A stretch of DNA of 39,859 bases from Syntrophales bacterium (GTDB lineage Bacteria; Desulfobacterota; Syntrophia; Syntrophales; UBA8958). Each line of letters opens with the position of its first letter. The first letter of the stretch is position 1. Location of the stretch: contig JBAYKV010000002.1 in the NCBI GenBank assembly GCA_041664405.1, positions 1 to 39,859 on the forward strand, read 5' to 3'. Below are positions 1 to 39,859 of the stretch, in pieces. Made by a program: the position numbers and the translations under genes. The notes under the pieces were generated by a model that saw only the letters and a program-made list of their open reading frames with translations, was not told where the DNA came from and searched no databases.

Positions 1-859
1 ACACGCCCAAGCCTTCTCTAGTCTGGGAAGGTAAAACTAAAATTTCCGATGCTTGCAGCAACTCGAACACATCGTTGCGTATACCCAAAAAAATAACCGC
101 TTGATCTAACGTCAGTTGTCTAGATGTCATCTCAAGCTCTTTTCGCAATGGACCATGGCCGACAATAACCAATCGGGCTGCCGGATGATTCCGGAAAACC
201 TGTGCGAATGCCTCCAGGAGGATACGATGCCCTTTGTTCGCCGTCAGGGATGCAACGACCGTAATGACGATGGCCTCTGGGTTTATACATAGAGAATTAC
301 GCACCTTCCGCTTATGATGGTCATCATCAATATAAACAGGTAAATCAACGGCATTGTAAATCAGACAGGTTTTTTTTTTACTGATCCCCTCGTTAACGGT
401 GACAAAAGTTTCTACGGCCTGAGAAATGCAAATAATCCTGTCGGTGAAATAAGAAAGCAATCTCTCAACTAACAGATTCCGTTTACCATAATCATAATAG
501 GTGCTGTGAACATGAGTAATAACGACGGGAATATGGGCCAAAATGGCTGCAAACCTGCCAAAGGTACTGGCAAAGTAGCCATGTGTATGGATGATATGAA
601 ATTGCGCCTTCTTCATAAGACGGGCAAGCGCCGCAATTTGTAGCGGGCTGTAATAGCTATCCATCTCAAGAATCCGAACGGCCATCCCCTTTGCAATCAA
701 TGCCTGGGCAATCTCTCCGCCCCTTGCCAAACACCATACCTGAACGTCATATTTCGTTTTATCGAGGGACAGGACAATAGATGCCAGCACTTTTTCGAGG
801 CCGCCGACTTTTAAGTCTTCAACTATGTGCAGGATTCTTTTGGTAGAAACAACATTCAT
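1..859 (-). CDS. Glycosyltransferase family 4 (GT-B, group 1); 3' end cut by window edge
   Basis: Absent from the ORF track because it runs off the window. My translation from the ATG at 859 reads MNVVSTKRILHIVEDLKVGGLEKVL...HTHGYFAS...TANKGHRILLEAF...LPSQTREGLGV. This is a typical GT4 pattern with N-terminal GG.E and C-terminal E-G-x-G motifs. ATGA overlap with the stop of the upstream gene at 856-859. Confidence 0.8.
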   Translation of the reverse strand, partial: MNVVSTKRILHIVEDLKVGGLEKVLASIVLSLDKTKYDVQVWCLARGGEIAQALIAKGMAVRILEMDSYYSPLQIAALARLMKKAQFHIIHTHGYFASTFGRFAAILAHIPVVITHVHSTYYDYGKRNLLVERLLSYFTDRIICISQAVETFVTVNEGISKKKTCLIYNAVDLPVYIDDDHHKRKVRNSLCINPEAIVITVVASLTANKGHRILLEAFAQVFRNHPAARLVIVGHGPLRKELEMTSRQLTLDQAVIFLGIRNDVFELLQASEILVLPSQTREGLGV

Positions 860-1869
860 GCTTCACAGCCAAGGTAGGAAAGGAGTTTTTTTATGCGATG
901 GACATAGGTGTGGTTCTCAATGACGTTTTGTCTTCCTTTTGCGGCAATTTCTTTTCGTTCTTCCGGATGCGCAAGATAATAGATTATTTTGTTAATTAGA
1001 TCATTGGTATCATCAAACTTGACAAGATCTTCGCCATCTTTAAGAAGGGAAAACACATCCCTTTGATCATCGCATAGCTGAAAGGCGCCACAGGCTAAAA
1101 TCTCAAAGACCCGGGGGCTGGCCTGATAGACAGGAAATCTGTTTTCTGGGTCATGATAATGAGTGGCGATGATTATTTTACTGGTGTTATAGATTTTCAA
1201 CCATTCATCGGGCGTCGTATGGGCCCCACGGATGCATTGGCGGAGGAGCGAATTGCGATCAAGGCGATCCCATCCAGGCCCCCAAATGGCAAGATTAAAA
1301 GTGGAAATCCTTTCAAATAACTCCGCCCGTTCCGGATAATAAGATCCGACAAAAACAATGTCGCTCCCATATTTCTCTTGGTCGGTTACTGAGCAGTCAA
1401 CTGGGTGCTGATATTCAGGATCACATGCCATCGGCAGCCATTTGGCGCCTTCGCTTCCGGCCCTGGCTAGAAGTTTAATAGCCTCAGTCCCTTGACAGAA
1501 GATGTGATTGTAGAGGGGTGCAATATTGATGATTGGTTGAAAAAATAGTGGAGCATCGATCGTCCATAAAATACAGACAATATCTAAATCTTTTAGCGTT
1601 TTAATCGTATCTGAAGAAATTCTGTGGCCACCTGTTACAATAGCGATATCCGGTTTCGTTTCCTCTGCCAGTGAAACCATTTTATTATTGATGATCTTCA
1701 GATCAAGTTGATTGAGAAACGGTAACAGCTTTCTTATTCTTCCGGGAATCATGTGTTGACGATCCTCAAATATGACAAGCTCATGCCCCAGAGACCGGAT
1801 AGCCCTTTCCATGTATTCGGTTATAGTATAAAAATGAGGATTGTGATGGCCGCTGAAGAGGATTTTCAT
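856..1869 (-). CDS. CgeB-like glycosyltransferase (DUF3880 / Glyco_trans_1_2-type)
   Basis: 337-aa ORF. The C-terminal half fits the CgeB-type pattern (SPRVFEILACGAF...HPEERKEIAAKGRQNVIENHTY). ATGA overlaps at both ends place it in the glycosyltransferase operon. Confidence 0.6.
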   Translation of the reverse strand: MKILFSGHHNPHFYTITEYMERAIRSLGHELVIFEDRQHMIPGRIRKLLPFLNQLDLKIINNKMVSLAEETKPDIAIVTGGHRISSDTIKTLKDLDIVCILWTIDAPLFFQPIINIAPLYNHIFCQGTEAIKLLARAGSEGAKWLPMACDPEYQHPVDCSVTDQEKYGSDIVFVGSYYPERAELFERISTFNLAIWGPGWDRLDRNSLLRQCIRGAHTTPDEWLKIYNTSKIIIATHYHDPENRFPVYQASPRVFEILACGAFQLCDDQRDVFSLLKDGEDLVKFDDTNDLINKIIYYLAHPEERKEIAAKGRQNVIENHTYVHRIKKLLSYLGCEA

Positions 1870-2795
1870 CGGTTAAACTTGCAGGGACTCATTTTTTTTG
1901 TCCATGACTTCAGAAGCAAATAATAACCGTTCAAGTTCAGGGGACGAACTCTTACAGCTTTAAGGAATTCATGCATTGCCTGATCCGTCAGACCTCTTTC
2001 AAGATAAAAAAGACCCCTCATAAAAAAAGCATGGTATTGAAAATAAGGTAGTATTTCCCGAATAGACTGATTATTGATCGCGTAATTTGACAGATATTTA
2101 AGAAGAATCAATCGTGTCTGTTGAAAATCGGCGCTTTCGGAATAGTTCTGTCCATGTAAAACCCATTTCTGAACTATTCCAGGTACATACTTTAGAACAG
2201 CTGCGGAAGCAAAAAGCCTTACAAAGAATTCTGCATCATCAAGACCGGTTAATTGAATGTCATTCGAAAAGCCGCCTATCTCATGAAAAGTTGATCTTTT
2301 AATCATAATCGTCTGCATGGAGATAAGCCCAGTGCTCCTTGCCATACTTTTCAGACATTCTCTGTTTGTGGCCTGATGACTGATAAAGTGATCGATTAAG
2401 CGGCCGTCATCGTAAACACGTTCATAATCGGAATAAACGACGTCGGTCTGAGGATGATCCAAGAAAGCATTATATTGCAGCTTTAAGCGACCCGGATTCA
2501 TAATGTCATCCTGATCTATAAAACAGACCAAATCAGCCTTGGCATCGGAAACGCCTTTGTTCAAGGCAGCCCCTTTACCAGCATGATCGATGCGTATCAG
2601 ACGCAGAGAATCGGACTGGATTGCCTGGAGAACGGGGATAGGGGATTGGGACGACCCGTCATCCACAACAATCAATTCCCGGGTAACGTCCCCCTGGGAC
2701 AGGACGCTGTTCACGCTCCGGAGGAGCCATTTCTCCCCTTCGTAGTAGGGCAGGACGACGGAGACCTGCGGTTTTACGAGCGCCGTCACAGCCAT
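1866..2795 (-). CDS. Glycosyltransferase family 2 with helical/TPR-like C-terminal region
   Basis: 309 aa. GT-A signature VSVVLPYYEGEKWLLRSVNSVLSQ...VVDDGS...DQDD. 10-nt overlap with the upstream gene. Confidence 0.8.
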   Translation of the reverse strand: MAVTALVKPQVSVVLPYYEGEKWLLRSVNSVLSQGDVTRELIVVDDGSSQSPIPVLQAIQSDSLRLIRIDHAGKGAALNKGVSDAKADLVCFIDQDDIMNPGRLKLQYNAFLDHPQTDVVYSDYERVYDDGRLIDHFISHQATNRECLKSMARSTGLISMQTIMIKRSTFHEIGGFSNDIQLTGLDDAEFFVRLFASAAVLKYVPGIVQKWVLHGQNYSESADFQQTRLILLKYLSNYAINNQSIREILPYFQYHAFFMRGLFYLERGLTDQAMHEFLKAVRVRPLNLNGYYLLLKSWTKKMSPCKFNR

Positions 2796-3745
2796 AATCT
2801 TTTCAGCCTGTCGTAATATGGTTTCCCCCCCTTGCCGTGCCCCCGGATCCCTTTTCCGAGACTCCCGCGCAAGGCTGTCTTCAACCAGACATAGGAGGTT
2901 CTCAATTTTCCTTCCAGACTGTCATGACGGCGGATCATCTTGACCATATTGATCATCGAGAGTTCGGTCATCTCCTGGTCAATCGCCGGTGAACTCCTCG
3001 TGGTTCCACCGTGGTGATGGAGCACCATCGCTTCGGGGACAAACCGGGCCTTCCACCCCCTGTTGTGGGCGCGCCAGGATAACTCCGCGTCTTCATAATA
3101 GGTGATGAAGCTTTCGTCGAAGAGCCCAATGTCCTCCAGCATCTCACCACGGTACAGGCAGGCGCCGGCGCAGGCGCCGATGACGTCCTGCTTGTCGTCG
3201 TACTGGCCGGAATCGATCTCGCCATGGCCCCGATCGCCGATTTTGCCTGATTGGAACACATGGCCCGTCGAATCGATGATCTCTGGGTACGCCATGAAAA
3301 GCATCTTCGAGGCGCACATGCCGATGTCATTACGACTTTTCATGGCTCGGATCAGATTTTCCAGCCACCCTCGATCGGCCCGAGTGTCGTTATTCAGCAA
3401 GGCGATATAATTTATTTTTTTCTGCAGGGCCTCAGTCATGGCCACGTTGTTGGCCTTGGCGAAGCCGTAATTGCGGCCCATACTAATCAGGGTGACAGAG
3501 GGAAAACGGTCTTTGACAAAATCAACCGAACCGTCAGTCGATCCGTTGTCCACCACGATGGTTTCATAATTCCCGTAGGTCTGCCCTTCGGCAGCGGCCA
3601 GGCAATCGGTCAGAAAATGACGCCCATTCCAGTTTACCACGATGATTACGGCTCTATGGATATTCGATGACGGATCCATCGATCCTGACCGCTCTTGACG
3701 TGGCGCAGAAGCTTCCCCCATCACCGGTACATTCCCTTCATACAT
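2786..3745 (-). CDS. Glycosyltransferase family 2 (rhamnosyltransferase-like)
   Basis: 319 aa. AVIIVVNWNG...TIVVDNGSTDGS...LNNDT...YEDAE. The start is uncertain: in-frame ATGs lie at 3745, 3721 (TGATG overlap with the upstream stop) and 3679. Confidence 0.8.
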   Translation of the reverse strand: MYEGNVPVMGEASAPRQERSGSMDPSSNIHRAVIIVVNWNGRHFLTDCLAAAEGQTYGNYETIVVDNGSTDGSVDFVKDRFPSVTLISMGRNYGFAKANNVAMTEALQKKINYIALLNNDTRADRGWLENLIRAMKSRNDIGMCASKMLFMAYPEIIDSTGHVFQSGKIGDRGHGEIDSGQYDDKQDVIGACAGACLYRGEMLEDIGLFDESFITYYEDAELSWRAHNRGWKARFVPEAMVLHHHGGTTRSSPAIDQEMTELSMINMVKMIRRHDSLEGKLRTSYVWLKTALRGSLGKGIRGHGKGGKPYYDRLKRLWL

Positions 3746-4686
3746 CCGTAGAACCTGGGGAAGGCCTGATGAAGGATAATCTTGAGAAGATCCAGTTTGG
3801 AGACCTGCCTGTTGAAGGGTGAAACCATGACCGATTTTAAAATATGGGAGAATATCCTGGCTCTATTCATATCGCCGTTCAACAGTTCTGCAAGCTTGTA
3901 ATGCCACAAGGATATTTTGTCTCGGATGATTTTGTTGATAGGCTTATCAAATTGATACCCTATGATTTCCAGCGTCGCGACCCATTTTTCTATCCGACTT
4001 GAATCACTCAATATTTCCCATGTTCCTCCGGGATGAACCCGGTAGACCCCCATGACCTCATCGATGAACCGGATCTTCCCCTGCCGGGCATTCAGCAGGT
4101 GCAGGGGATAGTCGCCCACGGCACATTGGTCGAACCAGCGGGGTAGCTCTGAAAAAGTTTTTCGGAAAAGGCACGATGCCGTATAGATGAAATTGCCCCG
4201 GGCCAGATCTTCCAATGTGGTGGTCTCCTGCTGATTGGGGTTGGACAGGCGGTTCATCTGCTGATCATCTTCGTAGAGAACCTGCATGTTGTGAAAACAG
4301 ATGGCATAATCGGGATTCTTTTCCAGATAATCGACCTGCTTTTGCAGTTTATGGGGATCCGTCCAAAAGTCGTCGCCGTCCAGCAGGGCTATATACCGAC
4401 CCCGGCAGGCCCGATAGGTGTCTGCAAAATTCTTTTGCATCCCGGCATTTCTTTTCTGCAGCAACAGCCTGATCCTGTCGTTGTACTTTCCCCCATAACC
4501 GGTGATGAGATCCCGTGTCCCGTCGGTCGAACAATCCTCCCCGATCACGATTTCATAGGTGAAATCAACCTGCTGCATCAGGGCGCCCTCGACGGCCTGG
4601 GCAATGTACCGCTCATGGTTGTAGGCGAGCATCAACACGCTGACCAGTGGCTCTTCCGACAGGGAGGGTTTCAATGATTCCTGCAA
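3721..4686 (-). CDS. Glycosyltransferase family 2
   Basis: 321 aa. VSVLMLAYNHERYIAQAVEGALMQ...GEDCSTDGT...LDGDD GT-A motifs. Confidence 0.8.
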   Translation of the reverse strand: MQESLKPSLSEEPLVSVLMLAYNHERYIAQAVEGALMQQVDFTYEIVIGEDCSTDGTRDLITGYGGKYNDRIRLLLQKRNAGMQKNFADTYRACRGRYIALLDGDDFWTDPHKLQKQVDYLEKNPDYAICFHNMQVLYEDDQQMNRLSNPNQQETTTLEDLARGNFIYTASCLFRKTFSELPRWFDQCAVGDYPLHLLNARQGKIRFIDEVMGVYRVHPGGTWEILSDSSRIEKWVATLEIIGYQFDKPINKIIRDKISLWHYKLAELLNGDMNRARIFSHILKSVMVSPFNRQVSKLDLLKIILHQAFPRFYGCMKGMYR

Positions 4687-4696
4687 GATATGATCG

Positions 4697-5920
4697 CTAT
4701 CCCGATGTTCGGGTCTCGACGGCGAGGCGCTTTCGGACGTCCGATCCCTTCTCCAGGGCCAGCCGGATGATCCGGCCGATCATCTTGATATCCTGCGGCG
4801 TCACCGTTGTGCCCGTCGGTAGTACCAGGACCCTACCGGCCACCGTTTCGGTCACGGGCAGCAACAGGCGGGCATGGGGGAAATAGGACCGATAGGGTTC
4901 CATGCGGTGGCAGCCGGGATAAAAGTACCGTCGGGCCAAGACATTTTCCCCATGCAGGACCTTCAGGAGTGCATCCCGTCCAAGTCCCGCTGCCCATTCG
5001 TCCACTTCCACGATGATGTACTGGTAGTTTTGTTTTTCACGATCATCATATCGGCAGACGGTGATACCGGGGATGTCTTTGAGACAGGCGTGGTAACACT
5101 CGTAGTTCCTGCGGTTGATGGTGATGAATTCATCGAGGCTTTCCAGGTTGGTCAGTCCCATGGCCGCCGAAGCCTCATTCATCTTGCCATTCGTACCGAT
5201 ATAGATGACGTTGTCATACCCGGCAAAGCCGAAATTTTTCATGAGGCGCATCTTTTTGGCCAAGTCGTCATCATTGGTGACCACCCCCCCGCCTTCCAGG
5301 GTGTTGAAGAATTTGGTGGCATGGAAGCTGAACACTTCGGCGCTGCCGAAGTTGCCGATCATCTTTCCACCGAAGGAACACCCGAAAGCGTGCGCAGCGT
5401 CAAAGAGGAGTTTCAGATGGTGCCGGCAGGCCAAATCGGAAAGTGCTTCAATCGCGCAGGGCCTTCCCCAGGTATGAACCCCCAGGATTCCCGATGTCCG
5501 GGGGGTTATCATCTTTTCCACGCTCGCGGGATCGAGCTGATGGGTGCGTGGATCGATATCGCAGAATACGGGGGTGATCTCTTGCCACTGGAGGCTGTGG
5601 GCAGTCGCGATGAAGGTGAAGGACGGGACGATCACCTCCCCCTTCAATTCCAGTGCCCGGATGGCAATCTCCAAGGCAATGGTCCCATTGCACATGGCAA
5701 TAAAGTTTTTGACACCCAGGTATTCGGCAATTTTCTGTTCGAATTCTTTGACGTAAGGCCCGTCATTGGAAAACCAGCGCCGGTCCAGCATGTCATTCAT
5801 CCGCTCGATGAAACGCTGGCGACTGCCGATGTTGGGGCGGCCGACATGCAACATGGTCCTGAAGGCCGGATTTCCACCCAAAATACTCAAGTCTGTGTAT
5901 TGCATTTTTGATCTTTCCAT
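4697..5920 (-). CDS. DegT/DnrJ/EryC1/StrS-family PLP-dependent sugar aminotransferase
   Basis: 407 aa. Family pattern including NGTIALEIA and SFHATKFF (PLP-lysine context). Alternative ATG at 5905. Confidence 0.85.
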   Translation of the reverse strand: MERSKMQYTDLSILGGNPAFRTMLHVGRPNIGSRQRFIERMNDMLDRRWFSNDGPYVKEFEQKIAEYLGVKNFIAMCNGTIALEIAIRALELKGEVIVPSFTFIATAHSLQWQEITPVFCDIDPRTHQLDPASVEKMITPRTSGILGVHTWGRPCAIEALSDLACRHHLKLLFDAAHAFGCSFGGKMIGNFGSAEVFSFHATKFFNTLEGGGVVTNDDDLAKKMRLMKNFGFAGYDNVIYIGTNGKMNEASAAMGLTNLESLDEFITINRRNYECYHACLKDIPGITVCRYDDREKQNYQYIIVEVDEWAAGLGRDALLKVLHGENVLARRYFYPGCHRMEPYRSYFPHARLLLPVTETVAGRVLVLPTGTTVTPQDIKMIGRIIRLALEKGSDVRKRLAVETRTSG

Positions 5921-5960
5921 GGATTTGCTTTCATAGTGACTCTGTCCTCAGAGCCTTATT

Positions 5961-6536
5961 TTATGCCCCGGAGACACTCCGGCTTGCCATCTCACTCCGT
6001 AACTGTTTCTCGAGATTCAGGATATTTTCAAAGGGTCTCGTTTTAAATTCTCTGGCCGGGGAACCTCGATACATTGTCCAGGGTTTGCAATCCGTTGTGA
6101 CCAGGGAATTGGCACCCACTACCGCCCCATCACCAATGACCACACCAGGGAGAATCACCGCATTGGCCCCAACAATGGCGTGCTTTTTGATGTGCACAAA
6201 TGATCGAATGGGTACACGGTAGGGGTAGGGCACTGTCGGGTTTGTCATACAGGCACCGGAGTATTCTTCATTTCCGGTATAGATTCTGACCCCTCCAGAA
6301 AGTCCGGAAAAGTCCTCCATGACAAATTCACCGCCGCCCGTAATGGAGGTAAAGGAAGCGATATGAACAAAACTTCCAATAGTTGTCTTCTGCCCACCCA
6401 TGATAAAAACAAAATCATCAATAATGACTGATTCGCCTATGCTGATAGATTCAGGGGACACGATCTTTGCCTGCGGCCAGATCGTCACTTCCTTGCCGAT
6501 TCGTTCAAAGGCAAGATGATATGCTTGGTTGGTCAT
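5961..6536 (-). CDS. Hexapeptide-repeat (left-handed beta-helix) sugar N-acetyltransferase
   Basis: 191 aa with hexapeptide repeats (IGANAVILPGVVIGDGAVVGANSLV). Directly downstream of the aminotransferase. Confidence 0.8.
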   Translation of the reverse strand: MTNQAYHLAFERIGKEVTIWPQAKIVSPESISIGESVIIDDFVFIMGGQKTTIGSFVHIASFTSITGGGEFVMEDFSGLSGGVRIYTGNEEYSGACMTNPTVPYPYRVPIRSFVHIKKHAIVGANAVILPGVVIGDGAVVGANSLVTTDCKPWTMYRGSPAREFKTRPFENILNLEKQLRSEMASRSVSGA

Positions 6537-6622
6537 GTCATGCTTCTCCCAGAAACAGGCTAATCACCCGTCCACAAAAGATTGAATGCGCCACTCAGGG
6601 GTTGTCGCTGCCTGAATCGGCA

Positions 6623-7447
6623 TCATTTCTCAACGACATACAGGATACTTTGCTTCGTGATCCCGCATCGCTTGAAGTGATGTTCTCCAAAATACCCAGC
6701 CCCGTACTGATGAAGGCCAAAACCGGCCGACCGGACCCTCTCCAGGAACCCCTCCCGGGAATAGAGGCGGACATGGTCGCCCTGCCCGAAGCGTCGCCAC
6801 CTTTCCAATTCATCGGTGACGGCGGGATCTTCGTCGATCCGGGCCAGCCCCAGGACGATCGGGACCATCAGAATGCCTTGACCATACGGTTTTAAAATCC
6901 GGTACAGCTCCCGGAGGGCCTGACCGTCGTCGGAAACGTGCTCCAGGATATGGGAACAGATGAAGAAATCAAAGCGGTTGTTGCCGTAAAGGGCCATATC
7001 GGTGATATCCACCCGGTCGTTGACACCCGCCAGGTTGAGATCGGCCGTCCGGTAGGAAGCCCCTATCCCCGATCGTCCCAGCGTCCGGGCCATGAACCGG
7101 GAAAAGGCCGCCGAGGGGGCAAAGTCCAGGATATGGAGTGCCCCGCCGGTCGCGACCTGGGCCAGATAAGCATGAATATACAAGGCATACAGACGGTCGC
7201 GGTCGCTGGCCCCGCACCGGGGGCAGGAATAGTCTCGATAATTGAGGGTTTCCACTTGTGTGAAAGAATAGGGAAAACCGTGCTGCCGGGCGCTGCCGGC
7301 GTAGGATTTGGGCAGGGGCTGAAACCCCCTGACGGGGCTGCCGCAGACGGGACAGCAGTGGCTGGCCCCAAGGGAGCCGATCCGGGCCTTGAGGGCTCCC
7401 AGGCCCGCCATGACCGCCTGGAGCAAGGTGTGAGAGTCACTGGTCAA
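6623..7447 (-). CDS. Class I SAM-dependent methyltransferase with N-terminal four-Cys zinc ribbon
   Basis: 274 aa. CPVCG...CPRCG ribbon followed by a methyltransferase core (ILDFAPS..., FFICSHILEHV). Codon 1 at 7447 is TTG and overlaps the wzt stop (TTGA). The first in-frame ATG is at 7411. Confidence 0.7.
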   Translation of the reverse strand: MTSDSHTLLQAVMAGLGALKARIGSLGASHCCPVCGSPVRGFQPLPKSYAGSARQHGFPYSFTQVETLNYRDYSCPRCGASDRDRLYALYIHAYLAQVATGGALHILDFAPSAAFSRFMARTLGRSGIGASYRTADLNLAGVNDRVDITDMALYGNNRFDFFICSHILEHVSDDGQALRELYRILKPYGQGILMVPIVLGLARIDEDPAVTDELERWRRFGQGDHVRLYSREGFLERVRSAGFGLHQYGAGYFGEHHFKRCGITKQSILYVVEK

Positions 7448-8736
7448 GACGGCGTCCTATCGGCATGAGAGCTCTTTTGGAACACCCAGTCCAGCCGCGG
7501 CCGGACGGCGCCAACCCATTTGCCGTACCAGTTCCCTTGACGCTCGATATCCTGGACCTCAAAAACCAGGATATTGTGGAAGTCCACGAGGGCGACGGAG
7601 GTATCCTGGACAATCAGGAGCCTCACCGTGTAGGTGCCGTCATTGAGAAAATTCCCTGGGATCACGAAGCTGCCGCTGACCAGCCCCTTCGGGAAGGGTT
7701 TGGCCGGGCTGACCGTGTTCAGAATGCAGACCCCCTCCAAATTGGAGAGCACCACGCTGAAATTGAGCACACCATCGGGCAGGCTGTTCCAGAACTGGAA
7801 GGAGAGCTGCAGCGGCGTCTCGACAGTGAAGGGCTCGCCGGGCTGCAGATCCAGGGTATCCACGGAGGCGTGACGTAGACGCACCTTATCGTTGCCGGGG
7901 GCAGTGGCGGGATCGTCCCACACCTGTTCCATCAGGGAGTGGGTCTCCTCCTGCAGGTAATCGGCGACCACATGCCCGGCCTCGCCTTCCGCTCCGATCT
8001 CACCCTTTTCAAAGAGGATCACTCTGCGGCACAGGCTCTTGATGGCCGCCATGTTGTGGCTCACAAACAACACCGTCCGTCCTTCTTTCGCCACATCCCC
8101 CATTTTTCCGAGACACTTCTTCTGGAAGGCCGCGTCGCCGACGGCCAGCACCTCATCCACCAGCAGGATCTCCGGTTCGAGATGGGCGGCTACGGCAAAG
8201 GCCAGGCGTACATACATGCCGCTGGAGTACCGCTTGACCGGTGTGTCCAGATATTTCTCCACCTCGGCAAAGGCTACGATCTCGTCATATTTTTTTTTTA
8301 TTTCCACTCGGGACATACCAAGAATTGTACCGTTCAAGTAGATGTTCTCCCGTCCGGATAGCTCCGGGTGGAAACCGGTACCCACCTCCAGCAGGCTGGC
8401 AACGCGACCCTTGATGGTCACCCGTCCGGTTGAAGGTTCGGTAATGCGGCTCAAAATCTTCAACAGTGTGCTTTTCCCTGCCCCGTTGCGGCCGATGATG
8501 CCAACGGCCTCTCCGCGGCGGATCTCAAAACTTACGTCTTTAAGCGCCCAGACTTCTTCCATCGTGTCGCCTTCGATGATGGGTTTCCCTATTGCCAGAT
8601 CTTTTGTCTTGCTCCATAAGGTTCGGGCATTCTGCATCAGCACGTCGCGCAGAGCAGTATAACCGCCCCTTTCCGCTTGGTGGCCGATCACATATTTTTT
8701 GCCGAGGTTTTCAGACTTGATGACGATGTCGGACAT
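7444..8736 (-). CDS. wzt: Polysaccharide ABC exporter ATP-binding protein (Wzt/TagH-like) with C-terminal ~170-aa extra domain
   Basis: Walker A GRNGAGKST, signature YSSGMYVRLAFA, Walker B ILLVDEVLAVGD. I trimmed the start to ATG 8736 (MSDIVIKSENLGKKY, preceded by AGGAA). The track ORF extends to 8937 only by overlapping the upstream permease gene by 190 nt. Confidence 0.85.
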   Translation of the reverse strand: MSDIVIKSENLGKKYVIGHQAERGGYTALRDVLMQNARTLWSKTKDLAIGKPIIEGDTMEEVWALKDVSFEIRRGEAVGIIGRNGAGKSTLLKILSRITEPSTGRVTIKGRVASLLEVGTGFHPELSGRENIYLNGTILGMSRVEIKKKYDEIVAFAEVEKYLDTPVKRYSSGMYVRLAFAVAAHLEPEILLVDEVLAVGDAAFQKKCLGKMGDVAKEGRTVLFVSHNMAAIKSLCRRVILFEKGEIGAEGEAGHVVADYLQEETHSLMEQVWDDPATAPGNDKVRLRHASVDTLDLQPGEPFTVETPLQLSFQFWNSLPDGVLNFSVVLSNLEGVCILNTVSPAKPFPKGLVSGSFVIPGNFLNDGTYTVRLLIVQDTSVALVDFHNILVFEVQDIERQGNWYGKWVGAVRPRLDWVFQKSSHADRTPS

Positions 8737-8747
8737 TATTCCTTTTT

Positions 8748-9599
8748 CTAAATAAGATCTGCAAAGGTTTTTTCCGTTTTGCGGAAACGGGAAATGCCCA
8801 TATAGAGGAAGAAGGCGATAATGACGAGGCTGAGCAGGAAGCCGGAAATATAAAGGGGGCTGTTGCCGCCGAGGATGCACCAGCGGAAGCCGTCGATTAC
8901 TCCAACGATGGGATTGAGGCTGTAAAGCAGTCGCCATTGCTCCGGAACGACCTTGCTGCTGAATCCGACCGGGGAAACATAAAGACCGAATTGCACCACA
9001 AACGGGATAATATAGCGGAAATCCCTGTATTTCACATTAAGTGCCGTTATCCAGAGACCAGGCCCCAGGCTCGCAAGCAGGGCGAGAATGATGAAGGCCG
9101 GTAGGAGGAGTATTTGCCAGCCGGGGTTGAATTGATAATAAACCATCATTGCGATCAGGACAACAAAACTGATGAGAAAATCTATGAAAGCGGTTACGAG
9201 GGTTGCCGCAGGAATGATCAACCGGGGGAAGTAAACCTTGCCGATGAGGTTGGCGTTGTTGATAAGGCTGTTGGACGATTCTGAGAGGGCGTTTGAGAAA
9301 AGGGACCAGGGAAGCATGGCGGCAAATACCAGTAGCGCGTACGGGGCGTTTCCGTCGCTGGGGAGTTTGGCGATGCGGCTAAAAATGACGGTGAAGACGA
9401 CCATTGTGAAGAGCGGCCGCAGGATGGCCCAGAGAATCCCGATGATGGTCTGCTTGTAGCGAACGGAGATGTCACGCCAGGCCAGGATTAAAAATAGTTC
9501 ACGGTAGCGCCAGAGATCGCCCCAGTAGTTTTTCTCACTGCGGCCCGGCTCAATGATTAATACCGATTCCTGAGCATGTATTGAAGCTTGGTTATTCAT
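8748..9599 (-). CDS. wzm: ABC-2 type polysaccharide exporter permease (Wzm-like)
   Basis: 283 aa, about 6 hydrophobic helices. The N-terminal region WRYRELFLILAWRDISVRYKQTIIGILW is typical of ABC-2 permeases. Immediately upstream of wzt. Confidence 0.85.
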   Translation of the reverse strand: MNNQASIHAQESVLIIEPGRSEKNYWGDLWRYRELFLILAWRDISVRYKQTIIGILWAILRPLFTMVVFTVIFSRIAKLPSDGNAPYALLVFAAMLPWSLFSNALSESSNSLINNANLIGKVYFPRLIIPAATLVTAFIDFLISFVVLIAMMVYYQFNPGWQILLLPAFIILALLASLGPGLWITALNVKYRDFRYIIPFVVQFGLYVSPVGFSSKVVPEQWRLLYSLNPIVGVIDGFRWCILGGNSPLYISGFLLSLVIIAFFLYMGISRFRKTEKTFADLI

Positions 9600-9728
9600 T
9601 TATCCAATGATGTCTTACATTTTCTCCTTTTAACAAAATTTAGATACTGCTCCGCCCCCTCAGTTACCAAGGTGCAACCGGCTGATGTGGAATATTTGTA
9701 TATGCGTGAGAGTGAATACATTAAAATC

Positions 9729-9743
9729 GCAATATTTATGCCA
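9729..9743 (-). promoter_or_regulatory. Sigma54 (-24/-12) promoter candidate upstream of wzm
   Basis: The minus strand reads TGGCATAAATATTGC. This fits TGGCAC-N5-TTGC with exact GG-to-GC spacing. It lies about 130 nt upstream of the wzm ATG (9599) in a 225-bp AT-rich gap. Confidence 0.35.
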
Positions 9744-9824
9744 CATACAATTAAGAGATGCAATAAAATATAGTAAAAATCCAGCTCATATTTCAGATAT
9801 TAGTTAGCGGAAGTTTCGATAAGA

Positions 9825-11249
9825 TCATCTATTGCGAAGTAAGGGATGGGGCATTAAAGGTTTTACGTTTTCAACAGGTAATGATTCGATAGTAGCCGAC
9901 TTTTTTTCGATAACGGGAATCATGATAATCATGGCGGTGAGAAACCAGAAGGGTTCCATAATGCGGACGATAATGAAAGTATTGGACCCGATGCCGTGGG
10001 TCAACATGGCAAAAAATCCCGCTAAAAATCCAAGGGAGACTCCGCGATAGAAATCATTTCTTGTCTGCATATACGTAAGATATGCATTTCTATAAATAGT
10101 GTAAAGAAGGAGAAAAAAGAATAATAGTCCGATCAGCCCTGTTTCTGCCAAGACCCGGGGATATTGGGCATCCACAAATGTGTAGCCTGTTACACCATAA
10201 CCTAGGAGGGGTTGGGCGATGAAATCTTTGGTCAGGATGACCTTCCAGGACATCAGCCGGGCTGAGGTGGATGTGTCGATACGGGTCTTGCCGATCTGTA
10301 CCTGGCCCGCTTCCTTAGCCTGAGAAACGGTATAAAGGGCACGATCACGGACGTTTTGGGGCATTACCATAGGTCCGGCGATTAGAATGAAGAGAATCAC
10401 CCCCAGGATGATCTTCTTTTTTTCACTGAAATAAAGGAGGGCTATCGCCATAGGGATGAGGGATAGCCAGGAACTTCGGGAGAAGGTTGCAGCCAGGGCC
10501 ACGGCGATGAAAAAAACCAGGCAGGTAAGATAGATTTTGGGTTTTGTTTCTTTAAGAGTCAAAAGAAGACCAAAAACAAGAGACAGCATGAGCACGAGAT
10601 AACCGCCCAAGGTATTAGGTTCTCCTTCGACCCCTTCAAAAGGGGCGGAAACCCGATGACCGTAAGGGATCTGGACAAAAGCGTAGAGACAAACCAGAAA
10701 ACAGACGATCAGCATGAAATACGTAAATCGCCGAATTTGTTTTTCCTCTTTCAGATGATTGACGGCCATGAAATAGATTACGTAGTACTCAAAGTATTTT
10801 ATTACAAAAAAAATACCCGACGCGCCTTGGACACGACCCATCATGTATCCGAACAAGGTAGCGAAAACACAGGCCAGGAAATAATAAGCAATAGGTTTGT
10901 TCAGGGGTGTTTTTAAAAAAAGGCCGAGCTCTTTGTTTACTGCGGTTTTCAAAAACCAGCTTATGCCTATAACGACAAGAAGAAAGTCATCTGCTCGCAG
11001 TGTCATGGCGCGTCCGCGTCCTCGTATGGCTTCCCCCTCCATGCCGAACTGGGGTCCCAGGAGCATGGCGGCGATAAGCACATAGAGGGCAAATTCCGTA
11101 TTCAGAAAGGTCAGGGCGCCGATGATCAGGGTGATGATGATCATCACCCCCATCATTGTCGAGGCACTGGTCATGATCAGAGCTGCGATGAGCGTCAGGG
11201 ACCCTATCCAGAGCAACAAAACTATGTTTTTATTTTGAAAAGAGGACAT
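9825..11249 (-). CDS. O-antigen ligase / Wzy-like polytopic membrane protein
   Basis: 474 aa with more than 10 predicted TM helices and a central loop (FSRSSWLSLIPMAIALL) resembling the Wzy_C/O-antigen-ligase family. Polysaccharide-locus context. Confidence 0.65.
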   Translation of the reverse strand: MSSFQNKNIVLLLWIGSLTLIAALIMTSASTMMGVMIIITLIIGALTFLNTEFALYVLIAAMLLGPQFGMEGEAIRGRGRAMTLRADDFLLVVIGISWFLKTAVNKELGLFLKTPLNKPIAYYFLACVFATLFGYMMGRVQGASGIFFVIKYFEYYVIYFMAVNHLKEEKQIRRFTYFMLIVCFLVCLYAFVQIPYGHRVSAPFEGVEGEPNTLGGYLVLMLSLVFGLLLTLKETKPKIYLTCLVFFIAVALAATFSRSSWLSLIPMAIALLYFSEKKKIILGVILFILIAGPMVMPQNVRDRALYTVSQAKEAGQVQIGKTRIDTSTSARLMSWKVILTKDFIAQPLLGYGVTGYTFVDAQYPRVLAETGLIGLLFFFLLLYTIYRNAYLTYMQTRNDFYRGVSLGFLAGFFAMLTHGIGSNTFIIVRIMEPFWFLTAMIIMIPVIEKKSATIESLPVENVKPLMPHPLLRNR

Positions 11250-11288
11250 TTAGTTCCGCAGAATCGTTGGCTCCGGTTTGCCGGACTA

Positions 11289-11549
11289 CTATTTTTTGAT
11301 ATCTTGTAATTTTTTTTTGATATCCTGCATTTCCATGTAATGCCGGTCAAGATCCCGGGGAAGGTATTCATCGACAATGGTGAATTTCTGGATGATTATG
11401 GGTGAAAAATGAACAACCGCCATGACGAGGATACAAAAGAACGTTATGATCAGCATCCAGATGATCGTCAAGCGGCGACGTACCTGGCGTTGGGCGCTCC
11501 GGCGCTTGTGTTCTGCCTCTCTGCTTTTCTCGCGACCATTTCTCTTCAT
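11289..11549 (-). CDS. Small single-pass membrane protein, unknown function
   Basis: 86 aa. Very basic N-terminus (KRNGREKSREAEHKRRSAQRQVRRR), one TM helix and a charged C-terminal tail. Starts 8 nt after the wzc-like stop. No family recognised. Confidence 0.4.
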   Translation of the reverse strand: MKRNGREKSREAEHKRRSAQRQVRRRLTIIWMLIITFFCILVMAVVHFSPIIIQKFTIVDEYLPRDLDRHYMEMQDIKKKLQDIKK

Positions 11550-11556
11550 ATTTAAA

Positions 11557-14133
11557 CTATGTCGGTCCTTTAATGCTGCTTGCTGATGGTTTTGTGGCCG
11601 GGGGCGATTGGGGCGCCTGTTGCGGCAGTGTCGGCCTTGGTAATATTTGAACAGGTCTGGCCGGTGTGCCTGGTAGTAACGCTTTTAGATAGCCCCCCTG
11701 ATACAAAATCCCCAAAGCGAGAAAGAGAACAGCCAAGACTGCTATGATGATCTTCAAGACAGTCCTGGATGCTCTGGTCGGCAAAACTTCATTTGTGGTG
11801 GTTGTTGCGGTCTGGTTTATCTTCGACTCTGACGTTACCTCTTTTTCATGATTACTGCGGTAACCTTTATTTCGCCACTGCTGATAACGCTGTTTATAAA
11901 GGAGGACGTAATTCAACAGTCGGGACGGGCTGAGATTGTCAAGGATTGTTTTGTACCAGGGCTCTTTCTCTTTGCCCTTATCGCCGCCATATCGGTAATG
12001 GTAATAGTAGTAATCATGATAGGTAAAATCGGTGCTGACCTCGGCACGGATACCGTTCAGGACGACCCCGATGATGTTGGTCTTGATGGCGTCAAGTTGC
12101 ATTTTGGCCCGTTTCAGCGCCCCCCGGGCAATCTTGCCGACCTGATAGACCAGGACCGTGGCATCGACATGGGAACTCCACAAGGCCGCATCGGTGGCGG
12201 CCAGAACGGGCGGGGCGTCTACCAGGACCATGTCGTACTCGGCACGCACCTGTTTCATGAAGTCACCCATACCCCTGGAACCGATGATTTCGGCGGGGTT
12301 GGGTGAATAAGTGCCACTGGTTATGATATTAAGGTTATCCATCCCCGGAGTCATCATGACCTCTTCCACGGTCATGTTCCCCATCATGAAATCGGAAATG
12401 GATTTCACGACATTGCGCCATTCATAGTTTCCCATGATGACATCTGTCAATCCTGGTATCTGTTCAATACCGAAAACGCTAGAAACTACGGGTCGCCTTA
12501 AATCACCGTCGATGAGGAGAACCTTGTAGCCTGCCTGGGCCATCGTGAGGGCGAGATTAACCGTCGTCGAGGTCTTGCCTTCGCTGGGGGAAGAACTGGT
12601 CAGGACGAGGGATTTGTAATTATTTTCCATGCAGAGGAAGTTGAGACTCGTCCGGAAGGCCTTATAGCTCTCGGCAAGGGTAGAGGAAGGGACAAAATGA
12701 GAGGCCATCCGGATACAGCGGGGCAGCTTCTGTTCTTCCACGGTAAGGTTCCCCTCGTCGTCGCTGAGGAGCATGCGTATCTCATCCTGAGTGACGAAGG
12801 GGATAACCCCCAGGACATGCACTCCGAGGAAATCCTCCACCTCTTCAATGGCCCCGATGGAGGTGTCAAAGGTCTCGATGAGAAAGGCGAAGACGACTCC
12901 AAGGATCAACCCCATTATCGTGCCGATAGCGGCGCTGTTGCCCACTTTGGGTGGATTTGTCGGAGATGAAGGCTCCAGGGCCGGCTTGACGATCTTGACC
13001 TCTTCGACCTTTTCCGCCTCGGAGATCAGTACTTCCTGGTATCGCTTTTCTAAAAGTGTGTAAACTTCGCGATTGACGACTACTTCCCTCTCCAATTGGG
13101 CCAACTCCAATCCCTTTTCGGGGAGTAATTTTAATTGTGCCTCAAGATCCCTGATCTGTTTTCCAATTAAATTTTGATTGGTAATCAGGTTGTTTTTTTG
13201 CGCCCGCAACTGGGTTCTCATGCCGGCTATGGTGTCGTTGACCTGGCTGCGGATAGCTCGTATCTGGGGAAAATTGTCCGTATAGGTCAGAAGGAGGGTG
13301 TCCCGATCAACCATGTAGCCGACTAGTTTGTCGTTCAGTGCCTTATAGGGAGGGGATGCTTCCTCAAAATAGAAACTGGTTCGGGAGGTGAGGGGTTTGG
13401 ATTCGGCGTCGATTAGTGACCGTTCGGCGATGAGGAGTTTCTGATAGATTATCTGGTCCTGTTTGTATTGCGTCTGCAGACGTTTGATTTCACCGAGCGT
13501 GGCCCCCGATTCCGCATCCACGGAGGTCCACTTGTTGTCCTCCCGGAATTTCTTGATCGCTTCTTCAGATTTCGACATCTTTTCCTTGGCGATGACAAAC
13601 TGGCTTTCGATGAATTTCTTCCCTTCAATTATGCGCCGGTTCAGCTCGAAGGTGTGCTGGGTTTTGTAGACCTCGGCCAAGGTATTGGCGAAATTCGCGG
13701 CAAATTTAGGATCGCTCGCGGTAACATCGATGTTGAGCAAATCGCTGCCCCCTTCCTGCTCTGCCGTTACTTTACCTTTAAGATCCAGGATGATACCGAT
13801 ATATTTGGGGTTGTTCCGCACATCCTCCGATGACATGTCTTCCGGGATCAACCCCATCTTTTTGGCTGCCAATTCAAGGACATAGTAGCTGCGGATCATG
13901 AAAATCTGTGTTTCCATATTGGTCCCGGCCACGAACTGCGGGTTGACTCCCATCATGGACTGGCTTTTTTCGACTTTTACGGTGGCGGATGTTTTGTAAA
14001 TAGGGACAGGTTTTCCCAGGATGGCAGAAACAAGACTGAAAACACCCATAATTATGACTGTGAAGATGATGATGAACTTGCGCCGCTTGATGATGCGCCA
14101 GTATTCACGGAGATTCAGGTCATATTTCAGCAT
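11557..14133 (-). CDS. Polysaccharide co-polymerase / BY-kinase fusion (Wzc-like tyrosine autokinase) with extra C-terminal TM tail
   Basis: 858 aa. N-terminal TM, a long coiled-coil periplasmic region and a second TM. P-loop kinase motifs: Walker A SPSEGKTST, Walker A' LLIDGDLRRP, Walker B MVLVDAPP. Tyr cluster FTYHDYYYYHYRY, then 141 further residues. Confidence 0.85.
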   Translation of the reverse strand: MLKYDLNLREYWRIIKRRKFIIIFTVIIMGVFSLVSAILGKPVPIYKTSATVKVEKSQSMMGVNPQFVAGTNMETQIFMIRSYYVLELAAKKMGLIPEDMSSEDVRNNPKYIGIILDLKGKVTAEQEGGSDLLNIDVTASDPKFAANFANTLAEVYKTQHTFELNRRIIEGKKFIESQFVIAKEKMSKSEEAIKKFREDNKWTSVDAESGATLGEIKRLQTQYKQDQIIYQKLLIAERSLIDAESKPLTSRTSFYFEEASPPYKALNDKLVGYMVDRDTLLLTYTDNFPQIRAIRSQVNDTIAGMRTQLRAQKNNLITNQNLIGKQIRDLEAQLKLLPEKGLELAQLEREVVVNREVYTLLEKRYQEVLISEAEKVEEVKIVKPALEPSSPTNPPKVGNSAAIGTIMGLILGVVFAFLIETFDTSIGAIEEVEDFLGVHVLGVIPFVTQDEIRMLLSDDEGNLTVEEQKLPRCIRMASHFVPSSTLAESYKAFRTSLNFLCMENNYKSLVLTSSSPSEGKTSTTVNLALTMAQAGYKVLLIDGDLRRPVVSSVFGIEQIPGLTDVIMGNYEWRNVVKSISDFMMGNMTVEEVMMTPGMDNLNIITSGTYSPNPAEIIGSRGMGDFMKQVRAEYDMVLVDAPPVLAATDAALWSSHVDATVLVYQVGKIARGALKRAKMQLDAIKTNIIGVVLNGIRAEVSTDFTYHDYYYYHYRYGGDKGKEKEPWYKTILDNLSPSRLLNYVLLYKQRYQQWRNKGYRSNHEKEVTSESKINQTATTTTNEVLPTRASRTVLKIIIAVLAVLFLALGILYQGGYLKALLPGTPARPVQILPRPTLPQQAPQSPPATKPSASSIKGPT

Positions 14134-14152
14134 GCACGGGCTTCTCCAGATT

Positions 14153-15373
14153 TTACCATTTCAAGTTGTTCTGATCCCTGGTATAGGTGGTGCGATAGGT
14201 TCCGGGGATAAGGAGATAGTTAAGCAGCGGCGTCGTATTGGCGATGAATTCGTTGATATCTCCGATCAGCATGCGGGGGACGTAAACGACGTCGCCACTC
14301 TGGAGCTTGATGTTCTGGGAGAGATCGCCCCGCTTGAGCATATCGTTGTAGTTGGCGGAGAGGATGAGGGGTTTGCCTCCCCGTTCCCGGAATTCACGAA
14401 TCACCTTGATGTCCGATTTTACCGCCAAAGGGGTAATACTGCCGGCCAGGGCCAGGGCGGCCAAAAGATCCGGGGCGTCCTGGAGGCGATAGATGCCGAT
14501 GGTGGTGACCTGCCCCATTACGTAGACACGGTCGGCGAAGTAGGGCAGGGCCGGGACGGTGATGATGTCACTGTTATCGATGACGGGATTCTGGGACTCG
14601 TCACCATAGAACATAGCTTTATATACATTGATTGTATATTTTTTCCCCTTCCGGATAAGCTCCACGTTTTTCAGATCGGCGTTGGCGACGTTCTGCTGGC
14701 CAGCGGCTACGCTCCCGGAGAGGGAGGAATAATCGCCCCGGCCGGTAATGGCGCCGCCGGCCTTGGAGATGAGATCGAGCATGGTCATCTTGCCGGTGAG
14801 GGCATATCGTCCCGGACCGGAAGTCCCGGTCGGGAGGACGTTGATCTGCCCGAAAAGGGTGGCGCTCTTGCTTTTGTATTCCTTGACAAGGACTTCGAGG
14901 CGGGGATTGCGGAAATAGTTTTTCAAATCTTTCCTGAGGATTTCCTGGACTTCATACACCGTCTTGCCGCTGACCGGAATATCATCCCCGTACATATAAG
15001 AGATCTTGCCGTCGGGACGGACTTCGACATTGTAGGTGATCTGTCTGAATCCTTCAAAGGTCTGGGAGCCGGCGACGGCAATCGTCCAGAAGTTGATGGT
15101 CAGGACGTCTCCGGGGCCGACGATATAATCCGAGACCCCCTTTTCATCCTTGAAAACGCTATTGCCACTGGATGTAGCCAGCTTCGCAACGGCCACGTCC
15201 ATTTCCTGCTGTTCTTTTTGAATGCGGGCATGTTCCTGTTTCATATCCTTTGACGCTTCGTATTCCTTAATCGGAATGCCCTTGTCTTCCATAAAAGGAA
15301 AGCAGGCCGTCATGGAACATGTCATCAGGACGACGAAAACACATTCCAGAATACGCTTCATCTTACCCGTCAT
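14153..15373 (-). CDS. Polysaccharide export outer-membrane lipoprotein (Wza-like; Poly_export + SLBB)
   Basis: 406 aa. Lipobox-like signal peptide (VVLMTCSMTAC), PGDVLTINFW Poly_export motif and SLBB-like repeats (LDLISKAGG, LLAALALAGS). Alternative ATG at 15361. Confidence 0.8.
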   Translation of the reverse strand: MTGKMKRILECVFVVLMTCSMTACFPFMEDKGIPIKEYEASKDMKQEHARIQKEQQEMDVAVAKLATSSGNSVFKDEKGVSDYIVGPGDVLTINFWTIAVAGSQTFEGFRQITYNVEVRPDGKISYMYGDDIPVSGKTVYEVQEILRKDLKNYFRNPRLEVLVKEYKSKSATLFGQINVLPTGTSGPGRYALTGKMTMLDLISKAGGAITGRGDYSSLSGSVAAGQQNVANADLKNVELIRKGKKYTINVYKAMFYGDESQNPVIDNSDIITVPALPYFADRVYVMGQVTTIGIYRLQDAPDLLAALALAGSITPLAVKSDIKVIREFRERGGKPLILSANYNDMLKRGDLSQNIKLQSGDVVYVPRMLIGDINEFIANTTPLLNYLLIPGTYRTTYTRDQNNLKW

Positions 15374-15407
15374 AATCCCCCCGATTAATTATTGCCAGAG
15401 TCAGGGA

Positions 15408-15436
15408 ATTCTTCAATAAAAACGAGTTCAAGTCAA
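15408..15436 (-). promoter_or_regulatory. Weak sigma70-type promoter candidate upstream of the wza-like gene
   Basis: The minus strand reads TTGACT, a 17-nt spacer, then AAGAAT. The -10 box ends about 35 nt upstream of ATG 15373, and it matches consensus poorly. Confidence 0.25.
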
Positions 15437-15563
15437 GATATATTCTGATGGGAAAGCCTTACATATTTGTTAAAACGGTATCATGATTGACGTAAATAAC
15501 AGAAAATAGAAGGTATATAGCTATGTATGCAAATTACATCGCCATCGCTTAGACAGTCTGCAT

Positions 15564-16538
15564 CTATAAATCCGGTTCTATTCTCATGCCAATACGCATT
15601 AATAAATTGACTGCCATGATGGTAGCAGCTTTAGCCAATCCAGCGCCACGATAACGGATTCGCTCATGTAAACAATCAATATGCCAGCCTTTTCCCCGGG
15701 GGCAACCGTCTGGGCTGAGAATCAGAGTGACCCATGCCGCAGGGATGTTAGTCCCGTCAAGATAGACTGTCAACATCCACTCAATTATCGGTTTCCCCTG
15801 TTGAAAGGATTTGCTTAACTCGAACCGGTCAAGAGGGATGGCTCGATAAAGATCATGAGACTGCCCTGGCTTAAGCGGTAAATGAATCTCATAGCGGAGT
15901 TGATCGTATATGGTTTTCAGGAAGAGGGAGGCAATTATTTGATATATTTGCAGACGTTGAATCCGTTCTATCCCCTTGATCAATTGCCGTCGGGCATCCC
16001 AGTTCCAGCATTCCCAAAGCGATAGCCGGACTTTTGCGAGACTATTGAGTGGTTTTGGTGTGATTGGAAATTCCTTGCCTTTACGTTCAATCTTTTTGAC
16101 AACTCCGAGGACATCTTCTTCATGAATTGGATCATCGGCGCCCTGACTGCTCTGATCCGGTCGGGTGACTATATAGTGTCCATCCTTATCCATCCCTTTG
16201 GCAATTGTCCTATGTCCAAAGAGAAAGCCGTTAAGGCGGACTACAGCAATATCGCCGATTTTGATCTCTTCTATGGGACGCGATTCGATATGCAGTGTAT
16301 CGCCTGGCTGAATGCAAGGATACATGCATGACCCGCGGGCATGAAATATCGCCCCGCCATGGTCCACTAGGGCGCGACAGAATTCCAGGGGCATTGTTAT
16401 GAGGCTGTTGGCATGTCGTCTACCACTGTGCCGCATCCGGAAAGGGCAGGAGGAAACAGTGCATTCCATCAGGCTGTTATTTCTTTCCGTGTGACATGAA
16501 GATTCCGGCGTGCCGACAGTGTTATAGACAATGGACAT
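15564..16538 (-). CDS. Fusion protein: cytoplasmic S26/S24 signal-peptidase-like domain (Cys/His at catalytic positions) + C-terminal GNAT-like domain
   Basis: 324 aa, no TM helix. GSCMYPCIQPGD...GDIAVV...GHRTIA aligns by eye with the signal peptidase boxes G-D-S-M-Y-P-T-L...GD and (K/H)R-V/I. The C-terminus has a GNAT-like acetyl-CoA motif RYRGAGLAKAATIMAV. Confidence 0.55.
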   Translation of the reverse strand: MSIVYNTVGTPESSCHTERNNSLMECTVSSCPFRMRHSGRRHANSLITMPLEFCRALVDHGGAIFHARGSCMYPCIQPGDTLHIESRPIEEIKIGDIAVVRLNGFLFGHRTIAKGMDKDGHYIVTRPDQSSQGADDPIHEEDVLGVVKKIERKGKEFPITPKPLNSLAKVRLSLWECWNWDARRQLIKGIERIQRLQIYQIIASLFLKTIYDQLRYEIHLPLKPGQSHDLYRAIPLDRFELSKSFQQGKPIIEWMLTVYLDGTNIPAAWVTLILSPDGCPRGKGWHIDCLHERIRYRGAGLAKAATIMAVNLLMRIGMRIEPDL

Positions 16539-16753
16539 GATAGATCATTTCTTGCTTTGTTATGAGTGTTTGTACATTTTTATTCGTGATGAATAATGAT
16601 AGCAGGGGAGCTGAAAAAAAGGAACAAATTATTGATTCCTGATAAAAAAAGAAGTAATAGAGAATATAAGATTATAGATATGCAAGCTGGGGATTGATGA
16701 AAAGGTTCCTTTCCCGCTTCTTGCGTCGATCATTATTTGGAGAATAACAAAAC

Positions 16754-18001
16754 ATGGTACGTGCTTCCGATCTTGTAAAGGGCAAAACGATGAGTTTGCA
16801 CGATCATGACACAAAGGATTCATCGCCAAAAGCTATGGCGCCGAAAGATGCGTTGCTGGAAGAGGCGCGCATATCTTTCCGGCTAAGTGAAATTGATGTT
16901 CTTAAGCTAAAAAAGGGAAATCAGCAGGAAATTAACATACCCACCAAAATTGGGGAAACGATTGTTGACGAAATCAGGCTGACACCGGAGCCGGAAGAGG
17001 AACAAATAGCCCCTCCTTCATCGCCTCCGGCGATGGCGATAAATATACGTTCAGTTCGGCAGGATGAAATACAGGTTGCGGAAACTTCGGAAGGACTCAG
17101 TGAAGAAGCTGGACTCAGAAGGGTTTATGTTGCGACGAAACAGTATATGGCCCATATCCGGGAGCAGGTGAAGAATGGGGACTCCATCCAGCTTGAACCG
17201 GCGCTGATCTATATTAATAATATCCTCAATTCCTCTGAAGATATGGTTTCGCAAATTTACCAGTTAACAGTGGATTACGAGCAGGAAGACGACTATTATC
17301 TTTCTTCTCCGATCAATACCATGGTTTGTGGAGTGAAGATTGCACAGCGGATGGGATACGAAAAATCGAAACTCATCGAATTCGGTCTGGCGGCATTACT
17401 TCATGATATCGGGATGTTCATTATCCCGGAGCAGATCTTGAACAAGCAAGGAAGACTGTCAGATGACGAGATGGATCTTATCAAGAAACATCCCGATTTA
17501 GCGGTTGAGATATTGGCGCCTTTTACGGCGACATATCCGAAGATGATCAAGGCAATATACGAACACCAGGAGCGGGCAAATGGACAGGGCTACCCCCGGG
17601 GGCTCAAAGGTGACGAAATATGCGACTATGCCCAGATTATCGGTATTTGTGATTCTTATGAAGCCATGACCCATCACCGCCCCCATAAGAAGATACTGTT
17701 GCAGTCCGACTCGATCAAGGAATTGATTGGTTCAAAGACAAAGCTATTTGAACCCAGGATTATCAAGATGTTTTTAGATGAGATCTCCATTTATCCCATC
17801 GGCAGTTATATCCGGCTTAATAACCGCAATATTGGCAGGGTAGTCGCAACAAGCAAGGGTAACCCGATGAAACCGGTGGTCAATCTGATCTTCGACGAAA
17901 AGGGGAAAAAAATAGAACCGCCCCGGATTATGGATCTGAAGAATTACCCGGTTTTAAACATTGAGGCGAGCATCTCTGCCGATGATTTGCCGGGAAACTG
18001 A
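16754..18001 (+). CDS. HD-GYP domain protein (probable c-di-GMP phosphodiesterase) with uncharacterised ~190-aa N-terminal region
   Basis: 415 aa. ALLHDIGM (HD) and HQERANGQGYPRGL (GYP) motifs. GGAGAA sits about 10 nt upstream of ATG 16754. The only plus-strand gene in this part of the window. Confidence 0.85.
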   Translation: MVRASDLVKGKTMSLHDHDTKDSSPKAMAPKDALLEEARISFRLSEIDVLKLKKGNQQEINIPTKIGETIVDEIRLTPEPEEEQIAPPSSPPAMAINIRSVRQDEIQVAETSEGLSEEAGLRRVYVATKQYMAHIREQVKNGDSIQLEPALIYINNILNSSEDMVSQIYQLTVDYEQEDDYYLSSPINTMVCGVKIAQRMGYEKSKLIEFGLAALLHDIGMFIIPEQILNKQGRLSDDEMDLIKKHPDLAVEILAPFTATYPKMIKAIYEHQERANGQGYPRGLKGDEICDYAQIIGICDSYEAMTHHRPHKKILLQSDSIKELIGSKTKLFEPRIIKMFLDEISIYPIGSYIRLNNRNIGRVVATSKGNPMKPVVNLIFDEKGKKIEPPRIMDLKNYPVLNIEASISADDLPGN

Positions 18002-18018
18002 AATTCTGAACACCGAAA

Positions 18019-19206
18019 TTAGTAGCGCCGTCTGATTCCTTGGGTGACAGTGTAGATTAGCTGGCGGAAAATCTCCCCGAATCTTGAATAATGAACGGGA
18101 AAGGATGTATCTGATATTCTTGCCCGTTTTCGCTGTCCCTGAATGGCCGCCGGTGGGAATAAAGTGCGGTACATGAAATGCCCCTTTCCTTTCACGCCGG
18201 TATTCATGGCCAGGTAGAGTAGATAACTGCTCCCGCGGATTCGGAAACCATGGGACTGAAGATACTGAAAGAAACGCTGTTCCCAGGTTAGTCGATCGGG
18301 ACGGAGGCGGTCCATAATCCGGCTGGGAACCGATCCCGGGCTTAAGTGTTCCATTGCCGCCAATCCAAAATAAACAAGATCCGTAAGATGAAAGTCCTCG
18401 CTTTCCTGAACGACAAATTCCCAATCCAGTTGATCCTTGCAGGTGGTCAGGACCTGTTGGAGATCATAGACTAAAATCAGGCGGTTAAAGGAGTGATTTA
18501 TCCTCAGGGCGTGCTCACAAAGGCAGATGAGCAAATGTTCCGGCGCCAGTATCCTGCTCTCCACATTATCCAGTTGAACCATCCGGGCGAACTGCCATAA
18601 ACGGTCCACATTCATGAATTTTGAAAAAACAAATGCCGGTACGGAGGTATTTACCGGGTGCCAGTGGATATGGAGGATCGGAGAGCCGACATTGGGCTGC
18701 CGGTATTCCAGGCTTGATAGGTAACCCTCGGGAGTTATGAGGTCTGGATGGCTATCAACATCGACAGCCCCATACCCGAAACCTCTGAGACATGAGTCGA
18801 TTATGGTGAGATCCGACTTCCGGATCAGGAGATCGACGTCCGACATGCCGCGCATGGCAATACTGGGATAGATATATTCGGCGAGGGCAAAACCTTTCAG
18901 GAGCAAGTGGGGGGCGCCGCACTCGTTTAACATGGCCAAAACTAATTTTAGATGCCCGCGGAGGGACAAATTTGATATGAGATTTTGATGGAATCTTCGC
19001 GCCAGCGCCTGACTATAGACCAGAGGGACGCGACCAGTCAGCACCCTTTTCTTCAGAAGATAAAACAGAACCGCGGCCACATCTTCCTCATATCCGCAAT
19101 GGACAAACTTGTGCCAGTTGTAAGGAGAATCTGGAATGTAGTTCTGACCGGCAAAAAGGAGATTGCGGATAAGTTTGGTTTCCGGAGACGACGGTGTGTA
19201 TTTCAT
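18019..19206 (-). CDS. Uncharacterised nucleotidyltransferase family protein (PF14907/NTP_transf_5-like)
   Basis: 395 aa. AMRGMSDVDLLIRKSD fits the polymerase-beta-type G-S...D-x-D nucleotidyltransferase motif. ATGA overlap with the ABC exporter stop at 19203-19206. Confidence 0.65.
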   Translation of the reverse strand: MKYTPSSPETKLIRNLLFAGQNYIPDSPYNWHKFVHCGYEEDVAAVLFYLLKKRVLTGRVPLVYSQALARRFHQNLISNLSLRGHLKLVLAMLNECGAPHLLLKGFALAEYIYPSIAMRGMSDVDLLIRKSDLTIIDSCLRGFGYGAVDVDSHPDLITPEGYLSSLEYRQPNVGSPILHIHWHPVNTSVPAFVFSKFMNVDRLWQFARMVQLDNVESRILAPEHLLICLCEHALRINHSFNRLILVYDLQQVLTTCKDQLDWEFVVQESEDFHLTDLVYFGLAAMEHLSPGSVPSRIMDRLRPDRLTWEQRFFQYLQSHGFRIRGSSYLLYLAMNTGVKGKGHFMYRTLFPPAAIQGQRKRARISDTSFPVHYSRFGEIFRQLIYTVTQGIRRRY

Positions 19207-21011
19207 TTGTCGGCGCCAACGATCAGGGAAGCGTAATAAGGGTTCGCGGACATCAGCTCTTCATGAACACCGACTGCTGTCAGGCGGCTATCCTGAATGA
19301 GGAGGATGCGATCGGCATTCTTTAGAAATTCTGTCTGGTTGGAAACGATGATCACGGTTTTTCCCTTAATTGCCGGCCAAAGGGCAGAAAGGATTGACTT
19401 CCCGGTCCTCCCATCCAGAGCGGCGATCGGTTCATCGAGAAGCAGGATATCCGGATTCTTCAACAGTGCCCTGGCAATGGAGATTCGCTGCTTCTGACCT
19501 TCGGACAAAGTGACCCCTCTTTCTCCCGCGACGGTCAGATATCCCTGGGGAAGAGTTTCTATGAAATCGTGAATCCCGGCTATCCTTGCCGCGGCCGCAA
19601 TCTCACTCATAGCGGCGCCGGGGTGACCGTAAGTGATATTTTCCATGATCGTTCCGGAAAGAAACCAGTGCTGCTGGGGAACGTAACCCAAGGCTTCCCG
19701 TAGAGACTGGACGTCATATTCGGCGGCTGGCCGGGAGTCGAAATATATTTCTCCGGAAGTCGGTTTATAAAAAAGAAGCAGCAGGCTTACCAAGGTGGTT
19801 TTCCCCACCCCGCTGGGGCCGGCGATGGCAATCCGCTCTCCGGCCTTGATCGAAAAGTTGATATCTTCAAGGACCGGCTTACGTTCATCGTAGGCAAAAC
19901 ATACTCCCCGAAATTCGACGTCCCCATGCAGATTTTTTACGGAATTTCCATGGCCGTAATTTTCTTCCAGGACAAGATCAAAGAGGTGGGAGACCCTATT
20001 GGCGGAGGCAAGCGCGCTTTGCATCTGCAGATTGGCGGTTGCCAGAAATTGCGCCGGACCGAAGACATAACCAAGATAGGCCTGATACGCGAAAAGCGAA
20101 CCGAGGCTCCAGTGACCGGTAATTACCCAGTAGGCGCCGATGAAAAGTACCAGCGCCCGGGCAATGCCGGGCAGGGAATTGATGGCAGCGTTAGCCAGGG
20201 CATTTACCGTTCCCTGCTCGATAGAGATATTTACACCCTTTTTCAGGGCCGTCACGAGCTGATCCATGGTTTTCACTTCTTTAGCAAAGGCCTTGATCAA
20301 GGGGAGGGAAATAAGGGATTCCTGGAACTGACCGGAAATCATCGCCTGTGTTTCCATATTTTCATTACTGAGGATCAGGAGCCGGTCTGAAAAATATCGG
20401 GCCACAAAGATCAGCGCTGGTAAGACGGCGATCATGACCATGGTCAATCGCCAGTCAAGGTAGAGGAGAAAGCAGAAACCGCCGACGAAGCGAACAGTAT
20501 TTTCCATTATCCCGACCATGGTACTAGAAAAGAACCAGCCCATCCCCTGCACATCCGATTCCAGACGGTTCATAAGATAGCCGGTCTGAATTCTGTCAAA
20601 GAACTTTTTGGGATAATGAAATACCCGCTCCAGGAGTGAGGATTGAATATCGAGGATGACCTCCTGGTCGAAACGATCAAAATAGTGCTGCTGATAAAGG
20701 CTTAACAGCCTGTCAGCAGCGGTGATGGCGATTATGATCAGGATCGTTGGCGCCAGCAAGCACAGTTGCCGGTTCATAATGACGTCATCGATGAGATAGC
20801 GGGTAATCATAGGTAGTGGGAAGCTAAGCCCTGCCGTAAGAAAGACCAGCCCGATGCCAACGATAAATCGGGTTTTGTGTTTTCCTGCATAGGTGGAGAA
20901 TTGTCGATAGAGTTCACTGAGTGCCCGGTCGGAAGACGGAGTAGAATGAATACGGTCCGGAGTACGTTTGCGGGAGAGCCCGGCTTTTAGATATTGGCGC
21001 CAGCTTTTCAT
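19203..21011 (-). CDS. ABC exporter, fused permease/ATPase (type I, MsbA-like); no N-terminal C39 peptidase domain
   Basis: 602 aa. Six-helix TMD, then Walker A GPSGVGKTT, signature LSEGQKQRISIA and Walker B ILLLDEP. Confidence 0.9.
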   Translation of the reverse strand: MKSWRQYLKAGLSRKRTPDRIHSTPSSDRALSELYRQFSTYAGKHKTRFIVGIGLVFLTAGLSFPLPMITRYLIDDVIMNRQLCLLAPTILIIIAITAADRLLSLYQQHYFDRFDQEVILDIQSSLLERVFHYPKKFFDRIQTGYLMNRLESDVQGMGWFFSSTMVGIMENTVRFVGGFCFLLYLDWRLTMVMIAVLPALIFVARYFSDRLLILSNENMETQAMISGQFQESLISLPLIKAFAKEVKTMDQLVTALKKGVNISIEQGTVNALANAAINSLPGIARALVLFIGAYWVITGHWSLGSLFAYQAYLGYVFGPAQFLATANLQMQSALASANRVSHLFDLVLEENYGHGNSVKNLHGDVEFRGVCFAYDERKPVLEDINFSIKAGERIAIAGPSGVGKTTLVSLLLLFYKPTSGEIYFDSRPAAEYDVQSLREALGYVPQQHWFLSGTIMENITYGHPGAAMSEIAAAARIAGIHDFIETLPQGYLTVAGERGVTLSEGQKQRISIARALLKNPDILLLDEPIAALDGRTGKSILSALWPAIKGKTVIIVSNQTEFLKNADRILLIQDSRLTAVGVHEELMSANPYYASLIVGADK

Positions 21012-21049
21012 ATATTTAAGGAGCCGGAAATGTCATATTATGGCAGAGT

Positions 21050-21919
21050 TTATAAAAGTTTTTTGTCGAGCAAAAGGCAGGCCTTTTCGAATTCCTCTTC
21101 AATATCGCCGGCCAAACTGACATGGAATCGGCAAGCGGGAATGGCAGCGGCTGCGTTGCAGACATTCTGAAAGACCCTCTCTTTCAAGGCAAGAGCAGCA
21201 TCGTTATTGGTGTCCAGAAATCCCCGTAGCGATTTACCAAAAGCGGCGCGGGTCATCAGGATGGACGTCTCACCCGGGCCGATGGGAGTTACCAGGTATT
21301 TGCGGTCCGGAAAAATAAAGAATATGTGGGAGATGGGGAGCGCTTGCTGAACAGGCCAGCTTTCCAGATCATCACATTTCAGTAAGTGGCTCCAGGTCGG
21401 AAAAGGGTGCCCCCGGTAACAGCCCTGCTGGTTGCGGACAATCAACGTTTCTTCATCGCAACGGATTTGATAGGCATTTGCCAGTCGTCGGCATAAAGTT
21501 GATTTGCCTGTTCCGGATGGTCCGGTAATTAAAATGCCTTGGCCGTTCCTTTCAATCAACCCGGCGTGAACGAGGAAACCCCACCGGCGGATGGCTTCCT
21601 GAAAAACCGGCGTCAGGGCGTGTTGAATATAGTAGATATCACGCCGTCTTCCCCGGCGTTGGTTGAATCGGCAGTGCCAATCATGAGAGCCGCTTTCCGC
21701 CCAGATGGTTACGAACCCTGAATCATGAACGATCCCGGGAGGATGCTCCGCTCCTCTGTTCACATGAAAGGTTAAACTGGCAGTAGGGTGGGGATGCTCG
21801 TGGCGCTTTAGCTTCAGGACAGCGGCGAATTTATCCAGCCAGGTCTGGAGGGGCATTCCGGCTGCAAAAGTCCAGCGCTGACCGTCGGCGAGTTCAAGAC
21901 GCCAAGGGCAGTTCACCAT
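21050..21919 (-). CDS. HPr kinase/phosphorylase C-terminal-domain-like P-loop protein (candidate peptide Ser kinase; ScmC-like)
   Basis: 289 aa. FLVHAGLIERNGQGILITGPSGTGKSTLCRRL...IRCDEETLI matches the HprK C-domain pattern (LHA..v...g.gvLi.G.SG.GKS....L......l..DD...i). Confidence 0.65.
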   Translation of the reverse strand: MVNCPWRLELADGQRWTFAAGMPLQTWLDKFAAVLKLKRHEHPHPTASLTFHVNRGAEHPPGIVHDSGFVTIWAESGSHDWHCRFNQRRGRRRDIYYIQHALTPVFQEAIRRWGFLVHAGLIERNGQGILITGPSGTGKSTLCRRLANAYQIRCDEETLIVRNQQGCYRGHPFPTWSHLLKCDDLESWPVQQALPISHIFFIFPDRKYLVTPIGPGETSILMTRAAFGKSLRGFLDTNNDAALALKERVFQNVCNAAAAIPACRFHVSLAGDIEEEFEKACLLLDKKLL

Positions 21920-21961
21920 GTAAAATCATTCAGGGCAAAACTAAAATCGCTCATGGCAACC

Positions 21962-22249
21962 TTAGCCGCCGCCACTGGGGTGTACACCTTGACCGGTATT
22001 GCACATATTTGTGGCACTCTGTCCTACCTGGCAAACTAAAGCTCCCGTAGCTCCCTTGCCCACGGAGCAATTATTTGAGGCTGAAGGACCGAGTATACAA
22101 GCTTGTAGAGCAGAATCACCCCTTCCGCACTGACTTGTGGCGCTATTACCGCGCCCGCAATTGACGCTTGCCCCTTGCACCTCCCAGACCTCCTTGCCCA
22201 TCAGATTAACAAGAACCGGTTTTTCGTAGATCAACTTTTTCTCTTTCAT
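21962..22249 (-). CDS. Candidate RiPP precursor peptide: ~30-aa leader + six-Cys decapeptide-repeat core
   Basis: 95 aa: MKEKKLIYEKPVLVNLMGKEVWEVQGASVN-CGRGNSATSQ-CGRGDSALQA-CILGPSASNN-CSVGKGATGALV-CQVGQSATNM-CNTGQGVHPSGGG. AAGGAGG lies 7 nt upstream of the ATG. ATGA overlap with the stop of the upstream rSAM gene at 22246-22249. Flanked by maturase-type genes. Confidence 0.6.
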   Translation of the reverse strand: MKEKKLIYEKPVLVNLMGKEVWEVQGASVNCGRGNSATSQCGRGDSALQACILGPSASNNCSVGKGATGALVCQVGQSATNMCNTGQGVHPSGGG

Positions 22250-23382
22250 ACAACGCCTCCTTTTGAAGGTAAGGAAAGGCCGCCGGGACGAAGGCGTGTT
22301 TCCGGAAACAACCCCTGCCGGCTAGCCTCTTCACAATACCAGAACGGCGCCCAGAGATCATGGGAGCTGTAATAATTCTGGGCAATACAACTGCCCAGGC
22401 ATACCTGCTGCATGACACAGATTGAGCAAGTCCCTTTGAGTTGCCGGGGCATCCCGGCGCGAAGCTCCTCAAGGACGGGGTTATGGAGCCAGACATCCGA
22501 CAGGGAATCCCGGGACGCATTTCCGAAAACGAGCTCCGGCACCGTGGCACCGATCCCGCACAGGGCATAGGCGCCGTCGGCAAGGACGCCAAGAATCCTC
22601 AAAATACCACAGCAGTAACATCCATCCCCATTGGTACCGAACATTTTTCCGAGCCCGCGAAAGGCCGCGGGGTGGTGAAAGCACAAGGGCAGGTCCGTGG
22701 ATGCCGAGAGTTCATTGTCCACGTACGTTCCGATCGCGATGAGTTCTTCAATGGTCAGGGTTTCCCCCCGAGCATGCATCTGAACTCCCCTTGCTGTAGG
22801 CTGAACAATATTGAATTTCACCGAACCGGCGCCAATGGTCTCTGCGAGTTTAATGACGGCAGGTATCTGATCCCTGTTACGGCGCATGACCGTCATGATG
22901 ACTTGGGGTCTTAGTCCCGCGTTTACCAGGTTTTCAATTCCGCGCAGAGTTTCATGAAAACATCCCTCTTTACCACGAATCCAGTCATGGGTCACCTCGT
23001 CCATGCCGTCCAGACTGACGGCCACGGAAACCTCTTTACAGGCGGCGATCATTCGTGACAGTTCTGGTGTGCATAATGTGGCATTTGTTTCCACGGAAAC
23101 GCCTATCTGCTTGTCCCGGGTAATTGTCAGCAATTCACCGATCCGGGGATGGAGAAGGGGTTCTCCTCCTGTCAGTTTGATGTGGTTAAGACCCATCGGC
23201 AGCGCCTGGTCGATGATCGTGGCAAACAGTTTCGGAGCAAGGGCGGTCAATGCCTTTTTGGCGGCAACATAAGCAGGTTCCATCCAGCAGTGGCGGCAAC
23301 GCAGATTGCAGCTGTCGGTAAGATAGAAGTAGAGCTGGCTCAAGGGATGAGAGCCCGATTTGTCTTCTAATTCACTATTCAT
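22246..23382 (-). CDS. Radical SAM/SPASM-domain peptide-modifying enzyme (second of two)
   Basis: 378 aa. CNLRCRHC (CxxxCxxC) near the N-terminus. C-terminal Cys-rich SPASM region (CYCCGILRILGVLADGAYALCG...CSICVMQQVCLGSC). 8-nt overlap with the upstream rSAM gene. Confidence 0.9.
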   Translation of the reverse strand: MNSELEDKSGSHPLSQLYFYLTDSCNLRCRHCWMEPAYVAAKKALTALAPKLFATIIDQALPMGLNHIKLTGGEPLLHPRIGELLTITRDKQIGVSVETNATLCTPELSRMIAACKEVSVAVSLDGMDEVTHDWIRGKEGCFHETLRGIENLVNAGLRPQVIMTVMRRNRDQIPAVIKLAETIGAGSVKFNIVQPTARGVQMHARGETLTIEELIAIGTYVDNELSASTDLPLCFHHPAAFRGLGKMFGTNGDGCYCCGILRILGVLADGAYALCGIGATVPELVFGNASRDSLSDVWLHNPVLEELRAGMPRQLKGTCSICVMQQVCLGSCIAQNYYSSHDLWAPFWYCEEASRQGLFPETRLRPGGLSLPSKGGVV

Positions 23383-24493
23383 GACTGGCAGTTACCTCCG
23401 GGAGGCGGCCTCCCTGGTTCAAGAATCGCCATAGACAGGAATCGGGGCTGGGATGATCAATTTCGCCGATGAGGGTATAGGCCGTTGCCGGACAGTTACC
23501 CGTGCAATAAGGGGTATAGGGGCAGTCCCGGCAAAAGGGGAAATGGTCAAGCGATATCCGGGAGCGTTGTCTTAGTCCCTGTAGTTTTGGATGGCGTTGC
23601 CAGACATCCCAAAGGTCATCACGGTTGATGTGGCCCAGGTTCACATGACCCAATTGCAGGCAGGGGACGATGACCCCGTCCGCGCGGACAGCCATGGTCT
23701 TCATGGCGCCATTGCACCCGGTGAGAAATCCCCGACCTTCCGGCCGTTCACGGCTTTCACGCCGGGCCCGTTCCATTTCCAGCCAGAACTGTGCATCCGC
23801 CAAGGGACCGGCAGTGGCATTGATCCGACCTTCATACTTGGCGGCAAGTGTGAGTAGGGTTTCCATGGCTAGTGTTTGCTCTTCTGTCGTAAGTTGGGTC
23901 TGGGCGGCGTTTCTCCGGCACAACCCCATGTGGGAGGCAGAATTGGTGGAAAAAGAAGGAATTTCGAGTTCCTCAAGCAGAAATCGGGTAATATCCTCGA
24001 GTTCATGGACATTTTTCCGGTGAATGGTTACGCGGACAGTTACGGGCAAATTATTTGCCTGTAAGGCACGTATGCCACGAACAGCCTTCAAAAAGTTGCC
24101 TTCTCCCCGGAAGGCGTCATGGGTGGTATCGATTGCCCCGTCGATAGAGATCTGAATGAGATCGCAGCGGCCGGTCGAGGCCAGGAATGCAGCCGTGTCA
24201 TTATCAATGAGGGTACCGTTGCTGAGAATGGAAAAACGCATCCGATTGGCCACAATGGATTGGATGATGTCCCGAAGGTCTTTGCGGTAAAAAGGTTCAC
24301 CACCTGAAAGAGTGACGGTCATAATCCCGCCACTGCCCAATTCGGCAAAAAACTGGCACCATGATTCAAGAGGGAGGTCTTCTTTAACATCTCCAGGAGC
24401 TGAAAAATGACTGCAATATGCACAGCGGAGATTACAGAAACTCGTGATCTCAATATCGACATTGCGGGGGGTCTTCATCACCTGCGCAGCCAT
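23375..24493 (-). CDS. Radical SAM/SPASM-domain peptide-modifying enzyme (first of two)
   Basis: CNLRCAYC motif and a SPASM region (CNGAMKTMAVRADGVIVPC...CRDCPYTPYCTGNC). I chose ATG 24493 because GAGGA lies 4 nt upstream and it sits 8 nt after the PqqD-like stop. The track ORF extends to 24550, and another ATG lies at 24514. Confidence 0.88.
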   Translation of the reverse strand: MAAQVMKTPRNVDIEITSFCNLRCAYCSHFSAPGDVKEDLPLESWCQFFAELGSGGIMTVTLSGGEPFYRKDLRDIIQSIVANRMRFSILSNGTLIDNDTAAFLASTGRCDLIQISIDGAIDTTHDAFRGEGNFLKAVRGIRALQANNLPVTVRVTIHRKNVHELEDITRFLLEELEIPSFSTNSASHMGLCRRNAAQTQLTTEEQTLAMETLLTLAAKYEGRINATAGPLADAQFWLEMERARRESRERPEGRGFLTGCNGAMKTMAVRADGVIVPCLQLGHVNLGHINRDDLWDVWQRHPKLQGLRQRSRISLDHFPFCRDCPYTPYCTGNCPATAYTLIGEIDHPSPDSCLWRFLNQGGRLPEVTASHE

Positions 24494-24500
24494 ATGATCC

Positions 24501-24788
24501 TCATTCAGCTTCATAAACAGCCAGACCGATATCGATCGTGGCCTGAACAAAATCTTCGAGCTGGGCTTTCATGTCGCTGGGAATCGCTTCTGCCCGTTTG
24601 TGGACAATATCTGCAATATCATCAATGCTATGCCGACCGTCGAGGTGTTTCCAGATGAGGACGCCAATTGGGTTGAGGCCGAAGGCATTACCCGTTTCCG
24701 GATCGAACAGGATGGCCCAGTCGTCGAACTCCTCCCGGAGTATTACCAGAGGATTAGCAATAACATTTTTTATATCATGCTCATTCAT
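24501..24788 (-). CDS. PqqD-family protein (RiPP recognition element / peptide chaperone)
   Basis: NPLVILREEFDDWAILFDPETGNAFGLNPIGVLIWKHLDGRHSIDDIADIV is a typical PqqD pattern. The start is uncertain: ATG 24788 (95 aa) or 24854 (117 aa, overlapping the upstream ATPase gene by 20 nt). Confidence 0.7.
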   Translation of the reverse strand: MNEHDIKNVIANPLVILREEFDDWAILFDPETGNAFGLNPIGVLIWKHLDGRHSIDDIADIVHKRAEAIPSDMKAQLEDFVQATIDIGLAVYEAE

Positions 24789-24834
24789 ACGGTGGATTAT
24801 AGCCCGTGGATGTGAAAGTGTCAATCTGAAAAGA

Positions 24835-25629
24835 CTAAAGGGAATCTCTGACAACCTTTAAAATCAGCGGTTCGTCAATTTCCTGGACTTTCAGGCTGAA
24901 GCCGATCAGCAGCGCCAAGTCACAAACATTGTTGATCTTCCGTGGAATGCCCCCGGAGTATTGATAAATGGCATCATACGCCTTTTCCGTGAATAGCTCA
25001 CGATCACAACCTGCCTTGCTGAGGCGGAAACGGATGTAACTGGACGTTTCTGACCGCGGCAGAGGATTGAGGTGATACCTTATGGCGATGCGTTGATCAA
25101 GCTGTTTATATTCACGGATCATATCTCGCAGTTCCGGCTGGCCAATGAGGAGGAAAGTCATCAGAAAACGATCGTTCATCTGGAAGTTTAACAAGAGACG
25201 GATCTCTTCGAACGTCTCACCGAAAATGAGCTGGGCTTCGTCAATAATCAACAAGGTGCTCTTTCCCTTGTTCAGGTTGTCCAGCAGGTGGTTATTGAGG
25301 ATAACAAGCAGATCGGTTTTGGAATTGGAATTGGAATCCAGTCCCAATTGGTAATGAACCTCTTTTATGAAATCCAGGGCGTTCAAGGAGGGATTAGTGA
25401 TGAGACCGATGTCAAATTCCTTTTCAGGTAGTTGTTGTATAAAGACCCTGCTCAAGGTCGTTTTCCCACTGCCGATATCACCAGTGAGGAGTGCGGCGCC
25501 CTTCATCCTTTTAACGGCATACAGTAGGCGGACGAGGGCTTCTTCGTGTTCCGGAGAATAGTACATGAAGTCCGGATCGGGGACGTTCTCAAAGGGATAC
25601 TTATTGATTTTCCAGTAATCTAAATACAT
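24835..25629 (-). CDS. ExeA/GspA-like AAA ATPase (type found in PEP-CTERM/EPS loci)
   Basis: 264 aa. YLDYWKINKYPFENVPDPDFMYYSPEHEEAL...LTGDIGSGKTTL...LLIIDEAQ is the characteristic ExeA-family N-terminus with Walker A and B. Confidence 0.8.
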   Translation of the reverse strand: MYLDYWKINKYPFENVPDPDFMYYSPEHEEALVRLLYAVKRMKGAALLTGDIGSGKTTLSRVFIQQLPEKEFDIGLITNPSLNALDFIKEVHYQLGLDSNSNSKTDLLVILNNHLLDNLNKGKSTLLIIDEAQLIFGETFEEIRLLLNFQMNDRFLMTFLLIGQPELRDMIREYKQLDQRIAIRYHLNPLPRSETSSYIRFRLSKAGCDRELFTEKAYDAIYQYSGGIPRKINNVCDLALLIGFSLKVQEIDEPLILKVVRDSL

Positions 25630-26072
25630 TTTATCATTCCATCAATGGCCATATAAATTTCTGAAAAACAGAGGCGATAATTATAAACCGACTGTCTGTA
25701 CGGGTCACGTATATCCTGGTTGACGCCATCGTAATCTCTGGCAAATGTTTTCAGGAGTCGAATCTTTTCCTCATATTGTGGATAGTCGCCGATAAGCTGC
25801 TGCCGATGAGCGTTTTCCATCACTACAATCCAGTCTGCTTCCCCTATCATAACATCTGAAATCGGCCTGGAAAAATGGAGATAACCGTCATAGCCATGCT
25901 CTTCCAGCATTTTTATCGCTGCGGGATCGCCGGCAGCGCCATGCATGTCGATCATTCCGGCGGAACAAGCGATGATGTCATTTCTCTTGAGCTTAGCCAA
26001 TCTTCCCTTCAATATCCTCTCTGCCATGAAGCTCCTGACGATATTGGCGGTGCAGATAAATAAGATAGTCAT
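25620..26072 (-). CDS. Low-molecular-weight protein-tyrosine phosphatase (Wzb-like)
   Basis: 150 aa. N-terminal P-loop ILFICTANIVRS (CX5R-S) and a C-terminal DP loop (DIRDPY). 10-nt overlap with the downstream ATPase gene. Confidence 0.8.
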   Translation of the reverse strand: MTILFICTANIVRSFMAERILKGRLAKLKRNDIIACSAGMIDMHGAAGDPAAIKMLEEHGYDGYLHFSRPISDVMIGEADWIVVMENAHRQQLIGDYPQYEEKIRLLKTFARDYDGVNQDIRDPYRQSVYNYRLCFSEIYMAIDGMIKCI

Positions 26073-26190
26073 CTACAATTGGTGCATTCGCAAAAAGTCA
26101 AAAATCCCGACACAATTACGCTCCTACAAAATACAGGCTAAATATACAAGATATTATCGAGGTAAAAAATCATTACTCTATCATGACCAA

Positions 26191-28044
26191 TTATCTGAGG
26201 GTAACCAGAAGCATCCGTTTTCCTTCCAGAGTCAGCCTGGCCAGTTTCATCTCGAAGAATTGTGACTCCGATTTTTCTTGTGGCCGCAGGAGCTGAACAT
26301 AGGATTGCTTGGTAATGCCAATCCATGCCTCGTGAAGCTCCCCGATGAATGTCTCCCGTTCCTTGTCCGGCAGATAATCGCTCATGTTGGCGCCAATAAT
26401 CTCGATGCGGGAGAGTTTCATATATTCAAGAACCCGCTCGGTGATACCGCAAATCTGTCCTTTCCGGTCCACGAGAAAAGCAAATTCTTCCTTGAAAAGA
26501 TGTTTTCTCAACTTATCAAGGTTGTTTTTCATGTTCGTATAGGCAGCGCCTAATTGAATATTTGCCTCTTCGAGCTTGCTGTTGAGGTTCAGAAGGTTGT
26601 TTTCCGCTTGTTTGCGATCAGAAATATCCCGGCCGACAGCCTGATATTCCATGAATTCACCCTGCTCATCATAGATCGCCCGGCAGGTCCAATGCTGCCA
26701 TAATTCCTCGCCTTCGGGCAATATCACGCGGTTTTCATAAGATACCACGGGGCTGTCCGGCTTTATGCCACTGAGAAGTTCTTCGATATGGCCGCGTTCA
26801 TTGTCAGGGACGAAAGAAAGAAAATGTCTGCCAATCAACTCCCTGCGTTTATAACGGAAAAAACGATAATAAGAATCGTTGATAAATGTCAGAGTGCCGT
26901 CCTGGTCAAAGCGACAGATGAACTCCGTTTGATCTTCAATGACAGCTCGATATTTTTCCGCTTCATCGCGAATTTTCATTTCCGACTGCTCTAGTTTTTC
27001 AAGCATCTTATTGATGTCATGGGTAAGGTTTGCCAGCTCGTCTCGACCATCCACTTGAATCCTTTTTTTTGTATTTCCGTCGGATTCAATGGATCTGACG
27101 TCATGGCTGATCTTCAAAAGCCTCCGGAGAACCAACTTTTCCAGTAGCACGACCGAGACCGCCATGAAGACAAGGGCCACAAATAAGACAAAGATAAACC
27201 CATAGACGGCGATGATCTTGCCATGCTTAAAAATGGATCTATCGTCCATCGTCCGGAGCACTAGGGAGGGTTTTCCAAGGGGATCTTTCACCAAGGAATA
27301 TCCGGCAATTATATTGTCCTTTAGAGTTTTAATGAGAATGGGTTCATCGGGAGACAGAGCGGTCCAAGCGGCGCTGATATCCGGGGGGAGATTTTTTTCG
27401 TCTTTGTGGAAAATTGACAATTTAAGCTTCAACATCTCGCCAAGATGATCAATTGTCCCTGTGTTAAGAAAGCATCCGACAATAAAAAACCCGCGTGGCT
27501 CTCCCTTGCCATTACTGGCTATGATGGGCCGCATAGCAAGCATGGTCAGACCTTCCGGAAATAGTTCAATGCCTGATGATAATCTGGACGTTGGCGAGGA
27601 AAAGATGTAGTCATGAATGATTTTTTGACGTTCGTTGATACCTTTGAATATCGGAACTTTCTTTTGTTTTTCTAGATCAAAACCTGACGCATGGACAATA
27701 TGACCGGAGCGATCGGTAATAATGATAAAATTGATCTTCAGGTTGATAAAGGTTGAATCGGTAAAATTGGAGTTAATGAAATCCGGTTTTCGGGACGACA
27801 TGAATTTGCTCATCTCGTCCCATGTCCCGTACTCACTGGCTATAATGCCAAGAGATTTGATTTCATTATTAAGCATGTTGACGGCGCGATCCAGGTCCTG
27901 TCGGCTTTCTCGTATTTCGATTTCCTGGATTCCCCCCAGGAATATATGGTAAGAGATAATGAGCATAACAGTCGTTAAACCTAAGAAAGTCAAGGCTACG
28001 ATGAGAAGCATCTTTTTCCGCAGGGTCATATTTTCTAAACTCAT
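26191..28044 (-). CDS. Membrane sensor: CHASE4-like periplasmic domain - HAMP - PAS - PAS-like; no recognisable output domain
   Basis: 617 aa. TM1 plus LGGIQEIEIRESRQDLDRAVNMLNNEI...YGTWDEMSKFM (CHASE4-type start) and TM2 near residue 290. HAMP-like linker, then PAS (YRAVIEDQTEFICRFDQDGTLTFIND...GRDISDRKQAE). Ends after a second PAS-like segment. Confidence 0.7.
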   Translation of the reverse strand: MSLENMTLRKKMLLIVALTFLGLTTVMLIISYHIFLGGIQEIEIRESRQDLDRAVNMLNNEIKSLGIIASEYGTWDEMSKFMSSRKPDFINSNFTDSTFINLKINFIIITDRSGHIVHASGFDLEKQKKVPIFKGINERQKIIHDYIFSSPTSRLSSGIELFPEGLTMLAMRPIIASNGKGEPRGFFIVGCFLNTGTIDHLGEMLKLKLSIFHKDEKNLPPDISAAWTALSPDEPILIKTLKDNIIAGYSLVKDPLGKPSLVLRTMDDRSIFKHGKIIAVYGFIFVLFVALVFMAVSVVLLEKLVLRRLLKISHDVRSIESDGNTKKRIQVDGRDELANLTHDINKMLEKLEQSEMKIRDEAEKYRAVIEDQTEFICRFDQDGTLTFINDSYYRFFRYKRRELIGRHFLSFVPDNERGHIEELLSGIKPDSPVVSYENRVILPEGEELWQHWTCRAIYDEQGEFMEYQAVGRDISDRKQAENNLLNLNSKLEEANIQLGAAYTNMKNNLDKLRKHLFKEEFAFLVDRKGQICGITERVLEYMKLSRIEIIGANMSDYLPDKERETFIGELHEAWIGITKQSYVQLLRPQEKSESQFFEMKLARLTLEGKRMLLVTLR

Positions 28045-28108
28045 AAAAAAGTATTTAATTTACGTCATCTGCTGATATTTTAAATGTCAAGGAAAATCAA
28101 GGAGAAAA

Positions 28109-28942
28109 TCAAAGAACTCGCCTTTGCAGGCCGCATACATGGAGTACAGTTGCGGCGATTTCTTCCACGGATACGGTGGTAATGTTTATATATGGTATGT
28201 GTTCAGAAAGAAAAAGCGATTCAGCGGCGGCGATTTCCACCTGGCATTGATGAAGAGAGGCATAACGGCTCTGGGGTCGTCTTTCCGACCGGATTCTGTG
28301 CAAGCGTTCGGGCTTGATGGTGAGACCATACAATTTCTTCCGGAAGGGGAGCAGGACGTTGGGAAGTTCATCATAGCGTCCAAAAAGATCTTCCTCGGTC
28401 AGGGGATAATTGGCCGCATAGATACCGAACTGCATACCAAGATAAAGACATGTCGGCGTCTTACCGGTTCGTGAAACGCCCACGACGATGATATCGGCCT
28501 TGTCGTAATTCTTCGTGGAGATCCCGTCGTCATTTCCAAGGGCATAATTAACGGCGTCAATGCGGACATCATAGCTTCCGTTGCTGACAAAGCTGTGGTA
28601 GCGCCCAATTGTATGGGATGATACTACGTTGAGTTCCTTTTCCAGACGACCGATGAAGACTTCAAAGAGGTCAAAGAATTTACTCTGACTATTCATAATT
28701 ATATCGCGAATATCGGAATTGATGAGGGTGCTGAAGATGAGGGGGGGGAGTCCCGTCTGGCTTGCTTCCACATTGATCTGGTTTACCGCCCGCTCTGCCT
28801 TGGCGACAGTATCGATGAAGGGGAGGGTGACCTGTTCAAAGAGGACATGGTTGAACTGGGTCAGGAGACTCTGACCCAAAGTTTCTGCCGTGATGGCAGT
28901 GCCGTCAGATATAAAAAAAACTGTCCTTCTGGCTGTAATCAT
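28109..28942 (-). CDS. ppsR: Pyruvate,water dikinase (PEP synthase) regulatory protein, DUF299 kinase/pyrophosphorylase
   Basis: 277 aa. VFFISDGTAITAETLGQSLLTQF N-terminus and VGVSRTGKTPTCLYL P-loop are both characteristic of PpsR/YdiA. Confidence 0.85.
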   Translation of the reverse strand: MITARRTVFFISDGTAITAETLGQSLLTQFNHVLFEQVTLPFIDTVAKAERAVNQINVEASQTGLPPLIFSTLINSDIRDIIMNSQSKFFDLFEVFIGRLEKELNVVSSHTIGRYHSFVSNGSYDVRIDAVNYALGNDDGISTKNYDKADIIVVGVSRTGKTPTCLYLGMQFGIYAANYPLTEEDLFGRYDELPNVLLPFRKKLYGLTIKPERLHRIRSERRPQSRYASLHQCQVEIAAAESLFLSEHIPYINITTVSVEEIAATVLHVCGLQRRVL

Positions 28943-28956
28943 AAACTGTGATTTTC

Positions 28957-29649
28957 TTAGATGTAGGGAAAGATGTGATCCACAACTGTTTTAAAATTGT
29001 TTTTGACATTATTAGTCCCTTCGATGATTTCCATGTGTCCCGGCAGGAGCCATTCCACATCCAGGACGCTCAGTTTGGAAATGCTCTTCTTAAGCAGTGA
29101 CCCGCTACCACCCGGGAAATCCGTTCTTCCCACATTTTGACTAAAAATGACATCCCCCGGGAACAGGGCCTTTTGCCGAGGCCAATACAGGGCGACGGAG
29201 CCCGGCGAATGACCGGGGACATGGATGACTTGAAATTCGTCATCACCCAGGGCCAGGACACCCTCCGATAGAAATAAATCGATTATGGCTTGGGGCGTTG
29301 CGAGGCCGAATAGTTCATAGAGTTCCCCGCCTGGTCCCTGGAGAAATTCCAGTTCCTCTTTGTTCAATGCTATTTGAATGTCCTGGTTGTAAAAATATTC
29401 CGATCCTTCAAAATGGTCGGGATGGGAGTGAGTATTGAAGATGTAACGGATCTTATTTGTATCAATGCCATCCTGGGCCATTTTATCCAGGAGATCGGGA
29501 ACATGTTTTGTGAGACCCGGATCGATAAGCGCCCCGATATTGCCGCCGATATAAAAGCTGTTGCAATTGTTTTCGAAATAATCCTTCCATTCATAGGCAT
29601 AGAGATCGTCTGTAATCTGCATGGGGCCTCCCTTTTTGATAACGGGCAT
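28957..29649 (-). CDS. MBL-fold metallo-hydrolase
   Basis: HSHPDHFEG (HxHxDH) and later HVPGHSPGS and DV...GR.D motifs. Alternative start ATG 29622 (MQITDD) has GGGAGG 4 nt upstream. Confidence 0.8.
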   Translation of the reverse strand: MPVIKKGGPMQITDDLYAYEWKDYFENNCNSFYIGGNIGALIDPGLTKHVPDLLDKMAQDGIDTNKIRYIFNTHSHPDHFEGSEYFYNQDIQIALNKEELEFLQGPGGELYELFGLATPQAIIDLFLSEGVLALGDDEFQVIHVPGHSPGSVALYWPRQKALFPGDVIFSQNVGRTDFPGGSGSLLKKSISKLSVLDVEWLLPGHMEIIEGTNNVKNNFKTVVDHIFPYI

Positions 29650-29664
29650 TCAGTTACCCTAAAT

Positions 29665-29718
29665 TCAGAAAAAACACAAACAAGGAAATGGGGATCGGGT
29701 TCTCCCCTTCCGATCCCC
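29665..29718 (-). terminator. Candidate intrinsic terminator downstream of the acetyl-CoA synthetase gene
   Basis: A 9-bp GC-rich stem: GGGGATCGG at 29690-29698 pairs with CCGATCCCC at 29710-29718, with an 11-nt loop. On the minus strand it is followed by the T-rich tail ATTTCCTTGTTTGTGTTTTTTCTG. Confidence 0.45.
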
Positions 29719-29844
29719 ATCATAATTTCTACGAGAATTCAGGAGTCAGAATACATGATTGTGATGGAAACAAGTGATATCCTGCTTCTCCCCGTGATGG
29801 ACGAAACCATGTTCCCTCCCCTTCAAGGGCGGGACGGGGTAACA

Positions 29845-31875
29845 TTACACCTGGCGGCTGTAGATCCGAAAATCCACCGCCACGGCCCCTTTCTCATAGA
29901 CAAGCACCGGATTAAGATCAATCTGATCGATGTCTGGACGATCTTTGATCAGGGCCGCCATGGCTTTCATCATAGCAATCAGCGCCTTCTCATCCTTCGG
30001 TTTTTGACCCCGCACCCCGGCTAGCAGGGGATATCCCTGAATTCCCCTAATGACTTGACGGAATTCCTTATCTGTTGCCGGGAGCAGACAAAATTGGACA
30101 TCACGATATATCTCCGTAAAAATGCCACCCAGTCCAAACATGAGGGCATGACCGTATTGGGGATCTCGAATAATGCCGATGATTATTTCCAACCCTCCCG
30201 CCTCCGCCATGGGAGACACGGTAACGCCGTCAATTCGTGCCTTGGGGAGGGCTGCCTTGACGTCGGTCATTATTCCTTCATATGCCTGACGGATTTCCGC
30301 CGGCGTGGAGAGATTGAGGTGTACCCCGCCAACATCTGTTTTGTGTGCAACATCGGGGGAAGCTATCTTTAAGACTACTGGCAAGCCTATTTTCTTTGCC
30401 AGGGATACCGCTTCTTTCGTCGTTGCCGCTAAAAACGTATCGACGGCCGTTACACCGTACTTCTTCATCAATGATAACGACTCGTTGACGGAAAGAAGGC
30501 TTAGGCCAGGTCGCACTATTTCTTTGTGAGGTTTCTTTTTAACGGCGTTGGGAGGATCAAATCGTACAAGCTGATACAGGGCTCTGATTGCCCGCTCCGG
30601 CGTCGGGTAGACGGGAATCCCCTTTTCGTGCATTTTCCTGGCCTCCTCACGCTCCACGTCGGCCCCCCCGCAAAAAACGATCAGTTCGCCGTCGCCGGTA
30701 ACGATATCAGCGGCGCCATGAATCGGGTCGCCAAAGATAACCACGCTCGTATCAAAATCGCTTTTTGCCGCGGCGATAGCCTGCGAGTAAAGGCTGGGAT
30801 CGGTGATGGCGTCGCCGGTGAGATCAATGGGGTTCGTGACGCCGCAATGGGCGGGAAGAAAAGATCTCAGTTTATCCTTTAAAGCTTGACTTGGGGCGGG
30901 ATTTTCAAAGCCAAGTTTTTCGGCCTCATCAATGCCGAGAATTGCTGCTCCTCCGGAACTGGAAATATTCAGGAGCCTCCTTCCTTTCGGTTTCTTCATG
31001 TAAGCCAGGGCCTTGGCGAAATCATAAAGTTCCTCCAGATTGTCGGCCCGATGGACATGGTATTTGTTAAAAATGGCATTATATATCTCATCGGTTCCGG
31101 CGAGGGATTTTGTATGGCTCTCGGCGGCGATGCGACCCCGGGCCGTTCTTCCGGCCTTGAGAATGACCACCGGCTTTCTCGCTATGGACAGGGATTGGAG
31201 AAAATGCTGCGGCCTCTTGACGCCCTCCATGTATATGGCAATAACCTTGGTGTGGGGATCATTATCGAAATAACGGATGCAGTCCGATTCATCTACATCA
31301 GCGCGGTTACCCAGGCTGACGAAGACGCTGACCCCTAAATGCTCCTCGCTTGCCCAATCCATAAGAGCGGCTCCTACCGTGCCGCTCTGGGAAATAAAGG
31401 CCATTCCTCCCTTGTTTGTCAGGAGTGGCCAGGAGGCGCAGAGGTGATGGTGGGGATAATTGATCCCCTGGCAATTGGGTCCGACGACACGGATGCCATA
31501 GCGACGAGCAACTTCGGCCAACTCCAGCTGAAGCTTTTCTCCTGCCTCACCAGCCTCGGCAAAACCTCCCGTAACAACGACGGCCGCCTTGACGCCTTTC
31601 TCTCCGCATTTCTCAATGGCGCCACATACCGCTTTGGAAGGGATGACAATGACGGCAAGTTCGGCGGGGGACGGTGTTGCCGTAATGTCCGGGTAAGCCT
31701 TCAATCCGAGGAGTTCGTCTGCCTTGGGATTGATCGGGTAGATAGGCCCCCTGAATCCGGCATGGATAAGATTGTAAAGGATGTCGAATCCAAGTTTGCC
31801 GGGTGTTCCGGAAGCGCCGATCAGGGCGACGCTGCGGGGTTTGAAAAGCGCATCCAGGTTGCTATTTTCTTTCAT
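29845..31875 (-). CDS. Acetate--CoA ligase (ADP-forming) family protein (CoA-binding + succinyl-CoA-synthetase-like + ATP-grasp)
   Basis: 676 aa. PRSVALIGASGTPGKLG CoA-binding start, SQSGTVGAA loop and a C-terminal ATP-grasp region (VVLKIASPDVAHKTDVGGV). Confidence 0.85.
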   Translation of the reverse strand: MKENSNLDALFKPRSVALIGASGTPGKLGFDILYNLIHAGFRGPIYPINPKADELLGLKAYPDITATPSPAELAVIVIPSKAVCGAIEKCGEKGVKAAVVVTGGFAEAGEAGEKLQLELAEVARRYGIRVVGPNCQGINYPHHHLCASWPLLTNKGGMAFISQSGTVGAALMDWASEEHLGVSVFVSLGNRADVDESDCIRYFDNDPHTKVIAIYMEGVKRPQHFLQSLSIARKPVVILKAGRTARGRIAAESHTKSLAGTDEIYNAIFNKYHVHRADNLEELYDFAKALAYMKKPKGRRLLNISSSGGAAILGIDEAEKLGFENPAPSQALKDKLRSFLPAHCGVTNPIDLTGDAITDPSLYSQAIAAAKSDFDTSVVIFGDPIHGAADIVTGDGELIVFCGGADVEREEARKMHEKGIPVYPTPERAIRALYQLVRFDPPNAVKKKPHKEIVRPGLSLLSVNESLSLMKKYGVTAVDTFLAATTKEAVSLAKKIGLPVVLKIASPDVAHKTDVGGVHLNLSTPAEIRQAYEGIMTDVKAALPKARIDGVTVSPMAEAGGLEIIIGIIRDPQYGHALMFGLGGIFTEIYRDVQFCLLPATDKEFRQVIRGIQGYPLLAGVRGQKPKDEKALIAMMKAMAALIKDRPDIDQIDLNPVLVYEKGAVAVDFRIYSRQV

Positions 31876-31992
31876 AACTTTCCCTCCTCTAAGTTATTTA
31901 GCAATTGTTAAAATAGAAACATTGCTTTTTCGAAATTAATATCGGCTTCGGAATGATTGTTCTCCGCGACCAATGGAACTTGTTGAGGATTG

Positions 31993-32021
31993 TTGACAAG
32001 AATCAACGAGGTCAGTATAGT
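31993..32021 (+). promoter_or_regulatory. Sigma70-type promoter candidate for the alcohol dehydrogenase gene
   Basis: TTGACA (31993-31998), a 17-nt spacer, then TATAGT (32016-32021), about 32 nt upstream of ATG 32053. The inverted repeat GTTGA-N6-TCAAC (31992-32007) overlaps the -35 box. Confidence 0.45.
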
Positions 32022-32052
32022 AAATTATTAATTTTCTGGAAAGGAAAAAACG

Positions 32053-33219
32053 ATGCAAAACTTCATTTTTGAGAACCCAACGAAGATTATTTTTGGCCAG
32101 GGTCAGATCAAAAGGCTTGGCCGGGAGGCGGCGCGATTCGGGGGAAAGGTCTTGCTTGTCTATGGGCAGGGCAGCATCAAGAAAAATGGCGTCTATGATC
32201 AGGTAACGTCCTCGCTCGCAGAGAGTAACCTTTCTGTGGTTGAATTTCCCGGTGTTCGCTCGAATCCGGTACTTTCTCACGCCGTACAGGGGATTGAAAC
32301 TGCAAAGCGGGAGGGCGTCGAGGTTATTCTTGCCGTGGGCGGGGGAAGCGTCATCGATACGGCCAAAACCATTGCCGCAGGCGTCATGGCTGATCACGAT
32401 GTATGGGATTTTTTTACGTACAGGAAAACAATTCAGGCAGCCCTTCCCGTTTTGACAGTCGTTACTATATCAGCCAGCGCCTCCGAAATGAATGCCGCCG
32501 CTGTGATTACCCGGGAAGAGGGCCGTCAAAAATTCAGTATTCGCTCACCCCATATCCAGCCGAAGGTTTCCATCCTTGATCCGACGGTCCTCTTCACTCT
32601 GGACAGGGCTTATAGTGCCTACAGCGCCGTAGACGCCGTGACGCACATGCTGGAGGGTTATTTCAACAACACGGAACCAAACCCCAGCCCCTTGCAGGAT
32701 GGTGTAGTCGCGGGCCTAATGAAGACTATCATGGGGGCCACAGAAACGATTCTTCAGCATCCGGAAGATTATGACGCCCGAGCCAATATGATGTGGGCGG
32801 CAACCCTGGCCTTTAACGGCCTTACCACGGCGGGGATGGGGCAGGTCGCCCTGCCTGTCCATATGATCGAGCACTCCCTGAGCGCCCTCTACGATGTGGC
32901 CCATGGCGCCGGACTTTCCATCATCCTCCCGGGTTGGATGAAATCGCAGCTTCCAGTCAAGGCGCGGCGTTTTGCCAAACTGGGAAGAGAGGTATTCGGC
33001 ATCGTCGCGGCGAATGACGAGGATGCTTCCCTGGCAGCAATTGAAAGGCTAAAAAACTGGTTTTCCCTGGTTGGCAGCCCCGATTCCTTGGGGGAAGCTA
33101 ACATTCCCGCCCGCGATATCGAAAAAATAGCTGAAAATGCCGCTGCCCTGGCCCAGGTCTGGGGGTTGAAGACCTACACTAAAGAGGTGATAGCTGATAT
33201 TCTGAAATTGTGTGTATGA
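32053..33219 (+). CDS. Iron-containing (group III) alcohol dehydrogenase, YqhD/butanol-dehydrogenase-like
   Basis: 388 aa. FENPTKIIFGQGQI start and AVGGGSVIDTAK nucleotide-binding motif, with His-rich metal-site regions (HMLEGY, HSLSALYDVAHGAG). Confidence 0.9.
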   Translation: MQNFIFENPTKIIFGQGQIKRLGREAARFGGKVLLVYGQGSIKKNGVYDQVTSSLAESNLSVVEFPGVRSNPVLSHAVQGIETAKREGVEVILAVGGGSVIDTAKTIAAGVMADHDVWDFFTYRKTIQAALPVLTVVTISASASEMNAAAVITREEGRQKFSIRSPHIQPKVSILDPTVLFTLDRAYSAYSAVDAVTHMLEGYFNNTEPNPSPLQDGVVAGLMKTIMGATETILQHPEDYDARANMMWAATLAFNGLTTAGMGQVALPVHMIEHSLSALYDVAHGAGLSIILPGWMKSQLPVKARRFAKLGREVFGIVAANDEDASLAAIERLKNWFSLVGSPDSLGEANIPARDIEKIAENAAALAQVWGLKTYTKEVIADILKLCV

Positions 33220-33229
33220 GAAAATAAAA

Positions 33230-34006
33230 CTATTTCGTCCGGTCAACGCAATAAACGTTCCGCTGAGCCGTCGGGGTGAGCAGGATATTCTGGATGTTTA
33301 CGTGGGCCGGGGCGTTGATGATGAAGAAGATGGCCTCTGCCACATCCTCGGCGCTTAGGGGCGTAAAGCCCTCATAGAATTTCCTGGCGGTTTCACGATC
33401 GCCGTGGAAGCGGACCTCTGAGAATTCCGTATTTGCCGCTCCGGGGCAGACCATGGATACACGAATTGCCGTTCCGGCCAGGTCTATATTCATACCTTCA
33501 GAGAGGGCCCGGACGGCGAATTTCGTGGCGTTATATACGTTACCTTTCGGATAGACCTGATAGCCGGCGAGGCTCCCCACATTGACGATGTGTCCCCGGC
33601 CGGCCTCAACCATCATGGGAATAATGAAGCGGGAAACATTGAGGAGGCCCTTGATATTGGTGTCAATCATCCGGTCCCAGTCTTCGAAATTTCCGGATTG
33701 AAGGTGGTCAAGACCGGAGGCGAGGCCGGCATTGTTAATCAGAATATCCGGAATCAGTTCCTGGTCTTTCAGCTCCCGGGAAAAGTTCTCCACCGCTTGT
33801 CTATCACGAACATCAAGAGTAAACACCTCGATTGCGACGCCGTATCTTTCTGATAGTTCCTGACGGATCTTATGAAGCCTGTCGAGACGTCGGGCCGCCA
33901 GAATCAGGCCGGCCCCAGACGCAGCAAACTTCTCGGCGCAGGCCTCACCGATACCGGCGCTTGCCCCGGTGATCAGGATCAGTTTTCCTTGAATGCGGTT
34001 TTCCAT
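33230..34006 (-). CDS. SDR-family NAD(P)-dependent oxidoreductase (YdfG-like)
   Basis: TGASAGIG cofactor motif, NNAG and YNATK catalytic motifs. The track start 34012 is TTG. ATG 34006 has AAGGGAGG 6 nt upstream, so I used it. Confidence 0.85.
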   Translation of the reverse strand: MENRIQGKLILITGASAGIGEACAEKFAASGAGLILAARRLDRLHKIRQELSERYGVAIEVFTLDVRDRQAVENFSRELKDQELIPDILINNAGLASGLDHLQSGNFEDWDRMIDTNIKGLLNVSRFIIPMMVEAGRGHIVNVGSLAGYQVYPKGNVYNATKFAVRALSEGMNIDLAGTAIRVSMVCPGAANTEFSEVRFHGDRETARKFYEGFTPLSAEDVAEAIFFIINAPAHVNIQNILLTPTAQRNVYCVDRTK

Positions 34007-34018
34007 GGTCAACCTCCC

Positions 34019-34582
34019 TTAATCCGTATGATATGTGAAATTGCAGTCGGCCTCCCGAAGGCGGGGGAGGGCGGCGTCTTTCGGAGATAGCAGGGGTACT
34101 TTTACTTGCCAGGGGATGTCGATTTCCGGATCATTCCAGATAACGCCACGGTCCAGGGCCGCAGCGTATTCTTGGGTGACCTTATATGAGACGACCGCTT
34201 CTGCGCTCAATACGGAGAATCCGTGGGCAAAACCCGGCGGTATATATAGCATCATCCCGTTTGCGGTCGTTAGTTCGTGTCCGACCCAGCGGCCGAAGGT
34301 AGGAGACCCCTGGCGGATATCGACGGCGACATCGAATATTTCTCCAGAGCAGACCATTACGAGTTTGCCCTGAGCCATTGGTTCTTTTTGATAGTGGAGC
34401 CCCCGGATGGCCCCCCGTTTTGAAAAGGAGAAGTTGTCCTGTACAAAAAGTTCCGGAATCCCGGCGGCGGCGAATTCGCTTTGCTTATAGGTCTCTGCAA
34501 AGAAGCCCCGCTCATCGGGAAAGCTTTGCGCTTCAATCAGAATGATCTCCGGTATATCCAGTCGTGAGAATTTAAAGGGCAT
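34019..34582 (-). CDS. rfbC: dTDP-4-dehydrorhamnose 3,5-epimerase
   Basis: 187 aa. F.DERGFF.E, RGLHYQ and GFAHGF motifs are characteristic of RmlC. Confidence 0.9.
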   Translation of the reverse strand: MPFKFSRLDIPEIILIEAQSFPDERGFFAETYKQSEFAAAGIPELFVQDNFSFSKRGAIRGLHYQKEPMAQGKLVMVCSGEIFDVAVDIRQGSPTFGRWVGHELTTANGMMLYIPPGFAHGFSVLSAEAVVSYKVTQEYAAALDRGVIWNDPEIDIPWQVKVPLLSPKDAALPRLREADCNFTYHTD

Positions 34583-34590
34583 GTGGTATT

Positions 34591-35571
34591 TTACCTCAAC
34601 ACTTCCGGGTTGATCAGATTGGGCGGCACCTCACCCCGCAGACCGGCGAGCAGATTATCGGTCGCCATCGCCGCCATTTTGGTCCGGGTTTCCAGGGTAG
34701 CGCTGCCCACATGGGGCAAGAGGAGAACCTGATCCAGTTTTTCGAGACCAGATGTTATGGCCGGTTCATTTTCATAAACATCGATTCCTGCCCCGGCAAT
34801 GGCCCCGTTTTGCAGAGCGCTGAGGAGCGCCTTTTCATCGACGATGGGACCTCGGGAGGTATTGATGAGGAAGGCAGTCAGTTTCATCCGGGCAAACTCC
34901 TTTTCACCGATCAAATGCCTTGTATTCGAAGAGAGAGGTACGTGGAGGGAGACGAAGTCGGATTCTCCCAGCAGGGTGTTCAAGGGGACGTAGCGTGCAT
35001 CAAGCGCCTCTTCCTCGGTCTTCTCGAGGGGATTTCTGCTAAAATAGAGGATGGGCATCTGAAAACCCCTCGCCCGCCGGGCGACGGCCTTGCCAATCCG
35101 TCCCATACCGATGATTCCGAGGGTCTTTCCGGATACTTCCCGGCCCAAAAAGTGAAAAGGGGCCCAGAAACGGAAATGCCCTTCCCGGACCATCCGGTCT
35201 CCCTCGGCAATCCGTCTTGCCGCGCCAAGGATGAGGGAGAAAGCCAGGTCCGCCGTGGCCTCGGTGAGGACCCCGGGGGTATTGGATACGAGGATGCCGC
35301 GTCTTGTTGCTGCGTCGAGATCGATATTGTTGTAGCCAACGGCCATATTGGCAACCATGATCAGCTCGGGGGCATGATCGAGAAACTCCTCATTGATGTC
35401 ATCGGTGATCATGGACAACAATCCCACCTTGTCATGGATGGAATGAAGGAGTTTTGACCGGGACATGGGACAATCTTCTGCATGGCATTCCACCTGGAAT
35501 TCCCTTTTCAGGGCATCCAGAACGGAAGCGGGGAGATTACCTGTGACCAGGATCGGGGCAAGCGTTTTCAT
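34591..35571 (-). CDS. D-isomer-specific 2-hydroxyacid dehydrogenase (glyoxylate/hydroxypyruvate reductase-like)
   Basis: GIIGMGRIGKAVARRA NAD-binding motif and a C-terminal HVGSAT region. I trimmed the start to ATG 35571 (MKTLAPILVTG), just after the upstream stop at 35573-35575. The track ORF extends to 35655 inside the upstream gene. Confidence 0.85.
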   Translation of the reverse strand: MKTLAPILVTGNLPASVLDALKREFQVECHAEDCPMSRSKLLHSIHDKVGLLSMITDDINEEFLDHAPELIMVANMAVGYNNIDLDAATRRGILVSNTPGVLTEATADLAFSLILGAARRIAEGDRMVREGHFRFWAPFHFLGREVSGKTLGIIGMGRIGKAVARRARGFQMPILYFSRNPLEKTEEEALDARYVPLNTLLGESDFVSLHVPLSSNTRHLIGEKEFARMKLTAFLINTSRGPIVDEKALLSALQNGAIAGAGIDVYENEPAITSGLEKLDQVLLLPHVGSATLETRTKMAAMATDNLLAGLRGEVPPNLINPEVLR

Positions 35572-35572
35572 G

Positions 35573-35905
35573 TCAGAAGGCCATTTTATCTTGGGGGCGG
35601 CGCTCAGGAACATAGAGATGTTCGATGAGACCCTCATTCCACTCCCTGGAGACATACAGGTTGCAGTAGCAGCTGCCGAACTCTAACACATCGTCAGCCC
35701 GGTAGGCGCAGGGGCAAATGATGTCTTTGTCCTTTTCACGGTCTCCCGCCGACAGACGGCAGGGACAGGACATATAGCCGTAGCGTTCCCTGTTGACCAG
35801 GAGATCGCTCAGGATTTCGAGAACCCAGGGTTTGTTTACGCTAAAGAAGTAACCCTTTGGCTCCTGAACCTTTTTCATCGCGTCATAAAGTTGCTCGGCG
35901 TTCAT
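35573..35905 (-). CDS. Ferredoxin:thioredoxin reductase catalytic-subunit-like protein (FTR/FDR family)
   Basis: 110 aa with a CPC-x14-CPC-x12-CYC Cys pattern that resembles the FTR catalytic chain CPC...CPC...CHC. ATGA overlap with the glutaredoxin-like gene. Confidence 0.7.
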   Translation of the reverse strand: MNAEQLYDAMKKVQEPKGYFFSVNKPWVLEILSDLLVNRERYGYMSCPCRLSAGDREKDKDIICPCAYRADDVLEFGSCYCNLYVSREWNEGLIEHLYVPERRPQDKMAF

Positions 35906-36156
35906 TTTATCCCCAGCGCCTCCCGAAGGGCCTTTTCATTGAAACCGATGATTACCTTGTCGCCGATGACAATTGTCGGGAAAGAACGGTTGGGATTGTA
36001 TTTGATCACCTCATTGATTACGAGTTGCTTTTCGTCGCCTTCGAGAAGATCCACGTCAGTGGCGTCATAGGCGACATTGCAGTCGCCGAGAAATTTCTTC
36101 GTAGCCTTGCAGTGACTACACGTACTCAGGGTATACATTTTAACTGTTGCCGCCAT
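35902..36156 (-). CDS. Glutaredoxin-like small redox protein (CxxC = CSHC)
   Basis: 84 aa. VKMYTLSTCSHCKATKKFL...PTIVIGDKVIIGF thioredoxin-fold pattern. AAGGAGG lies 8 nt upstream of ATG 36156. Confidence 0.75.
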   Translation of the reverse strand: MAATVKMYTLSTCSHCKATKKFLGDCNVAYDATDVDLLEGDEKQLVINEVIKYNPNRSFPTIVIGDKVIIGFNEKALREALGIK

Positions 36157-36182
36157 AGTTTATGCCTCCTTACGATAAATAG

Positions 36183-36476
36183 TTACGGCCACTCGAAGTC
36201 CACGACGAGAATGGTCTCGCACATGCTTCTGACCTCTTGAAGTACGGGAATATGGTCGGGGTGGACCTGATAACTCTTTAAGGAATCAAGGTCCGTGAAA
36301 CTCGCTGACAGTGCGAAATCGTAAGACCTTTCAGACTTGAGAATGTCCGGCCCGAATTCAAACGTCTTGATCTCGCCAATTTTCCTGGGGAGTGATCCAA
36401 GAGCCTTTTTCAGGCCTTCAACTTGCGACGTATCAATGTCCTTTTTGAATTTCATGAAGACTATGTGTTTCAGCAT
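36183..36476 (-). CDS. Dabb (stress-responsive alpha/beta barrel) domain protein
   Basis: 97 aa. MLKHIVFMKFKKD...FEFG...SYDFAL...F.....L..Y..HP.H is a typical Dabb pattern. GAGGAGG upstream. Confidence 0.7.
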   Translation of the reverse strand: MLKHIVFMKFKKDIDTSQVEGLKKALGSLPRKIGEIKTFEFGPDILKSERSYDFALSASFTDLDSLKSYQVHPDHIPVLQEVRSMCETILVVDFEWP

Positions 36477-36563
36477 GGGACCTCCTCGACATTCTTTTTA
36501 TTGCCCAAATATCACCACTATATACATATGCTAATTTCTGATAGAATTCAATCGAAATTACTG

Positions 36564-36926
36564 TCAGAACGGTTTCCATCGGGGACATATCTCTGCGGAT
36601 GAGGGCACAAAATTCCTGCAGACGGCAGGACGTGTTTCATAGATGGAGCATGCCGAATGATCTTCCTCCCATATCAGAAAAGGACAGCCATGAAGATAAC
36701 GTCCGCTATCGGCAGAAATAAGATGGTCTCCCATCCACATGGCATGTTCGTTATCGATTACAGACATAATATCCGTCCGTCCCTCCTTTATCCATCGCAG
36801 GATGTCTTCATCCCTGACATAGGCGATAAAGTCGGCGAGACAGCATTTCCCGCAGCGGCGGCAATGCTCTTCGGAGGAATAATTATTGAGGTTCATGTTT
36901 TTCTTTACTGAGCAGGAGATATTCAT
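36564..36926 (-). CDS. YkgJ-family (UPF0153) Cys-cluster protein
   Basis: 120 aa. CRRCGKCC plus downstream CPF...C..Y..RP..CR motifs. Alternative ATG at 36896. Confidence 0.7.
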   Translation of the reverse strand: MNISCSVKKNMNLNNYSSEEHCRRCGKCCLADFIAYVRDEDILRWIKEGRTDIMSVIDNEHAMWMGDHLISADSGRYLHGCPFLIWEEDHSACSIYETRPAVCRNFVPSSAEICPRWKPF

Positions 36927-37842
36927 ACTTGTAAAGATCTTCTATGAAATAACGGATGATTTCATCTTCGTCCCGCCAGGGGGAAGGGGCCTTCATGATT
37001 GCTCGCAGCCGAGCCGTCATATCGAAGGGGATAAAATCCGCCACGGGTCCCCGGATGATCTTATAGTCATGGTAATGACCGATCTTTTCAAGATGGGAAA
37101 ACTGGATCGTAAATTCATCGTGGCCCTTGAGCGTAATGCATTCAGGATTGTCCGATGCGGAAACGCTGATAAGGTCTCTATACGGACCGGTTACCGCGGC
37201 TTCACAACTGTGCTCACTTAGGAAGATAAAGGGAACTTGGGCACAGCAAAGCTTTTCCAGGGCCATGAGCGCCCCGATATTAATGTGAAATGCAGGAAGT
37301 TGAGGTTCCGTGAGACCATATCTGGCAAAGAACTCCCAGACCAGCTTCAGATCAGGAGATAAAGTTGCCGGGGAGCTCGCGAGAAAATCTCCTGTCAGAT
37401 CGGTGATAGTGGGATAGTCGCCGATATTTTCATTCAAGACAGCGAGGTCCACGTCTTCAAAAACCATCGGAGGGGTGTCAAGAAAGTCTTCTTCACGGAA
37501 GGAGAAGGCACCCGGGAAGCCACTCAATGTAAACTTCTGCTGATCGAGAAGGTGCGGGGAAATATCGATCATAGTCACCTTCTGAAATGGTTTCCGGCGC
37601 AAAAAATCTCTCATAAGCCACCCATAACCACCGCCTACCTCGAGGAGATGGATAATTCGGTTAAATGGAAAAAGGCCATTCAGGTAATCGAAGAGAAGAT
37701 TCCCATATGAGTCATTAATGTTAAGCGTCATACGGCAAGGACTGTGGAGATCAGCCAGGGTATTACACAGAGTCGTTTCCCAACCGAGAGTGCGGAGGTC
37801 CTGGCGATGATAATCTGCCGATGAATGAACCGTGAATTCCAT
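36883..37842 (-). CDS. Putative class I SAM-dependent methyltransferase
   Basis: 319 aa. A motif-I-like segment (IIHLLEVGGGYGWLMRDFL) followed by an acidic loop (MIDISP). No closer family recognised. Confidence 0.5.
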   Translation of the reverse strand: MEFTVHSSADYHRQDLRTLGWETTLCNTLADLHSPCRMTLNINDSYGNLLFDYLNGLFPFNRIIHLLEVGGGYGWLMRDFLRRKPFQKVTMIDISPHLLDQQKFTLSGFPGAFSFREEDFLDTPPMVFEDVDLAVLNENIGDYPTITDLTGDFLASSPATLSPDLKLVWEFFARYGLTEPQLPAFHINIGALMALEKLCCAQVPFIFLSEHSCEAAVTGPYRDLISVSASDNPECITLKGHDEFTIQFSHLEKIGHYHDYKIIRGPVADFIPFDMTARLRAIMKAPSPWRDEDEIIRYFIEDLYKYEYLLLSKEKHEPQ

Positions 37843-37969
37843 ATTGACCTTTACTATATCAGTAGTAATGACTATTTTAACAAGATATTCAAGTATTGGT
37901 TATTGTTTTTGTATGAAACGATCTTTTTTGACTTGTGTCAAGCACTTCGTGCAAATATGAAAATACTTA

Positions 37970-37998
37970 TTGACAAATATTTCTAAATTCTATATCAT
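37970..37998 (+). promoter_or_regulatory. Sigma70-type promoter candidate for the EF-G gene
   Basis: TTGACA (37970-37975), a 17-nt spacer, then TATCAT (37993-37998), in an AT-rich intergenic region about 42 nt upstream of ATG 38040. Confidence 0.45.
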
Positions 37999-38039
37999 TT
38001 CCGGCTTCCACATATAAATAACTGCGAGAAAATACCATT

Positions 38040-39859
38040 ATGAAGAGAGATTTGACAAGGATCAGAAATATCGGTATCAGCGCCCATATCGATTCGGGAA
38101 AGACGACCCTCACGGAGAGGATCCTTTTTTACACGAAGCGTATCCATGCCATCCATGAAGTAAAGGGGAAGGACGGCGTGGGAGCGACGATGGATTCCAT
38201 GGAATTGGAAAAGGAAAGAGGCATTACCATTGCCTCCGCTGCAACCTATTGTGAATGGTCGGGACATGAGGTCAACATTATTGATACGCCCGGGCATGTC
38301 GATTTTACCATCGAAGTCGAAAGATCTCTCCGGGTGCTGGATGGAGCGGTTCTTGTCCTTTGTTCGGTCGGGGGCGTGCAATCTCAGTCGATTACCGTAG
38401 ATCAGCAGATGAAACGTTACCAGGTTCCCTGTATTGCTTTCATAAACAAATGTGATCGTAGCGGGGCTAATCCAAGTAGGGTGATAGAACAGCTCCGGAC
38501 AAAGCTTGGTCATAACGCCGTGGCGCTGCAGATGCCTATCGGTCTGGAATCGGATTTTCGGGGAATCGTCGATCTCGTTTCTATGCAGGCCCTCTATTTT
38601 GACGGGCCTCATGGCGAGGATATCCGGAGCGAAGATATTCCGCAACAAATGCTTGCGGAAGCGCGGCAAAAACGGGAAGAACTGATTGACCAAGCCTCCG
38701 CATTTTCTGATGAACTAACCGATGCCATCCTGGAAGAAAAGGAAATCACAACGGAAATGATAATTGCCGCTCTTCGCAAGGGGACACTGGAACGTCATAT
38801 GACCCCGGTGATTATCGGCTCGGCATACAAGAATAAGGGTGTTCAGCTTCTCTTAAATGCGGTGGCTGAATTGCTGCCATCTCCGGAAGAGGTAAAAAAT
38901 ACCGCCTTGAATCTGGATGAAAATGAGGCGCCGGTGACGCTAAGCAGCAATCCCGAAGATCCCATCGTCGCGCTGGCTTTCAAGCTTGAGGACGGGGCTT
39001 ATGGCCAGTTGACTTATATTCGTGTCTATCAGGGCACGATTGCCAAAGGAACGACCATCATCAATATTCGTTCCGGAAAAAAAATAAAGGTGGGCCGTCT
39101 GGTGAGAATGCATGCCGACCAGATGGAAGATATCGAGATGATCCAAGCTGGTTACATCGGTGCACTCTTTGGAATTGAATGCGCCTCCGGCGATACCTTT
39201 GTTTCTCCCGGCCTGAATTTGGCGATGACCTCCATGTATGTCCCCGATCCGGTCATCTCCCTCGCTATTGAGCCCAAGGATAGCAAGGCTCAGATCAACA
39301 TGTCGAAGGCCCTGCAACGTTTTACAAAGGAAGATCCCACATTCCGTTGTCATGTGGATGGGGAAACGAATGAAACGATCATTGAAGGAATGGGTGAACT
39401 GCATCTCGATGTATATGTGGAACGAATGAGGCGGGAATACGACGCCGAGGTGACGACGGGCAACCCGCGTGTCGCCTACCGGGAAACGATCACCCAGCGC
39501 GCTGATTTTAATTATATCCACAAAAAGCAGACCGGAGGCTCCGGACAATATGGCCGGATAGCGGGATACCTTGAGCCCACCACGGAAGGCGATTTTATTT
39601 TCGACAACCAGATCACCGGGGGCGCAATTCCCACCCAGTATATTCCGGCCTGTGAGAAAGGATTCCGACAGTCCCTCGCGAAGGGTCCTAAACTCGAATT
39701 TCCCATTACCGGCGTCAAGGTGGCCATTAATGACGGGGCCTACCATGCCGTTGATTCGTCCGATATGGCATTCCAGGCTGCCGCCCGTGGGGCGTTCAGA
39801 GAAGCCTATCTCCGCGCGAAGCCCGTTGTTCACGAACCGATCATGAAGGTAGTCATTGA
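38040..39859 (+). CDS. fusA: Elongation factor G (translation GTPase), 3' end cut by window edge; possibly an EF-G paralogue
   Basis: Absent from the ORF track because there is no stop in the window. My translation reads [32 protein letters not shown]...[13 protein letters not shown]...[23 protein letters not shown]...NKCDR...[10 protein letters not shown]1, G3 and G4 motifs are present. Confidence 0.9.

Follow-up and report, generated by a model that had tools for sequence, protein, structure and literature searches.

The window, by which we mean the entire 39,859-nucleotide stretch of DNA that was analyzed, contains a minus-strand cassette (18019-24854) in which, by ORF coordinates, seven genes run in one direction. 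This is the layout described in an earlier note on the same DNA, and every ORF was found again at the coordinates given there. The 8-nt overlap and the two ATGA overlaps that it listed were read directly in the sequence: the ScmE/ScmF junction, ATGAATAG, is an 8-nt overlap, and ATGA overlaps join scmF to the peptide gene and the ABC gene to the nucleotidyltransferase gene, with the remaining intergenic gaps measuring 38-42 nt. Families were called with NCBIfam equivalog models at curated cut-offs, plus Pfam. In the NCBIfam profile search the four equivalog models for ScmC, ScmD, ScmE and ScmF all exceed these cut-offs, so that the "SynChlorMet" (SCM) cassette which the note had named is the correct family. 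Together with a match to PF14907, these hits, which the note had proposed looking for, bear out a radical SAM cassette of RiPP type. Its statement that the system is not PQQ stands, with PqqE scores of only 105 and 72 bits where the model requires 381, and so does its exclusion of a lasso system, as both the cyclase and the transglutaminase-like protease are absent from the cassette.

The gene scmD (24501..24788, minus strand) encodes a PqqD-family peptide chaperone (RRE) of 95 aa that matches TIGR04248 (116.2 bits, cut-off 100) and PF05402 (48 bits). The mechanical ORF spans 24501-24854 and reaches back to a TTG at 24854. The start is most likely the ATG at 24788, since a putative sigma-70-type promoter lies directly upstream of it (24796..24824, minus strand; TTGACA-17 nt-TATAAT), inside the TTG-extended PqqD ORF; it is perfect (12/12) and is the sole 12/12 match in 11 kb. 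The ATG falls 7 nt past the -10 box, and the 5' UTR would therefore be very short or absent. The ScmD family HMM match opens 9 residues downstream of this start, and the N-terminal domain of a natural ScmD-ScmA fusion (P0020) shares 49% identity with the protein.

Two radical SAM/SPASM genes follow, scmE (23375..24493, minus strand; TIGR04250, 573.6 bits) and scmF (22246..23382, minus strand; TIGR04251, 552.6 bits), both against cut-offs of 400. The mechanical scmE ORF (23375-24550) begins at a TTG at 24550, and the most likely start is the ATG at 24493, with GAGGA ahead of it. Both proteins contain CNLRCxxC and match PF04055 and the SPASM domain PF13186, in agreement with the CxxxCxxC motif and C-terminal SPASM region reported earlier. 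The three radical SAM cysteines (CX3CX2C) and the seven SPASM cysteines are invariant (100%) across 22 ScmE and 26 ScmF homologues. Among solved proteins, both come closest to SkfB, which forms thioethers (87 bits for ScmE, 62 bits for ScmF). Similarity is spread roughly evenly over heme-d1/heme-b radical SAM enzymes (NirJ, AhbD; 115-132 bits), MftC, PqqE and thioether synthases, and homology thus does not single out thioether formation.

Between scmF and scmC lies a gene for a 95-aa peptide (21962..22249, minus strand), with a Shine-Dalgarno sequence, AAAGGAGG, 7 nt ahead of its start. The peptide consists of a leader (KLIYEKPVLVNL), a core of six C-x-x-G-x-x-A/V units (CGRGNSA, CGRGDSA, CILGPSA, CSVGKGA, CQVGQSA and CNTGQGV) and the tail PSGGG. 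A leave-one-out profile, made from 32 peptides encoded at other loci and without the window peptide, scores it at 53.4 bits (E = 1.4e-15), whereas the runner-up among the 1151 reading frames of the window reaches 5.6 bits. Judged by its sequence features, this is a genuine gene and not a chance ORF, and it is classed as a divergent member of the predicted precursor family ScmA. The TIGR04252 ScmA model gives it 14.1 bits, below the cut-off of 35, which none of the 26 peptides collected passes (top score 32.1). A close relative, P0034, occupies the equivalent position in locus L032. The earlier note had stated that neither a substrate peptide nor a product was assigned to the SCM cassette: the latter part is consistent with our literature search, which found no paper on the system, and the former is incorrect, since TIGR04252, "SCM_precur_ScmA", is already in NCBIfam/TIGRFAMs and the substrate gene is thus not a first sighting.

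Synteny of a short Cys-repeat ORF among homologous cassettes had been put forward as a check on the peptide. Among the 31 loci retrieved with ScmF, such ORFs are syntenic in 22, amounting to 35 ScmA-like ORFs with as many as four paralogues in one locus, and none was found away from the cassette position in these loci or in the window. In the consensus, the genes are ordered D-E-F-A-C-peptidase-ABC-PF14907; at least 15 loci have the peptide gene immediately 3' of scmF, and L008 and L017 carry a duplicated F-A-C module. Reciprocal searches from four peptides (P0034, P0008, P0046 and P0025) show that each adjoins Scm genes. Worldwide, at least 264 representative clusters match the ScmA-like family; among the best 150 of these, 141 are no longer than 170 aa, all 141 have at least two CxxG motifs, and the leader motif is present in 133. 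The family leader reads K-[LIM]-x-Y-E-x-P-x-L-x-D-L, with small residues at P+10 and P+12/13; its Y-x-x-P-x-L motif is similar to the lasso-peptide leader. The core comprises 2-16 tandem C-x-x-G-x-x-A units at a spacing of 10-11 residues. In a sample of 172 peptides with 959 units, CxxG accounts for 92% of core cysteines, the residue at +6 is Ala (59% of units) or, less often, Pro (15%), 644 of 787 Cys spacings are 10-11 residues, and the tail beyond the last Cys is 6-9 aa long in 143 of the 172 peptides. The C-termini lack the conserved Ser that lasso kinase substrates have.

ScmD and ScmA also occur as natural fusions, in two independent proteins that are each present on several contigs, and this counts in favor of ScmD binding ScmA; the AlphaFold model of one such fusion has a pLDDT of 52, and leader docking is beyond a model this poor. 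There is a very slight probability that the small ORF is not the substrate and that the radical SAM enzymes act instead on a non-peptide molecule (tetrapyrrole-like, as for NirJ and AhbD) or on a protein encoded elsewhere. NirJ, NirJ2 and AhbD are among the best non-Scm matches of ScmE and ScmF, and ScmA was not detected within 8 kb at four loci with full flanks (L007, L022, L024 and L027). Those matches, however, score 115-132 bits against cut-offs of 500-515, the PqqD-type peptide chaperone is present in every cassette, and the peptide genes keep a tight synteny with the cassette, with translational coupling to scmF and, in some cases, outright fusion to ScmD. That the region is a RiPP operon acting on this ScmA-like peptide is very probable.

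Downstream of the peptide gene, scmC (21050..21919, minus strand) encodes a kinase-like protein with the P-loop GPSGTGKST, assigned to the PEPCK/HprK fold class (TIGR04249, 184.5 bits, cut-off 125), and its homologues carry the name ScmC in the sources. Its AlphaFold2 model (pLDDT 90.3) finds PEP carboxykinases as the best PDB matches in Foldseek (E = 1e-7, TMq 0.45-0.55), and HprK_rel_A gives 30 bits (cut-off 200). The "HprK-like" label given earlier is therefore right at the level of the superfamily, the PEPCK fold class including HprK, and goes too far beyond it, where HprK sequence matches are weak. The next gene (19203..21011, minus strand) encodes an ABC exporter with fused transmembrane and nucleotide-binding domains (PF00664 and PF00005) and no N-terminal C39 peptidase domain; it resembles MsbA, TAP and bacteriocin exporters, all under NCBIfam equivalog cut-offs, and has homologues of 48-62% identity at the equivalent position in L008, L009, L015 and L032. 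The last gene (18019..19206, minus strand) encodes a nucleotidyltransferase-fold protein of PF14907 (NTP_transf_5; 123.3 bits), which has no sequence match in NCBIfam or PDB and is found in 18 homologous loci.

In 15 loci an S26 signal-peptidase-like gene lies 3' of scmC (56-63 bits against TIGR02228, cut-off 51.85). This gene is missing from the window cassette, where another peptidase would therefore have to act. A distant S24/S26 signal-peptidase-like protein (15564..16538, minus strand; TIGR02228, 29.8 bits) is a weak candidate only: its gene lies 1.5 kb downstream of the cassette, past a convergent HD-GYP gene, and Cys replaces the nucleophile Ser (GSCMYP versus GxSMNP). It was rejected as an orthologue of the cassette-type peptidase, having 25-31% identity over approximately 100 aa and no shared C-terminal domain.

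Taken as a whole, the scheme in which this SCM-family operon turns ribosomally made ScmA into an extensively modified peptide for export is probable, all of its chemistry being deduced, as no SCM cassette has an observed product. ScmD would bind the Y-x-x-P-x-L leader and present the core to ScmE and ScmF, which would perform 5'-deoxyadenosyl radical chemistry at each repeat. The number of repeats varies freely and the peptides end 6-9 residues past the last Cys, so the units appear autonomous, with the partner residue C-terminal to the Cys. Repeat-wise Cys cross-linking is our best guess, the likeliest product having one small ring per unit between the Cys sulfur and a carbon of the residue 4-6 positions downstream; that these are specifically thioether rings, sactionine- or ranthionine-like, has somewhat less than an even chance. 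Ser/Thr residues may be the targets of tailoring by ScmC and the PF14907 enzyme: on the model of paeninodin and pseudomycoidin, a phosphate would be added first and would then receive a sugar or nucleotide-derived group. Cleavage of the leader would fall at a small-x-small site (AxA or AxG) immediately before the first Cys, in most relatives through the S26-like protein, and the ABC transporter would export the product. Against this scheme count the sub-threshold ScmA score of the window peptide, the missing S26-like peptidase, the four full-flank loci without ScmA, the lack of a conserved Ser at ScmA C-termini, the presence of Ser/Thr at +4 or +5 in only 68% of units, and the second radical SAM enzyme, for which it does not account.

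The same residues would serve a lanthionine-like route, in which ScmC phosphorylates the Ser/Thr at +4/+5, elimination yields a dehydro-amino acid and the Cys of the unit adds to it, as with class III/IV lanthipeptide kinases, leaving the radical SAM enzymes to epimerization, C-C links or methylation. In its favor, 68% of the 959 units have such a Ser/Thr, and the kinase-fold ScmC is tightly linked to ScmF and ScmA in the duplicated F-A-C modules. This route is decidedly unlikely: NCBIfam and Pfam detect no lyase or cyclase domain in the cassette, 32% of units have no Ser/Thr at these positions while Gly+3 and Ala+6 are better conserved, and at six loci the only version of ScmC is a very divergent ScmC-like protein. 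Highly unlikely, too, is a peptide-derived cofactor pathway similar to PQQ or mycofactocin, with the peptide sacrificed as a scaffold to release a small redox-active molecule for intracellular use. In its favor are the resemblance of the proteins to PqqD and PqqE, the score of MftC (126 bits), one of the better ScmF matches, and the anaerobic hosts (syntrophs, Chlorobium and Methanocella); cofactor precursors, however, have one invariant core whereas ScmA has 2-16 variable repeats and several paralogues at some loci, the dedicated exporter and signal-peptidase-like gene indicate a secreted peptide, and partners of PqqB/C and MftD/E type are absent.

As to function, a phospho-glycosylated ScmA product could be a component or regulator of an exopolysaccharide/PEP-CTERM matrix and not an antibiotic-like RiPP, a role that is compatible with the main mechanism and that we consider unlikely. 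The window cassette is embedded in a polysaccharide/PEP-CTERM-type locus, flanked on one side by glycosyltransferases, Wzy, Wzc and Wza and on the other by an ATPase of PEP-CTERM type and an LMW phosphatase. Such neighbors recur in L001, L002, L003, L030 and L032, where ScmF is just 59-64% identical, and are kept in L032 although the cassette is inverted there; an exosortase/Rce1-like gene adjoins one ScmD-ScmA fusion. The linkage is seen in only one deltaproteobacterial/Syntrophales-like group and may therefore reflect few evolutionary events, most other loci have no such neighbors, and ScmA has no PEP-CTERM sorting signal.

The window cassette is a further member of the computationally known SCM RiPP family, a database construct named in TIGRFAMs/NCBIfam (ScmA TIGR04252, ScmC TIGR04249, ScmD TIGR04248, ScmE TIGR04250, ScmF TIGR04251) and Pfam (PF27840, ScmC). 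It shares with that definition ScmC/D/E/F in one operon and a leader-plus-Cys-repeat peptide between scmF and scmC, and differs in its peptide score, in its polysaccharide/PEP-CTERM-type setting and, from 15 related loci, in having no S26-like peptidase. PQQ (PqqD/PqqE) and mycofactocin (MftB/MftC) likewise pair a PqqD-family chaperone with a radical SAM/SPASM enzyme on a ribosomal peptide; SCM has no PqqA, PqqB, PqqC, MftA, MftD or MftE, its core is repeated and variable, an exporter is present, and the PqqE and MftC models stay under cut-off. Ranthipeptide and sactipeptide systems (PapB/freyrasin, SkfB, AlbA, CteB) share SPASM maturases with the full seven-Cys motif and one Cys per short tandem motif, and the six CX3D thioether rings of freyrasin compare with the one ring predicted per ScmA unit. 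In contrast to these, SCM maturases are always two and paired, the RRE is a discrete protein, and the motif is CxxGxxA with a predicted cross-link and no conserved Asp/Glu acceptor; the PapB equivalog gives the window enzymes 82 and 78 bits against 340, and SkfB and AlbA are likewise far under cut-off. Phosphorylated and phosphoglycosylated lasso clusters of Firmicutes (paeninodin, pseudomycoidin) share a PqqD-type RRE, the Y-x-x-P-x-L leader, an ABC exporter, an HPr-kinase-superfamily kinase and an "uncharacterised nucleotidyltransferase" (PF14907 in SCM). In lasso clusters HPr kinase, PqqD and an "uncharacterized nucleotidyltransferase" co-occur (PMC7533575), and an HPr-kinase homologue phosphorylates a precursor Ser, after which the nucleotidyltransferase puts a hexose on that phosphate (PMC8498205). 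Unlike them, SCM has radical SAM enzymes in place of a lasso cyclase and B2 protease, ScmA has no conserved C-terminal Ser, and ScmC scores just 30 bits on HprK_rel_A. The lasso logic of a phosphate and then a group on that phosphate is the best model on offer for how ScmC and PF14907 would act, and the tailoring set shared with lasso clusters (RRE, kinase, PF14907 and exporter), together with the S26-like peptidase gene, the ScmD-ScmA fusions and the duplicated ScmF-ScmA-ScmC modules, goes beyond the family as described in the databases.

The seven minus-strand genes at 18019-24854 are members of the SynChlorMet (SCM) family, as an earlier note made from the sequence alone had proposed. Four of the encoded proteins lie above the curated NCBIfam equivalog cut-offs: ScmD matches positions 1-82 of the 84 in TIGR04248 at 116.2 bits (cut-off 100), ScmE (23375-24493) positions 1-358 of 358 in TIGR04250 at 573.6 bits (cut-off 400), ScmF (22246-23382) positions 1-353 of 353 in TIGR04251 at 552.6 bits (cut-off 400), and ScmC matches TIGR04249 at 184.5 bits (cut-off 125). 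Pfam domains in the cassette comprise PqqD, Radical_SAM with SPASM (twice) and ABC_membrane with ABC_tran, and the last gene matches PF14907 (NTP_transf_5) at 123 bits. The cassette adds a member to a RiPP cassette family that is known from computation and lacks experimental characterization. SCM has been a "known unknown", named in protein-family databases for more than ten years; no paper on the system, and no product or chemistry, was found in the literature, which agrees with the note's statement that no product had been assigned to it.

The co-directional arrangement of the seven genes was recovered in an ORF scan, and the overlaps described earlier were read directly in the sequence: 8 nt between scmE and scmF (ATGAATAG), and ATGA overlaps joining scmF to the peptide gene and the ABC transporter gene to the last gene. 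The remaining intergenic gaps measure 38-42 nt, on one strand throughout. A sigma-70 consensus promoter (TTGACA-17-TATAAT, minus strand, 24824-24796), matching at 12/12 positions and the sole one in the 11 kb scanned, lies within a TTG-extended PqqD ORF, and its -10 box ends 7 nt before an ATG at 24788. Because this perfect promoter falls inside the extended ORF, scmD probably starts at 24788, and the short distance from the -10 box would make the first operon gene leaderless or nearly leaderless. The start of scmE is probably the ATG at 24493, with GAGGA upstream. The cassette thus probably has its own predicted promoter, distinct from the upstream ATPase gene, and this promoter, the absence of any gap longer than 42 nt and a gene order matched in related loci mark the seven genes as a cluster. 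No convincing terminator was found after the operon, the scmA-scmC intergenic region is not significant as an attenuator hairpin (-25.2 kcal/mol, z-score -1.85), and no non-coding RNA was detected in the window by Rfam or tRNA scans.

Both radical SAM enzymes match PF04055 and PF13186, in keeping with the CX3CX2C motif and C-terminal SPASM cysteines first read by eye. Across 22 ScmE and 26 ScmF homologues the CX3CX2C and seven SPASM cysteines (10 in all) do not vary, and from the invariance of the seven-Cys SPASM pattern ScmE and ScmF should each carry two auxiliary clusters. Every non-Scm radical SAM model (NirJ, AhbD, PqqE, MftC, PapB, SkfB, AlbA and WgkB among them) scores at most 137 bits against these enzymes, far under its own cut-off. 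Among the solved relatives of ScmE and ScmF the sactisynthase SkfB comes first (87 and 62 bits), with PqqE and SuiB next. One rival reading gives the pair a non-peptide substrate. Anaerobic sulfatase maturases, which the earlier note had named as an example of a non-peptide family whose match would refute its reading, are absent among the best 25 NCBIfam matches of ScmE and ScmF, where the Scm equivalogs lead by more than 400 bits. Another reading makes the cassette a peptide-derived cofactor pathway. PQQ biosynthesis itself is excluded, as the note had supposed, with PqqE at 105 and 72 bits (cut-off 381) and PqqD at 19.5 bits (cut-off 46), and the annotated genes of the window include neither PqqB nor PqqC. 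We consider it highly probable that the cassette is a RiPP operon acting on the ScmA-like peptide encoded within it.

This peptide, 95 aa long and with the leader KKLIYEKPVLVNLMG, is encoded by an ORF at 21962-22249 (minus) that shows translational coupling to scmF; a strong Shine-Dalgarno sequence (AAAGGAGG) precedes the ORF by 7 nt. The gene is called on the same contig in public metagenome assemblies, without a family label. The statement that no substrate peptide had ever been assigned was wrong at the database level, where NCBIfam holds an ScmA precursor family, TIGR04252 ("SCM_precur_ScmA", 49 positions, cut-off 35 bits). The window peptide reaches 14.1 bits against this model (E = 0.04, repeat region only) and falls short of the cut-off, as do all of the 26 syntenic peptides, the best being a full-model match from Methanocella at 32.1 bits. 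A leave-one-out profile built from the syntenic peptides of other loci, however, gives 53.4 bits (E = 1.4e-15) to the window peptide and 5.6 bits to the runner-up among 1151 window frames. Because of this score the peptide is, by profile similarity, an ScmA homologue below the curated threshold, a divergent ScmA and not the first substrate candidate. Since TIGR04252 misses all the peptides collected, and with them essentially all real precursors, such genes stay uncalled or unnamed in annotation.

To place the peptide in its family, 31 loci were retrieved with ScmF, one genome per species, spanning deltaproteobacterial/Syntrophales MAGs, Chlorobium, Nitrospirae, Methanocella and others, and all six frames of each locus were scanned. 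A motif scan followed by an HMM uncovered 35 ScmA-like short ORFs of the same design in 22 of the 31 loci, with no match outside the cassettes. Nine loci are without a precursor, five of them truncated contigs or fragments and four (L007, L022, L024 and L027) with full flanks; a relaxed leader motif found none in these four or in L010 and L021. At 4121-4351 (+) in L008, a 76-aa ORF immediately following scmE has a good ScmA-type leader (WKYENPRLIDL) and a core without CxxG repeats (E = 0.0012-0.0018), and may be a decayed precursor or another substrate type. The peptides of L008 and L009 are unusually Cys-rich, with 14-16 Cys including CC pairs.

A word-indexed database search with the window peptide alone gave no match, and one with a 26-peptide profile gave three proteins only, the index being ill-suited to short low-complexity peptides. 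When 1.84 billion representative proteins were searched exhaustively with HMMER, 264 matched at E <= 1e-3; among the best 150 of these, 141 are at most 170 aa long, all 141 have at least two CxxG, and 133 carry the leader motif. Several of these ScmA-like proteins from other genomes lead back to Scm genes. P0034, a close relative of the window peptide that also ends in PSGGG, lies inside a full cassette (L032), P0008 is set in the order D-E-F-A-A-C-peptidase-PF14907 (L041), P0046 comes after two radical SAM/SPASM genes (L043), and P0025 stands beside PF14907 and an ScmE fragment. With short Cys-repeat ORFs recurring in the cassettes and the reverse search returning to Scm genes, the synteny that the earlier note had proposed to look for is established.

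The anatomy of the precursor was read from 172 non-redundant ScmA-like peptides, which share a leader motif K-[LIM]-x-Y-E-x-P-x-L/I-x-D-L with Tyr in 92%, Glu in 74% and Pro in 100%. Its Y-x-x-P-x-L core resembles the lasso-peptide leader motif recognized by PqqD-type leader recognition elements (RREs), and one ScmA-like peptide weakly matches the paeninodin-family precursor model. A small-x-small site (AYA, AHA, AEG, SFG and similar) lies about 10-13 residues past the leader Pro, and the first Cys 14-20 residues past it. The core consists of 2-16 tandem C-x-x-G-x-x-A units per peptide (CxxG 2-12; up to 16 Cys), and 959 C-x-x-G units account for 92% of all core Cys, with Ala (59%), Pro (15%) or Val (7%) at position +6. 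Successive Cys are 10-11 residues apart in 644 of 787 cases, and the peptide ends 6-9 residues past the last Cys in 143 of the 172. Because the number of repeats varies and the last unit is always complete, we argue that each C-x-x-G-x-x-A heptad would be modified autonomously, the Cys having its partner residue on the downstream side. With at least 264 clusters the precursor family is a large one, and its sharp leader and modular core tell an experimenter what to express and which mass shifts to seek.

All-against-all clustering of the loci gave the consensus order ScmD-ScmE-ScmF-ScmA(1-4 copies)-ScmC-peptidase-ABC-PF14907. The cassette-type peptidase, about 216 aa and present in 15 loci, exceeds the cut-off (51.85 bits) of the archaeal-type signal peptidase I model with scores of 56-63 bits and keeps the GxSMxPT, HR and GD motifs together with a conserved C-terminal domain. 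Because of these signal-peptidase family features and the small-x-small site in the precursors, it is likely the leader peptidase, and the comparison of loci allows a leader protease resembling signal peptidases to be proposed, together with cleavage at an AxA/AxG site. The window cassette has no S26-like peptidase gene. An S24/S26-like protein of 324 aa at 15564-16538 (minus), encoded beyond a convergent HD-GYP gene, was rejected as an orthologue, with 25-31% identity over the catalytic part only and a different C-terminal half; it carries Cys for the nucleophile Ser of GxSMxPT (GSCMYPC) and retains His and Asp at their positions, and it is no more than a weak candidate for the missing peptidase. 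In L032 (10186-11067), L033 (2087-2968) and L034 (2138-2974), the closest relatives of the window's peptide subfamily, an extra SAM-dependent methyltransferase gene lies between scmC and the S26-like peptidase gene, both of these enzymes being absent from the window cassette; scmC itself is called as a 101-aa fragment in L032 and L033 and as 304 aa in L034.

The ScmF-ScmA-ScmC block is duplicated in tandem in L008 (6086-10358) and L017 (6318-10597), and in L017 an ABC gene of opposite orientation lies between it and ScmD-ScmE. This arrangement suggests that the cassette may consist of two functional sub-modules. Two independent natural ScmD-ScmA fusions, each on several contigs (P0020 in L035-L037; P0075 in L038 and L039), support a direct interaction of ScmD with the leader; on the contigs available, neither lies near a radical SAM gene. 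An AlphaFold2 model of P0020 has a mean pLDDT of 52, with only the leader segment 141-160 reaching about 80-86. One of the two fusions stands beside an exosortase/Rce1-like gene, the other among PilZ, EAL, GGDEF, HDOD and PAS-kinase genes.

ScmC homologues are named as such by JGI and NCBI and carry PF27840, and a highly divergent ScmC-like P-loop protein replaces the canonical form in 6 loci, including the window's nearest relatives L001, L002, L003 and L030. The description of ScmC as HprK-like fails at family cut-offs, with 30.3 bits against HprK_rel_A TIGR04352 (cut-off 200) and 19.9 bits against PF07475 (cut-off 33.3), in the P-loop region only, but stands at the superfamily level. The best PDB matches of its AlphaFold2 model (30 homologues, pLDDT 90.3, pTM 0.90) are PEP carboxykinases (E about 1e-7, TMq 0.45-0.55), a fold class that also holds the HprK catalytic domain.

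To our knowledge, the pairing of such a kinase with a PF14907 protein is otherwise known only from lasso peptides, and it ties SCM to the phosphoglycosylated members of that group. In paeninodin an HPr-kinase homologue phosphorylates the precursor's C-terminal Ser, and the nucleotidyltransferase of pseudomycoidin decorates that phosphate with one or two hexoses (PMC8498205); the combination of an HPr kinase, PqqD and an "uncharacterized nucleotidyltransferase" is widespread among lasso clusters (PMC7533575). In SCM, ScmC and the PF14907 protein would add a phosphate and then a phosphate-linked group. Since ScmA C-termini have no conserved Ser, the phosphorylation sites may be inside the repeats, where 68% of units carry a Ser or Thr at +4 or +5. 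These residues could also serve an unlikely rival chemistry, a lanthionine-like route through phospho-Ser/Thr. In the scheme that we prefer, ScmD would bind the ScmA leader, ScmE and ScmF would modify each repeat, the leader would be cut at the small-x-small site, and the ABC transporter would export the product. Our best guess for the modification, by analogy with the CX3D rings of PapB and with SkfB, is one Cys-to-carbon thioether ring per unit, a specific outcome to which we give slightly less than an even chance.

The cassette is nested in a polysaccharide locus. Genes at 856-15373 encode four glycosyltransferases, a DegT aminotransferase, a hexapeptide acetyltransferase, a methyltransferase, an ABC-2 transporter and Wzy-, Wzc- and Wza-like proteins, and on the other side, at 24835-26072, lie a gene resembling the XrtA/PEP-CTERM-associated ATPase (249 bits, below the cut-off of 324.5) and one for an LMW phosphotyrosine phosphatase. 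A 410-aa ORF at 14021-15253 (+) is wholly antisense to the Wza-like gene (14153-15373, minus) and, as a long antisense frame, probably spurious. A gene at 16754-18001 (+) for an HD-GYP-type (HD_5) protein that lacks a receiver domain converges on the cassette end with an 18-nt gap; the cassettes of L001, L002, L030 and L032 are likewise flanked by an HD_5 gene. Farther out, at 26191-28044 (minus), a 617-aa CHASE4-HAMP-PAS sensor protein shows no recognized output domain (kinase, GGDEF or similar) in its Pfam matches. The ATPase, Wzc, Wza and HD-GYP neighbors recur beside the SCM cassettes of L001, L002, L003, L030 and L032, in which ScmF is only 59-64% identical and, in L032, the cassette is inverted. 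A matrix-associated function is a further reading of the system, at which the recurring neighbors, in one lineage only, may hint.

A bolder proposal, which we think unlikely as a whole, holds that SCM products form a structurally new RiPP class, in which each of the 2-16 C-x-x-G-x-x-A units would be cyclized or rewritten in some other way by two radical SAM/SPASM enzymes acting together, with an uncatalogued linkage, after which the kinase/PF14907 pair would phosphorylate the peptide and phospho-glycosylate or nucleotidylate it, perhaps with a matrix (exopolysaccharide/PEP-CTERM) role in the window's lineage and not an antibiotic one. If the chemistry proves new, strictly anaerobic syntrophs, green sulfur bacteria and methanogens would gain a RiPP class, and these are groups from which we know of very few characterized natural products. 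Complete and compact, with a predicted promoter of its own and an evident precursor, the window cassette offers a well-defined entry point to possibly new radical SAM peptide chemistry.

Compared with known systems, SCM has only the prerequisites of sactipeptides and ranthipeptides, namely one Cys per repeat and radical SAM/SPASM enzymes. Against the corresponding maturase models ScmE and ScmF score 82 and 78 bits (PapB, cut-off 340) and 88 and 67 bits (SkfB, cut-off 300), and other thioether-synthase models are likewise not reached (AlbA 79 bits, cut-off 850; StsB 96 and 92 bits, cut-off 625). Lasso clusters have only the RRE, kinase, PF14907 and ABC parts in common with the cassette, and the Asn-synthetase-like cyclase and transglutaminase-like B2 protease are both absent from the seven genes and their neighbors, so that the earlier exclusion of a lasso system holds. 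With clusters of the paeninodin/pseudomycoidin type, SCM shares the RRE, leader type, kinase, PF14907 protein and ABC exporter, and it carries two radical SAM/SPASM enzymes in place of the lasso cyclase and protease.

Follow-up and report, generated by a model that had tools for sequence, protein, structure and literature searches.

The closest described counterpart of the locus analyzed here is the SynChlorMet (Scm) cassette, a curated RiPP system that is represented by the NCBIfam models TIGR04248–TIGR04252, including TIGR04252 for the precursor peptide, ScmA. Our search of the literature, which covered open-access papers, found no experimental or biochemical work on SynChlorMet/Scm. Parts of the cassette are shared with several systems that have been described in more depth. 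The linear polyphosphorylated peptides (LPPs) are RiPPs of Bacillota (Popov et al. [quoted passage not shown] The LPP kinase polyphosphorylates Ser3 of the core, and removal of the leader, which has the consensus YxxPxVLxHQxIxFETxxS, by the SpI-like enzyme is RRE-dependent; the clusters, called restricted to Bacillota, lie within capsular polysaccharide loci, and radical SAM enzymes are not mentioned for them (PMC13381572). The leaders of lasso peptides carry a YxxPxL-type motif at positions −17 to −12 (PMC10368454), and [Y/W]xxPx[L/V/I/A/F/Y] is a general motif bound by discrete RREs (PMC13381572); in phospho-lasso systems of the paeninodin and Bsf types, a YxxPxL leader occurs together with an HprK-like kinase, an NTP transferase, and a discrete PqqD-like RRE (PMC10368454, PMC13381572). 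Among the systems with radical SAM maturases, those to be compared are the PapA/PapB ranthipeptide freyrasin, which has six in-line CX3D thioethers (PMC9413430), and the sactipeptides, with the enzymes SkfB, AlbA, and StsB.

The DNA analyzed here (the window) is a stretch of 39,859 nucleotides from a Syntrophales bacterium (contig JBAYKV010000002.1). It represents a polysaccharide export and biosynthesis locus, with genes for a Wza-like export protein, Wzz/BY-kinase, Wzy_C, an ABC-2 transporter, a DegT aminotransferase, an LMW phosphotyrosine phosphatase, and a PEP-CTERM-type ATPase. The window also contains an operon with the gene order ScmD-ScmE-ScmF-peptide-ScmC-ABC-NTP transferase (Table 1), in which the peptide gene sits between ScmF and ScmC, and the genes for the ABC exporter and the nucleotidyltransferase come next in the same orientation, separated by 0–40 nt. 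A signal-peptidase-like gene is located 1.5 kb past the operon, beyond an HD-domain gene on the plus strand. ScmC, ScmD, ScmE, and ScmF all pass the equivalog cut-offs of the respective SynChlorMet models, and hence, the operon is a bona fide SynChlorMet cassette, and the peptide encoded in it is ScmA of this cassette despite failing the ScmA model. The start of ScmE was placed at the ATG that fits the 372-aa call in L001, an ENA metagenome contig that carries the closest relative of ScmF (P0001, 89% identity). An earlier note on this DNA had treated the Cys repeat of the peptide as an undescribed class; this is not supported, the cassette having already been curated and the NCBIfam precursor model TIGR04252 being weakly matched by the peptide. 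The reading we favor, with a probability of roughly 0.75, is that the ORF encodes a translated, ScmA-type precursor of a SynChlorMet ribosomal-peptide maturation operon and is processed by the mechanism proposed step by step below.

Table 1. Features of the precursor gene, the SynChlorMet operon, and the candidate leader peptidase in the window
Feature	Position (nt)	Strand	Remarks
Promoter-like TTGACA-17-TATAAT	24796..24824	minus	putative; 12/12 consensus matches; 7 nt before ScmD ATG
ScmD, discrete PqqD-like RiPP recognition element	24501..24788	minus	95 aa; TIGR04248 117.1 bits (cut-off 100)
ScmE, radical SAM/SPASM	23375..24493	minus	TIGR04250 573.6 bits (cut-off 400)
ScmF, radical SAM/SPASM without N-terminal RRE	22246..23382	minus	TIGR04251 552.6 bits (cut-off 400)
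Shine-Dalgarno AAGGAGG	22256..22262	minus	AAGGAGG also in L001
Precursor peptide gene (ScmA-type)	21962..22249	minus	95 aa + stop
Leader of precursor	22249..~22160	minus	~residues 1–24/30
Leader motif Y8-E-K-P-V-L13 (YxxPxL)	22211..22228	minus	putative RRE-binding element
Core of precursor	22159..21965	minus	residues 31–95; six C-x-x-G-x-(S/G)-A units
ScmC, HprK-like P-loop protein	21050..21919	minus	putative peptide Ser kinase; TIGR04249 184.5 bits (cut-off 125)
MsbA-like ABC exporter (TMD + NBD, without C39 peptidase domain)	19203..21011	minus	
Uncharacterized nucleotidyltransferase (PF14907, NTP_transf_5)	18019..19206	minus	ATGA overlap with ABC gene
Archaeal-type signal-peptidase-I-like protein	15564..16538	minus	candidate leader peptidase; TIGR02228 29.8 bits, below cut-off

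The 95-aa translation of the ORF (MKEKKLIYEKPVLVNLMGKEVWEVQGASVNCGRGNSATSQCGRGDSALQACILGPSASNNCSVGKGATGALVCQVGQSATNMCNTGQGVHPSGGG) contains Cys residues at positions 31, 41, 51, 61, 73, and 83, with spacings of 10, 10, 10, 12, and 10. These residues open six units (CGRGNSATSQ, CGRGDSALQA, CILGPSASNN, CSVGKGATGALV, CQVGQSATNM, and CNTGQGVHPSGGG), all six of which contain C-x-x-G; re-derivation of the ORF, the Cys positions, and the units gave exactly what the earlier note had listed. When the core was shuffled 200,000 times, at least four equal Cys spacings arose by chance with a frequency of 5.5e-4, and six CxxG motifs with a frequency of 1e-5. Tandem Repeats Finder detected no tandem repeat at the DNA level in the precursor gene, so the Cys periodicity is kept at the protein level and does not reflect recent duplication.

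The signals around the ORF are consistent with translation. The Shine-Dalgarno sequence had been placed 7 nt before the ATG, which is essentially right, the measured spacer being 6 nt. The precursor ATG and the TGA of the upstream ScmF gene share the sequence ATGA, an overlap that had been taken to suggest coupling of the two genes; it is indeed present in the window but is not a general feature, given that there is a 20-nt gap at this junction in L001. No terminator-like hairpin was found between the precursor gene and ScmC, and accordingly, attenuation specific to the precursor is not supported.

A direct homology search with the precursor peptide against a set of 5.8 billion proteins produced no match. 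Because small ORFs mostly are not called as genes, relatives were sought through synteny with ScmF instead. An alignment of ScmF homologs yielded 463 relatives among the GTDB species genomes, and 80 loci were fetched, from Syntrophales, Desulfobacterales, Chlorobium, Aminicenantes, Nitrospirae, Brocadiaceae, and Methanomicrobiales/Methanotrichaceae. In 60 of the 81 loci, six-frame scans identified a peptide that combines C-x-x-G repeats with a Y/W-x-x-P-x-[LIV] leader; this number is a lower bound because at least three further loci contain such peptides that were missed by the filters. This is the conservation beside homologous maturases that had been set as a check in the earlier note. A precursor-type peptide directly follows ScmF in 40 loci, and several copies are present in ten. 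In both bacteria and archaea, ScmE/ScmF homologs are thus accompanied by peptides that share this leader and this repeat unit.

The units of these peptides conform to a common pattern. In the 58 peptides that we denote type A, there are 3–12 Cys-opened units each, and other peptides of the family may exceed this number. Across the 321 units of the type A peptides, position 0 is C (100%), position +3 is G in 95%, positions +4 and +5 are S/G/T/A, and position +6 is A in 57% and P in 14% (71% together). Among the Cys-Cys spacings in these peptides are 10 (142 cases), 11 (71), 9 (18), and 12 (15), and 213 of the 263 spacings are either 10 or 11. When the word-indexed set of 5.8 billion proteins was searched with a profile of the cassette-linked peptides, only 22 proteins matched, each of them unnamed or annotated as ‘hypothetical protein’. 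An exhaustive scan with HMMER, which covered 1.84 billion representatives, retrieved approximately 1,080 clusters (50% identity) at E≤1e-3. Of the 150 clusters listed among these 1,080, nearly all are 60–115 aa long, and 13 of the 14 profile matches that were spot-checked have the expected Cys-repeat architecture. Searches of Pfam and PDB with the peptide profile found no match.

The window peptide compares to ScmA of SynChlorMet in that it has the leader and unit architecture of the other cassette-linked peptides. Against TIGR04252, it scores 14.1 bits (E=0.04), below the cut-off of 35, in an alignment of residues 49–79 of the peptide with profile positions 17–47; with its six units, the peptide is about twice as long as this 49-position model. 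Even at E≤1, the model is reached by only 28 of the 56 cassette-linked peptides, with a best E value of 1.3e-6. TIGR04252 appears to represent only a small section of the actual family of precursors and to miss most of its members.

The leader had been likened in the earlier note to those that are recognized by PqqD-type domains, and the sequence points in the same direction: Y8-E-K-P-V-L13 fits the motif bound by discrete lasso-type RREs, and a discrete RRE, ScmD, heads the operon. Leader alignments of the family show an invariant Pro and conservation of Y/W-x-x-P-x-[LIV]. The distance from the leader Tyr to the first Cys is 17–21 residues in most family peptides and 23 in the window. The second-best model for ScmD is the lasso PqqD chaperone NF033530. 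Across the 81 loci, ScmD is under-detected both by tblastn and by the profile search that followed it (3 loci). By analogy with systems such as the LPPs, in which such motifs are bound by discrete RREs, Y8-x-x-P-x-L13 of the leader would be bound by ScmD, which would then hand the core to the RRE-less radical SAM/SPASM enzymes ScmE and ScmF.

Both ScmE and ScmF contain a Radical_SAM core with CxxxCxxC and a full SPASM domain, an RRE domain was detected in neither, and for both, the top PDB relative is the thioether synthase SkfB. The two enzymes may process the six C-x-x-G-x-(S/G)-A units of the core iteratively, and each invariant Cys would most likely be converted to a short-range thioether or another Cys-derived cross-link, one per unit, as is the case for PapB. 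Our best guess for this step is that a thioether is formed on each Cys, in view of the invariant Cys, the proximity of the SPASM enzymes to SkfB, and the PapA/PapB precedent; nevertheless, the guess is a weak one, and we would put the odds on it at about even.

The two thioether precedents resemble the window only in part. As in PapA/PapB, six in-line, Cys-opened motifs in the window are accompanied by a radical SAM/SPASM maturase. However, CX3D of PapA has a carboxylate acceptor, whereas the C-x-x-G-x-S-A units in the window are almost devoid of acidic residues; the repeats of the precursor nearly lack Asp and Glu, so carboxylate-directed chemistry of the PapB type is inapplicable, and the acceptor residue is not evident. 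Furthermore, PapB works singly, whereas the window encodes two enzymes, and we count it against the thioether reading that the second radical SAM enzyme is left unaccounted for. With the sactipeptides (SkfB, AlbA, and StsB), the window shares a Cys-rich precursor and SkfB as the nearest structure. However, the window enzymes score far under the cut-offs of the sactipeptide families, the RRE is discrete rather than fused to the N-terminus as in many sactisynthases (for example, AlbA and SkfB), and the core consists of tandem units, whereas sactipeptide cores are hairpins with nested links.

ScmF and ScmE score 78 and 82 bits, respectively, against the PapB model (cut-off 340), 67 and 88 against SkfB (cut-off 300), and 92 and 96 against StsB (cut-off 625); against AlbA (cut-off 850), ScmF scores 79, and for ScmE, AlbA is absent among the best 25 matches listed. 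With scores so far under the cut-offs, ScmE and ScmF do not belong to any characterized thioether-synthase family, and they are no closer to the thioether synthases than to PqqE, MftC, NirJ/AhbD, or WgkB. Reading the chemistry from enzyme homology was also considered and rejected: the scores for SPASM enzymes that form thioethers or C-C links, for decarboxylases, and for heme-pathway enzymes are alike and far below the cut-offs.

It is possible, although we consider it somewhat doubtful, that the peptide serves as the cassette precursor and that the radical SAM chemistry, while still centered on Cys and Gly, is something other than thioether formation. The options include anSME-like conversion of Cys to formylglycine, heterocycles of the thio-oxazole type, C-C cross-links, epimerization, and free Cys residues serving as metallophore ligands. 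In favor of such chemistry, NirJ, AhbD, MftC, PqqE, and WgkB score at least as high for ScmE and ScmF as the sacti- and ranthi-synthases do, and no carboxylate or hydroxyl acceptor is fixed in the unit, where conservation is seen at +3 (G) and +6 (A/P); the presence of two enzymes implies two or more types of reaction. RiPP metallophores derived from Cys are known as well, the bufferins being an example (PMC11626156). However, evenly spaced, invariant Cys residues next to SPASM enzymes are the classical hallmark of sacti- and ranthipeptides, and SkfB is the closest solved relative of both ScmE and ScmF. The anSME motif C-x-[AP]-x-R is absent as well.

We regard as very improbable the alternative that the ORF encodes a small protein of the polysaccharide locus with a Cys ladder, either secreted or structural, such as a disulfide-stapled solenoid, that is only a chance neighbor of the cassette and not a substrate of the radical SAM enzymes. 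Repeats of 10–12 residues that are rich in small residues and contain one Cys each do recall β-solenoid proteins, and the surrounding window is a locus for making and exporting polysaccharide. However, the N-terminus of the peptide is charged, with no signal peptide, and the leader contains the putative RRE-binding motif; there is no match in PDB or Pfam; and the peptide tracks ScmE/ScmF in 60 of the 81 loci, across phyla and in archaea, whatever the neighboring genes are.

Evidence that the ORF is protein-coding comes from L001, in which the same 95-aa ORF follows ScmF, although it is not called as a gene in the source assembly. The peptide genes of the window and L001 differ at 27 nucleotides, with 24 synonymous and 3 non-synonymous differences, the latter confined to two codons (S46A and T85V). 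The resulting pN/pS is 0.037 compared to 0.25 for ScmF, indicating that the precursor is under tighter constraint than its own maturase. Thus, ORF 21962..22249 is a coding frame subject to strong purifying selection, and this selection, together with the synteny in 60 of the 81 loci and the placement directly after ScmF in 40, sustains the proposal of the earlier note that the ORF is a precursor for the two adjacent radical SAM/SPASM enzymes. That the ORF is spurious, or that the true gene is the antisense ORF 22175..22372, a contrast that the earlier note had also set as a check, is a reading that might draw on the gene caller having skipped the ORF in L001 and on the lack of a close homolog of the peptide in the 5.8-billion-protein set, but it is virtually eliminated by the 24 of the 27 differences from L001 that are synonymous in the precursor frame, along with the conserved ribosome-binding site and the conservation across the family.

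Beyond the radical SAM enzymes, the cassette encodes a kinase, nucleotidyltransferase, and exporter, with the signal-peptidase homolog nearby; this half of the system was absent from the earlier note. In profile searches, ScmC was identified in 63 of the 81 loci, an S26-type (SpI-like) peptidase in 48, after under-detection by tblastn, the ABC exporter in 34, and the nucleotidyltransferase in 27. The top PDB matches of the ScmC-homolog profile are HPr kinase/phosphorylase structures, with E values from 5e-5 to 3e-4, and these matches span the H-x-x-L-V…G-x-G-K-S…DD region. The S26-type peptidase is encoded on the ScmF strand in all but 2 of the 48 loci, mostly after ScmC, and these peptidases score 51–64 bits against TIGR02228 (cut-off 51.85) and match SipW weakly. 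A few residues ahead of the first Cys, many family peptides have A-[YF]-A; the window peptide has G-A-S as its putative small-residue junction.

By analogy with the LPPs of Bacillota, the HprK-like ScmC may phosphorylate Ser of the peptide, the SpI-like enzyme could cleave at the small-residue junction, the NTP transferase would attach some group to the peptide, and the MsbA-like ABC pump would export the product. Some observations weigh against the peptidase step: in the window, the SpI-like gene lies outside the operon and its product scores below the family cut-off, with a Cys (Cys71) at the position where 46 homologs have the nucleophile Ser.

All five core parts of the LPP system are found in the window, as judged by gene content, and the YxxPx[L/V] leader and the polysaccharide-locus setting are common to both. 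In contrast, the window encodes a pair of radical SAM/SPASM enzymes and a core with Cys repeats, which are not reported for LPP clusters. The extended part of the LPP leader motif (…HQxIxFETxxS) does not occur in the window peptide, which has YEKPVLVNLMGKEVWEVQGAS and shares only YxxPxL. The hosts differ as well, LPPs being known from Bacillota, whereas Scm cassettes occur in anaerobic Deltaproteobacteria-type bacteria, Chlorobi, Aminicenantes, and methanogens. Given the additional radical SAM enzymes, the different extended leader, and the different phyla, the system is not an LPP system as published, and the two radical SAM/SPASM enzymes argue for core chemistry that goes beyond Ser polyphosphorylation. 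The window has in common with the phospho-lasso systems the YxxPxL leader, the PqqD-like RRE, the HprK-like kinase, and the NTP transferase. However, among the ORFs scanned between 4697 and 31875, there was no family match to a macrolactam synthetase or a B2 leader peptidase, and on this ground, it is not a lasso system.

Altogether, the finding is a rediscovery of a curated, biochemically uncharacterized RiPP system, with a six-unit precursor that belongs to a large family and is missed by annotation pipelines. The window offers a clean example for experiments, with a single six-unit precursor that is tightly coupled to both radical SAM enzymes, and a consensus promoter-like site. A tentative and, in our estimate, rather unlikely extension is that the Scm cassette is a radical SAM-elaborated sister of the LPP and phospho-lasso machinery, in which the two SPASM enzymes would introduce into the C-x-x-G-x-S-A units a cross-link or residue type distinct from the known sactionines and ranthionines. 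The laddered peptide, either phosphorylated or nucleotidylated, would then act with or be attached to the exopolysaccharide in anaerobes; if true, this would amount to a new RiPP class with approximately 1,000 unannotated precursor clusters. The link to LPP and phospho-lasso systems through gene content gives ScmC and the signal-peptidase homolog testable roles. It also suggests that RRE-guided phosphorylation and SpI cleavage form a portable module that has been recruited by different core-modifying enzymes.

In L001, the related locus closest to the window, the precursor gene is separated from the gene for the radical SAM/SPASM enzyme ScmF by a gap of 20 nt, whereas the two genes overlap in the window, and the C-termini of ScmF are unequal in length (370 aa in L001 vs 378 aa in the window). 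In six other loci, L002-L006 and L012, with ScmF about 60-64% identical to that of the window, the precursors are located away from ScmF, on the opposite strand, about 2-3 kb upstream of ScmE, the other radical SAM/SPASM enzyme. These precursors consist of 104-160 aa with 7-12 units; their junction, …DLSGG-x-A-[YF]-A, is conserved, and in some cases there are two tandem genes.

Some Scm cassettes (L009, L015, L021, L027, L028, L029, L050, L061, L068, and L078) carry a second type of precursor, which has the YE[KP]P leader in common with the first type; its cores, of 115-139 aa, contain 14-19 Cys, some of them arranged as CC and CxC pairs, and two or three paralogues often occur in one locus. 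Some members of the precursor family are far longer. P0191 (266 aa) combines the leader, about 10 CQPG-type units, a spacer rich in Asp, Lys, and Ser, and a non-repeat C-terminal domain of ~90 residues; in P0195 and P0164 (about 265 aa), the repeats account for nearly the entire length.

Features in the window and in the closest related locus
Feature	Location	Strand	Basis or remark
Sigma-70 consensus TTGACA-17-TATAAT	window 24796..24824	-	consensus match, 12/12 positions
Signal-peptidase-I-like protein, G-S-C-M-Y-P motif	window 15564..16538, residues 69-74	-	comparison with 46 homologues
HD_5/HD-GYP-type domain protein	window 16754..18001	+	weak match to NosR-family c-di-GMP phosphodiesterase response-regulator
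PEP-CTERM-type AAA ATPase and LMW phosphotyrosine phosphatase	window 24835..26072	-	ATPase TIGR03015-like
Precursor gene of L001, same length as that of the window	L001 7134..7421		left uncalled by the source gene prediction

Only 7 nt lie between the end of the promoter-like site and the ATG (24788) of ScmD, the PqqD-like protein, and the mRNA of the operon may have no leader, or almost none, ahead of this gene.

The signal-peptidase-I-like gene of the window lies outside the Scm operon. Where the 46 homologues from Scm loci contain G-x-S-M-x-P, its product has Cys at the position of the catalytic Ser, along with a C-terminal extension of ~150 residues to which no family matched. This protein may be a variant with a Cys nucleophile or a degenerate copy. 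The HD_5/HD-GYP-type gene separates the Scm operon from this gene, on the strand opposite to both.

The ATPase, which scores 249 bits on TIGR03015, under the cut-off, and the phosphatase directly adjoin the Scm genes in the window, and the same pair is found beside Scm genes in 9-12 related loci, including the closest relatives (the loci named are L002-L006, L035, L039, and L071). This adjacency hints that exopolysaccharide regulation is functionally linked to the Scm peptide system.
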